Shown: piece after piece, positions 1 to 64,000 of the stretch
Layout of the letters: each line of letters opens with the position of its first letter
Position numbering within the stretch: position 1 is the first letter of the stretch
NCBI GenBank assembly: GCA_045837725.1
Contig: JBEWZL010000109.1
Location: 62,001 to 126,000, forward strand
DNA length: 64,000 nucleotides
Direction: 5' to 3'
Source of the DNA: Vermamoeba vermiformis
Taxonomy: Eukaryota
The notes under the pieces: generated by a model
Told to the model about the DNA's origin: nothing
What the model saw: the letters and a program-made list of their open reading frames with translations, nothing else
Databases searched by the model: none
Position numbers and translations under genes: made by a program

Positions 1-71
1 ATTATATTATTTAACGTTAATTTAAAATTATATTTGAGATAAATATTATTCAGATCGCGATCAAGCCGTAC

Positions 72-192
72 CTTCACGCTCGCCACGACCACCTCTGCCT
101 CCGCGGCCACCAAAGCCACCTCGACCTCCACGACCACGATCACCGAAGCCACCACGACCTCCGCGGCCTCCTCGACCTCCTCTTCCTGACAT
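72..192 (-). CDS. First exon of an RGG/GAR-rich protein (GAR1/fibrillarin/RPS2-type N-terminus); gene runs off the window start
   Basis: ATG at 192 gives MSGRGGRGGRGGRGGFGDRGRGGRGGFGGRGGRGGRGERE followed by a GTACGG donor; family cannot be fixed from the RGG tract alone. Confidence 0.7.
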
Positions 193-368
193 TCTTCAGT
201 GTTGTTGTTCTGTTGATTTTCAAAATAAGTTTTGGATGTCCAACAACGCACCAATACATATGCTGAGTTCGGGTGAACCGGTGAGTTTTTATTATACAGG
301 CGCACTAAGTATTCAGATGTAACTGAGAAAAATCCGAATAATTAATAATGCGGATGCTGACTCGTCCG

Positions 369-3300
369 TCAAACCAGCTTCTTTTGGGCTCTTGCCTTGG
401 GCTTCTTCAAACCCTTCGGTCTGAACTTGCACGCTTGTTTCAAGATCAAGTTGCCAGTGATGTACTCCATGCAGTACATGCACGGTGAGTTGACGTCGCA
501 CCAGCTCAAACGCTTGATGCCAGCTTTAGTCTTGCGCGAGGGCATGCCATTAGTGCCGAGCATGTCTGCAATGTTGACGTCGCTCGAAACAGCCTCGTTG
601 AGGTTGACGATGTTTTCTTTGTCGTCCACCGCGCCGTTACTGCGCAGAGACCGCTTGACGCGCTTGTTAGGCTCGTAGCTGCCGTCAACGTCATCTTCTT
701 CACGCTTTCGACGACGACCAGGACCGGTAGCCGCGCGAGGTGCAAGAGGCGTAGCAGGCAACGAGACAGACATCTTGAGCGGTGTTGGGACTGCCAATGA
801 GTTCGAAGTCTTTGAAATGGTGTGATCCTGCACAGCTCCTGAGTGAGCAAAGTCGGACTCGGGACCGCCTCGGAAGTACCGAGTTTCGATCTTAGTTGTG
901 CCGATCTTCGTCTTGTTCTCAATCTGAACTGTGATGGTCACCAACTTCTCGATCATGTCCTCATCAGCAGGCTCCAAGTCAACTTCCATGTCTGACTCGC
1001 TGCTGGAAGGAATGTTCGGCACAGGCTTGGACAAGCCATCTTCAGGCAATTTCTCGTCAGTGGCGAGCAAGGACGAAGTCGAACTATCCTTGAGCTCCTC
1101 TGTCTTGATCTTGACGTCGGTGGCATCGCTCGAAGACTCGCTGACCTCACTAGTAGCGTTCAAGTCGATCTTGCTAATGTCCACCAACAATTGTGCTTCT
1201 TCAGGCTTTGCCTTGCTCAACTTGGCACGCATCTTAAAAGGCAAGCGGCGAAGGTTACCGTGTTCGATGAACGAAAGGGATCCGTCATTTTCGCTAGTGC
1301 TGTTTTCAGTGTTGTTATTTACATTGCTGTCGATACTGCAGTTGCTGTTGCTGTTCTCGATCTCCATCTCGTTTGATAGAACAGTAACTGTGTTACTCAA
1401 ACGAGTGGGCTCGATCTTGATTGGAGTGGCAGGCAACGACCAAGGCTCTTGCTTCGGAGGGACACGTGACTTTTGAAGCAGTTTTCTTCTGGTCTCAAAC
1501 TTTAGGGAAGCTAAAAATAGGTCGTAAGATTCTGATAAACTAAAATTAGTAAAATCGTTTGAAAACTTACGATAAGTGACGTGGATCTTGAGAGTCAAAG
1601 TGGTGTTGCCTTCAGAATCTGTCTCTTCATTGTAGTGGTGCGGATCATCTTCAGGAACGCAGAAGATGTTGTCCTCTTCGACAGGCTCATTGCTGTTATT
1701 ATTTACAACGATCGATTCGGGTTCTTCGACCGGTTGCAAAGGCAGTAAGTCACCAGAGCTGTTCAGATCCAGGGAATCGCTATTTACAAGTGAATCTTCT
1801 TTCTTTGGCGACGAACTGCCTTCGCAAGTCGAGAGCGGGGTGGTCATTGCATCGGAGGGGCGAGTAGCACTTTCAGAAGTGGTTGTCGGACGCACTTCCG
1901 AAGCGTTGCTGTTCTCAGATTTTACAATCTCTGATGCAGGGGTATGTACAGGGGTAGGGGATGGGAGTGTAGTGGTTTCGGTAATAAGGAGGGTGTTGTC
2001 TTCGTCGGTTGCATCGATGATTTCACGAGTTTCTTCTTTGATGATAGGAGCCAAGATCGGGCGTGAATCTGCGGCGAGTTGGATTGGTCTAGGAACAGGA
2101 ACGTCTGTCATAGCAACATCAATATCAGAATGATCGCTGCTATCAACGAGAGCGCTCCTCTTTCCTCGACTATTTTCAACGATGAGGTCGGTGATCTTGC
2201 AACTAGTTTGTGGTTTCAGATGATTGCTTTCAGAAACAAGCAAGAATTTGTAACGGAGGTTGCCATCGGGACCTTTCTCGCGCCAATAGAACTTGACTTG
2301 ATAAATGCCATCATAAGTCCAGCCTTGTTGAGGAGCAAATCCAGAGTTCAACTGGCTGCTGCGAACCAATCTCAAAGCAATCTTCTGCTCGTAGTTTGTT
2401 CGCAAAGCCTTGTTGTAGTGATTGTCCATCGACTGGTGCTCAAAAGGCGTTCCATTTCTGCGTCGACCTCCACATCCAGTATAGACGACTACTTTGCCAA
2501 GGTCAATGTCTTCACCGTAGCCGCCGCTCATCAATACAGACTCTGCTCCCTTCTTAGAGTTGCCGCATACGCCACCTAAATACGATCGATCAGAAAATGT
2601 TAGGGTTGCCAGACTTCAAAGAGATCTGTCAACGTGAAGAGGTTGATAGAGATCCCGATTGCGGCATCATACCGATCGGCTTTCTATGAACAGCTTTAGT
2701 CCATAATTCCGCGCGCTGCATAAAGCAGGCTCCCTCTTTATATTCGATGTTGCCGTAAAGCTCTTTCACTTAAAGAGAGAAATTTTAACATAGAAAGGGA
2801 AACTAGAAGATACTAATCTCTAGCGCGATTTGTTGACTTTGAAACTATATATAGAACTACTAGGGTAACTACCTTTCAGACGAGTAGCACTAAGTTGCTG
2901 ATATTCCTTCGCAAGGGCCACATCTCGTGCGATCCGATCTAACGCAGCTTCATTCACTGGAACGAATTCTAACGAATAATACGTTAGATAGTGCATTCAT
3001 ATACTATTTACATGAGGCAGTGCTATTGTTGTTGCTTACTAATAATGTTACGGAAAGTAAGGTTGATTCGGATGCCCTCTTGGTTTCTGACTTTCGGGAC
3101 GCAGTGTTCGTAGTACTTTTGCACTATACAAATGCCGTTAGAGCAGGTTTACGACGGAATAAAAGCTCCGCGGTGAGGTATTTAGTTCTAAAAATAGCTG
3201 CGTCAAATCCGCTAAGTACCTTCACCGAACATAAGCAGCAGAGTGCCGTGTTCCAAATTTACGAACTTCTTTTCTTCTGTCAAGCCACTTCCCTTCTTGG

Positions 3301-4365
3301 GCCTCAAGAAAAACCTGCGGGTCCTACACCAAACAGTTAAAAAGTGACTGACGTCGGGTGAGATTTAGATTTGTATCAGAAAATCTGTTTCATGGATTGT
3401 TCGAGTAATAAAACGAGTACTTACGCTCCCAAAGATAACGAGGCAATCACAGATTTCTCACCGAGAGTCTAAATACAAACACTAGTGAGTGGTTACCGTT
3501 GCACGATCGGCTCGGGTGGAAAGTTCGCGGTCTCTTGCACCCCCGTTTTCAGGTAAATTTAAAGTCGCAAGAATGGCGCTTAAAGCGCGAATATATTTGA
3601 TATAAAGATCATAGATAAAAAGCAAGGCAAAGCCGTAACTCCGGATCGCCTTTTTGACCGACTTACATCCTCATCGTCTGAGTGCCAATTCATGTACATG
3701 TTTCCGTCGTCATACCGATTGCATAGGCACGAGTTAAATGGGCTGTTTGTTTCCTTCTCAATGAGTTGCTTAATCTCAGCAAGTTCGTTTGTCCAAGCGA
3801 TCGGCTTGCGAGGTATTCTTGAATAAACGTAATTGCACCCGTCTTCACCATACCAGGCGGTTTTCCTGGGCTCTAAAACAATGAAACAACGTTAGATAAC
3901 CGTAAGAGGACGCTTAGACAAGCAACACGGGAGAAGTTAGCGCTTTTTTTTGAAAATAAAAAATTAATAGGCAAAAGAGATTACAAAGCAGTTATTAATT
4001 GATTGAAATAGATAACGTATCGATACCCTAAACCAAGACCCATCGTAGGGTGCATTTGCAAAGGGAATCGATACAATAAAAGCGAAGATTTTTCGATCTG
4101 CACATCTGAAACAAAAGTAAGAATAGGAAAACAGCCGCAGATGAGCTTGCCACCCAAATGTGGGGCTTATCTCACCTAAAAAAAGCTGGCTCCACATCCG
4201 AATAGGCTTTTGCTGCCATTCTAAGCCCGTATCAAACGAGTTGAGGAAACCCGAGAGTTTTTCAGGATTACCCTCGCAGATCCGCTTGTAGAGAATAAAG
4301 CAGCCTGGGTGTCCTAATTCCAGACGATTCCAGCTGGTATCTTGTAGCAAGTGGTTGTTCTCCAT
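369..4365 (-). CDS. AlkB (ALKBH2/3-like) 2OG-Fe(II) dioxygenase fused to an SRA/YDG domain, long low-complexity linker and C-terminal CXXC-like Cys motif
   Basis: Exons 4365-4176, 3872-3667, 3468-3425, 3323-3220, 3123-3040, 2968-2873, 2768-2673, 2575-369; all GT-AG and phase-compatible. AlkB motifs EPRKTAWYG, FNSCLCNRY, WHSDDE, IASLSLGATRRF, YEHCVPK, RINLTFR. SRA motifs VHRKPIGGVCG, SVLMSGGYGEDID, YTGCGG, YDGIY. Confidence 0.88.
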
Positions 4366-4963
4366 TGCGTGAAAACAGAAAAATAGCGGCGTGCACGTCA
4401 CGTTTTTTTTGGCCTCCCCGTTTTTTTGGTGGTGAAACTCACTTTTATAAACTTTATTCATCGTTTTTTGTGTTCCCTGATTGCCTTTTGCCCGGGTCAA
4501 CTGTGCACTAACATCGCGACGCCGCTGCGAACATTTTCATATGCGATAATCCGCTCAGAACCATGGGGTAAGCGAGTTTTCTCAAGTGAGCGGCTAAGTC
4601 GCCACGATCCGCTCAATAATTACAGACAATACGGAGCAAGGGTTTTGCATTTTTTTAACGTGGATATTTTTTTTACACATTACTTTACGGGGTCATGAGG
4701 TTTTGGCAGTGTCCGCCTTCGTCAAGACTTTAATCTTCCGATTCGGCTCGAAGATGGCTAGATTGAGGAACTCCGGGCTTCGATACGAAAAATTATTTCG
4801 GGGCCATAATTTTTGGAGGGTGTTGTAGTCACTTACGCGTTCAGATAAAGAATCGAGACGAAAAAGCGAGAAAATCGTCTAATTTTTGGGCCGTTTTTTT
4901 AGGCCTGCTATTTCAGCATGATTGGCATCGATTGGTGAGCTATTCCGTCATTTTGTATTTCTC

Positions 4964-6631
4964 ATGGCGCTCTCTCACCTCGTAGCGGCCTCAGTGCAAG
5001 CAGCGGGCCTAATTATACTAAAGGATCAGTTCGATAATCCTGCGGCAGATGTTCAGAATCACTTTCTGCGCAGTTGGTCCGAAAGCAATAAGACAAAGTA
5101 CTTACAGATGATATATAACAACAGTATTCGAGATATCCAGCCGTTTTCAGTCACTTTTTTGGCGAGCAGAAGATTCGATGCCGAAGCTTTCCAAGCCTGC
5201 ACGCAAAAAATATTACAATAATTTTCATTTGTTTTACGTTTGATATCAAGTCTAAAAATCGCGCTAGAAATTCGTAACGTGCTGCTCGCTATTTTGTTTA
5301 AATTTTCTCAATCCGGAATCTTGTAAAGTTAATTACCTGACTTTTTAAATTTAGGCTCGTTACGGTAGTAAACCTCGACAACTCACAGAGGATTTATAAC
5401 GATGCTTTGAAAAATCCTGCAAGCAGCGCAGAGAAAAAAACAGTCTATTTTGTTGATGGGCACGTTAATCCGCTTGGCTGGGTTGATGACCAATCGATAG
5501 CCAAAGAAGCCGGCGGATCATCATCACCCTCAATCCAAGTACGATTAGAGAGCATAGATGCAGTTATCGACGCTATTCAAAAGGTGCCCGAAGGTAACTA
5601 AATCTAGGTCGAACTCCGACCAACCTACAACCCATTCATTACCAACCATTATTGATACCTTGTTACAAGTGATATTATTTTGAGTATTGTGGGTTGAAAA
5701 AATATCTGGTCCCTTTCATAAACAACCTCACATTCGGTTACTTACATCCTTTCTTGCAGCCAGCGGTAACTCCTTCATGCTCATAGACTCCATTAGTAGT
5801 CTTGTTCAGCGCTTTGGCGTCAATCCGGTTTGTCGCATGCTAACCAAGCTCGTATCTGGTGAAAAGGGTAATTAAAATTATAGGAAAACAACTCAATCTA
5901 GGCTATTGAGAAGCAACCCTTCCTTTTATTCGTATGCCTTACCTAATTTTGGATAATATTGTAGGTAAATACGCGTCTATTGTTGCCGTTTTGCACGAAG
6001 ATCTGCATTCGGATTTTGAAGTGAAGGCGCTAGAGCGTGTTGCTTACACCGTCGTGGCCTCAATGCCTCTACCTGACGTCGTGGGCGTCGATATTCATGG
6101 TTGCTATGAGATCATTCAAAAGAGAAAGTCAGGAAAAGTCTCCCGCGTGGTAAGCAACTCTGATTTTTGAAATTATTAGATCAATTTGCTGATTTAATCG
6201 ATATCAGCCCGAATATTATAAAGTGGAGGACATAGGCCGTCTCAAATTAATTACCGACTCTGAATTCCAAAAGCTGGTCGGCAAACAAGACGAAAGTGCT
6301 GGCGAACCGGAGAAGAAGGTAAGTGATGCTCGATCTGCTTCAAATTCGCCAAATTAGTCCGCTAATTGATGTCTTCGTCTTCATAGCCCCCTTCAGGCCT
6401 CACTTTCAATCTTGAATTGACTGAGGAACAAAGACAAGCCAAGGACAAGGTTGTTCTTCCGTACGAGCGACCTGCTGTTGAAGGTAAGCTCAATGAGCTA
6501 CGTTATGATTATACTGGCATATTTACTAATATACTCGAGCAGTTGGTGGCGCTGATGCAGGTACGATCTTTATCGATGAAGATGACGACGCGTTTGAGGG
6601 GTCAGATCCGGACGACGACTTGGATATTTAA
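4964..6631 (+). CDS. ELP5: Elongator complex subunit 5 (Iki1), multi-exon
   Basis: LIDSISSLVQRFG, IVAVLHEDLH, and the typical C-terminus LTFNLELTEEQRQAKDKVVLPY...DPDDDLDI*. Confidence 0.85.
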
Positions 6632-6747
6632 TCGCATCCTAATTCGCTTGTAAATTATTCTTGCTATTCTTGTAATAAAGCACCATGTAGATAGTTTATC
6701 CTTCGTCTTTTGTGGTCTGAAGCTCTGAATTCAGTAAAAATAGCATT

Positions 6748-8242
6748 TTATTGCAAATTTTCGAGAAGGTCATTTGTTCTTGCAATAACTTGGTCAATAT
6801 TTGGCCTTTGCTTAGGACTCGGATTTAATATCCATTTAATCAAGTCCGTAAATTGCTTTGAGTATCTAATTAAATGAAAAATAAAATTAATAAAAAATAA
6901 ACATCAGATCGCAAGTTAAAACTTACTGATTATCATCGGGGAAATCAAGCTTGGCATTATTAACGGCCAATCTAAGACTACCACCACGAGCAACAGCCAA
7001 TTCAAACGGATTATCATGATACGCCATAGCATACAAAACGCATCCAAGAGCCTTTACGATAAAATTATGAGAATGGGACCATTGAACAATAACATCCAAA
7101 CGAATGATATAAATGGCACATATTGATGCCTACTAACTTACCCAAATATCAACGGACTCGTCAATAGCTAGATCCTCCGAGTGCGGATCAATATCGAACA
7201 ATTCTGGAGCTCTATATACGGGTGTACTAGTTTCGGACGCGTCTTCAAGCATGGCTACAGACCCATGATACAATATTAGTGCATAATACATCATATAATA
7301 GCGTGCTATCAATTACCAAGTGTCTCTGCACGGTTCTTCGCGGAGATCCTGGCTGCTTCGACAGAGCCAAAGTCCATCAAAATTGGTGTATTGTCTGGTG
7401 TTAGAAGAACATTGTGAGGCTATATAATAATATGATTAAGCAGAGATTCTTAGGACGTGGTCGTATTAAGATTTTCAGATCCTGGGATCTGTTGACATAC
7501 TTTAATATCATTGTGCTTCAATACTGGATCGTTCTTATGGAACAAGCGCAGTGCTTCACAAATCTGAACGAACATTTTCAATACTTCGTCTTCTTTTAGT
7601 GAAAACGAAAACTTTTTCATCCGCTCGATCAGGTCTTGCAAACTGCCTTTCTGTAAATGTTAAATGTTAGCAAATGATATTAATTTGTAATTCCCGCACA
7701 CACGTACGGAATAATATTCCAGTAACAGCAAATATTCTTGCGCGCCATAGGAACTTTCTGAATCTATGACCGTGTAAGCCAACATCCGCAAGATGTTCTT
7801 ATGCTTGAAACGCTCGAATATTTCTACCTCTTGCATAGCTCTCTGCAAATTATATTTAGTTGGGTGTATAAAATAGAAACAAATGAAATTGAAGATTTCG
7901 GATTCGGTAGTAAAACTCGATTCTAATAAGCCAGAAAAAATCGGAAAAATATGGAAAAATTATTTATAGGTATGTATGGTTTAATTAGGTATTTTGATTG
8001 TCTGAGAAAATTCTCTATTTGTTTTAAAAATTAATTACTTTTTTCTGTGCAGGATCTTGCACTAACAGTTTTTTGACAGCGAATTCCTCGCCACTATCTC
8101 TATCTCGGGCCAAGTATACAACGGAAAACCCTCCTTCGCCGATTTTTTTCACTGTTTGAACTCGCCTTCCTCCGATGGTATATGTTTTTTGATCAGACCT
8201 TCCAAAGCAAGCTGAAAATATATCTGAGAAATTACACCACAT
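6748..8242 (-). CDS. STK16: STK16-like (NAK family) Ser/Thr kinase, multi-exon
   Basis: IGEGGFSVVY, FAVKK, HNDIKPHNVLL, ILMDFGS, TPVYRAPELF, SVDIWALGCVLYAMAY, SLRLAV. Confidence 0.85.
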
Positions 8243-8344
8243 GGCTGGTCTTTGTATGCTGATAATTGTGATAATTGAAAACTTGACTTTTTGGGACAAA
8301 TAGTTTTTTGATCGGGTAAAATTTCTACCGTTAGTCAGAGCAAA

Positions 8345-9726
8345 ATGCTGAGTGTCAACCACATCTTAGTTTCATATCGTGTATTTTCAAAGAAGGGTAA
8401 TACAATCAGTTGGCGCAGCTTTCGAGGCAGGTTTACTAACGTCAGATGCAGCTTTTGGCAGCTTTGTTCGCAAAATGTCAACGGCAACTAACAAATTAAT
8501 ACTTGTCAGCAAGCATACAGACGCATCTGGTAAGCAAATATGATATTTTTATTTTTTGAAATTTATTACTAATTATTTACGATTAATTCGAAGGTGCTGA
8601 CACTGGTGTTCGCGTTGTCAAGTTCAATAACCCGAGCAAATTGAATGCACTTAATGTAGATATGGGAAATGAATTTAATGTACGTAATATAACTTATGAG
8701 GTCAATACTAACGCGAGAAAAGGCGACTATGAAAGAACTCGGCAAGGACAAGGGTGTCCGTGCTATTGTATTGACGGGAGAGGGAAGGTATGCATTAAAT
8801 ATATATAGTAAACAATATTAAGCCAAAATTTGCAGAGCATTCTCCGCTGGAGGAGATCTGGACTTTTTGGTTGAACGAACAAAAGATCAACCGGTCAATA
8901 ACAGTCATATTATGCGGTAAGCTCAATATAAATTTAATACACTATTGTGTACTGATCGCTATGCGAAGAGAGTTTTATTCGCGCTTTTTGAGTTTCAGAG
9001 ACTTAGTTCACGTGCCCATTATCTCTGCCATCAACGGTACTTATCCTTAACGTAAATTAAATTAAATATGATACTAATACATTACGAATAGGTCCTGCCG
9101 TTGGTGCTGGTCTTTGTTTGGCCTCAGCAACTGATATTCGCATTGCTGCACACGACGCAAAGATGGGTTACAACTTTGTCGCGCTCGGTCTTCACCCTGG
9201 TACGTAGCTAGTATAGTGCCTTTATATACGTGTGATATTTAACCATTTCATCAAGGTATGGGTGCCTCTTATTACTTGCAGAAGTTGGTTGGCCCTCAAA
9301 TTGCTTTCCGATTGCTGTTGGTAAGTAACTTTGTGGCGTGACTTACGACATACTAATGCGAGAACGCGTCTTCAGACAGGAGAATTGATTACAGGCCAGC
9401 AAGCTAAAGAATTGGGATTAGTATTGGCGTCATATGAAAAAGACCAAGTACTCCCCGAAAGCTTGAAGTTAGCGGAAGCCATCGCTGCCAACGCTCCCGA
9501 AACAGTTAAACACACGACTGTGACTCTGAGAATGCACCAAGATGTTGGTCTCGATGCCGGCTTGCAACGGTAATGCTTGGAGACATTTTGCCTCGAGTTG
9601 AGACTAATGATATTGCTCCTTAGCGAGGCTGATGCGCAAGCACTGAGCTATGCAGGTAGTGAAATCAAAGAAGGTCTAGCGGCAGCTAAAGAAAAGAGAA
9701 AGCCCGAGTTCAAAGCAAACCTTTAA
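8345..9726 (+). CDS. Enoyl-CoA hydratase/isomerase (crotonase) family, probably mitochondrial
   Basis: Spliced exons give [58 protein letters not shown]; the N-terminus looks like a basic presequence. Confidence 0.9.
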
Positions 9727-9854
9727 GAATAAACAACAGCTCGCGAGAGATATTCACTTCAAGGAAGTTTTATTGTTACTCTTGAGTACACCACTATTCA
9801 CAATATACCCCACTAACCCACTAAAGTATAATACTATCTAACACATTAAACCCA

Positions 9855-11682
9855 TTACAGTTCAGTTTTAGGATTCGAGTCTCCACCGCGCAACATTGGC
9901 AACACGGAGAGCTTGAAGTAGTACCAGCCAATCAAGAACAGCACCACCATCACGAAGAAGAGCACGGGCTGGAACAAATGAAGGTTGAGCGGTTCGATGT
10001 TGATGAAAGCACGAATGCGTCTGATGGCTGGCGTGTTGACCTCGAGGGGCGGGCAATATTCGCCAGGACCGTACACGAGCCACTGATCTCCTGCTTTGTG
10101 CACTTTGCCCTTGTCGTCACGGAACTGTTCGCGAGCACTGACCCAAATCGCTTCTTCAGGGCTCAACAGAATGACTCGCTGCACAACACCACTCTCGAGT
10201 GCTTCACCTGGCTTCAAGAAGAAGGCGATACTTTGACGCTTGCCGTCGATCACTTCACCACGCACTAACTTTCTGACTCCCAATTGAGGCTTGCCGTCTT
10301 CACCAACAGGGATTGACAATAACACTAGGCAAAGTCAGTCCAAACTATCCAAGCTTAGATCCAGCAATTGAGGTACGTACCAGTAGCTCTGCTCATCGAC
10401 AATAGTTATCTTCACTTGTTGCGTGACTTCTTCATTGACGTCAGGGATGTAGGCCTCGCTGACGTCTTTAGTGACCAACCTATTTGCAACAAATGGCGTT
10501 AGTCATGATAATTTTCAATTGCCACGTCAGATATTTTGTTCGGTTCACTGAACCATTTTCACTGAACGCTTACCATTCCTCACCAGCACGACGAGACACG
10601 CCTCGACTGTCAACGAACGTTCTCTTCGCCTTCAAATGCAAGCTACAACTGCGCGTTAGAACAACACAAAGCTGACGTCAGACAATTGTTGCACACTTAC
10701 GCATTGACGTCGGTCAAAATGTACGCGTTGACGACCTCCACGACGACTTCATTCACGTCAGGCAAGTACGCGCCTTCTTGTTTCACGAGCCACTCTTCAC
10801 CGGCCTTGCGCTTGACTCGTTGGTAATCCACGCAGTCGTCTTTAGCTCGCAGTTTGAGGGCTTGATTGGGCTTGAGAATGATGGCGCGCACCGTGGCCAC
10901 GATTTCAACCTCGGGCTGCGGGTAATAGGTCTGCGGGCCTTTAAAGTGCCACTCTTCACCTGCACGACGGAAGGCTTTGGCGTAACGATCTTCAAAGTCG
11001 CGCTTGGATTTCAATTTCAGCGCGGTGTACTCTTCGACGATTTGTAGCGGTTGAATGTTGCCTTCGAGCTTTTCACCTGGATAAAGAGGAAAAGGATCTT
11101 GTTCAAATCTGATCTCTTGGTCTCCGTGGCGTAATCGAGCTTGTCCGTATTCATCCATAAGCTAGAAATTGGTTAATTAATTTATAGATTGCAAGGAAGG
11201 GTAAAACGTACAACGATATCGCCAGATTCTCCGGATTTCTTCAAGACCGGGTTAGAAATAACGGCAAAGTGGCGTGGCGGAATAGTAATCATCTTTGCAG
11301 GGCCCAACACCACTATGAATATTAGAGCGTTAGATATTTTAAATAAAGACTGCGGTGACGTCAACAGTTCAATTATTTCTTTGAAAATACCATTAATTTT
11401 GATCAGTTAATACACCCAAATTTAATTATAGTCGAGCTATAATAATGGCTAATTTATTTGATTTTATGAACAATAAATTTTGAATTTTCTTTGTTATTTT
11501 TGGATGTCTTACCTTTCTCGTGTTCCAAGCATGTAAATGTTTTAGGACCAGTCTCTACTGTGACCACGTTTCTATTGGTGTCCAAAATATGCAAGTAATG
11601 GAACGGCGGAATTCTTGATTGAATGTTAACGACAAAGACCTTAGCATAGATCCGTGCTTGCTTACCTGATAATATAATCCAT
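9855..11682 (-). CDS. Major vault protein-like: repeats R1-R7 only, plus C-terminal transmembrane helix and KTEL end; apparent 1-nt frameshift at 10309-10311
   Basis: [49 protein letters not shown], three RxAGEEW repeats, GKPQLG, FFLKPGE, KAGDQWLVYGPGEY; ends FQPVLFFVMVVLFLIGWYYFKLSVLPMLRGGDSNPKTEL*. Confidence 0.9.
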
Positions 11683-12247
11683 GCTTGTACGTGTGTTATA
11701 GCTGTAACCAACGGTTAATGACTAAAACAGCCCTCGCTGCGAAATTATTTGCCTGCCACAAACAGCACGTGAGAAAAAAAATGGATTTGACGATCGTCAA
11801 ATTGCTGCGTTGAATTTTTGCTTCATCAACTTCAAGTAGGAAATTCAATGCGAACATAGCAATATTGATCGGTGATTTAGTGGTACTCTTGCAAGTGATT
11901 GTCGCTGAAGTTTGTATAAAGTTGATAAAATCGCTAGGGACAAATTGCAGTGGATTTTTCTGTCTGCCATACATTCGATATCAAACAACCACTACTAGTC
12001 ACATTTACAATAATGAATACTGTACAATGGACAAACAAATTAGGCAGCATTTGCCGCGCAGATGCGATTATTGTCTCTCCAACCGCGACTTGGTGCTGTT
12101 TTATGCGCGAGAACGGACTTCACCCTGCTTTTAGGCAATTGCAGTATGATACTTTTCTAGGGTAAGGACTTTAACGTCAAACTCACCAAATTTAATAATT
12201 ATCAAAATCAAAATCTAAATTATTATTAGGTATATTCGGGAAATTAC

Positions 12248-12458
12248 CAACGACACCATCTCCTGCCATAGTATCGATGTTGGCTATCAACATATAACCT
12301 TCTTCGTAATTAAGGATATGGTCCACCTTCCCGAGCTTTTGTTGCAGGATTTGGTCGTCGGAATTCTTCCTGACATCTATGTCGGCCCGCACTCTTTTGT
12401 GCAGCCACAGTACCCCTCTTTGGAAGATATAATTGACGAGATGGAGGATCTCTGGACC
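12248..12458 (-). CDS. Possible internal exon of an unrecognised small gene or gene remnant
   Basis: Open frame GPEILHLVNYIFQRGVLWLHKRVRADID...AGDGVV bounded by TAG acceptor and GTAATT donor; flanking exons could not be joined cleanly. Confidence 0.3.
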
Positions 12459-13148
12459 CTACAATTTAATTAAGAAAATAACACCCTTCGATCGCCTAAC
12501 GTAAGACTTATTTCGTTACTTTATATAATATAGATCCATATTAATACTCGCAATGTAGGGTGATCACCCATTTAGATCCGTAGACCTAAAAAAAAAAGTA
12601 TACGTCTGTTATATTGGCAGCTCTTATGTAACTTACGTGCAACTGATGCAAGTTACGCGATATAATGGACGTATAACGTTGAAAATACTTGTTCTTAACT
12701 ACGCCTCTGTCACTTCAAAAAGAAGTACCCTTTGGCGTCAAAGGTTTCGATGTTGAACTTTTTTAGGTCTACCTGTAATTTATTAGTGGAGAAGCTAAAT
12801 TTTAACCACGCAAATGTTCATAGAGTCAAATAAATATCACTTAACTATAATTTGTGACCTCGTTGACTCTGTTACGTGACGCTTGTCAGGATCCAGATCG
12901 CCACTGCATTCGAGTATCTGAAACGCATCATGTTACTCTACCAAAACCTGAGGAGTTTCCGCGTGGATTTGTGTACTCTTTTAGTTTACAACTGTGGCGG
13001 CGGATAGTGCACCTTATTTGGCTTGGGTGTCATAAATTGACATGTTGCAAAACGAAAATCTTTCAAAACTTGAACCATTATTTTCCAATTAAAAACGATT
13101 AGACCACAAGCAGCGTATTGCTGGCTTAGTATATACGTGTTCTTGGTT

Positions 13149-14209
13149 ATGGTCCTTGAAGACATTCTCTGTGAAGCGTCGGCCGTCGTTTGGCTTGCTC
13201 ATCTGCTCTTTTTGATCAAAGAAGCCGGCTTTACGTACCTGAACAAACACGAAGGAAGGCACCTTTATGAATCATTTCAAAAGTAAGTTAATGATATCGC
13301 CTCCTATCAATTTCGAATTTGTTGCTAATCCGAAAATTAATTATTTCAAGGGCTATGCGGGCTCACGATATTAGCAGCTTCACCATACCTACTGCTGAAG
13401 GTGATATCATCACGATTTTTAAGTTAAGGAGTACAGAAACTCCAGGTAGCCTGGCATCTACCCTGGCAGGTAAGTACTCTCGCGACTGAAAGTGACTGTT
13501 TCTAATTCGCGCAGATATTGCTAGGAATGTCACGCCTCTGATCGACGAATGGCCTCCCGAAAGTGTTGGCCCGAAGTACCTGAAGCAACTATTGTCGTGT
13601 GCCACCCTACCTGACGGACCATTTGTCGGCCCTCACATCTTTCCTACGAAAGAAGAATTACGAACACGTCATTCAAAGTACATGAATCTACCGACAAATT
13701 CATCTACGGCTTACAACATCACTACAACACATTATGCCACGGCCCATGGGTGCCTGTCGAACAAGCCTCTGGATTCAAAGATGGTTTCGGCCAGCCAAAG
13801 GACTCAAACGTACTTGCCTTGGGATCCTTCGACTATTCGACACTCACTTGCGTTAGACGAGGACATTGCGGAACTTACTTCTCTTGTCAATGATGTGCCT
13901 TCCTCAATGGGCCTGGAACTGGACATTGACGCAATGATCACCGAGCTCCAAGCAAATCCGAGCTGCGAGCCCAAGCCACCGTACTTGCCTTTCCACTACA
14001 AGGAATGCAACGTTGAATGCTACCCCAGGATTGAACAACAAATGCAGGTGATACCACTCGCATCCGCGACATTTCAACTGCCTCAGATGGAAGTCGAGAG
14101 ATATGGCTTCTATACATATACGCCACCTGTCCTACCGGTATCTTTGGATATCAACAAGACGCTCTCGAGCTTTGGCCTCAACAGAGGTTATGGATACTAT
14201 AATTGTTAG
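13149..14209 (+). CDS. Hypothetical protein, 3 exons; N-terminal domain resembles that of the gene at 15140
   Basis: Phase-compatible GTAAG introns at ~13283-13350 and ~13470-13514 join MVLEDILCEASAVVWL... to ORF 13592-14209; start codon uncertain. Confidence 0.6.
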
Positions 14210-14369
14210 CTAATGACCGAGCTAATCGTAAGTCACTCGTACAGTTTAAAAATTGAGCTAACCATCATATTTCTTAGAACAAATCGGTCACCTAGTATAG
14301 ATAAACTGCAGCAACTTTTTACTGCGAGAACGAAGAATACGTCTTACTTCATCGCCTTGGCTGATTTTT

Positions 14370-14614
14370 GTGAGGCGACTGTATCTTGGTTTTGCTGACA
14401 AGGAGGAAGAGGAGCCTTGGGTCAGGCGCCACTACCGGGGAGGCGGGCGGAGTGAAGTCTCGTTGTTGCTGTGCTTCGCTGAAGAGCTAAGACCTAGCTT
14501 TTTGGTGTTGTGCGGTGATGACGAGGCTTTACTCCGCCCGCCTCCCCGGTAGTGGCGCCTGACCCAAGGCTCCTCTTCCTCCTTGTCAGCAAAACCAAGA
14601 TACAGTCGCCTCAC
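14370..14614 (+). ncRNA. Long hairpin RNA (hpRNA / pre-miRNA-like inverted repeat)
   Basis: 14370-14453 is the exact reverse complement of 14531-14614 (84 bp). The inner 36 bp (14454-14489 with 14495-14530) has 21 Watson-Crick pairs, 13 G-U, 2 U-U and no indels. 5-nt loop AGACC. Confidence 0.75.
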
Positions 14615-15139
14615 GATTATTGGACTGAGGGCCGATGCGGTGGACCTATAGCGTCGAAACATTGCCCACGAATGCAACAGAAGCAACAAAACAGCTGAAG
14701 TTGTGTTAGAGTATGCCCCTTACGAATTCATTATGTTTCGATGTCTTCCAACTTGTAGTATTTTCATTACATAAACACACATTTTTCATTAAGAACACAC
14801 CACTTTTCTGCCCGAGACTAATGAAGCGAATGAAAAACGCATTCAGCCTATAAATTCATATGCAATTGCATTAGCGCAGTAAGTCAGCGGAGCAAGTACC
14901 GAAGAGAAATTTTGGTGACTCTTTGACACTAAAAGGCACTAGCTGAGGACCACTTTAGGTTCGCGTTGAACCTGATTCTAGACATGGACGTGTGCAAGCA
15001 TTGATGTATTAAGGATTAACATTCAGCGCAGCATTTTTGCGCAAGAAAAAATCCGTGGATTAAACTCACGACAAAAGCGAAAAATAGCGAAACCAAACCA
15101 CTTTTCAGCCAACAAAGATAGAACACAACAAATATCTTC

Positions 15140-16425
15140 ATGTCTGATAGTTTGGTTTCGGAGCCCAAAACCTCCGATTCAGATTTGGCCTCAAAGCACC
15201 CTGACATCTGGGACGAGGATGCTCTTGTTTGGTTGGATAACTCCAGCTGGGTATTCTTACTCAAGAAGGACGGCATTAATGCAGAAATTAAGAAGAACAA
15301 ATATGACACCTTCCGACACAAGTAAGTTCCAATTCAAATTCGACACTTTTTTCAATCCAGCAATTTAATTATTAATTAATTATTAAGGCACATGAAACCA
15401 ATCGGAATTAAATTAATGAAGGTGCCTCATAAGAAAAATAAGAACAAGTACACTACTTGCTGCGTAATTGAATCCGCTCCGGAAGCAAAACCAACAAAGG
15501 GCCTGAAAAACCGACTGGAAACAATGCTGGCAAGCCATGAGGATCGTGATAATAATCCTCTGGATGTATACATTGCCCCTGATCGCTTTCAAGACCCGAA
15601 TGATGACATTTCTGACCGGGTTGCTGATTCGGTGCGGATTTTGTTTGACTGGCTCGCAGGGAAGGAAGAAACCCCAAATCTTCGTAAGTACTCAGAGTAA
15701 TTATCTAGTACCACATTCAATAACTAATTGGTGCAGGGCGTGCTCGAGAGCTCTTATTCCAGTTCCTGCAACAACTACGAGATGAGAAGCCCTTCTCTGA
15801 CCTCCCTGATCCAACGAAAGAGCTTCGTGCCGTTGACACTCCCTCGCCATCCAGCCAAGAAGAGGGCAGCGTCACAAATGAAGTGGAGCCAGTGGCGAAG
15901 CAGGAATCGCAACCGGATCTGACCGAACCTCCTGTCTTACCCTCTGCTGCTCTCAATGATACTCAACACCCTGGCTCGAGTGACCGCTCCTCGACTTGGC
16001 CTGCACAACAATCAGTTGCCCTCAACACCAGTGCTAGTGACGGTGCTGCAGAGGTGGAAGTGCACGATCAAGGTGACAGTTCGCTTCACGTGTCGGCGAC
16101 AGAGGCGAGTGATGAAGCTGATCAGCCGCCTAGAAAGAAGCGCCGACTTGGTGACAAACAAGACCCAGAACAGACTAAGAACGATGCTGCCGCTGAGGAC
16201 TCTCAGCTTGTTGTCACTGAGGGCACGACCTCTCAGCCTGCCAGCGATATGGAGCTTTCACCCTGTCACTCGCAGTCACCATCGATTCGTGAGCCCCGCT
16301 CTCCTGATAATGGCTTCCCAGCTGGCGCTTTCAAGTTCAATTTCGACAACAACACTAACGCAATCTCACAACAACTCACGGGTGATCATATCTATGATAT
16401 GTTTGTCCGTGGATTTGCAGATTAG
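15140..16425 (+). CDS. Hypothetical nuclear protein with N-terminal globular domain and S/P/E-rich tail; 3' end uncertain (may extend to ~16777)
   Basis: Exons ~15140-15321, 15388-15683, 15737-16425 in phase; NLS-like PPRKKRRL. Confidence 0.65.
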
Positions 16426-16960
16426 AAACTCTAAGAAACCCTTTAATACTTGGCCCCCTCTATACCCCGAATTTTCATCGTACGATAACATTCCCAATCC
16501 CTTCGACCCCGAGAGGCTTGTTGAGTTACCGTCAACTTCGCCTTCAGTCAACTTCATGATGAGTGCTACTTACACCCTAATGGAAGGAGATCAAAGCTCA
16601 CCAATGGACGTCGTTGTATCTTCGGATATTCCTGACCAAAATAGTTCGCACTCAGACTCTGAAAATGTGCAAAACGTAAGTCGGCAACAACCCTTCCTTC
16701 TGGATCTAACCGCTTTCTTTATAGTCCCACTATATTCATTAGCTCCCTTACTCACATCCGCCAACACCTTTCCATAAAAGCAGGAAAGAAGCGAAGTACT
16801 GCACTTTTCTTTTGGCGCCCTTATAATACTACGAAAGATCTGGTTCGTGTGTTATAAGGCAAATAATCCCTTGTAAATAAATCATTTAACTGCAATTTAA
16901 CTAAGACATTAATACCACCACCGATCCCAATCTCTAAGATCATACGATTAACTGAAGGAG

Positions 16961-18141
16961 ATGTTTCTCTGCAAGCGTCTGTCAATAATTATAAACAGAT
17001 CGAGGTGTTATACGGTATGAAAATAACAGCATGGATGTTAAATATAATAATAATTTACTTTTTTGAGTGGCGTTACGTAGTTGGCTGATCATAATAATAA
17101 AGCGGCTGACAGACCAATTTTTAGAAAATTTAGACACGTCGTTAATAATGATTAGTTATCATTAATACAGCTTATATTTATAGGCGCATCAGAGAAAATT
17201 ATCGAGCACTGTCAATAAAATTAACTGAAGCAAGTGGTGAAGAACGGATTCGATTAAAACGACGAGTACGCAACCATGTGAATCCATTCGCTAGTGCGCA
17301 TCAAGAGCCGTTCATGAGAGACAAGCCTTGGCCAGAGATATTTGAAGAGCCGTCAAAGCAGATCCATTTAGGTAATCGGACAGAAAGATCTGGACCTGCT
17401 TGCGAATCTTAGGGCTTACTTTCGTTAATAGACATTGGTTGTGCCAAAGGAGAGTATTTAGACGTGCTTGCTGCGGCTAGTCCTGACTGGTAAGTCGAGA
17501 TCCGACCGATTCTGTTGATAACTTTACTAACGATTAATGGATTGCAGGAACTTTATCGGCTTAGAAATACGCGAAGATTTAGTACCAAAAGCTAGAGCAC
17601 GAGGTAATAATATTATAGGGTTCATAAAAGAGATAAACTAATTTGGATCCAAATCTAGTGGCCAAAATGGAACGTCCTCTGCGCAACTTATACTTCCAAT
17701 ACGGCAATATTATGGTCGCAGATCAGTTTTTAGCTGATTTACCTGGCCCATTAGCTCGTGTATCAATTTTATTCCCGGATCCATGGTGGAAACGACGACA
17801 CGAGAAAAGACGCGTTGTACAGCACGATAATTTGAATATTTTGGCTAAATATATGGCATCTGGCAGTACATTGTATTTTGCTACTGGTAAGGACTCTATT
17901 CAGCCTCGTGTTCTGGCAATTTATTTTTCAATTCATTTTGATGCTCAATTAAATTTGTTTTGTAGACGTTGAAGAGACTTGGAATAATGGAATAGAAGTA
18001 CTAAATAGCAATACAAACTTTGAGTTAATACCTGGACGTAATTGGCAAACAGACTTTCCGGATGTACTCACCAGTTTTCATCGCTCGTTCTTGCAAAAGC
18101 AGATCAACTCTTGTGCATTCAAAAAGAAAGATAATAAATGA
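16961..18141 (+). CDS. trmB: Bacterial-type tRNA (guanine-N7)-methyltransferase TrmB, probably organellar
   Basis: RVRNHVNP, HLDIGCAKGEY, NFIGLEIR, VSILFPDPWWKRRHEKRRVV, LYFATDV; basic N-terminal extension MFLCKRLSIIINRSRR. Confidence 0.88.
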
Positions 18142-18166
18142 ACTACTGTCCATAGTAACATATTTA

Positions 18167-20260
18167 TTACACTTTTCTGAACTCAGAGTCGCTGTTCCAA
18201 GCCGGTACAATCGACGAGCCGACAATATTCGCCGCAACATCAAAAATCAACCTATTGACAATACATTAGCTTGTTATACGATAATAATATAAGAATATAG
18301 TGTACCTAACGTCGTCGACAGCGCCAGCCAAGTCCCAGCACCATTCGTCAGTCGGATCCAACACGATCTTGTCCTTGGGTTTGTGATAACACTGCGCAGT
18401 CCACTGTTGATTCTTGCTCAACAACCATTCGCGGCCTTTGGTCACGTGATCGAAGCCCTGGTTGATGAACAGAGCAGGCACACCAGCACGTGCAAAGTTG
18501 AAGTGATCACTGCGGTAGTACATTCCGTTCTCGGGCGTTGGATCCGGCTAGTTGCGAGCATTAGAATAAGACTATATATGATAGTACAATACGTACTTTG
18601 ACTTCGCGGTGTTGTCGGCTCGTAGCCCAATGGTGTGCCAACTGTTCGAGGTTATTCTGACCACTTCCATAAAAGGAAATGTCGTGAGTTTTGCCGAAGA
18701 TATTTATCAAATCGAAATTGAAGCAGGCCAAGCACTTTGAGAGGGGCAGAATAGGGAACTTAGTATAATAATCTGAGCCCAACAGTCCAAACTCTTCGAC
18801 AGTCGGCACTAAAATTAGCACTGAACGCAATCGCTGCGTGTCACGTGTCATGTTAGCCAAAGATATTTCCGAGTGGGACGTCATAGGGCCTTACCTTCTC
18901 TTTGGGCACCTTCAAGAATGCTTCGGCCAGGGCCAACAAAGCAGCGACACCAATGCCGTTGTCGCGCGCACCAGAACAGATCAACTCGCCGGGTGGCGGG
19001 TCTTGATCGGTCTCTTTGTTCACGCCAAAGTGGTCCCAATGCGCTGTGAACACCACGTGCTCGTCACTTTGGCCTTGAATCCACCCGACCGCATTGCGCG
19101 AGGTCAGTTCTGCAAGCTCATTGGACAGCGACAAGGAACAGGTCTGGTTCAGTGAAACAGCCTCAAAGTTCGCGTGATCAAGGGCACGTTTCTTAAGCTC
19201 TTCTAATGTGTATCCTGCGCGCTGGAAGATAGTTCTGGCGGTGTCTTCGGTGATCCAGCCTGTCACTGTCACGTGGCCTGATGATGACGTGCGCAGCTTG
19301 AAATTGGGCTTAGCTCTGCCGTCAGCCACAATACTCCTGTAACATGGTTATTATATTAATTATATCATATACTGTAGTGTTAATGTACCAAGGGTATCCA
19401 GCAGCACCAGTATTGTGTACAATGAAAATTGCTGCAGCTTCTTGTCGCACTGCTTCGTCGAACTAAATAGACCTTGAGTATTATGTGTATATAATGAATA
19501 TGATATATATGCCTACCTTGTATGTCCAACGACCGAAGTAAGTCATATTCTTGCCTTTGAAGAATGGTTTGGGCTCATTGGCGGTGTCGTAACCTGGATC
19601 ATTGACGAACACCACAATTGCTTTGCCTTTCACGCTCTATACATTGTTAGGACTATAATTATCGTGCATAATATTAATAATACCTTTTTGAAGTCGTTCC
19701 AGCCAAAAGGATCCGCTTTAATGCCGTATCCAGCGAACACAAGCTCGACGTCTTGCAGATGTGCCTCAGGAACAGCTGAAGAAGTGATCGCAGTGAATTC
19801 AGTAGAGTCTTTCAATTCTAAAGGGTCTTCAGTAGCGTTAGTGCGCTTTACAAACAGGTTGGTGCGTTTCTTAGGAGTGATTTTGACGAGAGGCACGCTT
19901 TGAACGAATCCTTCTTTTGGATCGGGTCCAGTGAGACCTAATTTCTTAAATTCATCTGACAAATATTGAATTGTTCTTTCTTCACCAATTGTGGCTGGAA
20001 ATCGTCCTAGAAAAATGAAAAGATTTTTCAATTTCAAACTGCTGCAAAATAAAAATCTGAAAACGGTCTGATTATTATAATAAGCAATTGAAAACGAAGA
20101 ATTATAGTCCTATAATCATTTAAAAATATTAAGCAATTGATTTCATACCTTGAAATTCATTGGACGCCAGAACTGTTGTATGACGAATTAAAACCTCAGC
20201 ATTAATAGCTTGCTCAGCCGTAGTGAGGTCTTCGTTCGTTAATAATAATCCGTCGCTCAT
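18167..20260 (-). CDS. M28 family metallopeptidase with PA domain, bacterial-like, multi-exon
   Basis: GRFPATIGE, LVFAGYGI, YFGRWTYK, FTAHWDHFG, GARDNGIG, EEFGLLGS, YYRSDHFNFARAGVP, CYHKPKD. Confidence 0.9.
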
Positions 20261-20368
20261 TACTACTGTGCTTTACGAGTAACAAAAGTAATTTTGGCTC
20301 TTGAGATTTTTACATCCGAACCTACGTGGCAGGAAATTTCAGTATTCGGTTCAAAATACAGTCCTGTT

Positions 20369-22739
20369 CTACATCATGTTATATTCATCAAATGATACAG
20401 TATCGTCTTCGTGGGGTTCTTCAGGATCTTCGTTTTCTTCAGCAGGCTTTGCCTCGTTTTCTTCGTACTGGTTTTCGAGCGGCAGACCATCCACTTTGAA
20501 CAGCTCTTTTAAGCCACGAATAGCAGCAGTTGTATTTAACCGCTTAATAGCCTCGCGCACTGTCAGGCCCTTGCTGCGGCACGTCAATATAATTTCTCCG
20601 CTGGCAATACTTCTCATTCGGCGGGCCAGATCTCGGTTGTTCAACTGCTTGCTGCCTTCCAATTCTTTTTCTATTTTAGCCACAGCCTTCTCAAATACTC
20701 CGAGGACCTTCTCGAACTGCGGACGAATATGTTGCAAAGAATCGGATTGATAGGCGTCGTTCTTGTCGTTATATACAATGGTCTCTAGTATATCTTTGGC
20801 GCGTGCTTCTGAGGTGAACATGAATTTGGCGAGCATTGAGCTCTTCTTGGAAATCAATTTGTAGCGCAGACCACTGTCTAGATCAACAACAATAACTCCG
20901 CGGGACTCGCACGGATCCAACTCACGCACGTGCAACAACACGTCGCTCATGCGGGCCAGTGGCAGCTGTTCGATGTGTGGCCAATCAGACGTGTCGTCGA
21001 GGGTCGCGGGAATGAAGTCCACGAGTGTTTTGACACTTTGAGCGCCTATGTAAAGCCGTTAGGACATTGCGTACATCACTAATCTAGGCTTACCTAAAAA
21101 GGTAATGCTGTCGTAGTATTCTTTGCCCGGGACTTTAAAGCGCGTAGTCTCGGTGATGGTTAAATCAAAGATGTACGACAAGTTCTTGTCACTCGGGAGT
21201 GTCAGATCTAGTTTCTTCCACACGGCCCAAAATCTATCCGCGACACTGCCTTCAACTTCAATGTTGTAGTATTGTTCTATAATGATATTAGCGCTGTTGA
21301 CGAGATAACGTTGACATACCTAGTGCCTTGGCTTCTCTTACAGACTTGGCCCAAACACGCCACGGATTGTAGCGGTACCTCAGCACTTCTTTTGCATTGA
21401 CACTCGCGTCAACAGAATTTCTCGTGCACAAGTGCCACGCATCGCCGTACCAGTACATCGTCACTCGCCAGCCATCTGCACAATGTGTGAGTATACACCA
21501 ATGTCGTATAATCATATTGCACGTACCTTTATAAGGATAGACTCGCATGTTGGAAATTCTTCCAGTTTTGTAAGTACGCTCAGCTTTGTACGGATAGCAC
21601 ACGACTTCATACTCTAGTTTGTCTCCTTCAGCCTTCGTCTCTTTGAGAATGAGCCCCTCACACTCTTCAACGGCAAAAATATGGGTTGGCGAATTGAATT
21701 CGTCCGAGGTTAATTGCAACAGTTCGGGGTATTTTGGATGACGCGTCACGGAGACCGACAAGTGCTGTAAATATATTAGTATTATGTTTAAATACTAACA
21801 TTAATATTGCGTACCTTGAGAAGGTTTTTAACGCCGTACAATTTGATGAACTCTAATACGGCCAATTTTTTGTCGTATTGAGGAGGCTTGCCGAGTGGGA
21901 ATAAGAGATCTTGTTCGACATTAATGAACGACGGAATTACATCGTAAATTGAGTCGTATTCGCGCAATGTATCGTCAATTACTGGCTTGTACTTGGAACA
22001 ATAGTACTGCCAATCTGTTTCCTCGCAATCAACAATCTCCTCGAAGACGTCGTTGGTCTTGGTAAAGTCAATGTGATCAGCTGTGAATAAATCTACGGCC
22101 AGTCTGCTGTAACGAATCATGTGCGCGACAATTTTCCTCGACGTCTTTGGCTTAGTGTTCCAAAGGTGCAACGCCTTCCTCCACTTGAAGTCAAAGTCTC
22201 TGCGCAAGAGCTTGCCAAAGGCATAATGTTCTGGTTCTTTGATGTGGTCGCGAAGGTTAATGGTCTCGATCCACTTGGCTTCTTTGGGGTAGTACGGAAT
22301 AAAAATTAACCACACGACTTGTTGCTTCAATAAATCGATAAAATAATCTGCATGATATATATTGACTTCTGCACGAGAAATAGGCACTAATTGACCGCCC
22401 ACAAAGTACGGGCCTGTCAGTAGCATCATCAGATCGAAATCCGAGTCAGGTCGAGCGCAATTATGCAATCTAGAACCTAAATAATTTGCAATTAATATTT
22501 TATGAGATATTTAGCCACAAAAGCACGAGAGAAAGGAAACGTTGTCTTTTTTCTCGATCGATTCTTATTTTCGATTTATATTTTTAATTCGGTGACCATT
22601 CTAACACATCGGATACAATATTAAACGTTTAGATCTTACCAAATAAATACAAATTTGCCACTTTATGATTTGGAAACTGTTTGGCAACTTCATCCAAAAC
22701 TTCTTTCTCTAGCTCTGTATCATGAACACAAGTCGACAT
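20369..22739 (-). CDS. Pol-beta-superfamily nucleotidyltransferase fused to a T4 Rnl1-like RNA ligase domain
   Basis: N-terminal LYLF|GSRLHNCARPDSDFD; C-terminal RHPKYPELLQL, EECEGLIL, VVCYPY, VYPYK|DGWRVTMYWYGDAWHLCT, SYIFDL, SRGVIVVD, RYKL. Confidence 0.7.
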
Positions 22740-22941
22740 CTTATACAATAATAATACAAAAAATATACAAGTGTGTTCGCTCGGAAGGTCAAGTTTATGC
22801 AAATAATTTTGCGGCGTTCGGTTAGACCGACATTTAGTTTTCCTCCCACGCACAACTACACGACCCAAACAAAGTATAGTAGCAATTTCTACAACTCTGG
22901 ATACCCCCGTTTATATTGTACTTCAATTGGCGTCAAAAAGA

Positions 22942-24387
22942 CTACCTGGTGCGCATGAACAGTTGTGTCAAGTACCACTTTCCAGCACTGTTTCGATACA
23001 CGCCGATACCACAATACTCGTGTGAAGCTAGTAGATTCCTTCTATGACCTTCATCAGTAGGTTAGCATTAACGACTTAGAACACGATGAATACCATACCA
23101 GGGGAGTTGATCCAGCCGTCGACTGCCGTTCGAGCGACATTCGAGTGCCCCACATTCATTGCTAAGTTTTCAGCAGCACTCATTGCTGGTTCTATTGTTA
23201 GTACACAATTAATCTGAGCGCTGTGTACGTACGACTAGGCATCTGTTTGACACGATCATTGAACCCTTGGTGACTGAACGGCACTTTACCTTCACCCATG
23301 TCTGATTTGACAGTCAACATGTTAGTACGAGTGACATAATATAAGTATTATTACCTTTGCTATGTACGAGACCAATGTTTGCGAGTGTTTGGTGCCACTT
23401 GAGAGGCGGTAGCTTATGGGCCTCGCGAAATTTGTTCGTGTACTCGAGGGCCAGTCTACCAATCTCATCTGCATCTTTAGAGTTCTCATTAAGCTTCTTA
23501 TTACCACCTATCCATCCTCCTGCCTTAGTTTCTTCTTCAAACTTAGCTTTGTTGCTCAAGTCATTGATAGTCCAGACTTGCTTTTGCTCGAGGCTGTTGC
23601 AAGATGAGCTGATACATTTAAACCGCTAGTTTGCAATTCACTTACTTATTGTTTCGCCATTTTTCTTTGTGGCGTCTACGAGCTTCGTTCAGTTGTCCGT
23701 AAATGTTCATTTGAGGTAAAATAGGCTTCGAAGTGTCGCGTGGCTTCGATGGATTACCACTTCGTTGCTGTTTATAGCGCTGCTCTTGTAGCTTTCGAAT
23801 ATCTTTCAGCTGACTCTGCATCGTGTCATTCTTCGTCTCGTTGACTGGCGTTGACGTATTGTCCATAGCTTTGAAAAAGTTAGACCAGCAACGTAATTAT
23901 GACTCAATAACTCGCGTACCTTTCTGCTGGTCTATTCTACTTTGATGTATATCCGCTATATGCTTGTTAGGATTGTATTGCTCGCGTAATTCTTGCTCGT
24001 ACAATTGCATGGCGAGTTTGAAGTCCTGTCAAATTTTGAGTCATTAATTAGAAATAATTATTGTGAGCTTACATCATCTTCCACGGCTTTGTCATTTCCC
24101 CAACGGATAGGCTCATATGACACTAGGTCGATCTCTATTTTTTCGGATTTTTTCTCTGGTGCTGGATGGCAATCCTGTGAATTCATTAACTCGTTGATTA
24201 CATGGTCCACAGTTTGATTCGTGTCAAGAGCACTATCAACGATACATGTCAGACAGTCAAACAACCGAATAGTATGGGTTAGTGCTCACATCTGAAGTCG
24301 CTTTTGAAGATCTGCCACTGGTACACCCGGAAGCACCTCTGTTAAAAACTGAAGCTTGGCTTCAAAGTCTTCATTTATGGCGGCCAT
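22942..24387 (-). CDS. CAP/SCP-domain protein (bacterial YkwD-type) with N-terminal CUE-like and MIU/UIM-like motifs
   Basis: C-terminal TNKFREAHKLPPLKW, HSKDM, FSHQGF, AENLA, VDGWINSPGHRRNLL, CGIGVY, YLTQLF; N-terminal KLQFLTEVLPGVP and DDFKLAMQL. Confidence 0.8.
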
Positions 24388-24557
24388 GGTGCCATTTGCC
24401 TACCATGATTGGAATAATCAAGTTTCAGTTTGGCGCTTGTTGCACGAGATAGCGGGAGATTTAGCCTCGTTAATTAGCTGTGTATGTTTTGGAATTACAA
24501 CGGTTTTATTTTGATTACCATTTTTTGAACAAATACCACTAAAGAAGTCTTGCTTCA

Positions 24558-27500
24558 ATGAGTGCCATCGACGAGCAGGTATGTCCACGGTTAATACCGC
24601 GCTTCCCGTTCCGAAATCTGTTTGTAACGCGTTTGGAATCCATTTCTTGTGACGCAAATACCCGAAATTTTGTTTTGATTAATCCTATAATTATTATAAT
24701 TATTATTGTCGTGCATATTCATTAATATCTTGCGGTCTAGGCTAATACGATCAGGGTCTTCGTATCTGATCAAAAGAGTGTAGCGCTCAACCTTGACAAT
24801 GTTGCCAAAATGACCGTCGAGGACCTTATGGTCCATTTAATTGGTAATACTGGTCCCGAGGAATGCAGAGGACGAGTGGATGTTACCATTTATTCATGGG
24901 CTGAAAAGGGCGGAAAACGTAAGGACTAGAAAATATTAGAATTAAGCACGCTGCTTATTTATTTGATGTTTGTATTAATCTAATTTCATTCAGACGAACT
25001 GAAAGGTTTGGATTTCAAAAAACAATTAGTTAGCATTAAAAAGAAGTGGTCGGCTAAACCCGATACCACTTATAGACTATTAGTGCTGGGAGCTACTGAA
25101 AAATTCGTAAGTTTCCAATTTGATTTTGTTTGATCTGCTGCGCGTTATTTGTGAACCACTTTTTATCGCGGGGTTGTCACTCGTCAACTCAGGACGTAAC
25201 CGCAACACGAATCTGATAATATCTTATTTATCCACCTATTGTTCTAAAATTATTCTCATATTTTTATCGTCATTTTAACGCTCATTAATCAACAAAAATG
25301 AAAGATCCGCTGAAAATTCAAAAAAATACCAAAAAAATTAACTAATTTGTCAATTTAGAGCCCAGCAGGTGCAACAGGAGTTAAAGTTGATAAAAAAGCA
25401 CGCAAATCAGAAGTGCGTAGCTCTAAGCGTGTGACATCGGTTGCTCTGCGCAATCGCGATGCCAAGGCCGCAGCAGCCGATGGCACTAAGTCCCCGCCAC
25501 CTCTCTCACCCACGTCATTGCCTCCTCCACCTCCTATTGGCGTGCCGGACATTCCTACTGGCAGTAAGAATTCACCAAAATAATTTTAAATTAATTTTAA
25601 AACACGAGCGCTAATTCGCCAATTAATTCAGTTTTGCCTCCACCACCACCTCTCACCAACAATATTCCCTTGCCACCACCGCCCCCCGCTGCACCTCTTC
25701 CTCCACCTCCTCCAGATGTTACACAGACTACCAAGGCTGAAAAACGAAAGAGCGACAAGAGCAGCAGCATGTCGAAGTCAAAATCAATGCGCAGTGTTCG
25801 CCATCAATCTGAAAAGCCAAAGAGTCGTCAAAAGGTCGCTGGCGGTGGTCCAGGCACGATGCGTGGTTCACCTTCGACCCCTGTGGTGTCTAACAACAAC
25901 GTTACATTCGACCCCGAGAAGAAGATGAAAGCCAATGACATTCTCGAGCAATTGAATCCTTTCGTCGATCCTTCAGGCCATTATAAATACGAAGAAGAGC
26001 CTGCCAGACCCGATTTCTTGCTCACAGCTGACGACTTGAAAGCTGGTTATTACAACTTGAATACGAATAATGCTAACAAATTGGCTCGCTCTGAATACCA
26101 TCAAAAGGTACGTGAAGCAAGCCTTAAAAGGCAAATTTTGATTTTTAATAATTAATTAACGAATTAAAAATCACAGATCTTGATGGCTTGGGTGAACAAA
26201 CACTTGAAAGAGCGTGATATGAAAGTTGAAAACTTGGCAAAGGACTTCCAAAACGGTGTTATTTTAATTAACTTGCTCGAAGCGATTTCCGGTCAACAAG
26301 TCAAGACTTACTATCGCGAGCCCAACCGTTTGTATCAATACTTGGAAAACCTCGAAGTCGCCGTCAAATTCATGAATTACTTGGGTCTTCCTATTATGGC
26401 TGCTCCTCAAGGTAATTTATTATTATTTGGTTATTCGGACCAGTGTTTTAATTATTAATGCGCGCAGATTTCTACCACGGCAAATTGAGCACAATCGTTG
26501 GTTTCTTGTTCGTGGCCATTCAAAAGTTCAAGGACGGCAAGAAGGGCACCAAGAAGGCCAAGAAAGTTGACATTGAAGCGAACAAACACACTGACGCTAG
26601 TGCGACCAAGTTGTTGGCTGAAGAAGGTAAGATTTCGGATATTTTAGCTGTGAATTTTAATGTAACCCGTAGCCCAAGGTTCTGCTCCTGCGCCCTCAGA
26701 ACGACCATTGTCACGCAGCTCTCCTGGCTCACCGACCACAATCGTCCCTCCCGCTAACTTGCCTCCGCCACCTAAGCGCGATTACAGCGACTACGATGAC
26801 ACGCCCTCTAGTCCCACGGGCACTGTCAGTCCGCCAATGGTCTCTCCTCGCGGAGGTTTCCAATTGCCGCCTATCCCTGCTGCACGCAAAGCAGGAGGAC
26901 CTGGCCCACTTCCCTCACCCTCTGGTGGACGACCAAAGAGCATGCAATTAGACCGCAGTCAAATCAACAGAACAGAGGACGCTATGACTTCCACAGCAAT
27001 GCCCAAAATACCGCCACGTGTCTCGCCTCGAAATCCGCCCCCAAGCAATTTGCCTCCTCCACCCACCAACAATCTGCCGCCACCACCCGAGTCAGGTGAT
27101 AACTTGCCCCCGCCACCCATCAACTTGCCTCCCCCTCGCAATCCCACCGTCAACTTGCCGCCACCCAAGCAAGGTCTGCCCAAGACAGCCGTGCCTCCTC
27201 CTAAGAAGGGAGGTGCTCCACCCAAACTCATTCCCAAACTGCCGCCTCCACTTGCTGCACGCAAAGCCGCTGGTCAACCTCTCGACAGCCCGCACGGCGT
27301 CAGCACACCACACACTCCCACCGTGCACACACCGCACACGCCGTCACTTATGACACCCACCGCTGAGAGCCGCTCTGCAGCACTGCAGCACTCGCAATCT
27401 GGCTCAGCGATGTTGCCCTCAGCATTGCCTGTTACCAACAAACGAAAGACAGAAATTCTTGCGGACGATTATGGCGCGGAAGACGAAGAGATCAACTTGG

Positions 27501-27712
27501 ATGACTTGGACGACGCAGCCATTCTGCAAGACATTGTGGATCTCGAGAACTTTGAGCTCGATATGGACAAGCTGTTAGCACCTGAAAGTAACGACGATAT
27601 TTTCGGTGATCTCGATTCCATGCAAAACTTTTTGGACGACGTTGCTGGAGGCATGGAAGATCTGGATCTGACTTTCGATCTGGATTTGGACAAAGTCGTT
27701 CTGTCGTTCTAA
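24558..27712 (+). CDS. Cytoskeletal adaptor: RA/ubiquitin-like domain, polyproline, calponin-homology domain, polyproline, acidic tail
   Basis: MSAIDEQ|ANTIRVFVSDQKSVAL...MTVEDLMVHL...KKWS (RA-like); AWVNKHLKERDMKVENLAKDFQNGVILINLLEAISG (type 1 CH); repeated NLPPPP; D/E/L-rich end. Confidence 0.8.
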
Positions 27713-28004
27713 AATCAATTTTGTACATGTAAATAATTCACCTCTTGTTGTATTCTTATAAAATAGTCACTTCCCTAAAGAAGGGTCTCAGTCCCACAAT
27801 TTAATTTGAGCTCAAAAAGGACGAATAATCTAACGCGGTGAGCAAGCAGGTCCGTGCTAGTGAGTGTAACACTCTATAACACGAATCATCCTTGTGTGTC
27901 CATAATTTCAAGCACTCATATATTCACAAAAACTTTATTTTGATTTCTCATCAAACGATCTGTTTCAGATCCCCAGAAAAACAACTCCGCTTAACGTTTT
28001 GCTT

Positions 28005-29162
28005 TTATTTTTTGTCCTTTTTAAACAATGAGAGTTTCTTATCGTCATTTGAAGTATGAGACAATGAGCTCGTTAAAGATCTTCGCAAGGTGTTTCTTTT
28101 GCCTGTTTGAGGACTCAAATTCGTATCGATCATGTCCAAATTTCCAGCATTCTATAATGTTACCTGATTAGTACTATAATAAAAATATATCGAGCGATCG
28201 CCTTGCCTTGTAAATAGTGTCATATAAAAACAAGTAGAAATTTTCTAGATCGCGCAACCATCGCCGCAGATTGATGAACTGATTTGAATCAAAGTCGGAT
28301 AGTGCTTTGCTGAAGTTAACATCGGGTGTTTCAAATCCCTATAAATAGACAAATTAGGAATAATTCAACAAACTTGGAAATTTGAACTGATCGGATCCCG
28401 CGTACCATCTGTATGACTTTAGCACGTGCAAAAGAATAATCGCTTAGTGTCTTCACTATTAATACTCCGCCGAGATGCGCCATTTTAATTTCAGCCAATA
28501 TTTCTTGCTGTTAAACCAAGTCGTTAATCGAGATCCGGTTGTACATTTCATTAGATCCAATCGACCGATCAATCATTATAGATTATTACAATATTATAGG
28601 TACCTGTACAGAGCTCTTCCAATCCTTCGAAACGATCTTAGGCTGTTGCAATGAGAAGTGTAATTTCAAACTGTTCAGAATTTCGAGTGCTTGTGTCACT
28701 TCGTCTTTAATTTTGCCGACTAATGCGACAATTTCCTAGTAAAATAATTAATAAGCATTTTATATTGAATAAAATGATGTTCATGATTAGATCTGGTAAT
28801 AAGATCTGCGAAAATAACCAAGAATGGTGGCTTATGTATTTAAAATATCACTAAAAAATTATTAAAAATAAGTAGTAATACATTTTAACTTACTGTATTA
28901 ATTGGAGCATCATGGCTCACCAAATCCACTTCACCTTCTGCTTCTTTTTCTTGAATTTCATAAACTTTCTATCAAAATCGCACAATAATGTTATAAACAT
29001 CTACTAGCCTATTATAATAATTAAAATTACCTGTGTTACTGAGGTAAGTTGATCAATGTGCGATCTGAACGAGTGAAAGGTTGCCTTGACATCTATATCG
29101 AGGTTCTTCTTAAATTCTAAGAATTCAGGGTCCCATTCGGGTATTTCATCGTGATGTGCCAT
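28005..29162 (-). CDS. Divergent proteasome activator PA28/REG (PSME)-family protein
   Basis: Six exons, not in the ORF track: EIVALVGKIKDEVTQALEILNSLKLHFSLQQPKI...VQQEILAEIK...DYSFARAKV...LRRWLRDLENFYLFLYDTIYKN matches PA28 helices 2-4. Confidence 0.72.
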
Positions 29163-29261
29163 GATTTGTGCTGTTAATCTCGATCTGATCTGAACAAATC
29201 CAAAACTTTCAGAAATTTTTCTTTCGAAACAACATGCGTTTATTTTTACGCACAGATCTAA

Positions 29262-31309
29262 TTACAACTGAATACAATATAACTTGTCTTTGGTTAATAA
29301 GACAAATCTACCACCAGCAAGAGTTCGAACACCGCTAAACTCGTTTTGACCGAAATCCACAACTTGATGCTGCGACTTGTGCTCGCCTTCAGCCCGATGC
29401 TTGTAAATATATACAAATTTCTTATGCTCTACAAGAATGGCGTACTGATTGTCGCTCGTTACTGTCAAGAATTTTTTGTTTTGTTTCGCTTTGGATACAA
29501 AGGCCAGTGCGTCGAATGCAGCCACATGATTCATTATAATAGGCTAAATATATACCTATTAGACTATATTATGCTTTTATCTATAAGTATGTACTCACGT
29601 CAGCAGTCGGATCTGCATCGAATTCTTTGTTGAATGCAAAATGAAACAATAAGCAATCGACATCGAGACTAAGGCCTATATGCATAACGAATATATTAGA
29701 CTATATAAGAGGTGGCTAGATGTATTATAGTAATACATACCAATCTTATAGTACTGCAAATTGACTTGATTGACCGAGTCCAATGACAGCACTTCACAGG
29801 GTCTGAGGGGCTGTTCGTGAGTGACATCAAATGAGCCGTCCTCTCGCTGCGTGTAATGAAATAGCGACGCACTGCTCTTGATCACTCTCCAACTCGTCTC
29901 GGTCGTCGTCGTAGTCCATGCCTGAACTGGTCATGTTCATCAGTGGGTTCTCGTCCACTTTGTCACTCGTGTATTTGTCTAAGCGCGCTGATATCTTTTT
30001 CAATTCCTCAGCGTCCACTAGCATATATTAGTCATCCCCATCATACTTTAATATAACGTGCTACTTACGTGTTTCATCGTTCATGAAGGGACTCTTCACC
30101 TCAGCTGGTGTTTGAAGGGTGTCAGTTAGCGGGACATTAGTGGACTTGAATGGCAAGAACGGTGATGAGGATATCAATGCGAATTGACGCCCTGACGGTG
30201 AGAATGCAAAGTGTTGTAATTCAGCGAGGCCAATGAGCACGTGATTTTGTGTCACGCGATACAACTCTGACACTGTCCGCTGCTTCGCTCATTCGGATCA
30301 CGAGCACTGCGAGACAAAACTTGGTCTGTACTTTAGTAGCAGTAGTCGGTGCAGTATATTCTAAACTTCTTTGCGCAGTTTCATTGTCAATCTCTTCTTT
30401 CATCGGATCGTCGCTAGATGGGACGAAAGTTATGTTTTGATTCGTCTTTGGCGTCGATGCTAGCGATGTATCGTCGATATACCTCACAGAGCATCGAAAT
30501 TCCATGTCTAATTAAGAATTAGAGCTAAACTAAGCCATCCTATTTTTCATCTTACTTTTCGGATCGTAATGAGCTGCCAGTACATTAAATGGTTTGCCGT
30601 TAAAGACCTTAGTTTTCATGACTAATTGTGCTTGTTGATGACCCTCGTGCCTAGTTTTCAACAAGAACAAGTCACCAGCGCCATTTGAGACGAAAATGTA
30701 CTGCGCTGAATTGACATCCAGCGCTTGAATTGAAACTTCTTCGAGAAAGCCAGTACTATTCGTATTATCTGGCTGTGGTATAGTAAATATTTCTTCTATT
30801 GTCGGCTCTTGATTCTAAATAACAAGCATAAGACAGAGGAATTACGAATAAAAAATGCAGTACGTACCGATCCGTCCCAGTGTATTTGATAGAGCACCCA
30901 ATTAGTGCCTACATAATACATATATTTACGCGATGAATCTATATGCAAGTGGTTGTGTCTGTATTTGCTTTGGTACCTGTTGACATTGTTAGCGAGTGTC
31001 ACCTGCAGATCCTGAAGCACTTCAATATCTATTTGCCGGTAAATATTTTTATAATAAGCTAGTATTAATATTGCGCTAGTATCTGTTCATAAGACAGTTG
31101 GTATATTTATGACTTATTACAAAAAATTCTAGATCTTACCTCGCCAGCGATGTATCGAGTTTCCAATCAGTCTCTCGTACTTCAGCAGGGAGTGTATAAT
31201 TATTCTTATTTTTTACGAGCGAAAAAGCGAGTTGATAACTGATGAATTTCGGATCCACCAACTCGTGACGTGTCCTCTTTGAAATTGAATCCAATACCTT
31301 GATCTCCAT
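29262..31309 (-). CDS. NUDCD1: NudC domain-containing protein 1-like
   Basis: ELVDPKFISYQL, HNHLHID, VSNGAGDL, ISARLDKYTS, C-terminal HVAAFDALAFVSKAKQNKKF...VYIY. Confidence 0.8.
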
Positions 31310-31541
31310 ACCAGTTGCGTTATATATCCTAATAGCACGCAAATATGAAGTATTGTTTGTGTTATGGCAGAGAAGAAAAGGCAAAAAAAATTCATTTTGG
31401 TTGCAACCTTATCGCGCCATTCCGACGGCAAAAAATTTTGAAATCTGAGCATAACAATAGTCATATGTTATATATAACACTATTACAATTTGATAGGCTG
31501 CCGTTGCTTATAAATACAGTGTTTTATTATTCGGGTTGCAT

Positions 31542-32084
31542 TTACATCTGAGTTGACAATACTTTGCTCCTCATTAACGCGAGTGCCTTCTCGTATAAAT
31601 CAAAGTCCATGCCCTATATATTATGTCATTAGCATATAAATCAATAGTGCAAATGAGCAATCAATATTTTTTGAACGGTGCTTACATCCACATTTCTAAC
31701 GACTCTAGCTTGCAATAACAGCTTATTTTTCTTCATATACATCTCGCCTATAAATTGAAATGTCGAGCCAATAGTAAGATTCTGATAGGCATCGCCCAAA
31801 GACAGCGTGTGGATCGTGAGATCGACATCTTTGTATGTAATTATCGCCTCGCTGTTGTTTACTATTTGTTTTAGCCTAAATAATTAATTTATTAATATTA
31901 TAGTCGATTAGGGGCAATACTAAGCCGTGATTGATTTTACGAGAATTTTTTTAATTAATTACAAATTATTATTGAGTTTTAATTACCTTCCCATCGTTCT
32001 AACAGTCTCACCATCCTTTGCTTTCTTTTGTTTGACAATTTCATCGATTAAATAAATCGTACCGTGCGTTAACCCCTCACCCAT
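31542..32084 (-). CDS. TEN1: CST complex subunit TEN1 (OB fold), 3 exons
   Basis: Not in the ORF track; splices to ...GETVRTMGRL...GSTFQFIGEM...LQARVVRNVDGMDFDLYEKALALMR. Confidence 0.8.
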
Positions 32085-32332
32085 AGTGCTATTAACAGAT
32101 TTGCTTATTTTTCGCCTTGATCCACTCAATTCCTCCTTTTATGTATTAATCATATGTATCATCAAGGAGTGGTCCTATAATGAATAATTATCGATATTCT
32201 AATATCGCCAACAAATATTCTAGAGATCTTTTTGAAAAATCACGTGCTGAAAAAAAACGGAGAAAAAGAAGCTTCGGCACAACTCATTATTATTGATCGA
32301 TTCAACCAACTAGTGACCACAACAGCTACACT

Positions 32333-33996
32333 ATGTCTACTGATGCTACTGGTGCCTCTATCGGCTCGTTTACTTGCATGACTTGCCGTCAATTGTTTTC
32401 TTCGGCCGATGAACAACGAACCCATTACAAGACCGACTTCCATCGATTCAACTTGAAAAGAAAAATCGCGCAATTAGCGCCTGTTAGTTTAGAACAGTTC
32501 AATCAAAAAGTTGAAGGTACGTGACTGGATTTCATATAACTTCAGAAAATCATGAATTTATTGTTACAAGCTTGTTTCAACGATATTCTAATTATTTTAC
32601 GCTACGATCGTAATTTTGTAAATATTAGAACGCATTTAAATCTGTTTTAGTTCTTGAGAAGAAATCAAGATCTGTGCGATCCATGAACTGATTTGGTTTT
32701 TTTCTAAATACAGCTCTAAAAATTTCAACTGAACCTGCCGCGTTTGCTAAAGACTGCGAAGTATGCGGGTAAGTACATAAATCCCTGAATAAATCGTTTA
32801 GTGTATTTTAATAATTTTTCGATCGCATCAGAAAACGCTATTTGTCCGAGGGCGCTTATCAACAACATTTGCAATCAAATAAGCATCGCGAAGCTGCCGA
32901 AAAAGGAAAGGCTGTCGGAGCTGCTCCCGCCGCTGAAGCCAATGTCGCGACCGAATCCAAGGTCGTTCCTGAAACTACCAAAGAAAATACTACTGAGCAA
33001 AAACCCGCTGAAAATACTGAAAATAATACTGAAAATAAGGAAGAGCATAAATCCAACGTATCGATCACCAACTGTCTTTTCTGCAACACCCCATCCAGCA
33101 CTTTCAAACAGTAAGTTAACCAGATCTGTTTTATAATTTATATTGTACTCATACAAAATTTAGAAACATGAAGCACATGGCTCGTGCACACAGCTTCTTT
33201 ATTCCTGACGTCGAATACTTGAAGGACGTCAAAGATCTGATCGAGTATCTTGAAGAGAAAGTTTACACCTACTACATGTGCCTCTATTGCAACGGAAAGG
33301 GCCGCGGTTTTCACAGTGTCGAGGCCGTGCAGGGTCACATGCGCGATTGCAGCCACTGCAAGATCATTTACGAGGACAACGAAGAAGAGTACGCGGAGTT
33401 CTACGACTTTGAGCGATACAACAAGGACTGGAATTTGGCTGACAGTGCCGAGCTCGATGCTGAAAAGAAGGACGGAGACGCGGAACAGAGTGGCGAGGCT
33501 GCGGACAAGAAAGACAAAGAACCAGTGGGCAAAGGTGTGCCCAAACTGATGGAGTCCAACATGGAACTCGTGCTCGTGGATTCGAACAAAGTCTTGGGCC
33601 ACAGAGCTTTGCAAGTCTATTATAACCAGCGAACTAGGTACGGTAGTGTCTATAGTATTATTAGACTATAATACTTCGACAAATCTTAAAATCTAAAATC
33701 ATTTCGGGTCATGCGAAAGAAATTTTTGATGGCAAATTCTACGGCGCTAGAATTCCAATACAAAATATCTAATGCTTAGACGGACGTACTAACAATGTAT
33801 TCCCTATAGAAACGATAGCAATTCGTTGACCTTGTCGTTGATGAAAGAATACCGAAAGTTAGCGCAACGAGAACGATTTACACAAACGAACATTGACTTC
33901 AAGACGCGCCAAAAGATGAGCATGGTGGCTATGCGCCGAGATGTTAAGGGCAATCGCTTGGCCAAGATGCGATTTAGAAGTCAAAACAGTCTTTAA
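32333..33996 (+). CDS. ZNF622: Cytoplasmic pre-60S factor ZNF622/Rei1 (C2H2 zinc fingers)
   Basis: FTCMTC...QRTHYKTDFHRFNLKRKIAQLAPV, CLFC, HSFFIPDVEYL, CLYCN, GHMRDCSHCKI, LGHRALQVYYNQR. Confidence 0.92.
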
Positions 33997-34237
33997 AGCG
34001 TGAGGACCTCATTCTTGCGCAGATCAGGATCTGCTTTGTAAATTAAGTAAATTTTTCTTCGCGGCATAGCATTAGTACACGAGAATTCTAGTTACTCGTT
34101 TCGGAGTATGGCGATCACGTAAATATTTTCAATTTTCAGCCACATCCAAACATAAAATCGTTGGAATTTCTGCGGTTCTGGCATACCTTTCCAAAATGAT
34201 CTTTTCATTTACAGTTGAAGCCACGATCAGACAACAA

Positions 34238-35091
34238 ATGAACAATTCTATTCTCTATATCAATATTAACCCGCAAACAGCGCGATTGGGTCTGTTGCCC
34301 AGCGATCTGACCGAAACAATTAGCATTAACCTTGGGAGGCAACATCTTCGAAGTCAGTTCGACTCTACTCACTTCCAATAGCTTAGAGTTACGTAACATT
34401 ATCGAATACAATGCCTTAAAGTGTGGGCCGGTGACGATCGACATGTCAGACGTAGTTTCACCCGCTGGATTTGTGAAGGTGTTAGATTTACTCAATTTGC
34501 GGGAAAGAATTGACATGACACTGGAAGAAGCTTTTCAAGTAATGAAATTTGTTCAATACTACGATATGGTCCCGCTCCTCATGCTGCTAAGAACGGGTCT
34601 TAAAGCTCGCATTGAAGAACATCATGTTTGTGGCCTGATCGAATTCGCAAAGAAATTCAACGTTGACAGCGTCATGTCACAATGCCAACAGTACCTCAAA
34701 GACCGCACTAGAGCCTTATTGCAATCGCGACAGATTGAATTTGACAACGAGGAACTTTTGGCTCAGTTGATGGATCGAGATCTGATGATAGATCCAACTG
34801 AGGTTACTGAAAGCATCATCCGCTGGACTAAGAACAATCGTGGAACTACTAAAGGTAATGCTTTCAATTGAAATTTTATAGGACTATTCTTATTTATGAA
34901 ATTCCTCTTTCGTAGGCATTAGAACATCTCGATTATTGGAAGCGATACGCAATGCATTTGATGCCCCAGAATCAAGTAAGGACACTTATTTTCATAACGT
35001 TATCGAATATAATCTCATTATCCTATTATTATTAGGTGAAAAGAAAGATATGTGGAATCGAATGAATGAAGCGGATGAGATCGCTTTGTAA
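34238..35091 (+). CDS. BTB/POZ (BACK-like) domain protein
   Basis: LTLGGNIFEVSSTLLTSNS, DVVSPAGFVKVLD, IEEHHVCGLIEFAKKF, CQQYL; start uncertain. Confidence 0.7.
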
Positions 35092-35174
35092 ACTCTTGTT
35101 TGTAAATAACTCTGTTATTATTATATAATTTGTGATATAAACTTACGTATTTGAATATTAATACCGCCGTTGGT

Positions 35175-38073
35175 TTATTTCTTTTCTTGCAATCGCTCGT
35201 TACACCTGTTGATGCGACTCTCCAACAGCGTGACATGCGCTGCCACGTCATTGCGCCCTGATTGCTGCAAGGCCGCGCGTGAGTCCTCGTAGATCTTCAG
35301 TGCGCGGTGGTAATCGCCCTGGCGGTACACGGTGTCTGCAAACAATGTGCGCACTTTGATGGTCTCGAGGCGATCAGCACCAACGGTCTCAGCCAAGATG
35401 TCGTGGGCCTTGGAGAAGTACTCTTCAGCCTGTGTGTGCTCATTCTTAGTAGCATGATAGACGCCGAGACTGCGATAAATATTTGCCGTCTCTGAAGACA
35501 CTAACGTTAATTACGCTGTAAGATTTAGTTCGCTTAAGTAGCTCACCTGAAGTGCGCGGGTTGGGACCAAACGTCGCTTTGTAAATGTTAAGTGCGCGTT
35601 CAAAGAGTGCTTTAGCTTCTTCAGGCTTATTGTAAGCATTCTTAACGACACCTAAGTTCATCAACACTGTGGCAATCTCGCGGTGATTGGGGTCATAAAT
35701 CTTCTCGACGATTTCAAGGGCCTTTTGGAAGCACTCCTCAGCTATGCATGAGTTAGCATTGCAAAAATATTAATGTAGCTGGCATCCCTACCTTTGTTAA
35801 TTCGTTTTTGTGACTGATAAAGATAACCTAAGTTGTTATATGACGTGGCAACTTGATTGTGCACTTCACCGTACATCTTTTTCTTTAACTCCAATGCCTC
35901 CAAGAACATTTTTTCAGCCTGACAATCGGTTAACACAACATTATAATCACTATTGACATATTGATTACCTCTTCGTATTTGCCCTTAGACGTGTAAATGC
36001 TGGCCAAGTTACCAGAGACGAGTGCGCGGAATGCAAACAGAGCCTCACCACCCTGTCATCCTATTGGTCAGTCACGATGCCACAATCAAGCTGTAGTTCA
36101 ACACACCTTGTCGCCAATAGAGAGTGCCTTGCGGTAATATTCTTCAGCTTTGTCGTCGTCCCCGAGTTCGGTGGACACAGTGCCAAGGTTGTTGTACACG
36201 GCACCGACTTCAATGCTCAATTCGCCGTACTCTTCGCGGTGCTTTTGAAGAGCCTATTGCGAAGATATGAGTTAGCGACGATATACTTGTTGGATACTAG
36301 CTGCGTACCTTGGTGTAGTAGTCCTTGGCAGCGATGAGATTGCCCGTGCGTTGACTCAACTGACCGAGCTTGACGAACACTTTGCCCTCGTCGTGCATGC
36401 CACTGCCGGTCTGCAGCTTCAAGGCCTGGTTGAAGATATGGCCGGCCTCATCATAGCGCGCGAGTTCCATGTTCATGTTGCCGAGTGTGAGGTACATGTC
36501 GCGCGCGGACTCGGACTTGGCGCCGTACAACTTGACGACATCTTGCACGGCCTCTTTCATCTTCTGCAAGCCCTTGTCAAAGTCTTTTTGCTTCAAGTAC
36601 ACTTGCGCCATTTGCTGCAAGATGTCAACGCGCAACAGGCCCGCTGACTTCTTGCCCGATTTTTCAGCTTTATTGCCACTCAGCACTGTCGTCACGTAGC
36701 CGTGGGCAATGTCATAGTGATCGAGTGCCTTTTCGTAGTCTTCTTGTGTCCTATAAGCGGTGGCAATGTTCAAGTGCAAATAGCCTGACAGCGAGAACAG
36801 CTCGTACATGCTGCTTTGATTCGCGGACATGACGTTCTTTTCGATAATATCAACGCCCTTATTAAAGGTATTGATAGCGTTTTTCAAGTTGCCTTGTGAC
36901 ATTTCAACAAATCCCTGTGGAAATAAATCAAAATAAATATCTTTGCCATAATTTTTTCACAGCAGATCTCGCCACTTTGATATTACCAACTGATTATAAG
37001 CCTCTGCATATAAATTGACAATAAGCTCTGGTGCTATTTTCTGTTTCTCGACGTGCTTGACATAATCGACTTTTTGCGCCAATATCTTTTGAGCAGTTTT
37101 CCAGTCCTCTTTGAACACACAGAACTGCGCGTACCGAGTGACAATGTCGAACATTTCCTCGAAATCAACGTCGATTAACTTGATCTTGGTCGCGAGTTCC
37201 ATTTGACGCTTGTACAGCCGTTCAACTTGCTCGTTCTTTTTCATGAACGCGTACAAATCAATCATGCTGCCGACTGTCTTGTTGATGGCTTGATACCGCT
37301 CGGAGTATTCTCTCGGACTCAATCGTTCGAACACTTCTAATGCCTCGGCAAAATAGTCCTCCGACACGTTCACTGGTGCCTCAGACAACAAATCCACGTT
37401 GGGATCTAATTTTGTGTCTGCTTTTTTCAAGCCTAGAATAAACTCATATCAATTGCTGCTTAGTCTATTAATATCTTACATGCAGCAAATACAGCTAATA
37501 ACTCTTCAGTGGTGCCGTTCCTAGAACAAAGTCAGATCTGGTAAAATGTTTTTTTTGGATCTAGTGTACTTACTCGGTACGTCCGCCAAATAGACCAGCA
37601 AATGCGATCAATGGAGCAGATGATACAGTTAATAGGGCAGCTGTCTTATAAGAGCTCACCGTTGTGCGCATTTGAGTGAACGCACGCGAGCAGATCTGTT
37701 GTAAAGGACTGTTCGTCACGTGAACATTTTTCTTCGGCTTAGTTGTGATGTTTTTGCATTTAGTGGTGTTGTACGACCGTCTGCTAGCACTTCTAACAAT
37801 GCTCTAATGAAAATAAAATTAGATCAAAAATTAAAAATAATCAGAGGCCAGTATATTTAATAAATGGCATTGGTCAATGGTATATATAGATTTATTCGCA
37901 TGAAAAAAATATTTAAAATTAATTGCTGGATTATTAAAGGTAAATTGTCACCGATCGGTTTGTAAACTCACGCTTTTGACAAGCAGCAATTAATTCAATT
38001 CAAAAATATTATTTGTACTATATTGTTGTTTAATTACCTTGGTCCCCAATCGTGTCAATTGTTGTACGTTCAT
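35175..38073 (-). CDS. TPR-repeat protein (kinesin-light-chain/NPHP3-type repeats), presequence-like N-terminus
   Basis: Repeated ATSYNNLGYLY, LMNLGVV, YRSLGVYH, VYNNLGTV units; R/S/T-rich N-terminus. Confidence 0.85.
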
Positions 38074-38553
38074 TTTTGACACGAGAAAATGATTTGGTTT
38101 GTATCTGTCACTCGTATTCAGTTTATTGATCAACGATGATTATAGCGACCAATATACACATTGTTAACCTCGAAATGAACTTTGAATTGCCCTTCGAACG
38201 GTGAAGAAGATAACGAGCTGAGATCGTGACATTGGCTTCTTTATTCTCCTGCACGGTTCGCCTTGCAAGCATTACTTCTATGGCCCATAAATTTATATAT
38301 CAATTGCAATTGCATAGTACAGCTCTCACGTTCTATGCCGGTCTCATGAATAATTTTTGGTAATTATTTGAATTAAATTGGTTTGACTTACGGTAAGTCT
38401 TAATCTCTCTCATCAAACCGAGTTATCTATCATTATGTCTCTACTAATATAGCGTTAATTAGGCCTGCAATCTGAGCGGAGCGTAAAATTTAACGAAGAT
38501 TTTGGCAATGATTAAATTTTAGCTCGAGAACACTAAATTTAATTAACCGCAGC

Positions 38554-40204
38554 ATGGAGTACACTAAAATCGACTTGGAAGACGGCAGCAATGCTGAACT
38601 GATCGATCTCAATCGTGCAGCAAGCACTCCAAACGCAGATTTGAAGTCTATCAAACGCGACACCCGTGACCTGCTTCGTCTGCTCGAATCATCGACTTCG
38701 CCTACTGTTGGTATTATAGACGTGTCGCACAGTGGCTGGGTATATCGCAAGAAACTCAACGGCGAATGGAAAAAATACTTTTGCCATCTGGATGGAAACC
38801 AATTGTACTTCTTTGACCATCCCGGCGTAAGTAACATTTTAACAATATTATACTATACTTGTGTGATATTTCCCGAATTTTTACTGAATTTTGAAGCGAA
38901 TTTGAACGCGGATCAAAATTGTACTAACGGTCGTTGTAGCAAGCTGAAAAGAAACACGCTATTTTGGACGTGATATTCGTCAAGTGGATGAAAAATGACG
39001 ATAGTATGGCTATGCCAAGCATTCTCAGCCAAACAATGTGGTCTGCGTTAGTGATCGCTTCTGGCCGAATTGTCCGCCTTGGATTTGAAGACGAAGAAGC
39101 ATCCAAAGGCTGGATGGCTGCTTTTGAACATATGCACCAATCACGCTACAACCCAGGTGAAATTACCGATAAAGAAGACTTGATTAAGGTGAGTTTGAAT
39201 GAGCAGCAAATATTGATCGGGACTGAATTCGAACTTTACAGGAAATTGAACCGTTGGTCGCTGAGACTGAACGCCTCAATGCCCTTCGCTGGCAAGCTAT
39301 TGTATCGTCTTTGAAGCAATCTGGTTTCTTTGCCGGCTCCGATACAGAGATCAGACAAAAGGTACGCAGATCAGTCTTGAAATTTATAGGCTAATTAGAG
39401 TCTTATTATAGGAAGGATACTTAGAGCTATTGCGCGTCAAAGACAAAGGCGGCAAGAGTCGCAAAAAGTTGTACGTAGTGCTGTTCAAGGACTACTTGTA
39501 CATGTTCAAGCTGCACATGCCCACCAAGTTGACGAGTCCGCCGTACTCAATCATTGCACTGACTGCCATCACTGCTATTGACAAGGGCCTCGAGGACAAG
39601 TAAGACATATACCCTGCTTAGTATTGTCACCAAAGACTCATGACCCTCGTGCAGCTTCATCATCCAAACTGTCACGCAAACATTCGACTTTTCTGCCAAG
39701 CACGATGTCGCAGTCGCTGAGTGGATCAATGCTATTAACAAGCTCAGACCTGCTGTGCACCGTACGTCATTCCATCACGCGTATGATGACTTCGTTAACT
39801 AATAATGCTCGTGAACAGAAAAAACAGAGCGCGTGCAAGTGGACACGAAGGGCTACACGTACTCAAAGCCCCTTGAAGGCCGCATGACACTCGTTGAAAT
39901 ACGCCCTGACAGCAGCAAGAGCAAGTCACACAAGATCAAAGGCTCTCGCGTTGTGATTGGTCGATCAAACTCGGCTGGTATTGCCCTCGAGGATCCCTAC
40001 GTGTCACGCAGTCACTGCAAGATCAAGGTCTCGAGCAAGAACATTCCATTCGTCGTGGACTTGGGCTCGAACAAAGGCACCAAATTGAACGGCACGAAGA
40101 TCACTAAAGCACCCCTCAAGCCTGGTGACGTCATCAAAGTCGGCAAGACCACTCTGACTTTCACTGTCAAAGACGCCGATACTATCTTCTCGATCAGGGA
40201 CTAA
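38554..40204 (+). CDS. PH-PH-FHA domain protein
   Basis: HSGWVYRKKLNGEWKKYFCHLDGNQLYFF...WMAAF; EGYLELL...YVVLFKDYLYMF...WINAI; VVIGRS...VSRSHCKI...DLGSNKGTKLNG. Confidence 0.85.
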
Positions 40205-40397
40205 GCAGCCAATTGGCTACGAGTGAGATCCGTCACTATTCTGTACTTTAACATTTCAATTTTGTCGATCGTAATGCAACTTCGGTTGTAAAGATCATTT
40301 TCATCTATTTTATAATAAATAAATGTTTATTCACATCATACTATTTACATTCGGTTACGCAGTTCGCGTGAGGAAGTATTTCAAAAATCACGCGGAT

Positions 40398-42427
40398 TTA
40401 AACAGCGTTGTTAGGGGCGTAGAGTTGACCATTGAACTCAGCACCAGCTTGTTGGTACATCGGGTTGTTGTTTGCACCGTCAATGGCTGGAGGAGCAGGG
40501 GCTTGGGCAGGAGCGTCAGCACGTGGCGCAAACTTCCAGACCAACAAACCAATCGCGACTGCAACAGCTGCAGCACCGACCACTGATACGACAACAGGCA
40601 CGACAATGCTGTCATTGCTGTCGTTGTTCGGAGTGGCAATTTGCTGGTCAGAAGGAGTGAGAGTGCTGGGAGTGATGATGACTGAGGGAGTGTTGGAGTT
40701 GATAGGGGAAGGCGTGACAACAGTGCTGTTGCAGGTCGAGTTGTTCGGCGAGAGACTCACGACCTGACATTGACCAGACCCCAAATCACAGACACCAATG
40801 TTGCAGTTGTCAGACAAGTGCGAGCAGACCTTCAACTTGCATTGATTGTTGCAGCAGTCATTGTCGACTTTGTTGCCGTCATCACACTCCTCGTTGTCTT
40901 GCTTGATGCCATCACCGCAGAAAGCTGCACGAACAAGCGTTAGATATCAGCGCCATCGAGCAGTACTATGCTATACTTACGAACAATAGGCACGCAGTCA
41001 GGAGTGGTAGCGTTGTTACCGCAAATACAGGTGTTACCGCAGCCGCAGAAACCAACACCGTTGCAGTCATTGGGGCACGAGGACTGAGGACCGCCACTGC
41101 AGATCAAAGGAGTGACGCGGTTGAGCACAGTTTGGAGCTCAGAGAAGCTGGGCGAGAGGAGTGCCAAGTCATCAGAGGTAGCAATTTCACGGAGTTGAGG
41201 CAAGTCCAGATTTCCAACTGCAATAGTCACAATGACAACACCATTGGCCTTCAATCGATCAGCCACACCAATAGGCTCAATACCCATATTGTTCTACAGC
41301 AAACATTAAAAGATTGGCCAAAGAAATAAAGATTTTGTTGCGTGCGTACCTCACCGTCACCAATCACCAAGATGAACTTGGTGACATTAGCACGACCACC
41401 GTCTTGCAATACTTTTTCAGCCTCTTCAAGACCCTCACCGAGAGCGGTGTACGAGTCAATTTTGACCATGTTGTCGAGTGCATTGAGTGCGGCTTGAGCA
41501 TCACCAGTCAATCCAATTTCGCGATGGGTGTAGTTGCTGAATTGAACGATGCCGACGTGAGTTGATTCGCCGATGTTGAGGAAGGTCAAAATATCACGAG
41601 TGAATGACAACAATTGGCCCCACTCGCCCTCTTCCACACTGATGGAGTACGAAGAGTCCAACAACAAAACGAGATCCATCACCCTGAACGCGAAAAGTCA
41701 GCAAATTATTCGCATATCTGCAATGACTAGTCAACTAACTTACTTTCTGCATGTAACGGTACCAGTGCACTCGGCAGGGGCGACAAACAACGCTGGATCC
41801 GGTTCTTCAACTACCACATTGCTCAACACAAAATCTTTGCCAGTTACTCCGTTGCTGTCAATCACTTGGAAGCGATACAATGCACCAGTAGAATCGATGA
41901 ACAATCGAACTACGAATGAAGCGGTCTGTGTGTTCGAGTATACTGTGCAGGGTGTAGTGGATTCGGAACCAACTCTGACTTGGCTGTCAATGTGTGCGCA
42001 GTCTTGCGATGAACCAATATAGGCCGAAGAGTTGGTCGTGAACAGAATGGGCTGCGCATCTTCGTAGAATGACGCGTCACACGAGTCACAAATAAAACTC
42101 TTTTGGTGCTAAAACTCAAAATATCAGAACGAATTTTATTAAACGTCTTATCTCGGATCTAAACCACCGCTACAGAACTAGACGTACCTTATTATAATCA
42201 ATAATCTCCGTAATATTGTGTCCGCCGCTCAAAGCGACATCCAATCTTTGCACGCCGTTGTTGTAGTTGTAGTAGATAGTACCAGTCGCCGCCACACTGT
42301 CAAAATATCCATCAAAATGTGCTTGAAATGCACTGGGCAGTGTTGGCATTGCATTTTGCAGCTGATCTGCGCGTACAATGTTAGATCCAAGCAGGATCGT
42401 CAAAAGAAGTAGTGAAAATGCTCGCAT
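40398..42427 (-). CDS. Type I membrane receptor: signal peptide, ependymin-like domain, vWA (MIDAS), Cys-rich repeats, TM, NPxY tail
   Basis: PTLPSAF...GTIYYNY...QRLD...PDPALFVAPAEC; DLVLLLDSSYSI, VGIVQFS, TALGEGL, LVIGDG; CPNDCNGVG, CGDGIKQDNEECDDGN; TM VVPVVVSVVGAAAVAVAIGLLVW; NNPMY. Confidence 0.85.
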
Positions 42428-42956
42428 GTGGGGGTAATAGAAATAAATATAATGTGCTCTAAACGACTAAATTAATTAAATCACCCACAAGAGCTGTGTT
42501 GGTTTCGGTTTGGTTGTGTTAATGAACGAGTCAAAAATAATTGTTATGCAGCCAGGTCCGCAATCTTTGTCAGACTAATTTTGATTAGATTTCATATGCA
42601 AACCGAAAGTAATTCTATAAAGCGTGCGTAGAAACACACAATTACAAAGCAAGAACGACGAATTTCACCGAAAGGTAATAATGGAGATAAGCGAAGGAAA
42701 TTTCAACAAATTTGCCGCAAATTAACTGCGAGTGTGCTTTGCTCTTGCAAGGTATTTTACTCGCATGTAGCGCTGTTAACTTTCGTACAATTTTCTTTAT
42801 TTGCCAAATCGCTATTTATAATTTTTAATTAAAAACTCACGTGTTGGTAGCGGATCCAGATCTGACACCGTTGTTCTTCTAGCAAGGCGTAGTATATGGT
42901 ACAAAAAAAAACAAAAAGTAGCAGTGAAATAACTAAGTTAATAGCGCTTATCGAAC

Positions 42957-44449
42957 TTAGTCCTGGAAGGCAATGTTGTTCAAGCCACCAATGCTCGTGA
43001 TGCGTGACTCGATGGATTGATCCAGTTTGTTGACTTGTGCCTTAATTTTCTCCGCGGAATAGGTATACTTTTCGAGCTTTGCCCGTCGTTCCTCCTACAA
43101 CAAAGTAGTTAGTCATAGGTTTCTAAGTCGTAGGTCGGATCCACACAACGTACCATGGAGACGTCTTCATCGTCGTAAATCAAGTTGAATTGAGGCTCAG
43201 CCTTCTCAGTCGGAGCTGGCTGTTGCGTAGGTGTGGGATAAGGATAGCCTACGAACAAGAACCATTTAACAATCATTATTCGGTACTTACGAACTCCTCA
43301 TCAGAGGTGCAGGTGTTCATTATTATGTTACTAAATAACACAATTAACGTGCACAAATAAATCGTTATGAAGTGATTTGTACTCCCTGCGCAGGTGCACT
43401 CTGACGAGTATTGTTATTGAACACCTACCTTGTGGTTGAGCACCTGCGATTGGAAACAGCGGTTGTGGCGGTCCTGCTGGCGGCATTCCCATTGGCACGT
43501 GTGCGCCATAGCCAGGAGGTGGGATGCCCATACCAGGAGCCATCGGAGGCATTCCTGGAGGCATTCCTGGAGGCATTCCTGGGGGCATGCCTGGTCCGGG
43601 CATGGGGGGCATGCCAGGGCCCATCGGTGGCATTCCCATCGGACCCGGTGGCATGCCGTAGCCTGGCGGGTAAATAGGGCGGCATACCAGGGGCACCCAT
43701 GAATGGTCTGTTATGCGTGTTAGCAGTGCTGTACATTAGGCGCGAAGAATAAGTTGAGTGCACGTACGGGTAACCCATTGGCGGGGCACCATAAGGAGGC
43801 AGGCCAGCAGGGACTTGTGCGACGGGAGCTGCGTCTAACTTGCGCTTCTTGGCAGCAGGCTCTGTAGTTAAGATGAAATGATCAATTTCAAGCGCGAGAC
43901 TCGAAGGAGATGCGACGTAACGTACCTTCAGTTGGAATGCCTGCCATTCCGAGAATATCTGTTTTGATTGAGTCTTTGCCAGGTATAGCGTTAGGTACCC
44001 TATTAAGGTGTTAATATTCGGCCGAATAGAAGCGAGGATAAGACTTACTTGTTGACTGTTTGTTTATGGACTTGGAAGACGTGGATGACCATGCCACCGA
44101 CTGAAGCAAGCTTCTTCTTGCATACTGTACATTTAAAGTGTTTTGCTTTTTGATGTTGAATTAAATCTGACTCGGAAGTAAATGGTCGATCGCAGTACCT
44201 TTAAAATAATAAAAAATAATCGTTAGAAAAATTCTATAAATACTTTAAAGCCCTCCAATCCAATGTGCCGTACCAGCAAAATAAGGAGTCATTTTTCTTC
44301 TTTTTTCTCTTTCGTTTCTTTCTGTTTCCGTCGGATTCACTCCAGTCTTCAGATTTCTCGTCGTTTTGGTCATTTGTCGTATCTTGAGTGTCCTCATTAC
44401 CCGTAATGTTCGAGTCCGTATTCTGTACTGAATTGTCGTCTGCGTCCAT
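42957..44449 (-). CDS. ZNF207: BUB3-interacting GLEBS zinc-finger protein ZNF207/BuGZ-like
   Basis: [46 protein letters not shown]-like segment, Pro/Gly/Met tract, [13 protein letters not shown]. Confidence 0.85.
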
Positions 44450-44716
44450 GTTTGCGTTGTTCTGCAGTTGTCACGGATCGAAGGCGACAAGAAAAGTAAA
44501 ATTAAAACTTCTCGCGAGCGTTTTGACTGTCCACGTCAAATTCTTAGCATGGATATCGAAGGCGATAAAATGCAATTATTTGCAAAGCTAAAATAGATAA
44601 TATAAAGGTTACGGCGTGTTGTCGATCAAGATGATCTGGATTGTTTTTTTGATTAATTTATAATCGTTTATTCGCGTTAAAATTATTTACAGACGAAGAA
44701 GTACCAGGACTATGTT

Positions 44717-45103
44717 TTATTCCGCGTCGAGGTCGATGTCGAGACCGTCGTCAGGCAAGCCGATTTGAGATGCCAGTTCGGGATTTTGACGGAGTTCCTC
44801 CATAGCTTGCTCTCCATTAACTAGAGCACGCTTCAAGGGGAAAATAAGCAAAAATGCCGCAGTTGATAGAATCCATATTAAATTGCTTCCAATTTTGAAT
44901 CCAATGAAAGCGAATTTAAATGTGTTTCTCAACACTGTGTTAAAATTGTTTCTGAATACGCCAGGGATTAAATAGGCTCCAATATTTTTAAGGCCACTGA
45001 CTGGCTTCTTCTTGGGCTTCAAGTCCTCTTCCTCCTCTGATGTGGATTCTTCTTCGCTGTAATCTGACTCGGAGTCATCGGCGTATTCCTTGACCTTAGG
45101 CAT
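44717..45103 (-). CDS. TOMM22: Mitochondrial import receptor Tom22-like
   Basis: Acidic N-terminus, then GSNLIWILSTAAFLLIFPL TM with the Tom22 W..ST...L..P pattern. Confidence 0.7.
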   Translation of the reverse strand: MPKVKEYADDSESDYSEEESTSEEEEDLKPKKKPVSGLKNIGAYLIPGVFRNNFNTVLRNTFKFAFIGFKIGSNLIWILSTAAFLLIFPLKRALVNGEQAMEELRQNPELASQIGLPDDGLDIDLDAE

Positions 45104-45565
45104 TATATAATATTTTTATATACGAGTTGTGGTTGTATTGACTTGTGTATGTGCAATCAACTCGCAACAAAAACAATTTGCGTAAATAATTGCAGTTGAG
45201 TTCACTCGGCCATCGCGCGGGGCAAAATGAACGCACCCGCTGCTTATTGACATTTGCAGATATAGCATTTATATGCGTATTAATGGTGGTTGCTACGATT
45301 TCAGTGGCTCGCAAACTTTTCAATAGATCCAGCGGCAGATCTAAGTGGATTTGCGTTAAATTTGCTAAGAAGCAAATCTTCTGCCGCTTTAGCGATCTTA
45401 CATTATGCAACATTGCTGTCGGCCAGGTGCTATTGTATTAAATTTCGTTCTCTTTGACAAGTACATTTCGATTTGAATTGATTTTTAACTTTACATATTA
45501 TTTTATGAAAACAGCGGCAGGATCTGACTCCAGTTCAAAGGTATTCTGATCAAATGGATCCTCTT

Positions 45566-47205
<1,640 letters not shown>

Positions 47206-47466
47206 TCTCGGCTGTCGTTATTCGAATCGGATTATAAAAATAATGTACAAAATTGACCGAATGAGGTGCTTATTCGCTATACAAAAAGAAGTTTGATGGC
47301 GGAGATTGAAGCGAGCAATTTTTGCTTGGCGCATTTTTTTAGCGGCCTCGAAATATGACTGAAAATTATGATACAACTCTAAAAAATTGGTCTTCGAAAG
47401 AGTGACTATGCGATATGTATGTAGACGTAGCTGGTTTACGCAATGATGTTTTATTTATACAAGATC

Positions 47467-48404
47467 TTATGCCAAAAATACAAGATTCAATCCGAGGTAC
47501 TCAAATCCTGAAGGATCTTTGTTCATGAAGTCAACCATTTCTTCTACGTGTATTTGGCCGTCACTATGAGAGAAAAGAAGGTAAGTTACTGCTTAAATAC
47601 TATTTAAACGGCTTGAAAAATTGTACATTTTAAAAATTGAATTTTGAAATACTTACTTATCGGTATCAATCTTCTCAAATACTTTCTCAGTAACTTTCTC
47701 GGGTGTATTTACTTCTTCCGCTACTTTTCCCTCAATTCCTAATTAAAGCAAGAAATTGGTTTAGTTTCAAATCCCATCTCCGCAATATTATCCCCGGCTT
47801 ACCTGGGTTATTCTTGAAAATCACTTCAATGGCATACTTGATATCTTTCTTGGTCAAAAAACTGTTCGAACAAGCTAGTTAGCCAGATCCGTAAGAGGAT
47901 TTTTACGTAATGTTTCGGAACGTACCCTTGTCCTGTTGTGTCGAGGCTGCGGAATGAAAATCGCAATCTAATAGAGAGGTAAGGTTAGTACCTATGCATG
48001 CCGAATAATGATCACAGCATTCGTTTAAATTCAGACGATATTTTAAGCCCGGTTCACATCTTGCTTGCGAACTGGGTCTCAAACCCGCCTAATGCGACTT
48101 ACTTGTCCTCGGGTTTCTCGCTGCTGCACATGGCCATGGCAAGAATGAATTCTTCAAAGTCAATAGTGCCGCTGCGGTCCTTGTCGAAGGCGTGGAACAG
48201 ATGTTCCAAAAAGTCGTCTGAAGCTTGATTGCTCGGCATGGCTTTCTTGCCAAACTCTTTAAATTGCGCTAAATCAATGCTTCCCGAGGGGAATTGGCGT
48301 TTAAACTTTCGGTATTCCCACATCAGCTCTTTACGATCTTGATGCGTTAGCTCTTGGAGCTTTTTGAGAGTTTCTTCGTCGTGGTGCGATATTTTTTGAC
48401 CCAT
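47467..48404 (-). CDS. Myristoylated EF-hand calcium sensor (NCS-1/frequenin/recoverin family)
   Basis: MGQKIS, YRKFKRQFPSGSI, FHAFDKDRSGTIDFEEF, FEKIDTDN-type fourth EF hand. Confidence 0.85.
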
Positions 48405-49050
48405 GGGTACAGCTTACGTGTTAATCGATTCAAAAATGATAAAAAGAAAGGAGTTTGATGGAAATAATTCGGCTATTTATCCTTTTCGGTCACATGGCCT
48501 GAAATATCTCCAAATTTCCCGATGTCCGCTTTCCGGCACCCGCCATTGGATGAAAACCACGTGGTCAGGCTCGGAACAAGCTCCGCTGTTCTTTAAAATT
48601 ATTTTGCCGAAGTCAAATATGGATCCGTTGGTATTGATCCGATGAAAGTTCGCCACTCTTTTATACTTTGCGACCGGACTGCTAACGAATTTTCCATTAT
48701 GACGCAATAATTAACCGGAGTTGCATTATGAGACGTTAATGGTTCGGAGTTAAGCTTTGAAGAGCATAACAGGCAAAGTTTATTGCTCGATCTAAAAATA
48801 AATCAATTGAAACAAATTGAATTAATTCGACAATCAAGTGGACAGTAGTCCCGGACAAGTAACGCCTATTTCGAATGCATTGTAATTGTTTTGGTCACGA
48901 TTAATTGCGTTGAACGTGCGAGCAAAAAAGCTAAACTAAATTGTCACAATAATTATCCGAAACATTGACAGAGATCCACGCTGGTAGTTTAAATGACTCA
49001 AAGAACCACTTATTATCATTAGAGCACCTATTTGTTGAAGTCATTAACGG

Positions 49051-50883
49051 ATGCAGTCGTTTGTAAAGAACTCCCTGTTTGCTCTGTGGTCCAAGAATGC
49101 TTCGCCATCGATAAAATCAAATTTGATAGACCATTCAAACACGCATAAAGATATTGTAAGGCTCGAGGACTCGGCTGAGACTTCTCTTGGACCAAATCTG
49201 CCTGTAAATTTGACATCCAGGTACAAACAAGAGTTTTGCGAGGTGAAAAAATTGGGCAAAGGTAATTAGATTTTTTAGTAATTAAAATGAATTACTAATT
49301 GAATATCAAAAGGCGGCTTCGGATCTGTTTTTCAATGTCGGTAAGTTCATTAAGTTCAGTCCAAGAAAACTCGTTTATTGACTATCTAATAACAAGGAAC
49401 TTCCTCGATGGGACTGACTATGCTATTAAGAAGATTATACTAGGCTATTTCTCGAATAATGAAGTCAAAAGAATGCAAAATGGTGGTTCGATCCAGTTGT
49501 ACGCGGATCCAAAAACAAGCGTCGTATGTTTTTTGCCCTTTTAATATCCATAATATTCTAATGCTAAATATCATTTTCAGAAACTACGCGAAGCAAGAAT
49601 AATGTCTCTAATGAAGCACAGAAATATTGTCCGATATCACCAAGGTAGATCCAGCCTTGAGACTAAGCACTAAACCAGGTTCTAATAAATATCATACTAT
49701 AGCGTGGCTAGAATTTGAAGAGATTCCCACAGCGAAAGAGCTCGCGGAAGAAGATGAAGATGATTCCGGCGAAATCATCGAATCACATCCGCAACGCGAA
49801 CTAGACTCCGCGGAGGATGAGTCGAGTGTGAGGAGTTATAGCTACAACAATAGTATCAATAGCGAGTATTTTAACGACATGAGCGGGTTGAAGCCTTCAA
49901 GGAATTCAGTTTGGTCAAATCCACCACTTACGAACGACTTCGTTTCAAAATATCAGCTGACACTAGTAAGTTGTCAAATATATATTTATGGACCTCAGTA
50001 CTTATATGGTATTTAGTTCATTCAAATGCAACTCTGTCCGCAGTACACAATGAGTGAATGGTTACAAAAAAGAGCAGCGGTAGATCCGCAAGAGAACTTG
50101 GAGATATTGCATCAGTTATTATTAGGCGTGGAGCATATACATCGCAAAGGATTTATTCATCGCGATCTCAAGCCTGCAAATGTGTTTATCACGTTTAACA
50201 ATAGACGTGTCAAGGTTAAGATTGGTGACTTTGGCCTGTCAAAACAACTGATTGAGGACCAGTCGACGAGTGACGCACAAACAGCGCGTGCCGAGAGACG
50301 AAAAACAATTGCAAAGTCATTAGAAATTGAGAATTCTTTGGCGGAGTTGAATGATTCAAACACGCTGGCTCGCATGAGTACCAAGTCCTCACCTGATCAA
50401 CACGCTGCGCATACAGCTGGCGTGGGCACGTACTTGTATACTAGCCCTGGTGAGTACCTATTCCTATTTCTGATATTAGTTGATGTCTGTTTGTTGACAC
50501 GTGTCACTTCAGAGGTGTTGAAGAGCAGTCAGTACGATCAAAGTGCGGACATATTCTCAGTGGGCATCATCTTGCTAGAGCTCTACAACAAGTTCCAAAC
50601 TGACATGGAGCGTGCTGTGTCAATTGTAAATCTGCGCGACAAGTGTCAAGTGCCCTCATTGATGCACCAGCACTACGCAGCTGAGAGTGCGCTCGTGCTC
50701 GAAATGACGCACCCTCTGCCGCACTCGAGACCTTCGGCTAAAGAACTATTGAGTCACCCGATATTCGCGTCAATGAACGTCAATAAAGACGACACAATCA
50801 AGCAACAAGACGAGATCATCAAACAACTGCAACGACAGCTGTCAATGATGCAAGCTAATAATCCCAGCACTGAACAACACTGA
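49051..50883 (+). CDS. eIF2-alpha kinase (HRI/PERK/GCN2-type catalytic domain with kinase insert); 5' end unresolved
   Basis: SRYKQEF, LGKGGFGSV, DYAIKKI, acidic insert, LFIQMQLC, IHRDLKPANVF, IGDFGL, HTAGVGTYLYTSPE, TDMER. Confidence 0.88.
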
Positions 50884-50949
50884 GCAGTGTAATTGTAAAA
50901 AATGTAAAATAAAAACGGAAATCCATCGCAAATTCAAAATTTATTGTCT

Positions 50950-52082
50950 TTAGACAGATCCGCTCTTCGGCTCAAATTCACTCGGCTCATTGATGATAGG
51001 CCTAGTCTCATCGAGGATTTCCTCGTGATGACTGCCCGTGCACCGCTCGAGGCCAAAGATTTCAAAGTAGTACAAGTAGGCCAGACCCACCAAGTCAATT
51101 GCCAGCGACACCAGCTTGATGAGCTCGTACACTTCTCCTGGTGAAAATCCGCGGTGGTGCGAATAGACAAAGATTTCGAGTGCTGTCAGAATGCCGAGTG
51201 GAATAGCTGCACAGAGGACGTCAATGGACAAAAAGGCTTCAATGTACTGAATGCTGTACTCGACTTGATTCGTGATCTTTTTGTGCTTCACTGCGCTGAT
51301 AATAATCTTCACGAGCAATACCACACGCATTACGGCCATGACGAGCTTCCACGCGATGATCATTACAATTGCCAATAAGCCATCTCCGTGGCCAGTGCTA
51401 GTTTTCTTCTTGCCACTCTTTATACGCTCTGCTGCTTCTTGTTTAGTTTCCAAGCCCATTGCAGTGTAGAAGATGATTATGCCAGGCAGACCTGTCGCGA
51501 GCGTAATGATTAATCGGCTCAGGAATAAATTCCTCTCGATCTCGTTTTCAAAATCCATTCCAACGTTTTTAGTAATATACATGACCAATATTTTGCCTAG
51601 TATCCATACATCTGCTGCCAAGTCCGCTAAGCTGCCTAAATTAATTAGGAACAGCAGGATGATCCACAAAATTGGAACGTGGTGTTTAATGACGCCAAAG
51701 AGAAAGCAAAGCGGGATTAATACGCTAATAGCGATAATCCAAACAGCTGACTCGATTAAAAAAGGTAAGCTGATTATTGCCATGAACACAATCAGCACTT
51801 TGGATGCGCGAGTGAAACCGCGCCATGTGTCTCCTAATCCTCTCCTAAATTTGATGAAGTCTGCATCCAATGCTTTGTGTCATTTGATGTGTTGGCGATT
51901 GAAACTACCAGCAATATCCGAAGGGATAAAAAGCGTCCTCCGAATTTCGTTTTCCCGTTTTTTTTCACATTTAACTGTCACTACGGGAAAAAAGCAACCC
52001 AAAAAAGAACCACCACGCAAAGGAAAAAAAAAGGACAAGCGTTTGTGGTTGTGAGGTAGGGGGGAAGAGGGGGGCCCAGCCA
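50950..52082 (-). CDS. Multi-pass membrane protein of unknown family; 5' part lies in suspect sequence with an in-frame TGA at 51880-51882
   Basis: 306-aa ORF with about 6-7 hydrophobic segments; the same frame is open upstream of a single TGA. Confidence 0.6.
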
Positions 52083-52579
52083 TGAGTAAAGGAGATGTTT
52101 CAGTAGGGGGAGGGGGGGGAGCGTTGAGGATTTTGTTAAATATGTATAGTATCAAAATATAAAATATCAAAAGTCCGACGAAGATATACCGTTTTGATTC
52201 GGAGTAATATAGTTTATAATATTTGGCCCCCGCCCGGAGTCAAAAAATGCAGAAAATTAAAATTTTCTGTGTTTTTTTTTTGTTATCAATAAAATTTTTA
52301 ACGCGGGGCGGCGGCGTTTCCTCGTTTTCCAGCCCCTTTCTGCCATGGTCCTGTTTGTAGTTGATTTAAAGGAAAAATTGCTTTTATTTTTGCCTTTTCC
52401 GAAAAAAGTAGGTGCCGATTTTGCTTTTAAAGGCTCATTTTTTTCCCGTAGTGGTTCTGGGCCACTTTCCGTGTCATAACAATACGTATCGTGTCTTATA
52501 CGGCTAGCCAAAGTAGCTATTTATTATCAAATCCAATAACTATTTACAAATTTAAACAGCGCTAATCAAAAATATATTT

Positions 52580-54270
52580 TTACAATTCTTCAATCATTGC
52601 GTCCTCAGGCACTCCATTGTTATTGTTAGTATTATTAGTATTGTCGTGCTTATTCTTGTTTTTCTTCGAGCTCTTGGTCAAGATCTGCTCCTCTTCCTCC
52701 TCCTCTTCGTCAACGAGATTAGGGACTTGCTTATTATCGGAGACACCGCGCTGCGATACTTCAATCTTCAGCAAGGCACGCACAGCTGTGAAATGATAGT
52801 TAAGGAATCAGAGGGTCATAGTCAAGGTACATTAAGTGCCACAAAAGCGTGTTGCAAAAAAAAAGGATACGTCCACGACAGATCGGACACTTGTTGGACT
52901 GATAACGCAACGTCTCTGCGCACTCATTGCAGAGGCACAAGTGACGACACGGGATCACGACTGAGTTGCGCGGGGCACTCAGACAAATAACACATTCTTC
53001 CGCGGGGTTCGTGTTGCCGAACTTGAGCTGTTCAATGCCGTAAATGTCGTGCACTACGTAGAAGGCGCCGTTGTACTGCACGATGAATTTGACAGTTAGT
53101 GACACGAAGTTCACGCTCGCACAGCTGTTACGTACCAAGATCTTTTGTTTGTACACTTTCAAGTCGACGTTGTTCTCGCCTGCCTTGACAATGCTCGCGT
53201 ACGTGATTTGCGTTGTGATCTTTTTCTCTTTGTTGTTCTCGGCGGCTATTAATAGACTCGTGAGTATACTGCCGTTTCAGGTACCAGTGTCACTTACGGT
53301 GTGTCGCTTCAATGAGCAGCACAACTGGGTGAATTTCTTCGTCGGCTTTGAAAGACCAGTCCTCCTCCTTGAACTGCGTCAAGTCCAAGTGATTGACAGC
53401 GGTGGTCGTGTACGTTTGGTTCAGTCCGCGGGGTTGTGGCTGTTTCGACTGCTCTTGCACGTCTAACATGGAGCGGTACCTTTATGAGGTCATACACGCG
53501 TTAATTTATGTCACATACGCCATGACACGAGTCACGGTATTAATTCCGGTATATTAAATTCAAATAATCTTATATTTCAAACTTACGATACTGATTTTCT
53601 GTCTTGATCCAAGATCTCCTTCGCCAAATAAAATATGCGAATAACGCATTCTTCTGTACAATCAAAATTGAAGGAAATATTATATACACCTAAATGAATA
53701 TGATCATTAGCGCATGTATGAAATTAACTCCGTTTGATGACGAATTGTTGGAAAGGGATCGATCTGGTACTCTGCGCATGTATTCGGGCAATTACCTTTT
53801 TCTTCCGTTGCGGTTAATTTAATAGTATTTTTGTGAATATTGACAGGGGATTTGATGCTAACAGTGTGGTTTAAAGGCGGAGTTAGATTTTGAAGGGTTT
53901 GGAGCGGCGCTTGCAAAACGCTCAAATCTGTTTGTATAATATTATAATTAATTTATAATCATTATAATTATTTTTCGGGTCATTATACTGCTAATAATAA
54001 TTGCAAATAATTATTCAATTTCGGATGTGTCACGCGCTTACTTGGAATAAAATCGTCTTCGCTGACTCTATCTGTGCCTAAGAAGAATTGGGGACCGAAT
54101 ATAAAATTAATATTGGGCTGATTTTCGTCCGCGCTCTGTCTATTCGGTTGTGGGACTGCAGGTGGACCTTGCTCGAGATCATTGTCCTCTTGCGGGTCTT
54201 GATTGGAGTCTGTATGGTGCAAGGGATCACCCTCTTGCGGGGATACATATTCACTTTGTCTGTTGCCCAT
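52580..54270 (-). CDS. MGRN1: MGRN1/RNF157/LOG2-like RING E3 ligase
   Basis: MGNRQS myristoylation motif, SIKSPVNIHKNTIKL, KVYKQKI, VHDIYGIE, ECVICLSAPRNSVVIPCRHLCLCNECAETLRYQSNKCPICR. Confidence 0.88.
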
Positions 54271-54427
54271 TCGTGTGTTTCAGGTCCGATCAGAAAAATA
54301 AATGCAATTTTACGATTTGTGCAAATAAACTACCACGGGCACGTGTCTTGTGAATATATTATATACCCCTAAAATAGCTGCATGTAACATACGGTATGCA
54401 CAGGTGTAAAAGTAACAGTTGAGGAGT

Positions 54428-57400
54428 TTATTTCTTGGCAGTCTTGGCGAGTACTTGCCAGAGCTGGTTCATCTCCGCTGAATCTTGTTTGCGACGCGCA
54501 ACATAGCGCACAGTGTTGTTGAGCCACGCTTGATCGAACTGCGACTTGTCGACAAAGTTGAGCAAGTTGTTCACGAGACCTAGGATCTTCGGTGTGACAT
54601 TGGTGAGGACAATGGCGTGATTGATGAACTCGAGGGTGACACGTGCCAATTTACTCCTCACGGCAGGGTCGTTGACTTGCTTCAACTTGCCGAGCACTTC
54701 GAGGGTCTCGCGGATGACTGAGTCAGTGAGCTCTTGCATCTCTTTCTTAAAGTCTGTAGTGCCGCCGAACAGCTCGTCATTGCCCTCGACCTTGGGGTAG
54801 TGATACGGCAACTTGCGCTGTGCCTGTGCCGCGAGATAGGACAGAATGGCAATGTTGATTTCAGCGCGTGCTGAGCTAGTCAAGTCCCATTGATACTCGC
54901 CGAGGACTTTGCGCAGACCATTCACCAAGTAAAAAGCACCGATCTCAGGGTGACCGGGCATAGCGACCAAGCCTGAAATGAAGTACTTGACGAAGTTGAC
55001 CAGATCTGCCTCGGTAGCTTTTTGTTTCTTGTTCTCAGCTTCAATGAACTGCGGTACCTCTTGAATGAGTGTGATCGCAGCTTTGAACATCGATTCAGCT
55101 TGCGGCAAGGATTGGTTAACTGAAGCGAATATTAGACACGTGCTTGATGAATAATACACGCTCTACATACCCAAAGCAGCTTGTCCAGCCAACATGTACA
55201 AATACAACCGCTCGAAAGCATCGTCAAGTGAAGGGATTGAGATGTATGCATAAGCAATGCAAGCCTATTGGGAGGATTAATAAGGATTTATTTACGTGCT
55301 AAGCAGCGCCGAATACTTACGCGAACAAAAGACGAGGTCTCCTTAGTGTGCTTGCCCTTGACAATCTTCAGTGTGGTAACGGCGAGACTGCACACGCACT
55401 TGGCCAAGTAACTCTTAACTGCATCTAAATTGACAAAAGAGCTGCGGCATTCGCTGTAAAAGTTGAGTTGTTTCTCAACATCACGGCCAAAGTTGACCTG
55501 TAATGCCAAAGTTAGTATCATATTATATCTGCCTAGTGTCACGTACCTTTGAAATGAATGAATTGATCAACCGTGAAATTTGTCGAACATCGTCAGCAAA
55601 GCTCAGGGCGTTGATAGAGTTGTGCACAACTTTAGCGAGACCAAACATCGTGTTGATGGTGATAGTGTCTGAGACAGGTTCCTTGAGCTTGGCGAATGTC
55701 TCGAGGATGGCCTTGTTGACTTCAATTTGAGTGCTGCCGCGGAACAAATCGAGGAGCGGAATGAAGTTGTCCATGGCAAACAACTTGTTGAAGTCCATGT
55801 AATAGGACAAGATCTTTTGCACGATAGATTGAAGCTGTTGTTGAACTTCGGTGAACTTTCTGTCGACATTGAGGTGCTTGATAATGTCACCCAACAAAAT
55901 GTTTGTTTCTCTCGGCTGTGCGAATGTTAGAACAGAAGTACAAAGGAGTCAATAAGTACGTACCGAGAGGTGCTTGAGAGGGAACTCGATGAATACTTCA
56001 GCTACGGAGATGTAAGGCGTGATTTCCTCCATCTTCGTGACATCTTTCCACACTTCATTCAAAATCTTCAAGCGCACATCTTCTGCTGGTGTGCCGAGTG
56101 TCAAGTTCACACCGAGTGTGCGGTACAATTCGTGCTACACATTGTTAGTAATGCACCAAAGTCATGTGCACAGCGATTGAACTTACGCGAGGGAATGTCT
56201 CAACGTCAGCCTGTTTGATAAATTCAATAATGTTCGTGGCATTGGCGCAAATGTACCGAGGAGGGAACTCAGCGAGAATGGCGTTGAGCAGAATGCCGTT
56301 CTTGCTCTCTTTGTACTTGTCCAAAATTTGTTTCAACAACGACTCGGGGGCTTTGAATGCGAGGCAATGCAACAGCCAATCGAGTGCCGGTGTGAACAAG
56401 TCCAAGTACTGCAACTTGGTCAATCCTCGGCGTGAAATTTCTTTCTGCATCTTCTCAGTATCGAATGTCTAAAAAACCGGTATTAGCCAGTGTCATGTTT
56501 GCACTTAGTGACTTACGCTTTGATACATCATCAGGTCTTGGAAGGCAGTGTTCAAGTGCACTTTGAAGTTTGGTTCGACTTCTTGAGCCTTTCTGGCGAT
56601 GTAAGCTTGAGCAAATGTGGCAGCCAGAGGGTCAGCTGAGTTAACATTAGCAACGTTGTGTTATAATGAATAGCGTTGTGCTTACCAATGCCGCGAACCA
56701 TTCGACTCAACTTCTTAATCGTGTCTTGATACACATCATTTTCAATGAATCTGTAGCAGCTCAACAATGCAGCCTCGCAATAACTAAATAACAATTAGTA
56801 TTACTGCATGGTAACATCTAGCCAATGATAAGTGACGTACATTCGAGGCACGAGCTCTCTGATCGAATAAATCTTGTAAAACCAGTTCTTGCACAATTCT
56901 TTCGCTCCATCACCAACATCTTCAGCACGGAAATTCTCTGAGCATAGTAGTGTTAGACGCCATTCAAGTCCATTACATTGATAGACGCGTGTTCGTACCT
57001 TTCAAGGGAATAGGTGTGTCACCGTCGTAAATCGTTGATCTCTTGCGCAAACGATCGAACACCAAACGACCGAAGGTGTCTAAAATCTCAGTGATCAACA
57101 CGAACTTGCTCGGGAAGAATTGAGGCACTTCAACAGTGTCGCCCAACATTTTTGAGAGCTAAAAATGTCACGTTAGTGACACGTGATACTTCGACGGGAG
57201 CGGGTCCAAAGTGCTATTTTGACACGTTGTATGCGCGTACCTTGATGGCAGTTTTCAATGACTTGACACGCTTTTCAGTCTCCCACGTCTCAATCAAATC
57301 CTTGTGGAAGTTATCAATGCCCTTCACGTAATCAGCTTGCGTCACTTTCAACATTTTTGTTTCCTCGTCATCTTGATCCAATTGTTCCAGACGATGTTTG

Positions 57401-58135
57401 ACCTTATCGACCGGCATATTAACTATTACATAATTTTTAGCAATTATTTTTGATAGAATGAAGTTAAGATTGCCGATCAGAGTTTTCGTACGAAATTTTT
57501 TAATGCAATTTGAAATTAAGTATAATTACCTTTAGGAGCAACATCTTCTACGAAAGCACTAAATTTAATTAATTAAGGAAAATTTAATTGTAATGGAAAG
57601 ATACGGCGTTGCGTAATTACCAAATAATTAAATATCTGGTAATGTAAATTAATATTATAATAAAGGATACGGAATAATAATCTGCTCAGTAGTGGTGTAT
57701 TTTTGTAAAATAGGTGCCTTTCTCGATGACCAAGGTGAGAAGAAATTTTCGGGATCTTGATTCGTTTCATAAGGGTCAATTGGACGTGTTTGTGCTGCAA
57801 TACTAGGTGATGATGGAATTTTTGTGAGTGGATTTTCTATAGAACTGGACGCTCTTAATGGATCTGAAGCTCGCAAAGGATCAACAACAGTTGATGGAGC
57901 AATAGTGCGAGGTTGTGGTGCAGCAACTGCTTTGGGCAGCGCAGGGCCTGTGAATCGCAATGGATTTTGATCAATAGGCACTGCTGCTGAGCGCATTACA
58001 AGCTCTTGAGCTTCTTTGTCGTAATCCCGACTGCGCGGAACCCTTTTACAACATGTTAATATCTACTCGTGACATGTATAACTATATTATATAGTCTATC
58101 ATTTGTACGTACCACTCGTACGTTGTCTCGCTCAT
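54428..58135 (-). CDS. VPS35L: Retriever complex subunit VPS35L (C16orf62-like)
   Basis: DPL repeats, [78 protein letters not shown]. Confidence 0.92.
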
Positions 58136-58225
58136 TGTTGACTTTGATAAACTAAATTTCATTTTTTTGACTCTTCTATTACACTGCCACAAGGAGCAAC
58201 AGTAATTAATAGTATACTATTCATT

Positions 58226-59374
58226 ATGTTACAAAGATCATTTGCAAGCATATTACGCCGAGTACCAAGAACTGGATTGTCGTTCAAGGTAAAAATTACC
58301 CTGGATCTATTGAAGCGGGTTTTGAAAAATTAATTGAAACACAATAATGATGAATATATTAGACAAGTACATCGGCGACATTATTTTCAACGGCGAAAAA
58401 TAAAACAAAAATCGTGGATCGCAAAAACACTTCGATCACTTCTTTCAGCAATACATGCCAAGCGAGAATAGCGACAAGATTATACACTACCGACAAACAA
58501 ACGCCTGAAAACTCCATAGATCATATTGAAAAGGAAACAATAGAAGCTGCTGGTCAGCTCGATCACGAATCCATGGTGGAGTTCAATGGTGAGCTTACTC
58601 ATAATTATATTCTCGCCTATTAACAACTGTATTCAGATTTAACTAACTGGGTGCAACATTTCTATGCAAATAAGAACGAAGCCAATGAGTTATTCAGAAA
58701 CATCGTGAAGATCATGGCCAACAACCAGTACTCGACTTTTAAATCGTTCTTGCACGGCTCACTTATAGGAGTGCTATTAGCGGCCATGTGCGAGAAGGGT
58801 GAGAACTTCCCGGGCTGGAAGAAAGTGCGCGACAACTTTGACAAGATTCCTAAAGACACGCAAGCTGCTTTTTACGCCGCAGCCAAGCTGAATGAACAAC
58901 TGTTTGAGGGCATTCCAGACAAGGCGCGTGTCACGTTCAATGCAGTGCTTAATCTCGACACAATCTCGCTGCCTTTGCACATCAGGATACAGCTCAACAA
59001 GGGCTTCTTTTTCTACACTGGCGACACGTTGTTTTTGGATCGCATGATGGACTATTATCAGGACTGGATGGCAGAGGCCACGAAGAACAAAGGCACAGTG
59101 GCCAAGTCGAGTGAAGAGGCTATGGATGACTCGCAATTCACCGTCGCGGATGTACTTCACGATCTGGAGCTGACTTCAGTACGTCATATTGTTAATCATA
59201 CTAGACACTGTTCTAACCGCACTATAGTATTCTTTAGTCTCCGACCACCCACACATTCGCAAGTTTATGTTCAAGGTTATTGAAGACCCCGAGATCCACC
59301 AAGCACTTCGCGACGTAGTAGAAGAACAAATGAAAACGGCCGCGCAACACTTGAACGAGATGGGCAAAGAGTAG
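58226..59374 (+). CDS. Hypothetical protein with mitochondrial presequence-like N-terminus
   Basis: MLQRSFASILRRVPRTGLSFK; four phase-compatible exons; no family recognised. Confidence 0.65.
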
Positions 59375-59617
59375 TATATAGAATGTCAATAAATATACTT
59401 TTTTTGCTGTACGTCAATCTGTTGACAGCCATAGCATTTTGCGACAGAATTTAGCCCAAAATTATCAATTACACGAGTGATTTACTCGGTGTCTAATTAT
59501 TTATTTATTATACTTGTAGAGCACTTGTAGATATATTTATATGTATCGTAATCAGAAGCTGTTCTGATTTGTAAATCTACCCAACGCCCGATCAATTGAA
59601 AAGATCAAATAATCTAA

Positions 59618-62576
59618 ATGGAAAAGAATAAAGATGCTCTCACCAAATTGGTGGTAAGTTTTACGTACTATTGAGATTGATAATCATTGTAATTGTAGTA
59701 ATATTTTCGTTTTTTAATTAATTTTTTAACCGGTCCCTTAATTAGGAGAGCCAATTATTCAAAGGAGAAGAACTAAAATATCAATTAAGCAATGTAAAAA
59801 TACAAACTGAATTCCACGGCGAAACAGCTGGCCGTCTATTTATTACCAATTATCAATGTATATTTGTCGAAGACGAAATACCCCACGTAAGTCAAACAAT
59901 CGCAGCTTAATTATGCTAAAGCACATTTAATAAAATTAGGATAAATATGAATTCCATTTTCTTTACTTAAATTTGCACGAACAGCTCCGAAAATTAATTT
60001 TAGATCTACTTTTCAAATAACATAAATAATTGCAATTATAGTCAGAATCTAATATTATTGTACAATATAGCATTTTACTAGTGTCCATTTACACTCAATA
60101 CACCGCGTTAAAAAGACATCAAAATCAAAAGCCCCAGACGGCACGGGCGGTGTCGACATTGTTTGCAAAGATTTTAGACGCGTGTCACTGCGTTTGCCAA
60201 ACACACCACGAGGATCACGCAAAGCAGTCGTGGAAGAGCTTTCAAAGTACGCCTTCCCGCCACTGTCAAGACTGTTTGCGTACAGCTTTGAAGAGGACCT
60301 TGGCGAGACGAATGGCTGGAAGTTGTACGACGCAGAGCAAGAATACGCTCGTTTAGGACTCGACCGCGACAATTGGAAGTTGACCGCGATCAATGACGGT
60401 CACAAGTTTGCTGACACTTACCCCGAGAAGTACGTCCAAGGCGCGTCCGTCGTAACTCAATACTAACATTCGTTTGCTTAGAATCTCGATCCCTGCTTCT
60501 GTCACTGACGATAAGATGAAAGAAGCTGCTAAATTTAGAACTCATTGCAGAGTACGTCGTGATCATTGAAACTCTGATCCAGATTTTTTACTGACACTTT
60601 CGACAGATGATCGCTACAGTATGGAAGCACCCTAAGAACAACGTGCGTAATCGATACTATGTTTATATTGACACTGGGTACTAATGTACTTGCAGGCCAC
60701 GATCAGTCGCAGCAGTCAGCCCCGAAGAGGTCTGACAGGTCGCAGATCACAGCCCGACGAGAATCTGCTCGATGCCATTGCAAAGCTGAACACGAACACT
60801 GACACGATGTACATTTTGGACTCGCGCCCTAAGATCAATGCCACAGCCAACGCATTGACTGGCGGTGGTTACGAGAGCACCAAATCTTATTTAAATACCA
60901 TCAGAGAATTTGCCAAGATTGTACGTACATTCTTTTGTAAAAGAAGTGAACTAATATAATGCCTTTATTAGGAAAACATTCACGACATGCGATACAGCGC
61001 TAAGAAGTTGTTCCGCGTTTGTGAAAAATTCACGACGGATCTAGTGAAGAACCAACCAAAGACCACCAGCAACACTGCGAATACAAATGAGACCGCGGCC
61101 AATGTTGAAGACAATGCTAACAACCAAACAGTCGAGGCCACGAACTGGTGGGCTGAACTGCAAGCAACCAAGTGGCTCGATCATATTCGCGCCATTCTCG
61201 CTGCAGCCAATCGAATCACAGAGCTGCTCGATAAAGAACAAGCCTCGGTGCTCGTTCACTGTTCGGACGGATGGGATCGCACAGCTCAAATGGTACGCGG
61301 TGTCATTGAAACTTAGTCGACAAGCTCTAACGTTTGGCACTTAGACTGCCCTCGGAGAGTTGATGTTAGACCCGTACTACAGAACTATTTCAGGCTTCGC
61401 TCAGCTCATTGAAAAAGAGTGGGCCAGCTTTGGCCACAGATTCGCCATTCGCGGTGGTCACGACGTGAACATGGGCAACTTCAAGTGAGTTAACACGTAC
61501 TATTATTATTGCGAATATCCTTCTAACCTCTACCGCAGGGACAAAGAGCGCAGTCCGGTCTTTTTGCAGTTCATTGACTGCGTGTGGCAGTTGACCGAAC
61601 AGTACCCCGTTGATTTCGAATTCAACTCGCACTTCTTAGTGACGATCATGGACCACTTCTTCGACAGCATGTTTGGCACCTTCTTGGGCAACTGTGACTT
61701 GGAGCGTAAGAAGTTGAAAGTGCCCGAGAAGACTGTCTCTTTGTGGACATTGGTGCTCAATCAGCCCGACATCTTCGCGTAAGTCGACCTACTCATATGT
61801 CTTCTTGTCTAACTCTCGTGCAGCAACAAGAAATACAGTCCTGAAAATCACGTCTTGTACGCGAACGTCAGCAAGGCAAAGATTCGTTTGTGGGAGTCGT
61901 TCTATTTGCGATGGCGAGTGTTAGATTTGCACGGCGTTGTGTTGTCGCTCGAAGACAATTTGAAGAGCTACAACCTCGGCACCAACAAGTACTGGAGCGA
62001 GAAGTACCGCACGACCATTGGCGATGAAGTGCCGATGATTATCTTGGGCGATGAAAGTCACCCTGACGGCCAAGACGACGAAATGATCCGCGTGGAGAGC
62101 TCAGCCAACTTGAAGAAGAGTCTCAGTACCAAGCGTGTTGCTCCCAATGGCAGTGGACAAGATGAGCGTCCACGCATTGCAACTACAATGGGTGACGACA
62201 GCGAGGACGGTACTCGCAGTGCAGACAACACGGAATCTGACTCTGAATCATCGGACTCGTCTGATCGCCCTAAGAAAAAGAAGAATGCCGTGAGTGGCAC
62301 GAGCAGTCCAGCGCAGAGTCCTACAGGCCGTGGCGGGTAAGTTCATCTTCATGACCTGTATGAGCGCAACTGCTAACATTCATCAGCAAAAATCGCAGTC
62401 AAAGCACTATGGACCCTCCTGGCAATCGCCCCACTGCAGACGCCAAGTTAAGGACATCAGACACCGTTAGTCCTCGAGAAAAGAACAATAACAATAACAC
62501 GAACTCCATCACCGACGACACGAAGCAAGATGTGCCCAGCATAGTGATCGACTCTGAGAATAAAACTGACAACTAA
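59618..62576 (+). CDS. Myotubularin-family phosphoinositide 3-phosphatase, active site intact
   Basis: GRLFITNY (GRAM), [63 protein letters not shown]. Confidence 0.95.
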
Positions 62577-62634
62577 ACAGTTGTTTTCAAATCAAAGTCA
62601 GCGATGTACAGCTTAAAATACAATTTTTATTGGG

Positions 62635-64000
62635 TTAGAACGGGAATATTTCGGCGTTGAGTGTCTCAGCTTTGTAGCCCTCATCAGTGGCGGGATCATA
62701 CGGCCCGACAACCATTATAGCACACGTGGCGTGATCAGGCTTGCCAGGGAACAGTGCGTTGTCTGACGGCAATCGTTGTGTCGGGTGTTGTTCCATCCAC
62801 TCGCGACTCTTGGCTGTGGCTTCAAAGGCCGAGTTGATGAACTTCTTGGAGAGGTGCATGGGAGTAATGTGATTGGGGTTCTGATTGACGAGCTGTGTGA
62901 GGCACTGTTCCATGTACTTCTGCTTGGCCTTGTCGCGCACATCTGACGGCACTTGTTCCCACTTCTCCTCTTGCAGTCCGATCTCTGTAGGCTTCTTGCC
63001 CATGGTGCACGGGTCAAAGTTGTCGTGCACACCGTCTGTCATGATCAACAACAAGTCACCCTAGTGCATGCACTGTTAGACCGAGCGAATTAATGGTGCC
63101 TGTGCTCTTCCTACCTCCTCGCAGCCCACGAATGAAAATCTCAAATTGCGCAAGTCAGGGTCGTTTTGACCAACTTGCGGACCTGTCCTAGTGTTAGCTT
63201 GAATGAAACACAACTGCGCGTGACTCACCAATGCGACCACCAGGATCTGACGCGTCGTCTGTGCCTCTGTTGCCAGCTGTAATGTCAATCACTGCGCGTG
63301 TTCGCTTCGTGTACAAAAATGCCTTGCAATCACCAATGTTGACGAGTACAATGCCGAAGGGTGTCGGGGCTGCGCAATTCACGAGCGAGTCAGTAAAGTC
63401 CTCTGTTTGACACGTGTCACCTACCTTTATCTAACTGCACAATTACACCGCCGACAAGTGTCGTGGTGCCAATGCGATTGAATCTAAACAGTGCCGTGTT
63501 AGTGAGGGCCATGAGTATTGTCTTATCACGTACTTCTCTCGCGCTGCTCCATCGAGAATCTCTTGATGCGCGACAGCAAGGGCAGTGACAAACACTTGCG
63601 CGCAGTCCTTGACTGTCTTCATGTCTGTCGGACAAAGTGTCGTTAAATTAGTAAAGATGAGAATTGTAATCTTGTTAGAGTGCTAATAATATTTTAAATG
63701 ATAATTTATTGCAATATATTTTTAAGCGCAATTTTTAAAAGATATCGCAACGGATCACCTTCATAAATTTTATTCATTAGTTACCTGAAGTCTTGTTGCT
63801 TAAAAATTGTGTAAATGCATCGCGTGCATGTGCTGCTGCACCTTTAACATGAGTTCCCCATCCACAGCCGTCACAAATGCAGAACAAAGTCGCGTTTGAA
63901 AGCGTGTGAATGCGATAAGAATCGCAAATAGGATCTCCTTCACGTCTACAACTCTCTACATCGAGTGGATACGTCGTCGTTGTACGTCCAAACGCGTGAG
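62635..64000 (-). CDS. PP2C-like domain protein (CG9801-type), 5' end outside the window
   Basis: FAFCDGCGWG, GTTTLVGG, VNIGDCKAF, DASDPGGRIGP, LLIMTDGVHDNFDP, GKPDHAT. Confidence 0.85.

Follow-up and report, generated by a model that had tools for sequence, protein, structure and literature searches.

In the window, a stretch of 64 kb of DNA from a Vermamoeba-like amoeba, we identified one nuclear gene with nine exons which encodes an AlkB domain and an SRA domain in a single protein. The gene is located on the minus strand (4365..369), all introns are of the GT-AG type and in-frame splicing yields 988 aa. The protein is composed of an N-terminal AlkB domain (aa ~10–209), a linker exon of 32 aa, an SRA domain (aa ~242–395) and a Ser/Thr/acid-rich tail of ~590 aa, with no stop in the reading frame between the two domains. 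Codon positions of the catalytic and pocket residues were checked against the DNA.

4176..4365, minus strand: exon 1, ATG at 4365-4363, aa 1-63; N-terminal part of the AlkB domain
3667..3872, minus strand: exon 2, aa 64-132; AlkB core with the HxD motif (H127 at 3684-3682, D129 at 3678-3676)
3425..3468, minus strand: exon 3, 44 nt, aa 133-146
3220..3323, minus strand: exon 4, aa 147-181
3040..3123, minus strand: exon 5, aa 182-209; end of the AlkB domain (H188 at 3106-3104, R200 at 3070-3068, R206 at 3052-3050)
2873..2968, minus strand: exon 6, aa 210-241; linker
2673..2768, minus strand: exon 7, aa 242-273; N-terminal part of the SRA domain
1571..2575, minus strand: exon 8 (whole), joined in frame to exons 1-7
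2211..2575, minus strand: first part of exon 8, aa 274-395; SRA core
2519-2517, 2510-2508, 2483-2481 and 2480-2478, minus strand: SRA pocket codons in exon 8 (Y293, D296, Y305 and T306, respectively)
1571..2210, minus strand: rest of exon 8, aa 396-608; Ser/Thr/Pro/acid-rich tail
1511..1570, minus strand: intron 8, 60 nt; RNA junction 1510|1571
369..1510, minus strand: exon 9, aa 609-988 and TGA at 371-369; tail and C-terminus

The initial annotation had joined seven small upstream exons in frame to the SRA open reading frame. All seven were found where it had placed them, with AG|..|GT borders, and the linker it quoted corresponds to residues 210-244 of our model. The extent it gave, 2240..4365, was correct at the start of the gene but not at its end, as the frame runs through exon 8, intron 8 and exon 9 to the TGA. 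Intron 8 is not visible on the ORF map because it is in frame and free of stops. The gene had also been called hidden, and fairly so: the unspliced gene calls P0002, P0003 and P0004 in the public protein collection begin at a Met within exon 8 and have PF02182 as their only domain. The full fusion is already present in the transcriptome-derived proteins P0006 and P0014 (the latter named 'AlkB' by its source).

Transcripts and selection

A transcript contig of 2647 nt (X3), spanning 670-4347, contains all eight junctions exactly as in the model. Seven of the eight are present in X1 contigs and six in raw RNA reads (X24) of a relative that is 90-95% alike. The junction of exons 1 and 2 (3872|4176) was seen in contigs of X1, X3 and X13, the last an RNA-seq library according to its record, and in five X24 reads; that of exons 4 and 5 (3123|3220) was seen in X1 and X3 contigs, and that of intron 8 (1510|1571) in X1 and X3 contigs and 21 X24 reads. 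The borders of exon 3 (3468|3667 and 3322|3424, cut +1) and of exon 6 (2968|3040 and 2768|2873) were likewise found in RNA. Splices from exon 5 to 6, 6 to 7 and 7 to 8 link the AlkB and SRA exons directly, both in contigs and in raw reads. The junctions 3040|2968, 2873|2768 and 2673|2575 predicted in the initial annotation are exactly those in RNA, and its proposal of one gene with one transcript, not two, is borne out by these junctions and by exon borders kept in the genomic contig of a relative (L001).

Transcript contigs stop at 4347-4379, near the ATG of exon 1, and no RNA depth was found upstream of exon 1 at 4428-4578. In X24, the depth reached 24 over the 3′ half versus 0-5 over the AlkB exons. 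This skew could be due to 3′ bias or to uneven mapping of a diverged relative, and it is also compatible with extra transcripts of the SRA domain and tail besides the fusion. Exon 7 is left out of some transcripts in relatives, and the first Met of P0005 (729 aa), a Trinity isoform of the relative, lies within this exon.

In L001, the exon lengths (190/206/44/104/84/96/96) are kept with AG..GT at each border, and there is no stop across 830 codons. In a blastn comparison with this contig, all nine exons matched, as did four of the eight introns. Exon 3 is 100% identical to L001 and L003, and exon 7 (92.7% DNA identity to L001) is second only to exon 3. The V. vermiformis transcriptome protein P0006 (986 aa) can be aligned colinearly to the model with identity at 874 of 986 positions (88.6%), and the N-terminus encoded by exon 1 matches both P0006 and P0014. 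The dN/dS values were 0.105 for the AlkB part, 0.028 for the SRA part and 0.143 for the tail; both domains are under purifying selection. There can be very little doubt that the gene encodes a real, expressed and selected fusion enzyme.

Properties of the AlkB and SRA domains

When exons were searched singly against Pfam (eight pieces), only exons 2, 5 and 8 matched and five pieces gave no match. Exon 2 alone scored 36.8 bits for 2OG-FeII_Oxy_2 (PF13532; cut-off 31.2, E 6e-9), and exon 5 alone weakly matched the end of this profile (164-194, E 0.0083). Exon 8 alone reached 86.3 bits for SAD_SRA (PF02182; E 2.3e-24, profile 32-145 of 148). Full-length P0006 gave 102.8 bits (E 3.7e-29) for the former family and, with exon 7 included, 106.3 bits (E 1.6e-30, profile 9-144) for the latter, whereas the SAD_SRA match of P0014, which is without exon 7, covers profile positions 29-144 only. 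Both domains named in the initial annotation are recognized in this way, and they are the only two families that Pfam finds in P0006 at E ≤ 0.1.

The motifs WHSD (H127, D129), YEHC (H188) and RINLTFR (R200, R206), which had been read from the DNA before, are present at codon level. The Fe(II) triad of H127, D129 and H188 is intact and shared by 155, 156 and 155 of 156 AlkB homologues, respectively. The arginines of the RxNLTFR motif, which have a role in 2-oxoglutarate binding, are both present (R200 and R206), and each occurs in 154 of the 156 homologues. These five residues as well as N202, Y117, R149 and Q183 represent the majority residue of 150-156 of the 156. With the metal and 2-oxoglutarate residues intact, the AlkB module is predicted to be catalytically competent.

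Searching the PDB by sequence retrieved ALKBH3 (2.3e-30) and ALKBH2 (1e-23); E. coli AlkB was not found at E ≤ 0.001. The NCBIfam equivalog of E. coli AlkB gave 26 bits, below its cut-off of 267. The AlkB model of P0006 (residues 10-210, pLDDT about 90-97) superimposes on ALKBH2 with Z 28.9 (rmsd 1.7 Å, 196 aligned) and on ALKBH3 with Z 28.1 (rmsd 1.8 Å, ~195 residues), with 31-34% identity in the superposition. FTO (Z 19.8) and E. coli AlkB (Z 18.3) are more distant. Judged by the modelled fold, the AlkB part is of the ALKBH2/3 type, with ALKBH2 and ALKBH3 tied; judged by sequence, it is closer to ALKBH3. The earlier assignment to this type, with intact catalytic residues, is in agreement with the PDB matches, the homologue columns and the fold. 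ALKBH3 is known for single strands and RNA. Human ALKBH2 and ALKBH3, proteins of about 260-290 aa, belong to the same Pfam family and have the same HxD...H triad and RxNLTFR motif, but they are without a reader domain, whereas the amoeba protein adds an SRA domain and the ~590-aa tail.

In a sequence alignment to 3dwh, UHRF1 residues Y466, D469, Y478 and T479 correspond to Y293, D296, Y305 and T306. As described in PMC5995235, these four residues hold the flipped 5mC in the pocket of UHRF1. The SRA part keeps all four in this alignment, from which a preference for 5mC is predicted. The amoeba domain belongs to the same family as that of UHRF1 (PF02182) but is missing its ~20-aa insert. The NKR finger of UHRF1 (N489, K490, R491) is not conserved, with T, P and a gap at these positions, and the position of S481 is occupied by Cys. 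By Pfam, no UBL, Tudor (TTD), PHD or RING domain was found in P0006. With the NKR finger and the companion domains missing, the protein falls outside the UHRF1-type class of hemimethylated-CpG readers. The PDB matches of the SRA part include UHRF1 (1.6e-17) and the restriction endonuclease TagI (4.6e-17), and all solved SRA relatives (UHRF1/2, SUVH4/5/6/9 and TagI) bind DNA. In the AlphaFold model, residues 250-400 have a pLDDT of 27-59 because the alignment is shallow over this part, which makes the modelled SRA structure unreliable.

Exon 6 is predicted to form the start of one long helix, which covers residues 216-246 in the P0006 model (pLDDT 61-88). The Ser/Thr/Pro/acid-rich tail encoded by exon 8 was modelled with pLDDT below 50, and the tail as a whole is probably disordered but conserved. 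It contains basic clusters at aa 874 and 891, which resemble nuclear localization signals and may serve as such. The extreme C-terminus is Cys-rich, basic and near-invariant (last 28 aa 96% invariant across six relatives).

The CpG observed/expected ratio over the window is 1.10, with all 16 4-kb bins at or above 0.95. There is no CpG depletion and hence no deamination footprint of heavy CpG methylation in the window. This, the missing NKR finger and the Cys at the S481 position count against a link to 5mC.

Related fusion proteins

This type of fusion is already known, because fusions of AlkBH3-clade and fungal AlkB proteins to SAD/SRA were described in silico in the text of Iyer, Zhang and Aravind 2016 (PMC4738411). 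The two domains are paired there as they are here, and that text likewise proposes that the reader directs AlkB to modified DNA; our comparison rests on its description, in which the domain order is not given. The fungal SRA is described there as divergent and possibly 6mA-reading, whereas the amoeba SRA keeps the 5mC-pocket residues. No fungal AlkB–SRA fusion was among the 150 and 120+10 matches listed in our protein searches, and no experimental test of the pairing was found in the literature. The host of the gene described here is an amoebozoan, not a fungus; the figure or supplements of PMC4738411 may already list amoebozoan examples.

A second amoebozoan, Clastostelium recurvatum, has a protein with the AlkB domain before the SRA domain in the same order (P0071/P0174, EukProt transcriptome). 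P0071 is 35% (SRA) and 31% (AlkB) identical to P0006 and differs by an extra SGF29-type Tudor domain (Tudor, AlkB and SRA). Its catalytic set is degenerate (D129E, H188Y, R200V, N202H) and Gln occupies the position of Y466, so that its activity may have been lost or changed. A tree uniting these two AlkB domains was not rejected (p-AU 0.89, 30.8 lnL above the quick free tree), but such an amoebozoan clade could be a long-branch effect because both branches are long. P0305 and P0309 (518 aa), from an environmental source, also combine this AlkB subtype with a chromatin reader, in their case a PHD finger N-terminal to AlkB; the SRA domain is absent and the distal His is Tyr. They match the 'AlkBH3 fused to PHD' noted in the text of PMC4738411, and in a 160-row tree the shortest path to a non-self row led to P0163, a member of their cluster. 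Among the matches listed, the nearest AlkB sequence relatives are ~200-aa AlkB proteins with 45-50% identity; the few named ones are bacterial or archaeal, together with the chytrid protein P0025.

Possible functions of the fusion

We infer that the protein most likely acts in repair or demethylation and is targeted to DNA that carries modifications. The SRA domain would dock on duplex DNA by taking up a flipped modified cytosine in its pocket, with 5mC as the likeliest base. Docking would hold the AlkB module, which resembles 3mC/1mA enzymes, beside that site, where it would oxidatively remove N-methyl lesions in methylated DNA. Taken as a whole, a real fusion with 5mC-directed removal of N-methyl lesions is a reading that we put forward tentatively.

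The AlkB domain might instead erase N6-methyladenine from DNA, with the SRA domain reading 6mA or merely anchoring the enzyme on DNA. Such a role is proposed in the text of PMC4738411 both for fungal AlkB-SAD(SRA) proteins and for members of the AlkBH3 and AlkBH5 clades that are fused to a DNA-binding domain, SAD/SRA among them. In bioRxiv 10.64898/2026.05.21.726589, 6mA is called ancestral and kept in many unicellular eukaryotes, and the absent CpG depletion is in keeping with a genome whose main mark is something other than 5mC. However, the fungal argument in PMC4738411 needs a divergent SRA, while the four 5mC residues of UHRF1 are kept here, and the nearest solved enzymes are the lesion-repair proteins ALKBH2 and ALKBH3, with FTO, which was crystallized with m6dA, far away. 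We therefore consider this possible but unlikely.

That the protein acts mainly on RNA (m1A/m3C in tRNA or mRNA, as ALKBH3 does), with the SRA/PUA-like domain binding modified RNA or tethering the enzyme to chromatin co-transcriptionally, appears improbable. ALKBH3 is indeed the top sequence match among solved structures, and for the fungal SRA version the text of PMC4738411 leaves a choice of 'RNA or DNA', but the two human enzymes tie by fold, every solved SRA relative binds DNA and the tail has NLS-like clusters. Slightly less probable again is a TET-like oxidase whose AlkB domain converts the 5mC located by its SRA domain to 5hmC, 5fC and 5caC. Although PMC6582317 describes oxidation of 5mC in vitro by ALKBH2, ALKBH3 and AlkB, the AlkB sequence here is indistinguishable from ordinary ALKBH2/3-type enzymes. 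Moreover, both domains would need a flipped base and could therefore not hold one 5mC simultaneously. Pfam at E ≤ 0.1 gave no TET/JBP catalytic domain in P0006.

We also regard as very improbable a sensor or neutralizer of modified foreign DNA from giant viruses or eaten bacteria, which would be analogous to bacterial SRA-nuclease restriction enzymes. Vermamoeba is described as a host of giant viruses, one of which is described as encoding a Dam-type methylase, the SRA domain matches TagI about as well as UHRF1, and the AlkB part matches the PADLOC candidate-defence model CARF_2OG (3.1e-38). The last match shows only a shared AlkB-type fold, however, and the gene, located amid housekeeping genes (vault protein, kinases, Tom22, Vps35), has eight introns and dN/dS values of 0.03-0.14, which is not an arms-race pattern; no relative of the fusion was found in viral contigs. 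An artefact, either read-through of neighbouring AlkB and SRA genes or a decaying AlkB pseudogene, is largely refuted despite the P0005 start in exon 7 and the lower X24 depth over the AlkB exons, since RNA junctions join exons 5 to 8, no stop separates the domains, exon phases are conserved in L001, the AlkB part has a dN/dS of 0.105 with all catalytic residues kept and P0071 shares the domain order.

For the 5mC-directed removal of N-methyl lesions, which we prefer, the text of PMC9246332 provides a possible rationale: DNMTs make 3mC, and the co-evolution of DNMT1/3 with ALKB2 suggests a 3mC cost of cytosine methylation. No genetic hint of this link between 3mC and methylation would be more direct than a natural protein in which the repair enzyme is welded to a 5mC-type reader. 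More speculatively, the protein might be a proofreader of cytosine methylation. The SRA domain would flip the parental-strand 5mC of a CpG and the helical linker would set the ALKBH2/3 module on an opposite or neighbouring 3mC made in error by a DNMT, so that reading of the mark and erasure of the toxic by-product would be one physical act. More broadly, there would be an old amoebozoan clade of reader-wired ALKBH2/3 enzymes (SRA, Tudor-SRA, PHD), in which those with drifted catalytic residues (P0071, P0305) would have become reader-only or changed their chemistry. We consider this extended version rather unlikely.

A compact construct of about 400 aa is suited to an in vitro test of the idea. 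The AlkB–SRA architecture is thus not confined to fungi, being present in at least two lineages of amoebozoans; in Vermamoeba, the fusion is under strong purifying selection and its active site is fully intact. Unspliced public gene calls truncate the gene to an SRA-plus-tail ORF, so that surveys based on them would miss the fusion.

Exon structure and transcription of the AlkB-SRA gene

All introns of the AlkB-SRA gene are bounded by GT...AG, and the spliced frame comprises 988 open codons.

Exons of the AlkB-SRA gene (GT-AG gene model)
4365-4176, minus strand: exon 1
3872-3667, minus strand: exon 2, reaching Pfam 2OG-FeII_Oxy_2 from the exon alone
3468-3425, minus strand: exon 3
3323-3220, minus strand: exon 4
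3123-3040, minus strand: exon 5, weak match to the end of the 2OG-FeII_Oxy_2 profile
2968-2873, minus strand: exon 6
2768-2673, minus strand: exon 7
2575-1571, minus strand: exon 8, Pfam SAD_SRA
1510-369, minus strand: exon 9, with the TGA at 371-369

The initial annotation had described the fusion as hidden, and the stop-to-stop ORF map indeed gives a sole long frame at this locus, 369..2615, which contains the SRA core. The three junctions, the linker peptide and the motifs proposed there recur exactly in the spliced model. The fusion itself stood, but not its end at 2240, as the frame continues to the TGA. When the exons were searched singly against Pfam, exon 2 cleared the gathering threshold of 2OG-FeII_Oxy_2 over profile positions 48-116 of 194 (E 6e-9, 36.8 bits), exon 5 matched the same family weakly (E 0.0083, profile 164-194) and exon 8 matched SAD_SRA (E 2.3e-24); five of eight exon pieces had no Pfam match in these single searches. 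The 60-nt intron 1511-1570 is stop-free and in frame, so that the ORF map runs straight across it, and the public ORF calls P0002 and P0004 retain its translated counterpart.

Twenty public sequencing runs share part of the window, the best of them about one third of the sampled words, and four (X1, X3, X13 and X24) were mapped onto window positions 200-4700. A single 2647-nt contig of X3 (670-4347) spans each of the eight junctions at exactly the bases of the model, all reading CT..AC on the plus strand; the junctions 3040|2968, 2873|2768 and 2673|2575, for which the initial annotation had suggested an RNA check, are thus crossed as modelled. Contigs of X1 cover seven of the eight, the junction 2575|2673 falling in the gap between two of them, and X13, an RNA-seq library by its record, yielded a contig spanning 3872|4176. 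X24 consists of raw paired RNA reads of a relative (345 of 436 mapped reads 90-95% alike) and supports six junctions: 1510|1571 with 21 reads, 2768|2873 with 6 and 3872|4176 with 5, as well as 2570|2672 (11), 2968|3043 (4) and 3468|3668 (4); in these last three, 1-4 letters at the joint are diverged. Both missing junctions sit where X24 has a depth of 0-1. In X24, the AlkB exons were covered less deeply than the 3′ half. The difference could stem from 3′ bias or, the relative being diverged, from uneven read mapping, and it is compatible with additional shorter transcripts.

Because contigs end at 4347-4379 and none of the four runs has depth at 4428-4578, the ATG at 4365 is the first in the transcript; an upstream in-frame ATG (~4460) lies outside it. 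Over the tail exons (700-2000), X24 reads showed loose ends at 733, 803, 819, 955, 1372 and 1972 and an 'opposite strands' joint at 795/955, probably caused by indels and diverged segments in the tail of the relative. Among proteins of relatives, the transcriptome isoform P0001 and P0014 both lack precisely the 32 residues corresponding to exon 7 (2673-2768). With this in-frame skip the SRA domain loses its initial strand and helix, and the Pfam match starts from profile position 29 instead of 9. The skipping joint 2575|2873 was not listed in any of the four mapped runs.

Active site and predicted base-binding pocket

The AlkB domain has kept H127, D129, H188, R200, R206, N202, Y117, R149 and Q183, each being the residue of 150-156 of 156 homologues. 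These counts were taken from a domain-only alignment because the full alignment, A1, misplaces the final ~20 residues of short AlkB rows; A1 also served as input for the structure prediction of P0006, a 986-aa V. vermiformis transcriptome protein. Among solved structures, ALKBH3 was the best match by sequence (2.3e-30), followed by ALKBH2 (1e-23), and no E. coli AlkB chain was found at E 0.001. Likewise, the score for the NCBIfam equivalog of E. coli AlkB stayed at 26 bits, its cut-off being 267. The AlphaFold model of P0006 is confident for residues ~10-246 only, with pLDDT of ~90-97 over the AlkB domain and 61-88 over the helix 216-246. The predicted AlkB fold aligned with ALKBH2 at Z 28.9 (rmsd 1.7 Å, 196 residues) and with ALKBH3 at Z 28.1 (rmsd 1.8 Å, 194 residues), compared with Z 19.8 for FTO and 18.3 for E. 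coli AlkB. As modelled, the fold leaves ALKBH2 and ALKBH3 unseparated; the earlier assignment as 'ALKBH2/3-type' was right, since both sequence and predicted fold come closest to these two enzymes. The closest sequences overall were AlkB proteins of ~200 aa with 45-50% identity, bacterial or archaeal wherever an organism was named, and a chytrid protein, P0025, is also near the domain. Residues 48-209 of P0006 matched the PADLOC model CARF_2OG (3.1e-38), so that candidate defence proteins of bacteria also contain this AlkB subtype, in fusion with CARF.

In the SRA domain, Y293, D296, Y305 and T306 align on UHRF1 Y466, D469, Y478 and T479 (phmmer, 3dwh and others). A passage of PMC5995235 describes, for UHRF1, a hydrogen bond of D469 to methylcytosine, which Y466 and Y478 sandwich, and a preference for cytosine through T479. 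Differences from UHRF1 are a Cys in place of S481, the occupation of the NKR finger positions by T, P and a gap, and the loss of the UHRF1 insert. The NKR finger is what makes UHRF1 prefer hemimethylated sites. Judged from this alignment, the amoeba SRA has a predicted canonical pocket for a flipped cytosine without the device by which UHRF1 senses the opposite strand. In the AlphaFold model of P0006, pLDDT was 27-59 over the SRA domain, and both SRA and tail stayed below 60.

Conservation and distribution of the fusion

A search with the SRA ORF yielded four proteins among 113 candidates, and one matched cluster stems from Vermamoeba vermiformis (EukProt transcriptome). Its member P0006 is colinear with the gene model (874 of 986 positions identical). 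Both families that the initial annotation had expected in the spliced protein are present in P0006, namely 2OG-FeII_Oxy_2 at 65-206 (3.7e-29) and SAD_SRA at 252-388 (1.6e-30). The unspliced gene calls P0002, P0003 and P0004 have their start Met within exon 8 and contain the SRA family only. The colinearity and the source of P0006 place the window in a Vermamoeba-like amoebozoan and not in a fungus.

Scanning metagenome contigs revealed genomic copies from a relative, L001 and L003. The first seven exons of L001 have identical lengths (190, 206, 44, 104, 84, 96 and 96), with AG..GT at each border, and its frame is open for 830 codons, as far as the contig end. By blastn, all nine exons matched L001, and of the introns only 1, 2, 3 (in part) and 7 (in part). 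Between window and L001, dN/dS (Nei-Gojobori) was 0.099 overall, with 0.105 for the AlkB domain (aa 1-209), 0.028 for SRA (242-395) and 0.143 for the tail (396-830); purifying selection acts on all three parts. We conclude that the AlkB-SRA fusion is a genuine amoebozoan gene that is both expressed and under selection.

The start of intron 1 (first ~155 nt, 4020-4175, minus strand) is ~94% identical to L001 and L003, whereas 45% of the synonymous sites in the AlkB exons on either side differ (pS 0.45); these contigs are near-identical to each other, so that the comparison covers two lineages only. Intron 1 as a whole has 85.7% identity, on a par with the exons. It matched no Rfam family, the segment folds with a z-score of -2.36, and the four runs had no RNA depth at 3975-4125. 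A conserved element with a regulatory role is one possibility for the segment, a small intronic RNA another.

A HMMER pass with P0006 over 1.84 billion representatives gave 10,249 matches at E<=0.001. Among the 150 matches listed, 144 are shorter than 300 aa and hence cannot hold both domains; the six longer ones are P0004 of the same lineage, the fusion P0071 and four with an AlkB domain only. The listed matches reach down to 119 bits, and since weaker fusions, e.g. those of fungi, would score below this floor, their lack among them is not evidence. P0071, from the amoebozoan Clastostelium recurvatum, combines SGF29-Tudor, AlkB and SRA and shows degeneration at catalytic positions (D129E, H188Y, R200V, N202H). 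In the PHD-AlkB proteins P0305 and P0309, the distal His is replaced by Tyr with an adjacent His. These proteins and P0071/P0174 of C. recurvatum may be inactive or have an altered metal site.

Both AlkB trees resembled a star, with 87 open branches out of 157 in one and 29 out of 47 in the other, and did not separate a bacterial from a eukaryotic-ancestor origin. The amoeba clade was placed weakly (SH-aLRT 84, unstarred) with the chytrid protein, PHD-AlkB and one other row; the cluster of a near neighbour, P0163, includes 518-aa PHD-AlkB proteins. A tree forcing the AlkB domain of P0071 together with the Vermamoeba type was not rejected (p-AU 0.89; its lnL exceeds that of the quick free tree by 30.8), which, because both branches are long, goes only as far as allowing a single origin.

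Possible substrates, genomic setting and C-terminal tail

The initial annotation had proposed an enzyme targeted to methylated DNA. We tentatively favour 5mC-directed lesion repair; in the most economical mechanism the SRA domain would flip a modified cytosine and so anchor the protein on DNA, and the ALKBH2/3-type module tethered to it would remove neighbouring N-methyl lesions. As reviewed in PMC9246332, ALKB2 co-evolves with DNMT1 and DNMT3, and 3mC is made by DNMTs. A tight link to 5mC is argued against by the CpG o/e of the 64-kb window, which is 1.10 with every 4-kb bin at least 0.95, by the missing NKR finger and by the leaning of the AlkB sequence towards ALKBH3.

Erasure of 6mA is an unlikely alternative; AlkB-SAD/SRA type fusions were proposed as m6A demethylases by Iyer, Zhang and Aravind (PMC4738411). 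Action on RNA substrates seems improbable, oxidation of 5mC itself slightly more so, and a role directed at foreign DNA comes after these. That the fusion is an artefact is hardly credible, with every junction crossed by one contig. Beyond PMC4738411, the literature searched contained nothing relevant on the AlkB and SRA/SAD pairing, no report of ALKBH3 with SRA in amoebozoa, no experimental study of any AlkB-SRA fusion and, for Vermamoeba, no informative work on 5mC or DNMT. The pairing has thus already been described in silico and the amoeba gene adds another case; its value is that of a clean, testable example whose active site is intact and whose pocket is predicted to be canonical.

The ORFs around the gene encode ordinary eukaryotic proteins, including kinases.

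Further features in the window (selection)
9858-11161, minus strand: major vault protein exons (Vault repeat domains, E down to 2.8e-30)
17637-17969: tRNA m7G-type methyltransferase exon
39815-40201: FHA
40943-41697: VWA
44720-45115: Tom22
50017-50880: protein kinase
52803-53276: RING
55526-55948: Vps35
60071-61313: myotubularin

These neighbours rule out a viral insertion, and no relative of P0006 or P0071 was found among viral contigs.

No Pfam family was detected in the tail when P0006 was searched. Residues 396-860 have a high content of Ser, Thr, Pro, Glu and Asp, and the tail carries five hydrophobic-K-x-E/D motifs, which we take to fit the SUMO-site consensus. Basic residues cluster at 874 (RRRKR) and at 891 (KRVKR), and both clusters resemble nuclear localisation signals. 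The last 28 residues are 96% invariant across six relatives.

Follow-up and report, generated by a model that had tools for sequence, protein, structure and literature searches.

A gene on the minus strand of this Vermamoeba vermiformis contig encodes what is very probably a conserved membrane protein, tail-anchored and with its vault repeats in the cytosol, a major vault protein (MVP) paralog that carries no cap. The encoded protein consists of the MVP repeats R1-R7 together with the first hairpin of R8, a hydrophobic helix of about 20 residues, and a tail of 19 residues, and the same architecture is present in 55 of 169 cluster representatives. As a vault-repeat protein family with a membrane anchor it is described in none of the main texts searched. 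Taken as a whole, the best explanation is that of an MVP paralog tail-anchored in the ER and nuclear envelope, which would supply half vaults with a partial cage, or docking ring, on the membrane side. This explanation, in which we infer the topology, the ER residence, the self-assembly and the vault docking, is given about an even chance.

The gene runs from 11682 to 9855 on the minus strand of the window (the whole 64-kb stretch of DNA analysed), with the start ATG at 11682 and the stop TAA at 9857-9855, and is divided into seven exons whose intron borders are all canonical GT..AG. Spliced RNA contigs from two runs agree with introns 2-6. Exon 1 (11666..11682) carries the start codon and the first residues of R1 (MDYII), an N-terminus shared by the ortholog P0022. 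Exon 2 (11513..11613) completes R1 and contains its conserved tip loop TCLEHEK, and RNA joints at 11312/11513 and 11161/11212 bound exon 3 (11212..11312), which covers R1/R2. Exon 4 (10701..11161) encodes R2-R4 and is 95% identical to P0022 by tblastn, whereas the short exon 5 (10574..10642) holds the start of R5 and is connected through the RNA joint 10642/10701. The border between exons 5 and 6 was placed by the RNA at 10477/10572, a cut that can be shifted two places to the right to give 10479/10574. Exon 6 (10381..10479) encodes R5, with an RNA joint reaching 10381. Exon 7 (9855..10324) holds R6, R7, the linker, the membrane helix, the tail and the stop, and is without internal splice, because the RNA contig of run X5 is unbroken from 9789 to 10307.

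Nothing further was found between the stop and the convergent gene, an enoyl-CoA hydratase ending at 9726. A candidate AATAAA poly(A) signal is located on the minus strand at 9769..9774, 81 nt past the stop, and the RNA contigs reach 9789; AATAAA is common in the window (111 matches) and hence weighs little when taken alone. The sequence-only reading had given the gene exactly these limits, and the AATAAA near 9770 on the minus strand and the convergent stop at 9726, from which it had argued that further exons have no place, were both located. It had overlooked a one-base frame break at 10308-10312.

The sequence of the window puts the last exon +1 out of frame, so that frame 0 reads ...CVIVNPCW followed by a stop, and the break separates CVIVNP from VGEDG at a surplus-base site (10308..10312, minus strand). 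In the DNA run X1 one base is missing from each of the two haplotype contigs, at 10308 or 10312, and the surplus base is absent from the RNA contigs of X5 and X13 as well; the frame break is therefore an artefact of assembly or consensus. Orthologs stay in frame across this site, and the corrected coding sequence measures 1317 nt, equal to 438 codons and the stop. A rescue of the frame by splicing was also considered, but no canonical one exists, and the sole option, an intron of 21 nt, was rejected.

The gene is expressed, is under purifying selection and has not decayed. The contigs of the runs differ at 32 coding sites, 28 of them synonymous against 4 non-synonymous, and within residues 374-438 seven of the nine differences are synonymous. 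The recurrence of the architecture among the representatives, the spliced transcripts and the 28:4 differences together show that the gene is real and not a decayed copy. The contrary reading, that of a decayed and truncated MVP duplicate in which the hydrophobic end and KTEL are a chance read-through and the frame break is real, could appeal to the +1 break in the last exon of the window. However, the extra base is missing from both DNA haplotypes and both RNA contigs, synonymous differences prevail by 28:4, and the same C-terminal end is conserved across three amoebozoan phyla. The probability of decay is thus very small, and this candidate was ruled out for practical purposes.

The kinship with MVP covers nearly the whole protein up to the membrane. 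Among the open reading frames of the window, the Pfam families Vault (PF01505) and Vault_2 (PF17794) were matched in exon 4 (E 2.8e-30 and 3.8e-16, respectively) and in the last exon (Vault, E 9.8e-15), and the last 61 residues gave no significant Pfam match. Residues 3-380 of P0022, a close full-length ortholog, align with residues 6-373 of MVP, with E values between 1e-113 and 1e-116; the mouse R1-R7 crystal fragment 3gf5 is among the MVP sequences aligned in this way (E 2.5e-116). In a profile-profile alignment of the tail-anchored family against 25 full-length MVPs, the homology runs to residue 402 of P0022, which is residue 398 of MVP (P0078) inside R8, and it extends up to the residue preceding the membrane helix. 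The linker (residues 378-399; 9975..10040, minus strand) is accordingly a homologue of the hairpin with which MVP repeat R8 opens, and carries the family motif A-F/L-L-x-I-E-P-L-N/G-L-Y-F-F-Q-P. The protein ends 36 residues beyond the end of the MVP homology and hence does not hold all nine repeats R1-R9.

Neither an SPFH-like shoulder (PF11978) nor an SPFH (band 7) domain occurs among the Pfam matches of the window's open reading frames. PF11978 is also absent from the Pfam lists of 19 of 20 relatives, the sole carrier being a true MVP (P0021), and a tblastn search with this MVP detected no shoulder, cap sequence or full-length MVP in the 64-kb window. Likewise, the coiled coil of the cap helix and the cap ring are absent, the stop being at 9855-9857 and the transcript contig ending at 9789. 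Devoid of R8-R9, shoulder and cap helix, the protein is therefore unable to close a vault. The repeats R1-R7 are evenly conserved in the family, with a mean pairwise identity of 0.40-0.49. At the tip of R1, the family shows N19 (21/22), E/D36 (20/23), H37 (17/23), E38 (22/25) and K/R39 (16/23), positions that correspond to human N22, D39, N40, E41 and R42. Judged by these residues, the tip keeps the charge pair and the asparagine used in the pairing of half vaults.

The C-terminal membrane helix FQPVLFFVMVVLFLIGWYYF (9915..9974, minus strand) comprises residues 400-419 of 438 and reaches a Kyte-Doolittle 19-residue maximum of 2.35. In P0022 the best 19-residue window on this scale is 2.35 at the C-terminus versus 1.09 elsewhere, with no second hydrophobic segment and no signal peptide. 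By the Kyte-Doolittle profile, the protein has the features of a predicted tail-anchored protein: one hydrophobic helix less than about 30-40 residues from the C-terminus, most of the chain on its N-terminal side, and no signal peptide. Across the family the hydrophobicity of the helix is conserved but its sequence is not (mean pairwise identity 0.16). The helix is followed by a presumably lumenal tail of 19 residues, KLSVLPMLRGGDSNPKTEL (9858..9914, the stop reaching 9855), whose extreme C-terminal tetrapeptide KTEL (9858-9869) is of the KDEL type. According to the available text of a reporter study, KTEL works efficiently as an ER motif when tested in human cells, and position -3 of the motif accepts any residue except proline (PMC2140024). 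One member of the family ends in KPEL, in conflict with the human reporter, where a proline at -3 failed.

The ends of the orthologs include KTEL, KDEL, KQEL, NDEL and similar. Tails of at least 8 residues end in -EL in 17 of 26 cases, against none of the 29 shorter ones. The KTEL-type end is not shared by the whole family, since 29 of 55 members stop less than 8 residues past the helix, and the short-ended members often show one basic residue and then three to four hydrophobic ones. In these xxEL-less members (29/55, including the Dictyostelium discoideum protein) residence in the ER would be left to the helix alone, as far as the sequences tell. The helix of such members, and possibly of all, might instead be directed to another membrane, such as the mitochondrial outer membrane, the peroxisome or the Golgi. 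This is improbable, even though so many members end close to the helix and, under the rules for tail-anchored proteins, short basic and hydrophobic ends do not alone specify the ER. The window protein and 16 other representatives have -EL ends, which are sensible only in the ER lumen, and in the available text on Dictyostelium the ER and nuclear envelope are the only membranes on which vaults were observed (PMC13100048).

All 12 clusters that could be assigned to a named organism belong to the Amoebozoa and represent three phyla (Tubulinea, Discosea and Evosea). Of 20 close relatives, 12 carry xxEL after the helix, 7 stop at the helix itself and the remaining one is cut. The tail-anchored family forms its own clade, separate from 32 full-length MVPs. 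The best tree found keeps all 33 tail-anchored rows together (lnL +23.04, p-AU 0.802), and the tail-anchored label requires 2 changes on the tree versus a mean of 21.9 when shuffled. When P0064, a relative with neither helix nor cap, served as the query, only P0064 itself and P0053 were matched. Members of the family include DDB_G0282033 (Q54T29) of Dictyostelium discoideum and PPL_00988 (D3AXT1) of Heterostelium album, whose entries are 'hypothetical protein' with the automatic name 'Major vault protein'. Both organisms, which are every named species that could be checked, also have full-length MVPs according to the available texts (PMC3762200, PMC12547018).

No description of a membrane-anchored, tail-anchored or KDEL-bearing MVP paralog was found in the main texts searched, and none of them names DDB_G0282033/Q54T29 or PPL_00988/D3AXT1. 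The available portions of Daly 2012, Daly 2013 and the 2025 trypanosome vault paper mention no such proteins. The 'short MVPs' of Naegleria (Daly 2012) were considered as the same thing and rejected, as they are described in the available portion as shoulder-containing proteins of 530-559 aa. The sequence-only reading had described an MVP alignment from the first residues through R7, then a hydrophobic helix and a 19-residue KTEL tail, with no signal peptide. Each of these features was recovered, the alignment continuing into the R8 hairpin, and the tail-anchored, cap-less and shoulder-less structure it proposed is upheld by the 55 representatives, the spliced RNA and the 28:4 differences. It had regarded a lack of orthologs together with a lack of expression as the mark of a decayed duplicate, and both orthologs in three phyla and spliced RNA contigs were found. 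The co-occurrence with full-length MVP that it had raised held in Dictyostelium and Heterostelium, within the texts cited above. Its statement that no membrane arm of the vault system had been described is sustained for the protein family but not for the association of vaults with membranes, which appears in the available text of a 2026 study (PMC13100048).

In that study, Geissler et al. (2026) observed by cryo-ET of Dictyostelium that 14 of 999 vaults (1.4%) stood upright on the ER or nuclear envelope. Of the roughly 75 nm of a vault, about 50 nm were visible in these 'two-thirds' particles, the lower third being invisible, with no cage under the bilayer, which was continuous and thickened in a ring at its contact with the shell. 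The particles had a normal upper half, were ordered and stood at one defined height. The authors place the contact at the shoulder (after R9, not at R7/R8) of an intact vault with a rearranged cap, and state that no membrane-associating motif of the vault is known; Q54T29 is unmentioned in their main text (PMC13100048, as available). The role of a half-vault anchor at the ER and nuclear envelope, proposed from the DNA before, gains independent plausibility from these observations.

In the mechanism proposed here, R1-R7 and the first R8 hairpin would face the cytosol, the single helix would span the membrane and the KTEL tail would lie in the ER lumen. With no more than 19 residues behind the helix, insertion would have to be post-translational, through the GET/TRC40 or EMC route as in tail-anchored proteins, and the N-terminus would stay cytosolic. 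The KDEL receptor would return escaped molecules from the Golgi through the KTEL end, giving a steady-state location in the ER and nuclear envelope with the tip of R1 reaching about 17 nm into the cytosol. Copies would pack side by side in the manner of the MVP chains of the vault wall, their helices all in one membrane, and a cap-less ring or partial cage would result, whose R1 'waist' surface could dock a normal half vault. In the upright 'two-thirds' vaults that stand on these membranes in Dictyostelium, the ring or cage would be the part next to the membrane. That the gene product is the anchor of the membrane-bound vaults is a tentative link, its chance being somewhat below even. Slightly more doubtful is the fully specified version, in which amoebae would possess a second type of vault, integral to the membrane: about 39 tail-anchored copies would form a barrel without a cap, set in the bilayer of the ER or nuclear envelope, with the membrane replacing the cap, and their R1 waist would pair with an ordinary half vault and enclose a defined patch of membrane, yielding the 'two-thirds' particles of Geissler et al. 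A cap-less ring may be unable to assemble alone, because in the human vault 144 lateral-contact residues come from the 168 of the helix cap, versus 132 from the 646 of repeats and shoulder, and R1-R6 are floppy in free half vaults (available text of PMC13347060).

The architecture and its conservation would serve equally well a tail-anchored protein that acts without vault particles, whether as an R1-R1 tether between membranes (ER-ER or ER-nuclear envelope), as open rings fencing membrane patches, or as a dock for cofactors (PARPs, TEP1) that bind the repeats. The even conservation of R1-R7 implies that the whole rod is constrained and not the tip alone, and PARPs and TEP1 were found by proximity labelling of Dictyostelium vaults (PMC13100048, as available). 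This is nevertheless unlikely, given that the R1 tip retains the charge pair and asparagine of half-vault pairing, that Dictyostelium and Heterostelium also possess full-length MVPs, and that the membrane-bound particles in situ include a normal upper half. Still less probable is a regulator of vault assembly or opening at the ER surface, which would cap the waist of half vaults or withdraw full-length MVP chains from assembly, keeping down how many vaults close rather than serving as an anchor for working particles. Such a function would suit a protein that has kept the waist surface and lost the cap helix driving assembly, and something that binds free half vaults would fit with none being seen in Dictyostelium cells in the available text; ordered membrane-bound particles at one height, however, fit a structural role better than sequestration (PMC13100048).

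What the vault does has been an open question since 1986. The tail-anchored family offers a concrete molecular candidate for the membrane anchor of vaults, with a gene, DDB_G0282033, in the genetically tractable Dictyostelium. If the membrane-integral vault reading is true, it would tie the vault directly and mechanistically to the membrane or to ER quality control. Should the docking idea prove wrong, an arm of the MVP family that is conserved and membrane-bound would still be new for a particle thought to be purely soluble. For annotation, the family is automatically named 'major vault protein' and yet is unable to form vaults.

Among known systems, the closest is MVP itself (rat, human, Dictyostelium MVPA/MVPB; PDB 4V60, 4HL8, 3GF5), to which the paralog is homologous over its residues 3-402 with 45% identity at the profile level, the waist-forming R1 tip being conserved in kind. 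Unlike MVP, the paralog is without R8-R9 beyond the first R8 hairpin, without the PF11978 shoulder, the cap helix and the cap ring, and has a membrane helix and a tail. Q54T29 and D3AXT1 (420 and 437 aa) share its architecture of R1-R7 and then a C-terminal helix and are about 39-42% identical to the ortholog of the window gene; Q54T29 ends at the helix without xxEL, and D3AXT1 ends in DVEL. AGR2 and other soluble ER proteins have an identical C-terminal KTEL, but they are lumenal and carry a signal peptide, whereas the KTEL of the window protein is on a short tail behind a helix. Sec20p and Sed4p, two yeast ER membrane proteins that end in HDEL, are unrelated to the window protein in sequence and function, and have lumenal parts exceeding the 11-21 residues of the family. 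They resemble it in being single-pass, with a cytosolic N-terminal domain and a KDEL-type lumenal C-terminus (predicted for the window protein), and yeast membrane proteins do use a lumenal C-terminal HDEL according to the available text of PMC2140024. A patch of membrane is likewise fenced by the SPFH cages (flotillin, erlin, prohibitin, stomatin, HflK/C), oligomeric half cages with a membrane anchor, as it would be by the putative ring of the paralog. An SPFH domain makes up the shoulder of MVP, and the comparison of membrane-bound vaults with SPFH cages is drawn by Geissler et al. (PMC13100048, as available). Unlike these cages, the paralog has no SPFH domain, its anchor is C-terminal and not N-terminal, and its wall would be made of vault repeats.

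The gene on the minus strand at 11682-9855 has seven exons, separated by introns of 50-200 nt with canonical GT..AG borders, and its product opens with the N-terminus of MVP (major vault protein) and carries the Pfam repeats Vault and Vault_2. The last exon encodes a C-terminal hydrophobic stretch of 20 residues (9915-9974, minus strand) and a 19-residue tail which ends in KTEL and a stop (9855-9914, minus strand). An AATAAA lies 3' of this stop (9769-9774, minus strand), and a convergent multi-exon gene for an enoyl-CoA hydratase (ECH_1; 8799-9726, plus strand) has its stop at 9726. The sequence-only reading had reported this gene end, from the hydrophobic helix and KTEL tail to the convergent stop, and all its elements were located there. 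No other MVP-like coding sequence was found in the 64 kb by tblastn with P0021, a shoulder-containing fragment of a true MVP. At 369-2615, the minus strand has an open frame of 748 aa in which a SAD/SRA domain is recognised (E 6.9e-25).

The structure of the gene had been read correctly, and a one-base break in the last exon had been overlooked. With these splice sites, exon 7 is one base out of frame in the window: frame 0 meets a stop soon after the start of the exon, the remaining protein lies in frame +1, and no canonical splice restoring the frame was found. Two haplotype contigs of the public run X1, the best DNA source, each have one base less than the window (at 10308 or at 10312), and the surplus base is absent as well from the spliced RNA contigs of runs X5 (1339 nt) and X13; hence it seems to be an artefact of forming a consensus from two alleles. 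The CDS minus this base is 1317 nt, or 438 codons with one stop, which is terminal. Further indels of 1-2 bases between the window and the read-based contigs occur beyond 10308-10312, namely an additional C behind 9850 in the 3' UTR (X5 and X13) and, in introns, one missing base at 10519 and two at 10692 (X1); this suggests assembly errors or strain differences, which could break other gene models of the window.

RNA contigs carry splice joints at introns 2-6, and the X5 contig is unspliced from 10307 to 9789, ending in the 3' UTR; therefore no further exons follow, as had been argued from the lack of room for them. Among the run contigs there are 38 single-base differences, and after leaving out 6 in introns or UTR, the 32 coding differences divide into 28 synonymous ones and 4 conservative replacements (7 synonymous vs 2 non-synonymous in residues 374-438). 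Given the spliced RNA and the 28:4 synonymous excess, the vault-like gene is expressed and under purifying selection, its non-MVP end included. A second X5 RNA contig (1321 nt) shares with the gene only two stretches of 18-21 nt (10074-10091 and 10919-10939), the rest being unlike, and may be a paralog, e.g., this organism's full-length MVP. Gene sequence 95-99% identical is present in runs X1-X20, with six different coded organism labels and with water, aquifer, soil, and root metagenomes; this distribution suggests a source organism that is widespread or often accompanies cultures.

The limits of the MVP part are seen in P0022, a close full-length ortholog of 438 aa (N-terminus identical to the window product, exon 4 95% identical). 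On comparison with solved MVPs, its residues 3-380 align with MVP 6-373, with the mouse R1-R7 crystal fragment 3gf5 as the top match. A profile-profile comparison of 36 family members with 25 full-length MVPs (probability 100) extends the homology, via a conserved linker, to P0022 residue 402, which is MVP residue 398 in the first hairpin of R8. As homology stops there and the membrane helix comes directly after, the predicted window protein is MVP(1-~398) plus helix and tail, without R8-R9, shoulder, and cap helix.

The last exon, used as query in a word-based search, gave 3 relatives among 396 candidates, and a second search gave 20 among 366, 19 of which are 253-433 aa long with only vault repeats. 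In these close relatives (P0001-P0020), 12 end in the helix plus xxEL (KTEL, KDEL, NTEL, SDEL, four KQEL, NDEL, KPEL, KKEL, KSEL), 7 stop at the helix, and 1 is cut by its contig. When 1.84 billion representatives were searched exhaustively with a profile, 2032 matched at E<=1e-3; of the best 150 of these, 39 have a C-terminal helix, 35 are full-length MVPs, and 76 are fragmentary or ambiguous. When the hydrophobicity cut-off was relaxed slightly and an R7 context was demanded, the proposed architecture (vault repeats, no shoulder, C-terminal helix) is present in 55 of 169 representatives, which together with the spliced RNA and synonymous excess contradicts a decayed duplicate lacking orthologs and expression. 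Eight cap-less proteins (P0058, P0064, P0076, P0082, P0128, P0157, P0182, P0185) keep R1-R7 and the linker motif and end a few residues later, in aromatic and basic residues (e.g., ...FFFWKKSRKSR) and without a hydrophobic helix; they could represent either gene models that break off at an intron ahead of the helix exon or a third architecture, of peripheral type. P0064 as query matched only itself and P0053.

Of 30 clusters looked up, 12 had an organism name, and all 12 are Amoebozoa. The Dictyostelium discoideum member is DDB_G0282033 (Q54T29; 420 aa; database label 'hypothetical protein'), and others occur in D. citrinum, D. firmibasis, Heterostelium album (PPL_00988), Flabellula baltica (two paralogs), Gocevia, Paramoeba, Nolandella, Pyxidicula, Mastigella, Pellita, Stygamoeba, and Dracoamoeba; nine of the genera fall in Tubulinea, Discosea, and Evosea by taxonomy look-up. 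Judged by its nearest relatives, the source organism of the window is probably an amoebozoan too. A tree was built on R1-R7 columns alone, with 32 full-length rows beside 33 tail-anchored ones, leaving out fragments and MVPs <780 aa. One old origin of the family is the best reading, because the tail-anchored label needs 2 changes vs a shuffled mean of 21.9 (0/500 shuffles as low) and the tree holding the 33 rows together beats the free tree (lnL +23.04, p-AU 0.802); the tree has a weak backbone. In agreement with the earlier remark that such a membrane arm of the vault system had no known description, neither a membrane-anchored MVP paralog nor this Dictyostelium gene was found described in the main texts of the literature searched. 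Passages of two evolutionary surveys (one being Daly, 2012) and of a recent vault paper credit Amoebozoa with two full-length MVPs.

At least eight residues follow the helix in 26 of the 55 members, 17 of which end in -EL; fewer than eight follow in the other 29, none of which do. The -EL ends are found in the window's clade, Dracoamoeba, Gocevia, Heterostelium, and two further lineages, and are not universal, as the D. discoideum protein stops at the helix. The suggested function of KTEL as a KDEL-like signal agrees with a human reporter in which KTEL is an efficient ER motif; this study describes all residues except proline as tolerated at position -3, K, R, H, N, and aromatic residues at -4, and E as strongly preferred at -2, and lumenal C-terminal HDEL as keeping two yeast membrane proteins in the ER (Raykhel et al., 2007; PMC2140024). 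P0022 has neither a signal peptide, as claimed for the window gene, nor a second hydrophobic segment. The conserved terminal -EL would make sense only with a lumenal tail, fitting the predicted tail-anchored topology with a cytosolic N-terminus. P0209 (Stygamoeba regulata) has two hydrophobic C-terminal stretches, possibly a hairpin instead of a single helix, and one transcript isoform of P0208 (Mastigella eilhardi) has a 130-residue N-terminal extension with a hydrophobic signal-like start; either could alter the topology in those lineages.

Within the family, mean pairwise identity is even along the rod (0.40-0.49 from R1 to R7), 0.32 in the linker, and 0.16 in the helix, whose character is kept and sequence is not. 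Human vault halves are described as joining through a hydrophobic patch (F6/I7/I36), a polar triad (N22/Q38/N40), and a D39-R42 salt bridge (PMC13347060). With human residue n numbered n-3 in P0022, the family retains N19 (21/22), an acidic residue at 36 (20/23), H37 (17/23), E38 (22/25), and a basic residue at 39 (16/23), in a conserved loop T-C-x-[ED]-H-E-K. Since half-joining positions are conserved, the waist surface looks functional.

In D. discoideum, 14 of 999 vaults are reported in an upright position on the cytosolic side of the ER or nuclear envelope, with ~50 nm of the ~75 nm particle visible, waist included, over a continuous bilayer beneath which no cage is resolved; where the shell touches it, the membrane has a thicker ring, and it is thinner within (Geissler, 2026; PMC13100048). 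The main text of Geissler et al. names neither Q54T29 nor any paralog or DDB_G identifier. If the membrane side of upright vaults were a ring of the tail-anchored paralog, this would explain each reported feature with no rearrangement needed. Against such a ring, Geissler et al. themselves put the membrane contact at the shoulder, and their map is built from no more than 14 particles, at ~6 nm resolution. Unaided assembly of such a cap-less ring is uncertain, because the short helix-cap region of the human vault provides lateral contacts equal to those from all repeats and the shoulder, and R1-R6 are floppy in free half vaults (PMC13347060). Two-dimensional anchoring, together with half-vault docking, could make up for the missing cap. 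A vault repeat is ~2.5 nm high. On this figure, a half vault (37.5 nm) with seven repeats (~17.5 nm) would reach ~55 nm and shoulder contact ~60-63 nm, as against ~50 nm observed; this rough check, too, points towards the paralog ring.

Follow-up and report, generated by a model that had tools for sequence, protein, structure and literature searches.

A long inverted repeat with strand-specific G:U wobbles beside its loop in Vermamoeba vermiformis, a candidate hairpin RNA gene

What is a long inverted repeat doing in the intergenic region between two plus-strand genes, and why do its arms pair perfectly over most of their length and through G:U wobbles beside the loop? The locus that raises these questions lies in a window of Vermamoeba vermiformis DNA (the whole stretch that was analysed, 64,000 nucleotides, to which all positions refer), and its symmetry axis is at i + j = 28984. 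A preliminary description, made from the letters of the sequence, had proposed a hairpin RNA or microRNA gene under selection for pairing of a plus-strand RNA. The window contains spliced genes with short introns (about 44–67 nt as inferred here) at about 42% GC; a major vault protein gene is found at about 9.8–11.2 kb and a SAD/SRA-domain gene at 369–2615. A fragment of the vault protein has a best database match of 95% identity, the second-best being at 70%. The hairpin itself is real and statistically strong, with the exception of its basal stem. As to its role, the best single reading, held by us with slightly less than even confidence, is that of a putative hairpin RNA feeding a small-RNA pathway.

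Architecture and folding of the inverted repeat

The arms are divided into two stretches that pair differently (Table 1). In an explicit pair table, the outer 84 positions are Watson–Crick pairs without exception, whereas the 36 ungapped pairs adjoining the loop comprise 21 Watson–Crick pairs, 13 G:T pairs (G:U in RNA), two T:T pairs, and no A:C pair; 34 of these 36 positions are paired, and the two U:U mismatches stand in tandem. These counts, the 5-nt loop, and the lack of indels agree exactly with the preliminary description. The robust hairpin unit, 14370–14614, is 245 nt long, or ~305–326 nt when the weak basal stem is included. At the DNA level, a repeat search recovers only 94-nt arms of 98% identity with a 57-nt spacer. 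GC content is 62% in the perfect stem, 47–50% in the apical arms, and 41–42% in the flanks, as expected from the earlier remark that the hairpin is GC-richer than its surroundings.

Table 1. Coordinates of the hairpin, its flanking repeats, and the neighbouring gene features
Feature	Position	Strand	Remarks
Upstream gene, last long open frame	13496..14209	+	stop 14207-14209; a 44-nt intron precedes the exon, which starts at about 13515; without a Pfam family
Candidate intron, GTAAGT...CTAAC...TAG	14228..14277	+	50 nt; between upstream stop and hairpin; a lead
Putative basal extension, 5' side (weak)	14331..14362	+	paired in MFE structure; z -1.2 to -1.7
Direct repeat, left copy GATTTTTG	14363..14370		possible target-site duplication; last base is the first stem base
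5' arm, perfect stem	14370..14453	+	84 nt, G-rich (36 G, 16 C); 84/84 Watson–Crick
5' arm, wobble-rich apical stem	14454..14489	+	36 nt; holds 6/13 wobble T's
Loop AGACC	14490..14494	+	5 nt
3' arm, wobble-rich apical stem	14495..14530	+	36 nt; holds 7/13 wobble T's
3' arm, perfect stem	14531..14614	+	84 nt, C-rich
Direct repeat, right copy GATTATTG	14615..14622		7/8 identical to left copy
Putative basal extension, 3' side (weak)	14623..14656	+	paired in MFE structure; z -1.2 to -1.7
Downstream gene, probable first coding exon	15140..15322	+	ATG 15140, 61 codons, then GTAAGT; inferred model

Neither the placement nor the kind of the imperfect pairs is due to chance. Non-Watson–Crick pairs occur only in the apical segment (15/36 versus 0/84 in the perfect stem; Fisher p = 1.2e-9), and the ratio of 13 G:U to 0 A:C has a two-sided binomial probability of 2.4e-4. 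Such a ratio is unlikely to be the outcome of strand-symmetric decay of a palindrome, which leaves selection on a plus-strand RNA duplex or mutation specific to the plus strand.

The strand preference is equally evident in the predicted folds. Over 14330–14660, the minimum free energy (MFE) of the RNA is −276.5 kcal/mol on the plus strand (z −28.6; a value that none of 100 shuffles reached) as against −224.8 kcal/mol on the minus strand (z −21.6), the order that the preliminary description had anticipated. The apical 77 nt alone fold with −45.1 kcal/mol on the plus strand versus −11.0 kcal/mol on the minus strand, and this gain of 34 kcal/mol upholds the strand-specific reasoning. With DNA parameters, the same 77 nt reach just −11.5 (plus) and −4.2 (minus) kcal/mol, which, together with the 57-nt spacer, bears out the idea that the wobbles break the symmetry of the DNA. 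A 150-nt sliding fold across the 64 kb (2129 folding windows) identifies the hairpin as by far the most stable segment (−115.6 kcal/mol versus a mean of −30.8, sd 8.9).

Below the perfect stem, the MFE structure includes 31 further paired positions (24 Watson–Crick and 7 G:U), interrupted by bulges, out to 14331/14656. A wobble-rich basal stem extending to about 14341/14645 had been described, and pairing in this region is indeed part of the MFE structure. Taken as 29 nt per side, the basal stem has a modest z of −2.5 on the plus strand (9 of 500 shuffles as good) and −0.2 on the minus strand; with the 7–8 nt adjoining the perfect stem removed, z is only −1.2 (120 of 1000 shuffles as good) and −1.7 (46 of 1000). 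Because most of the signal comes from the 7–8 nt next to the perfect stem, basal pairing beyond the flanking direct repeat is not clearly above chance.

Wobble pairs and the polarity of change

The T's that face G are distributed over both arms (Table 1), and 10 of the 13 precede a G (TpG). If the G:T pairs descend from G:C pairs, the implied ancestral GC content of the apical segment is 67%; if they descend from A:T pairs, it is 31%, below that of the flanks. Because the former value is near the 62% of the perfect stem, we infer that the wobble pairs arose by C-to-T change on the plus strand. An ADAR-like A-to-G origin was rejected by reasoning, as it implies the ancestral GC content of 31% and a retro-copy step in addition. 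A preference for CpG is suggestive: presupposing C-to-T polarity, 10 of 14 CpG cytosines have changed versus 3 of 10 other cytosines (one-sided p = 0.055). The apical stem also contains four tandem UG/GU steps, such as would result if the plus-strand cytosine were lost from each of two paired CpG sites.

The compositional bias that accompanies these changes is restricted to the apical part. G+T makes up 68% of the plus strand in the apical 77 nt versus 46% in the flanks, and the skews of the region (14001–16000) are small (GC skew −0.04, AT skew +0.08), which makes this a local bias rather than a skew of the region. CpG is not depleted over the window (observed/expected 1.10); methylation-driven decay, if any, would therefore be local as well.

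Insertion, transcript structure, and strand-specific mutation as alternatives

An origin by transposition is a live possibility, although in our judgement a doubtful one. The unit would be a copy of a short nonautonomous DNA transposon of the foldback or MITE type, 244–245 bp long and nearly all terminal inverted repeat, which duplicated a target of 7–8 bp; small RNAs, if any, would be a by-product, or the element could have supplied the sequence from which a hairpin RNA locus formed, in which case the two readings overlap. Like such elements, the unit is short, it has long inverted repeats at its ends (arms of 84–94 nt), it would form a hairpin if transcribed, and it is noncoding, the three open frames of the locus yielding nothing above threshold in Pfam. 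It is also bordered by a short direct repeat that abuts the perfect inverted repeat with 7/8 identity, in the manner of a target-site duplication, and whose bases the preliminary description had counted as stem. When flanking direct repeats of 4–10 nt were scanned for at 46 left boundaries and 5 offsets, the only matches lay at the edge of the perfect stem. At 42% GC, a 7/8 repeat is expected at any single fixed boundary with a probability of about 4e-4, which rises if offsets and lengths are allowed to vary. The perfect arms imply a recent event. Pairing outside the direct repeat is not above chance, and the basal stem, which might have been held against an insertion, was dropped as an argument once the flanking repeat had been excluded from it. 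The GC step from flanks to arms suits an insertion, and is just as compatible with an inverted duplication of sequence that was foreign or came from a gene.

Several properties of the unit are at odds with a foldback element. Its direct repeat is imperfect although 168 nt of arms are perfect, and the repeat, being A/T-rich and in part self-complementary, is equally readable as stem. MITEs are usually AT-rich, whereas the unit is GC-rich; no terminal motif typical of a superfamily, among those familiar to us, was recognised; and transposition offers no cause for a 13:0 bias toward G:U, strand-specific as it is, at the centre of an element. The preliminary description had named many dispersed copies with target-site duplications as the finding that would speak for such an element. 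Half of this expectation is supported, by the 7/8 flanking repeat; as for copies, the repeat search and blastn found the hairpin only once in the 64 kb.

The suggestion that the arms were copied from a target gene, a transposon, or a virus gained no support. Elsewhere in the window (63.7 kb), 21-mers of the hairpin have no site with up to 3 mismatches (10 shuffles gave one site in one case and none in nine). Apart from the inverted match of the hairpin to itself, blastn-short at word size 7 returned nothing better than a purine run of 15 nt at 52687–52701, its one other match; a gene in the window was rejected as the source. A bacterial, plasmid, or phage origin was rejected as well: a 24-nt stretch of the arm has no exact match among 185,579 prokaryotic genomes, and plasmids and phages gave no blastn match to the hairpin. 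The 40-aa arm frame singled out in the preliminary description, one of three open arm frames and the one covered by the protein search, produced two weak phmmer matches among 1.84 billion representative proteins (E = 2e-6 and 8e-4, 34–41% identity). The match that was aligned (P0121) is a repeat protein, with a 15-residue stretch at 33–47% identity, and for this frame both repeat-protein matches were rejected as a protein-coding source of the arms. Fold-back artefacts of reads or assembly give perfect palindromes that reach a contig end, and an artefact was rejected by reasoning, the hairpin being a 245-bp unit with strand-pure wobbles amid ordinary genes.

The position of the hairpin relative to the upstream gene introduces a second alternative. 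Position 14341 lies 132 nt, and the start of the perfect stem 161 nt, past the stop codon of that gene. A candidate intron with a CTAAC branch motif begins 19 nt past the stop; from its end it is 53 nt to the first paired base of the fold (14331) and 92 nt to the perfect stem. Its pattern has 28 matches in the window versus 7.8 on average over 30 simulations of a first-order Markov model, and several of the matches coincide with exon gaps of neighbouring genes. If the candidate intron is real, it suggests that the upstream transcript extends at least to 14277. The earlier proposal that the hairpin could belong to the upstream 3' UTR is plausible because this candidate intron sits between the stop codon and the hairpin. 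A location in the 5' UTR of the downstream gene appears unlikely because a TATAAAT motif near 14861 is downstream of the hairpin.

Within such a 3' UTR, the hairpin could act in cis, as a long duplex that a factor specific for double strands would bind or cut (with RNase III-type cleavage, fail-safe termination, mRNA decay, or retention as the outcome) and that gives rise to no trans-acting small RNAs. This role would be consistent with a hairpin on the strand of the upstream gene that starts 122–161 nt past the stop, with the candidate intron, which suggests a transcript reaching beyond 14277, with pairing that is specific to the plus strand, and with the lack of a trans target within the window. 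A 120-bp mostly perfect duplex, however, far exceeds the needs of known protein-binding or cleavage signals, and a separate transcript could just as well begin from the TATA-like TATAGATAAA near 14296. We consider a purely cis-acting structure improbable.

A third alternative, to which we assign a somewhat lower probability again, is that the palindrome has no function. It would have arisen by an accident of replication or repair, and its centre would have been hit by cytosine deamination specific to the plus strand, for example on a non-template strand, on a lagging-strand template, or by a RIP-like process acting on one strand, the G:U signature then being mutational and unselected. Each G:T would weaken the tip of the hairpin and expose the next cytosines. 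All 13 wobbles, in both arms, can be written as C-to-T on the plus strand, which is the coding strand of both neighbours, and the clustering of changes beside the loop and the G:U-free outer 84 bp would be accounted for with no need of gene conversion. The flanks, however, have no plus-strand G+T excess, and 11 cytosines, 4 of them in CpG, are still present in the apical plus strand. Only the 5-nt loop is single-stranded when the hairpin is folded, which makes the outward spread a conjecture. RIP is known from fungi only and acts over whole repeats, yet the perfect arms keep every one of their 10 CpGs. Moreover, both non-wobble changes form a tandem U:U mismatch, which is well tolerated in RNA.

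A candidate plus-strand hairpin RNA and its known counterparts

The reading that we prefer, tentatively and with not quite even confidence, is that the locus specifies a plus-strand hairpin RNA, probably within the upstream 3' UTR, from which small RNAs are diced. The unit at 14370–14614 would be transcribed from the plus strand, most likely in the upstream 3' UTR or else as a short unit of its own, and the transcript would fold into a duplex of ~120 bp that is continuous save for the one tandem U:U. A Dicer-type RNase III would cut this duplex into ~21-nt small RNAs, as at an hpRNA/endo-siRNA locus or a very young miRNA-like locus. The apical 36 pairs would originally have been as G:C-rich as the remaining stem and would then have changed by C-to-T transitions, for the most part at CpG sites. 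Those transitions that produce G:U in the plus-strand RNA would have been kept, and the mirror-image A:C changes purged by selection. The duplex would thereby stay intact as RNA, while the DNA would be an inverted repeat with a mismatched centre of 57–77 bp. Such a centre should reduce cruciform or hairpin extrusion and possibly self-silencing triggered by the inverted repeat.

Selection for a paired RNA is by itself no explanation of the abrupt transition from the apical segment to the perfect arms, since the RNA would tolerate G:U in the arms as well. The absence of any G:U from the 84-bp arms thus calls for a further cause, and their zero divergence would require a recent origin or a tract of arm-to-arm gene conversion. 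Also weighing against the hairpin RNA reading are the flanking 7/8 direct repeat, a basal stem near chance, the lack of a target in the window, and the CpG observed/expected ratio of 1.10.

A bolder form of the hairpin RNA reading, which we think rather unlikely, is that of a natural gene that solved the "palindrome problem" as engineers later did. CpG-to-TpG changes, kept only where they leave G:U, would have turned the centre of a palindrome with 120-bp arms into a spacer at the DNA level, blocking cruciform nucleation and self-silencing, with the RNA fully double-stranded. If this were true, the position and strand of wobbles would constitute a sequence-only signature of functional hpRNA genes in unstudied protists. 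If the unit is transcribed and diced, it would be a natural parallel of the engineered G:U hpRNA design (PMC9263138). It would then also be a clean single-copy case of a hairpin small-RNA gene at a very early age, in a eukaryote that has been little studied, with wobbles that record selection at two levels, RNA pairing being kept and DNA symmetry broken; and genomes could be searched for RNA hairpin genes by the rule of strand-pure G:U clustered at the centre of a palindrome. If it is merely a foldback element, it is ordinary.

Among known systems, the hairpin can be set beside the hpRNA endo-siRNA loci of animals and the inverted-repeat siRNA and proto-miRNA loci of plants, which form duplexes of at least 100 bp with few bulges and are located in intergenic regions or UTRs. 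It shares with them a transcript from one strand (predicted here), a long near-perfect duplex of ~100 bp or more (84 perfect pairs and 34 of 36 apical positions) in which bulges are few or absent, a place in intergenic DNA or a UTR, and wobbles of the G:U type that are tolerated on the transcribed strand only. It differs in that its arms are perfect over 84 bp, with the wobbles packed into the 36 loop-proximal pairs and not scattered, and in being known from sequence.

The relation to microRNAs is less close. No Rfam family reaches its gathering score anywhere in the window, and no tRNA was found there, consistent with the notion that the hairpin does not derive from another structured noncoding RNA. 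The family RF04119 (MIR1858), which we take to be a plant family, resembles it as a ~200-nt hairpin that is aligned over its full length (model positions 1–197), but its scores of 110 bits on the plus strand and 104 bits on the minus strand are below the gathering score of 137 bits. Because the scores are almost equal on the two strands, the match is a generic one to a long helix, and homology to MIR1858 was rejected; mir-239 was likewise sub-threshold. By the criteria of PMC11014262, a microRNA gene releases a single, precisely excised duplex and gives no further small RNAs. A mostly perfect duplex of 120 bp is expected to yield several phased duplexes. The "miRNA" part of the label proposed earlier is a poor fit, the duplex being far longer than in typical precursors: 245 nt, or ~305–326 nt with the basal stem, compared with the 75–125 nt usual for amoebozoan miRNA precursors according to PMC11014262. 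Two exceptions described there derive from hairpins of >200 nt that are near-perfect duplexes and were read by the authors as young, and miRNAs in that account are less AT-rich than their intergenic surroundings (PMC11014262). The hairpin agrees with these two in precursor length, near-perfect pairing, intergenic position, and an AT content lower than that of its surroundings. The setting is unlike that of Physarum, whose genome is described as littered with repeats and as having a median intron of 231 nt, as against the short introns of the window.

As regards the DNA, the risk posed by palindromes grows with the identity of the arms and with a short or absent spacer, and cruciform formation is a gradual extrusion, according to PMC7999016. 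For a natural hairpin with a central cluster of wobbles, a limited literature search, which does not show absence, returned engineered G:U hairpins only. Transgenes of this engineered kind, made by C-to-T substitution, still form hpRNA and evade the self-silencing of inverted repeats (PMC9263138). The likeness to the present locus is that C-to-T change keeps the RNA hairpin by wobble pairing and disrupts the inverted repeat in DNA; the difference is that every cytosine of the sense arm is replaced there, along the whole stem, whereas here the T's occur in both arms, in the apical 36 pairs only, and in a natural sequence (PMC9263138).

Surroundings of the hairpin

Between the upstream + strand gene and the hairpin, the inverted repeat read as a candidate + strand hairpin RNA, lies a candidate intron that begins 19 nt past the stop codon of that gene, which would place it in the 3' UTR. 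The combination of its three motifs is enriched approximately 3.6-fold in the window relative to Markov simulations. The top match to the hairpin outside the hairpin itself, in a search within the window (E = 0.015), pairs positions 52687-52701 with the purine-rich part of one arm; this match is of low complexity and not long enough to be called a target.

Features of the window discussed in this section
Feature	Position	Strand	Characteristics
RGG-type (arginine/glycine-rich) short open frame	60-190	-	C-rich stretch on +
SAD/SRA-domain open frame	369-2615	-	748 codons; PF02182, E 6.9e-25
Major vault protein gene exons	9855-11161	-	Vault repeats
Candidate intron	14228-14277	+	50 nt; GTAAGT, CTAAC, TAG
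Proline-rich open frame	26666-27712	+	repeated NLPPPP motifs, acidic C-terminus
GC stretch	43440-43740		62-67% GC; within long - strand open frame 43425-44063
Exact match to hairpin arm	52687-52701		15 nt; to 14401-14415, opposite strand

Other folding-energy outliers

With the hairpin excepted, nowhere in the window do the two strands differ more in folding energy than at the RGG-type open frame, where the difference is a compositional effect. The GC stretch, which sits in an open frame carrying NASRNAS-type repeats, ranks second in the window for folding stability on both strands, and this stability is probably compositional as well.

Protein-coding features

The proline-rich open frame, for which no Pfam family was matched, is the origin of D1 and D2, two direct repeats from the repeat search of the window. 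The closest database protein to the major vault protein is a 376-aa fragment (JGI record) with 95% identity, followed by a second at 70%; at 95% identity, a close relative has therefore already been sampled, and the source organism itself seems to be absent from the protein set searched. Outside its domain, the SAD/SRA protein is of low complexity and rich in Ser, Asn, and Glu. The SAD/SRA domain family binds methylated cytosine, which makes this gene relevant to the question of CpG methylation in the organism.
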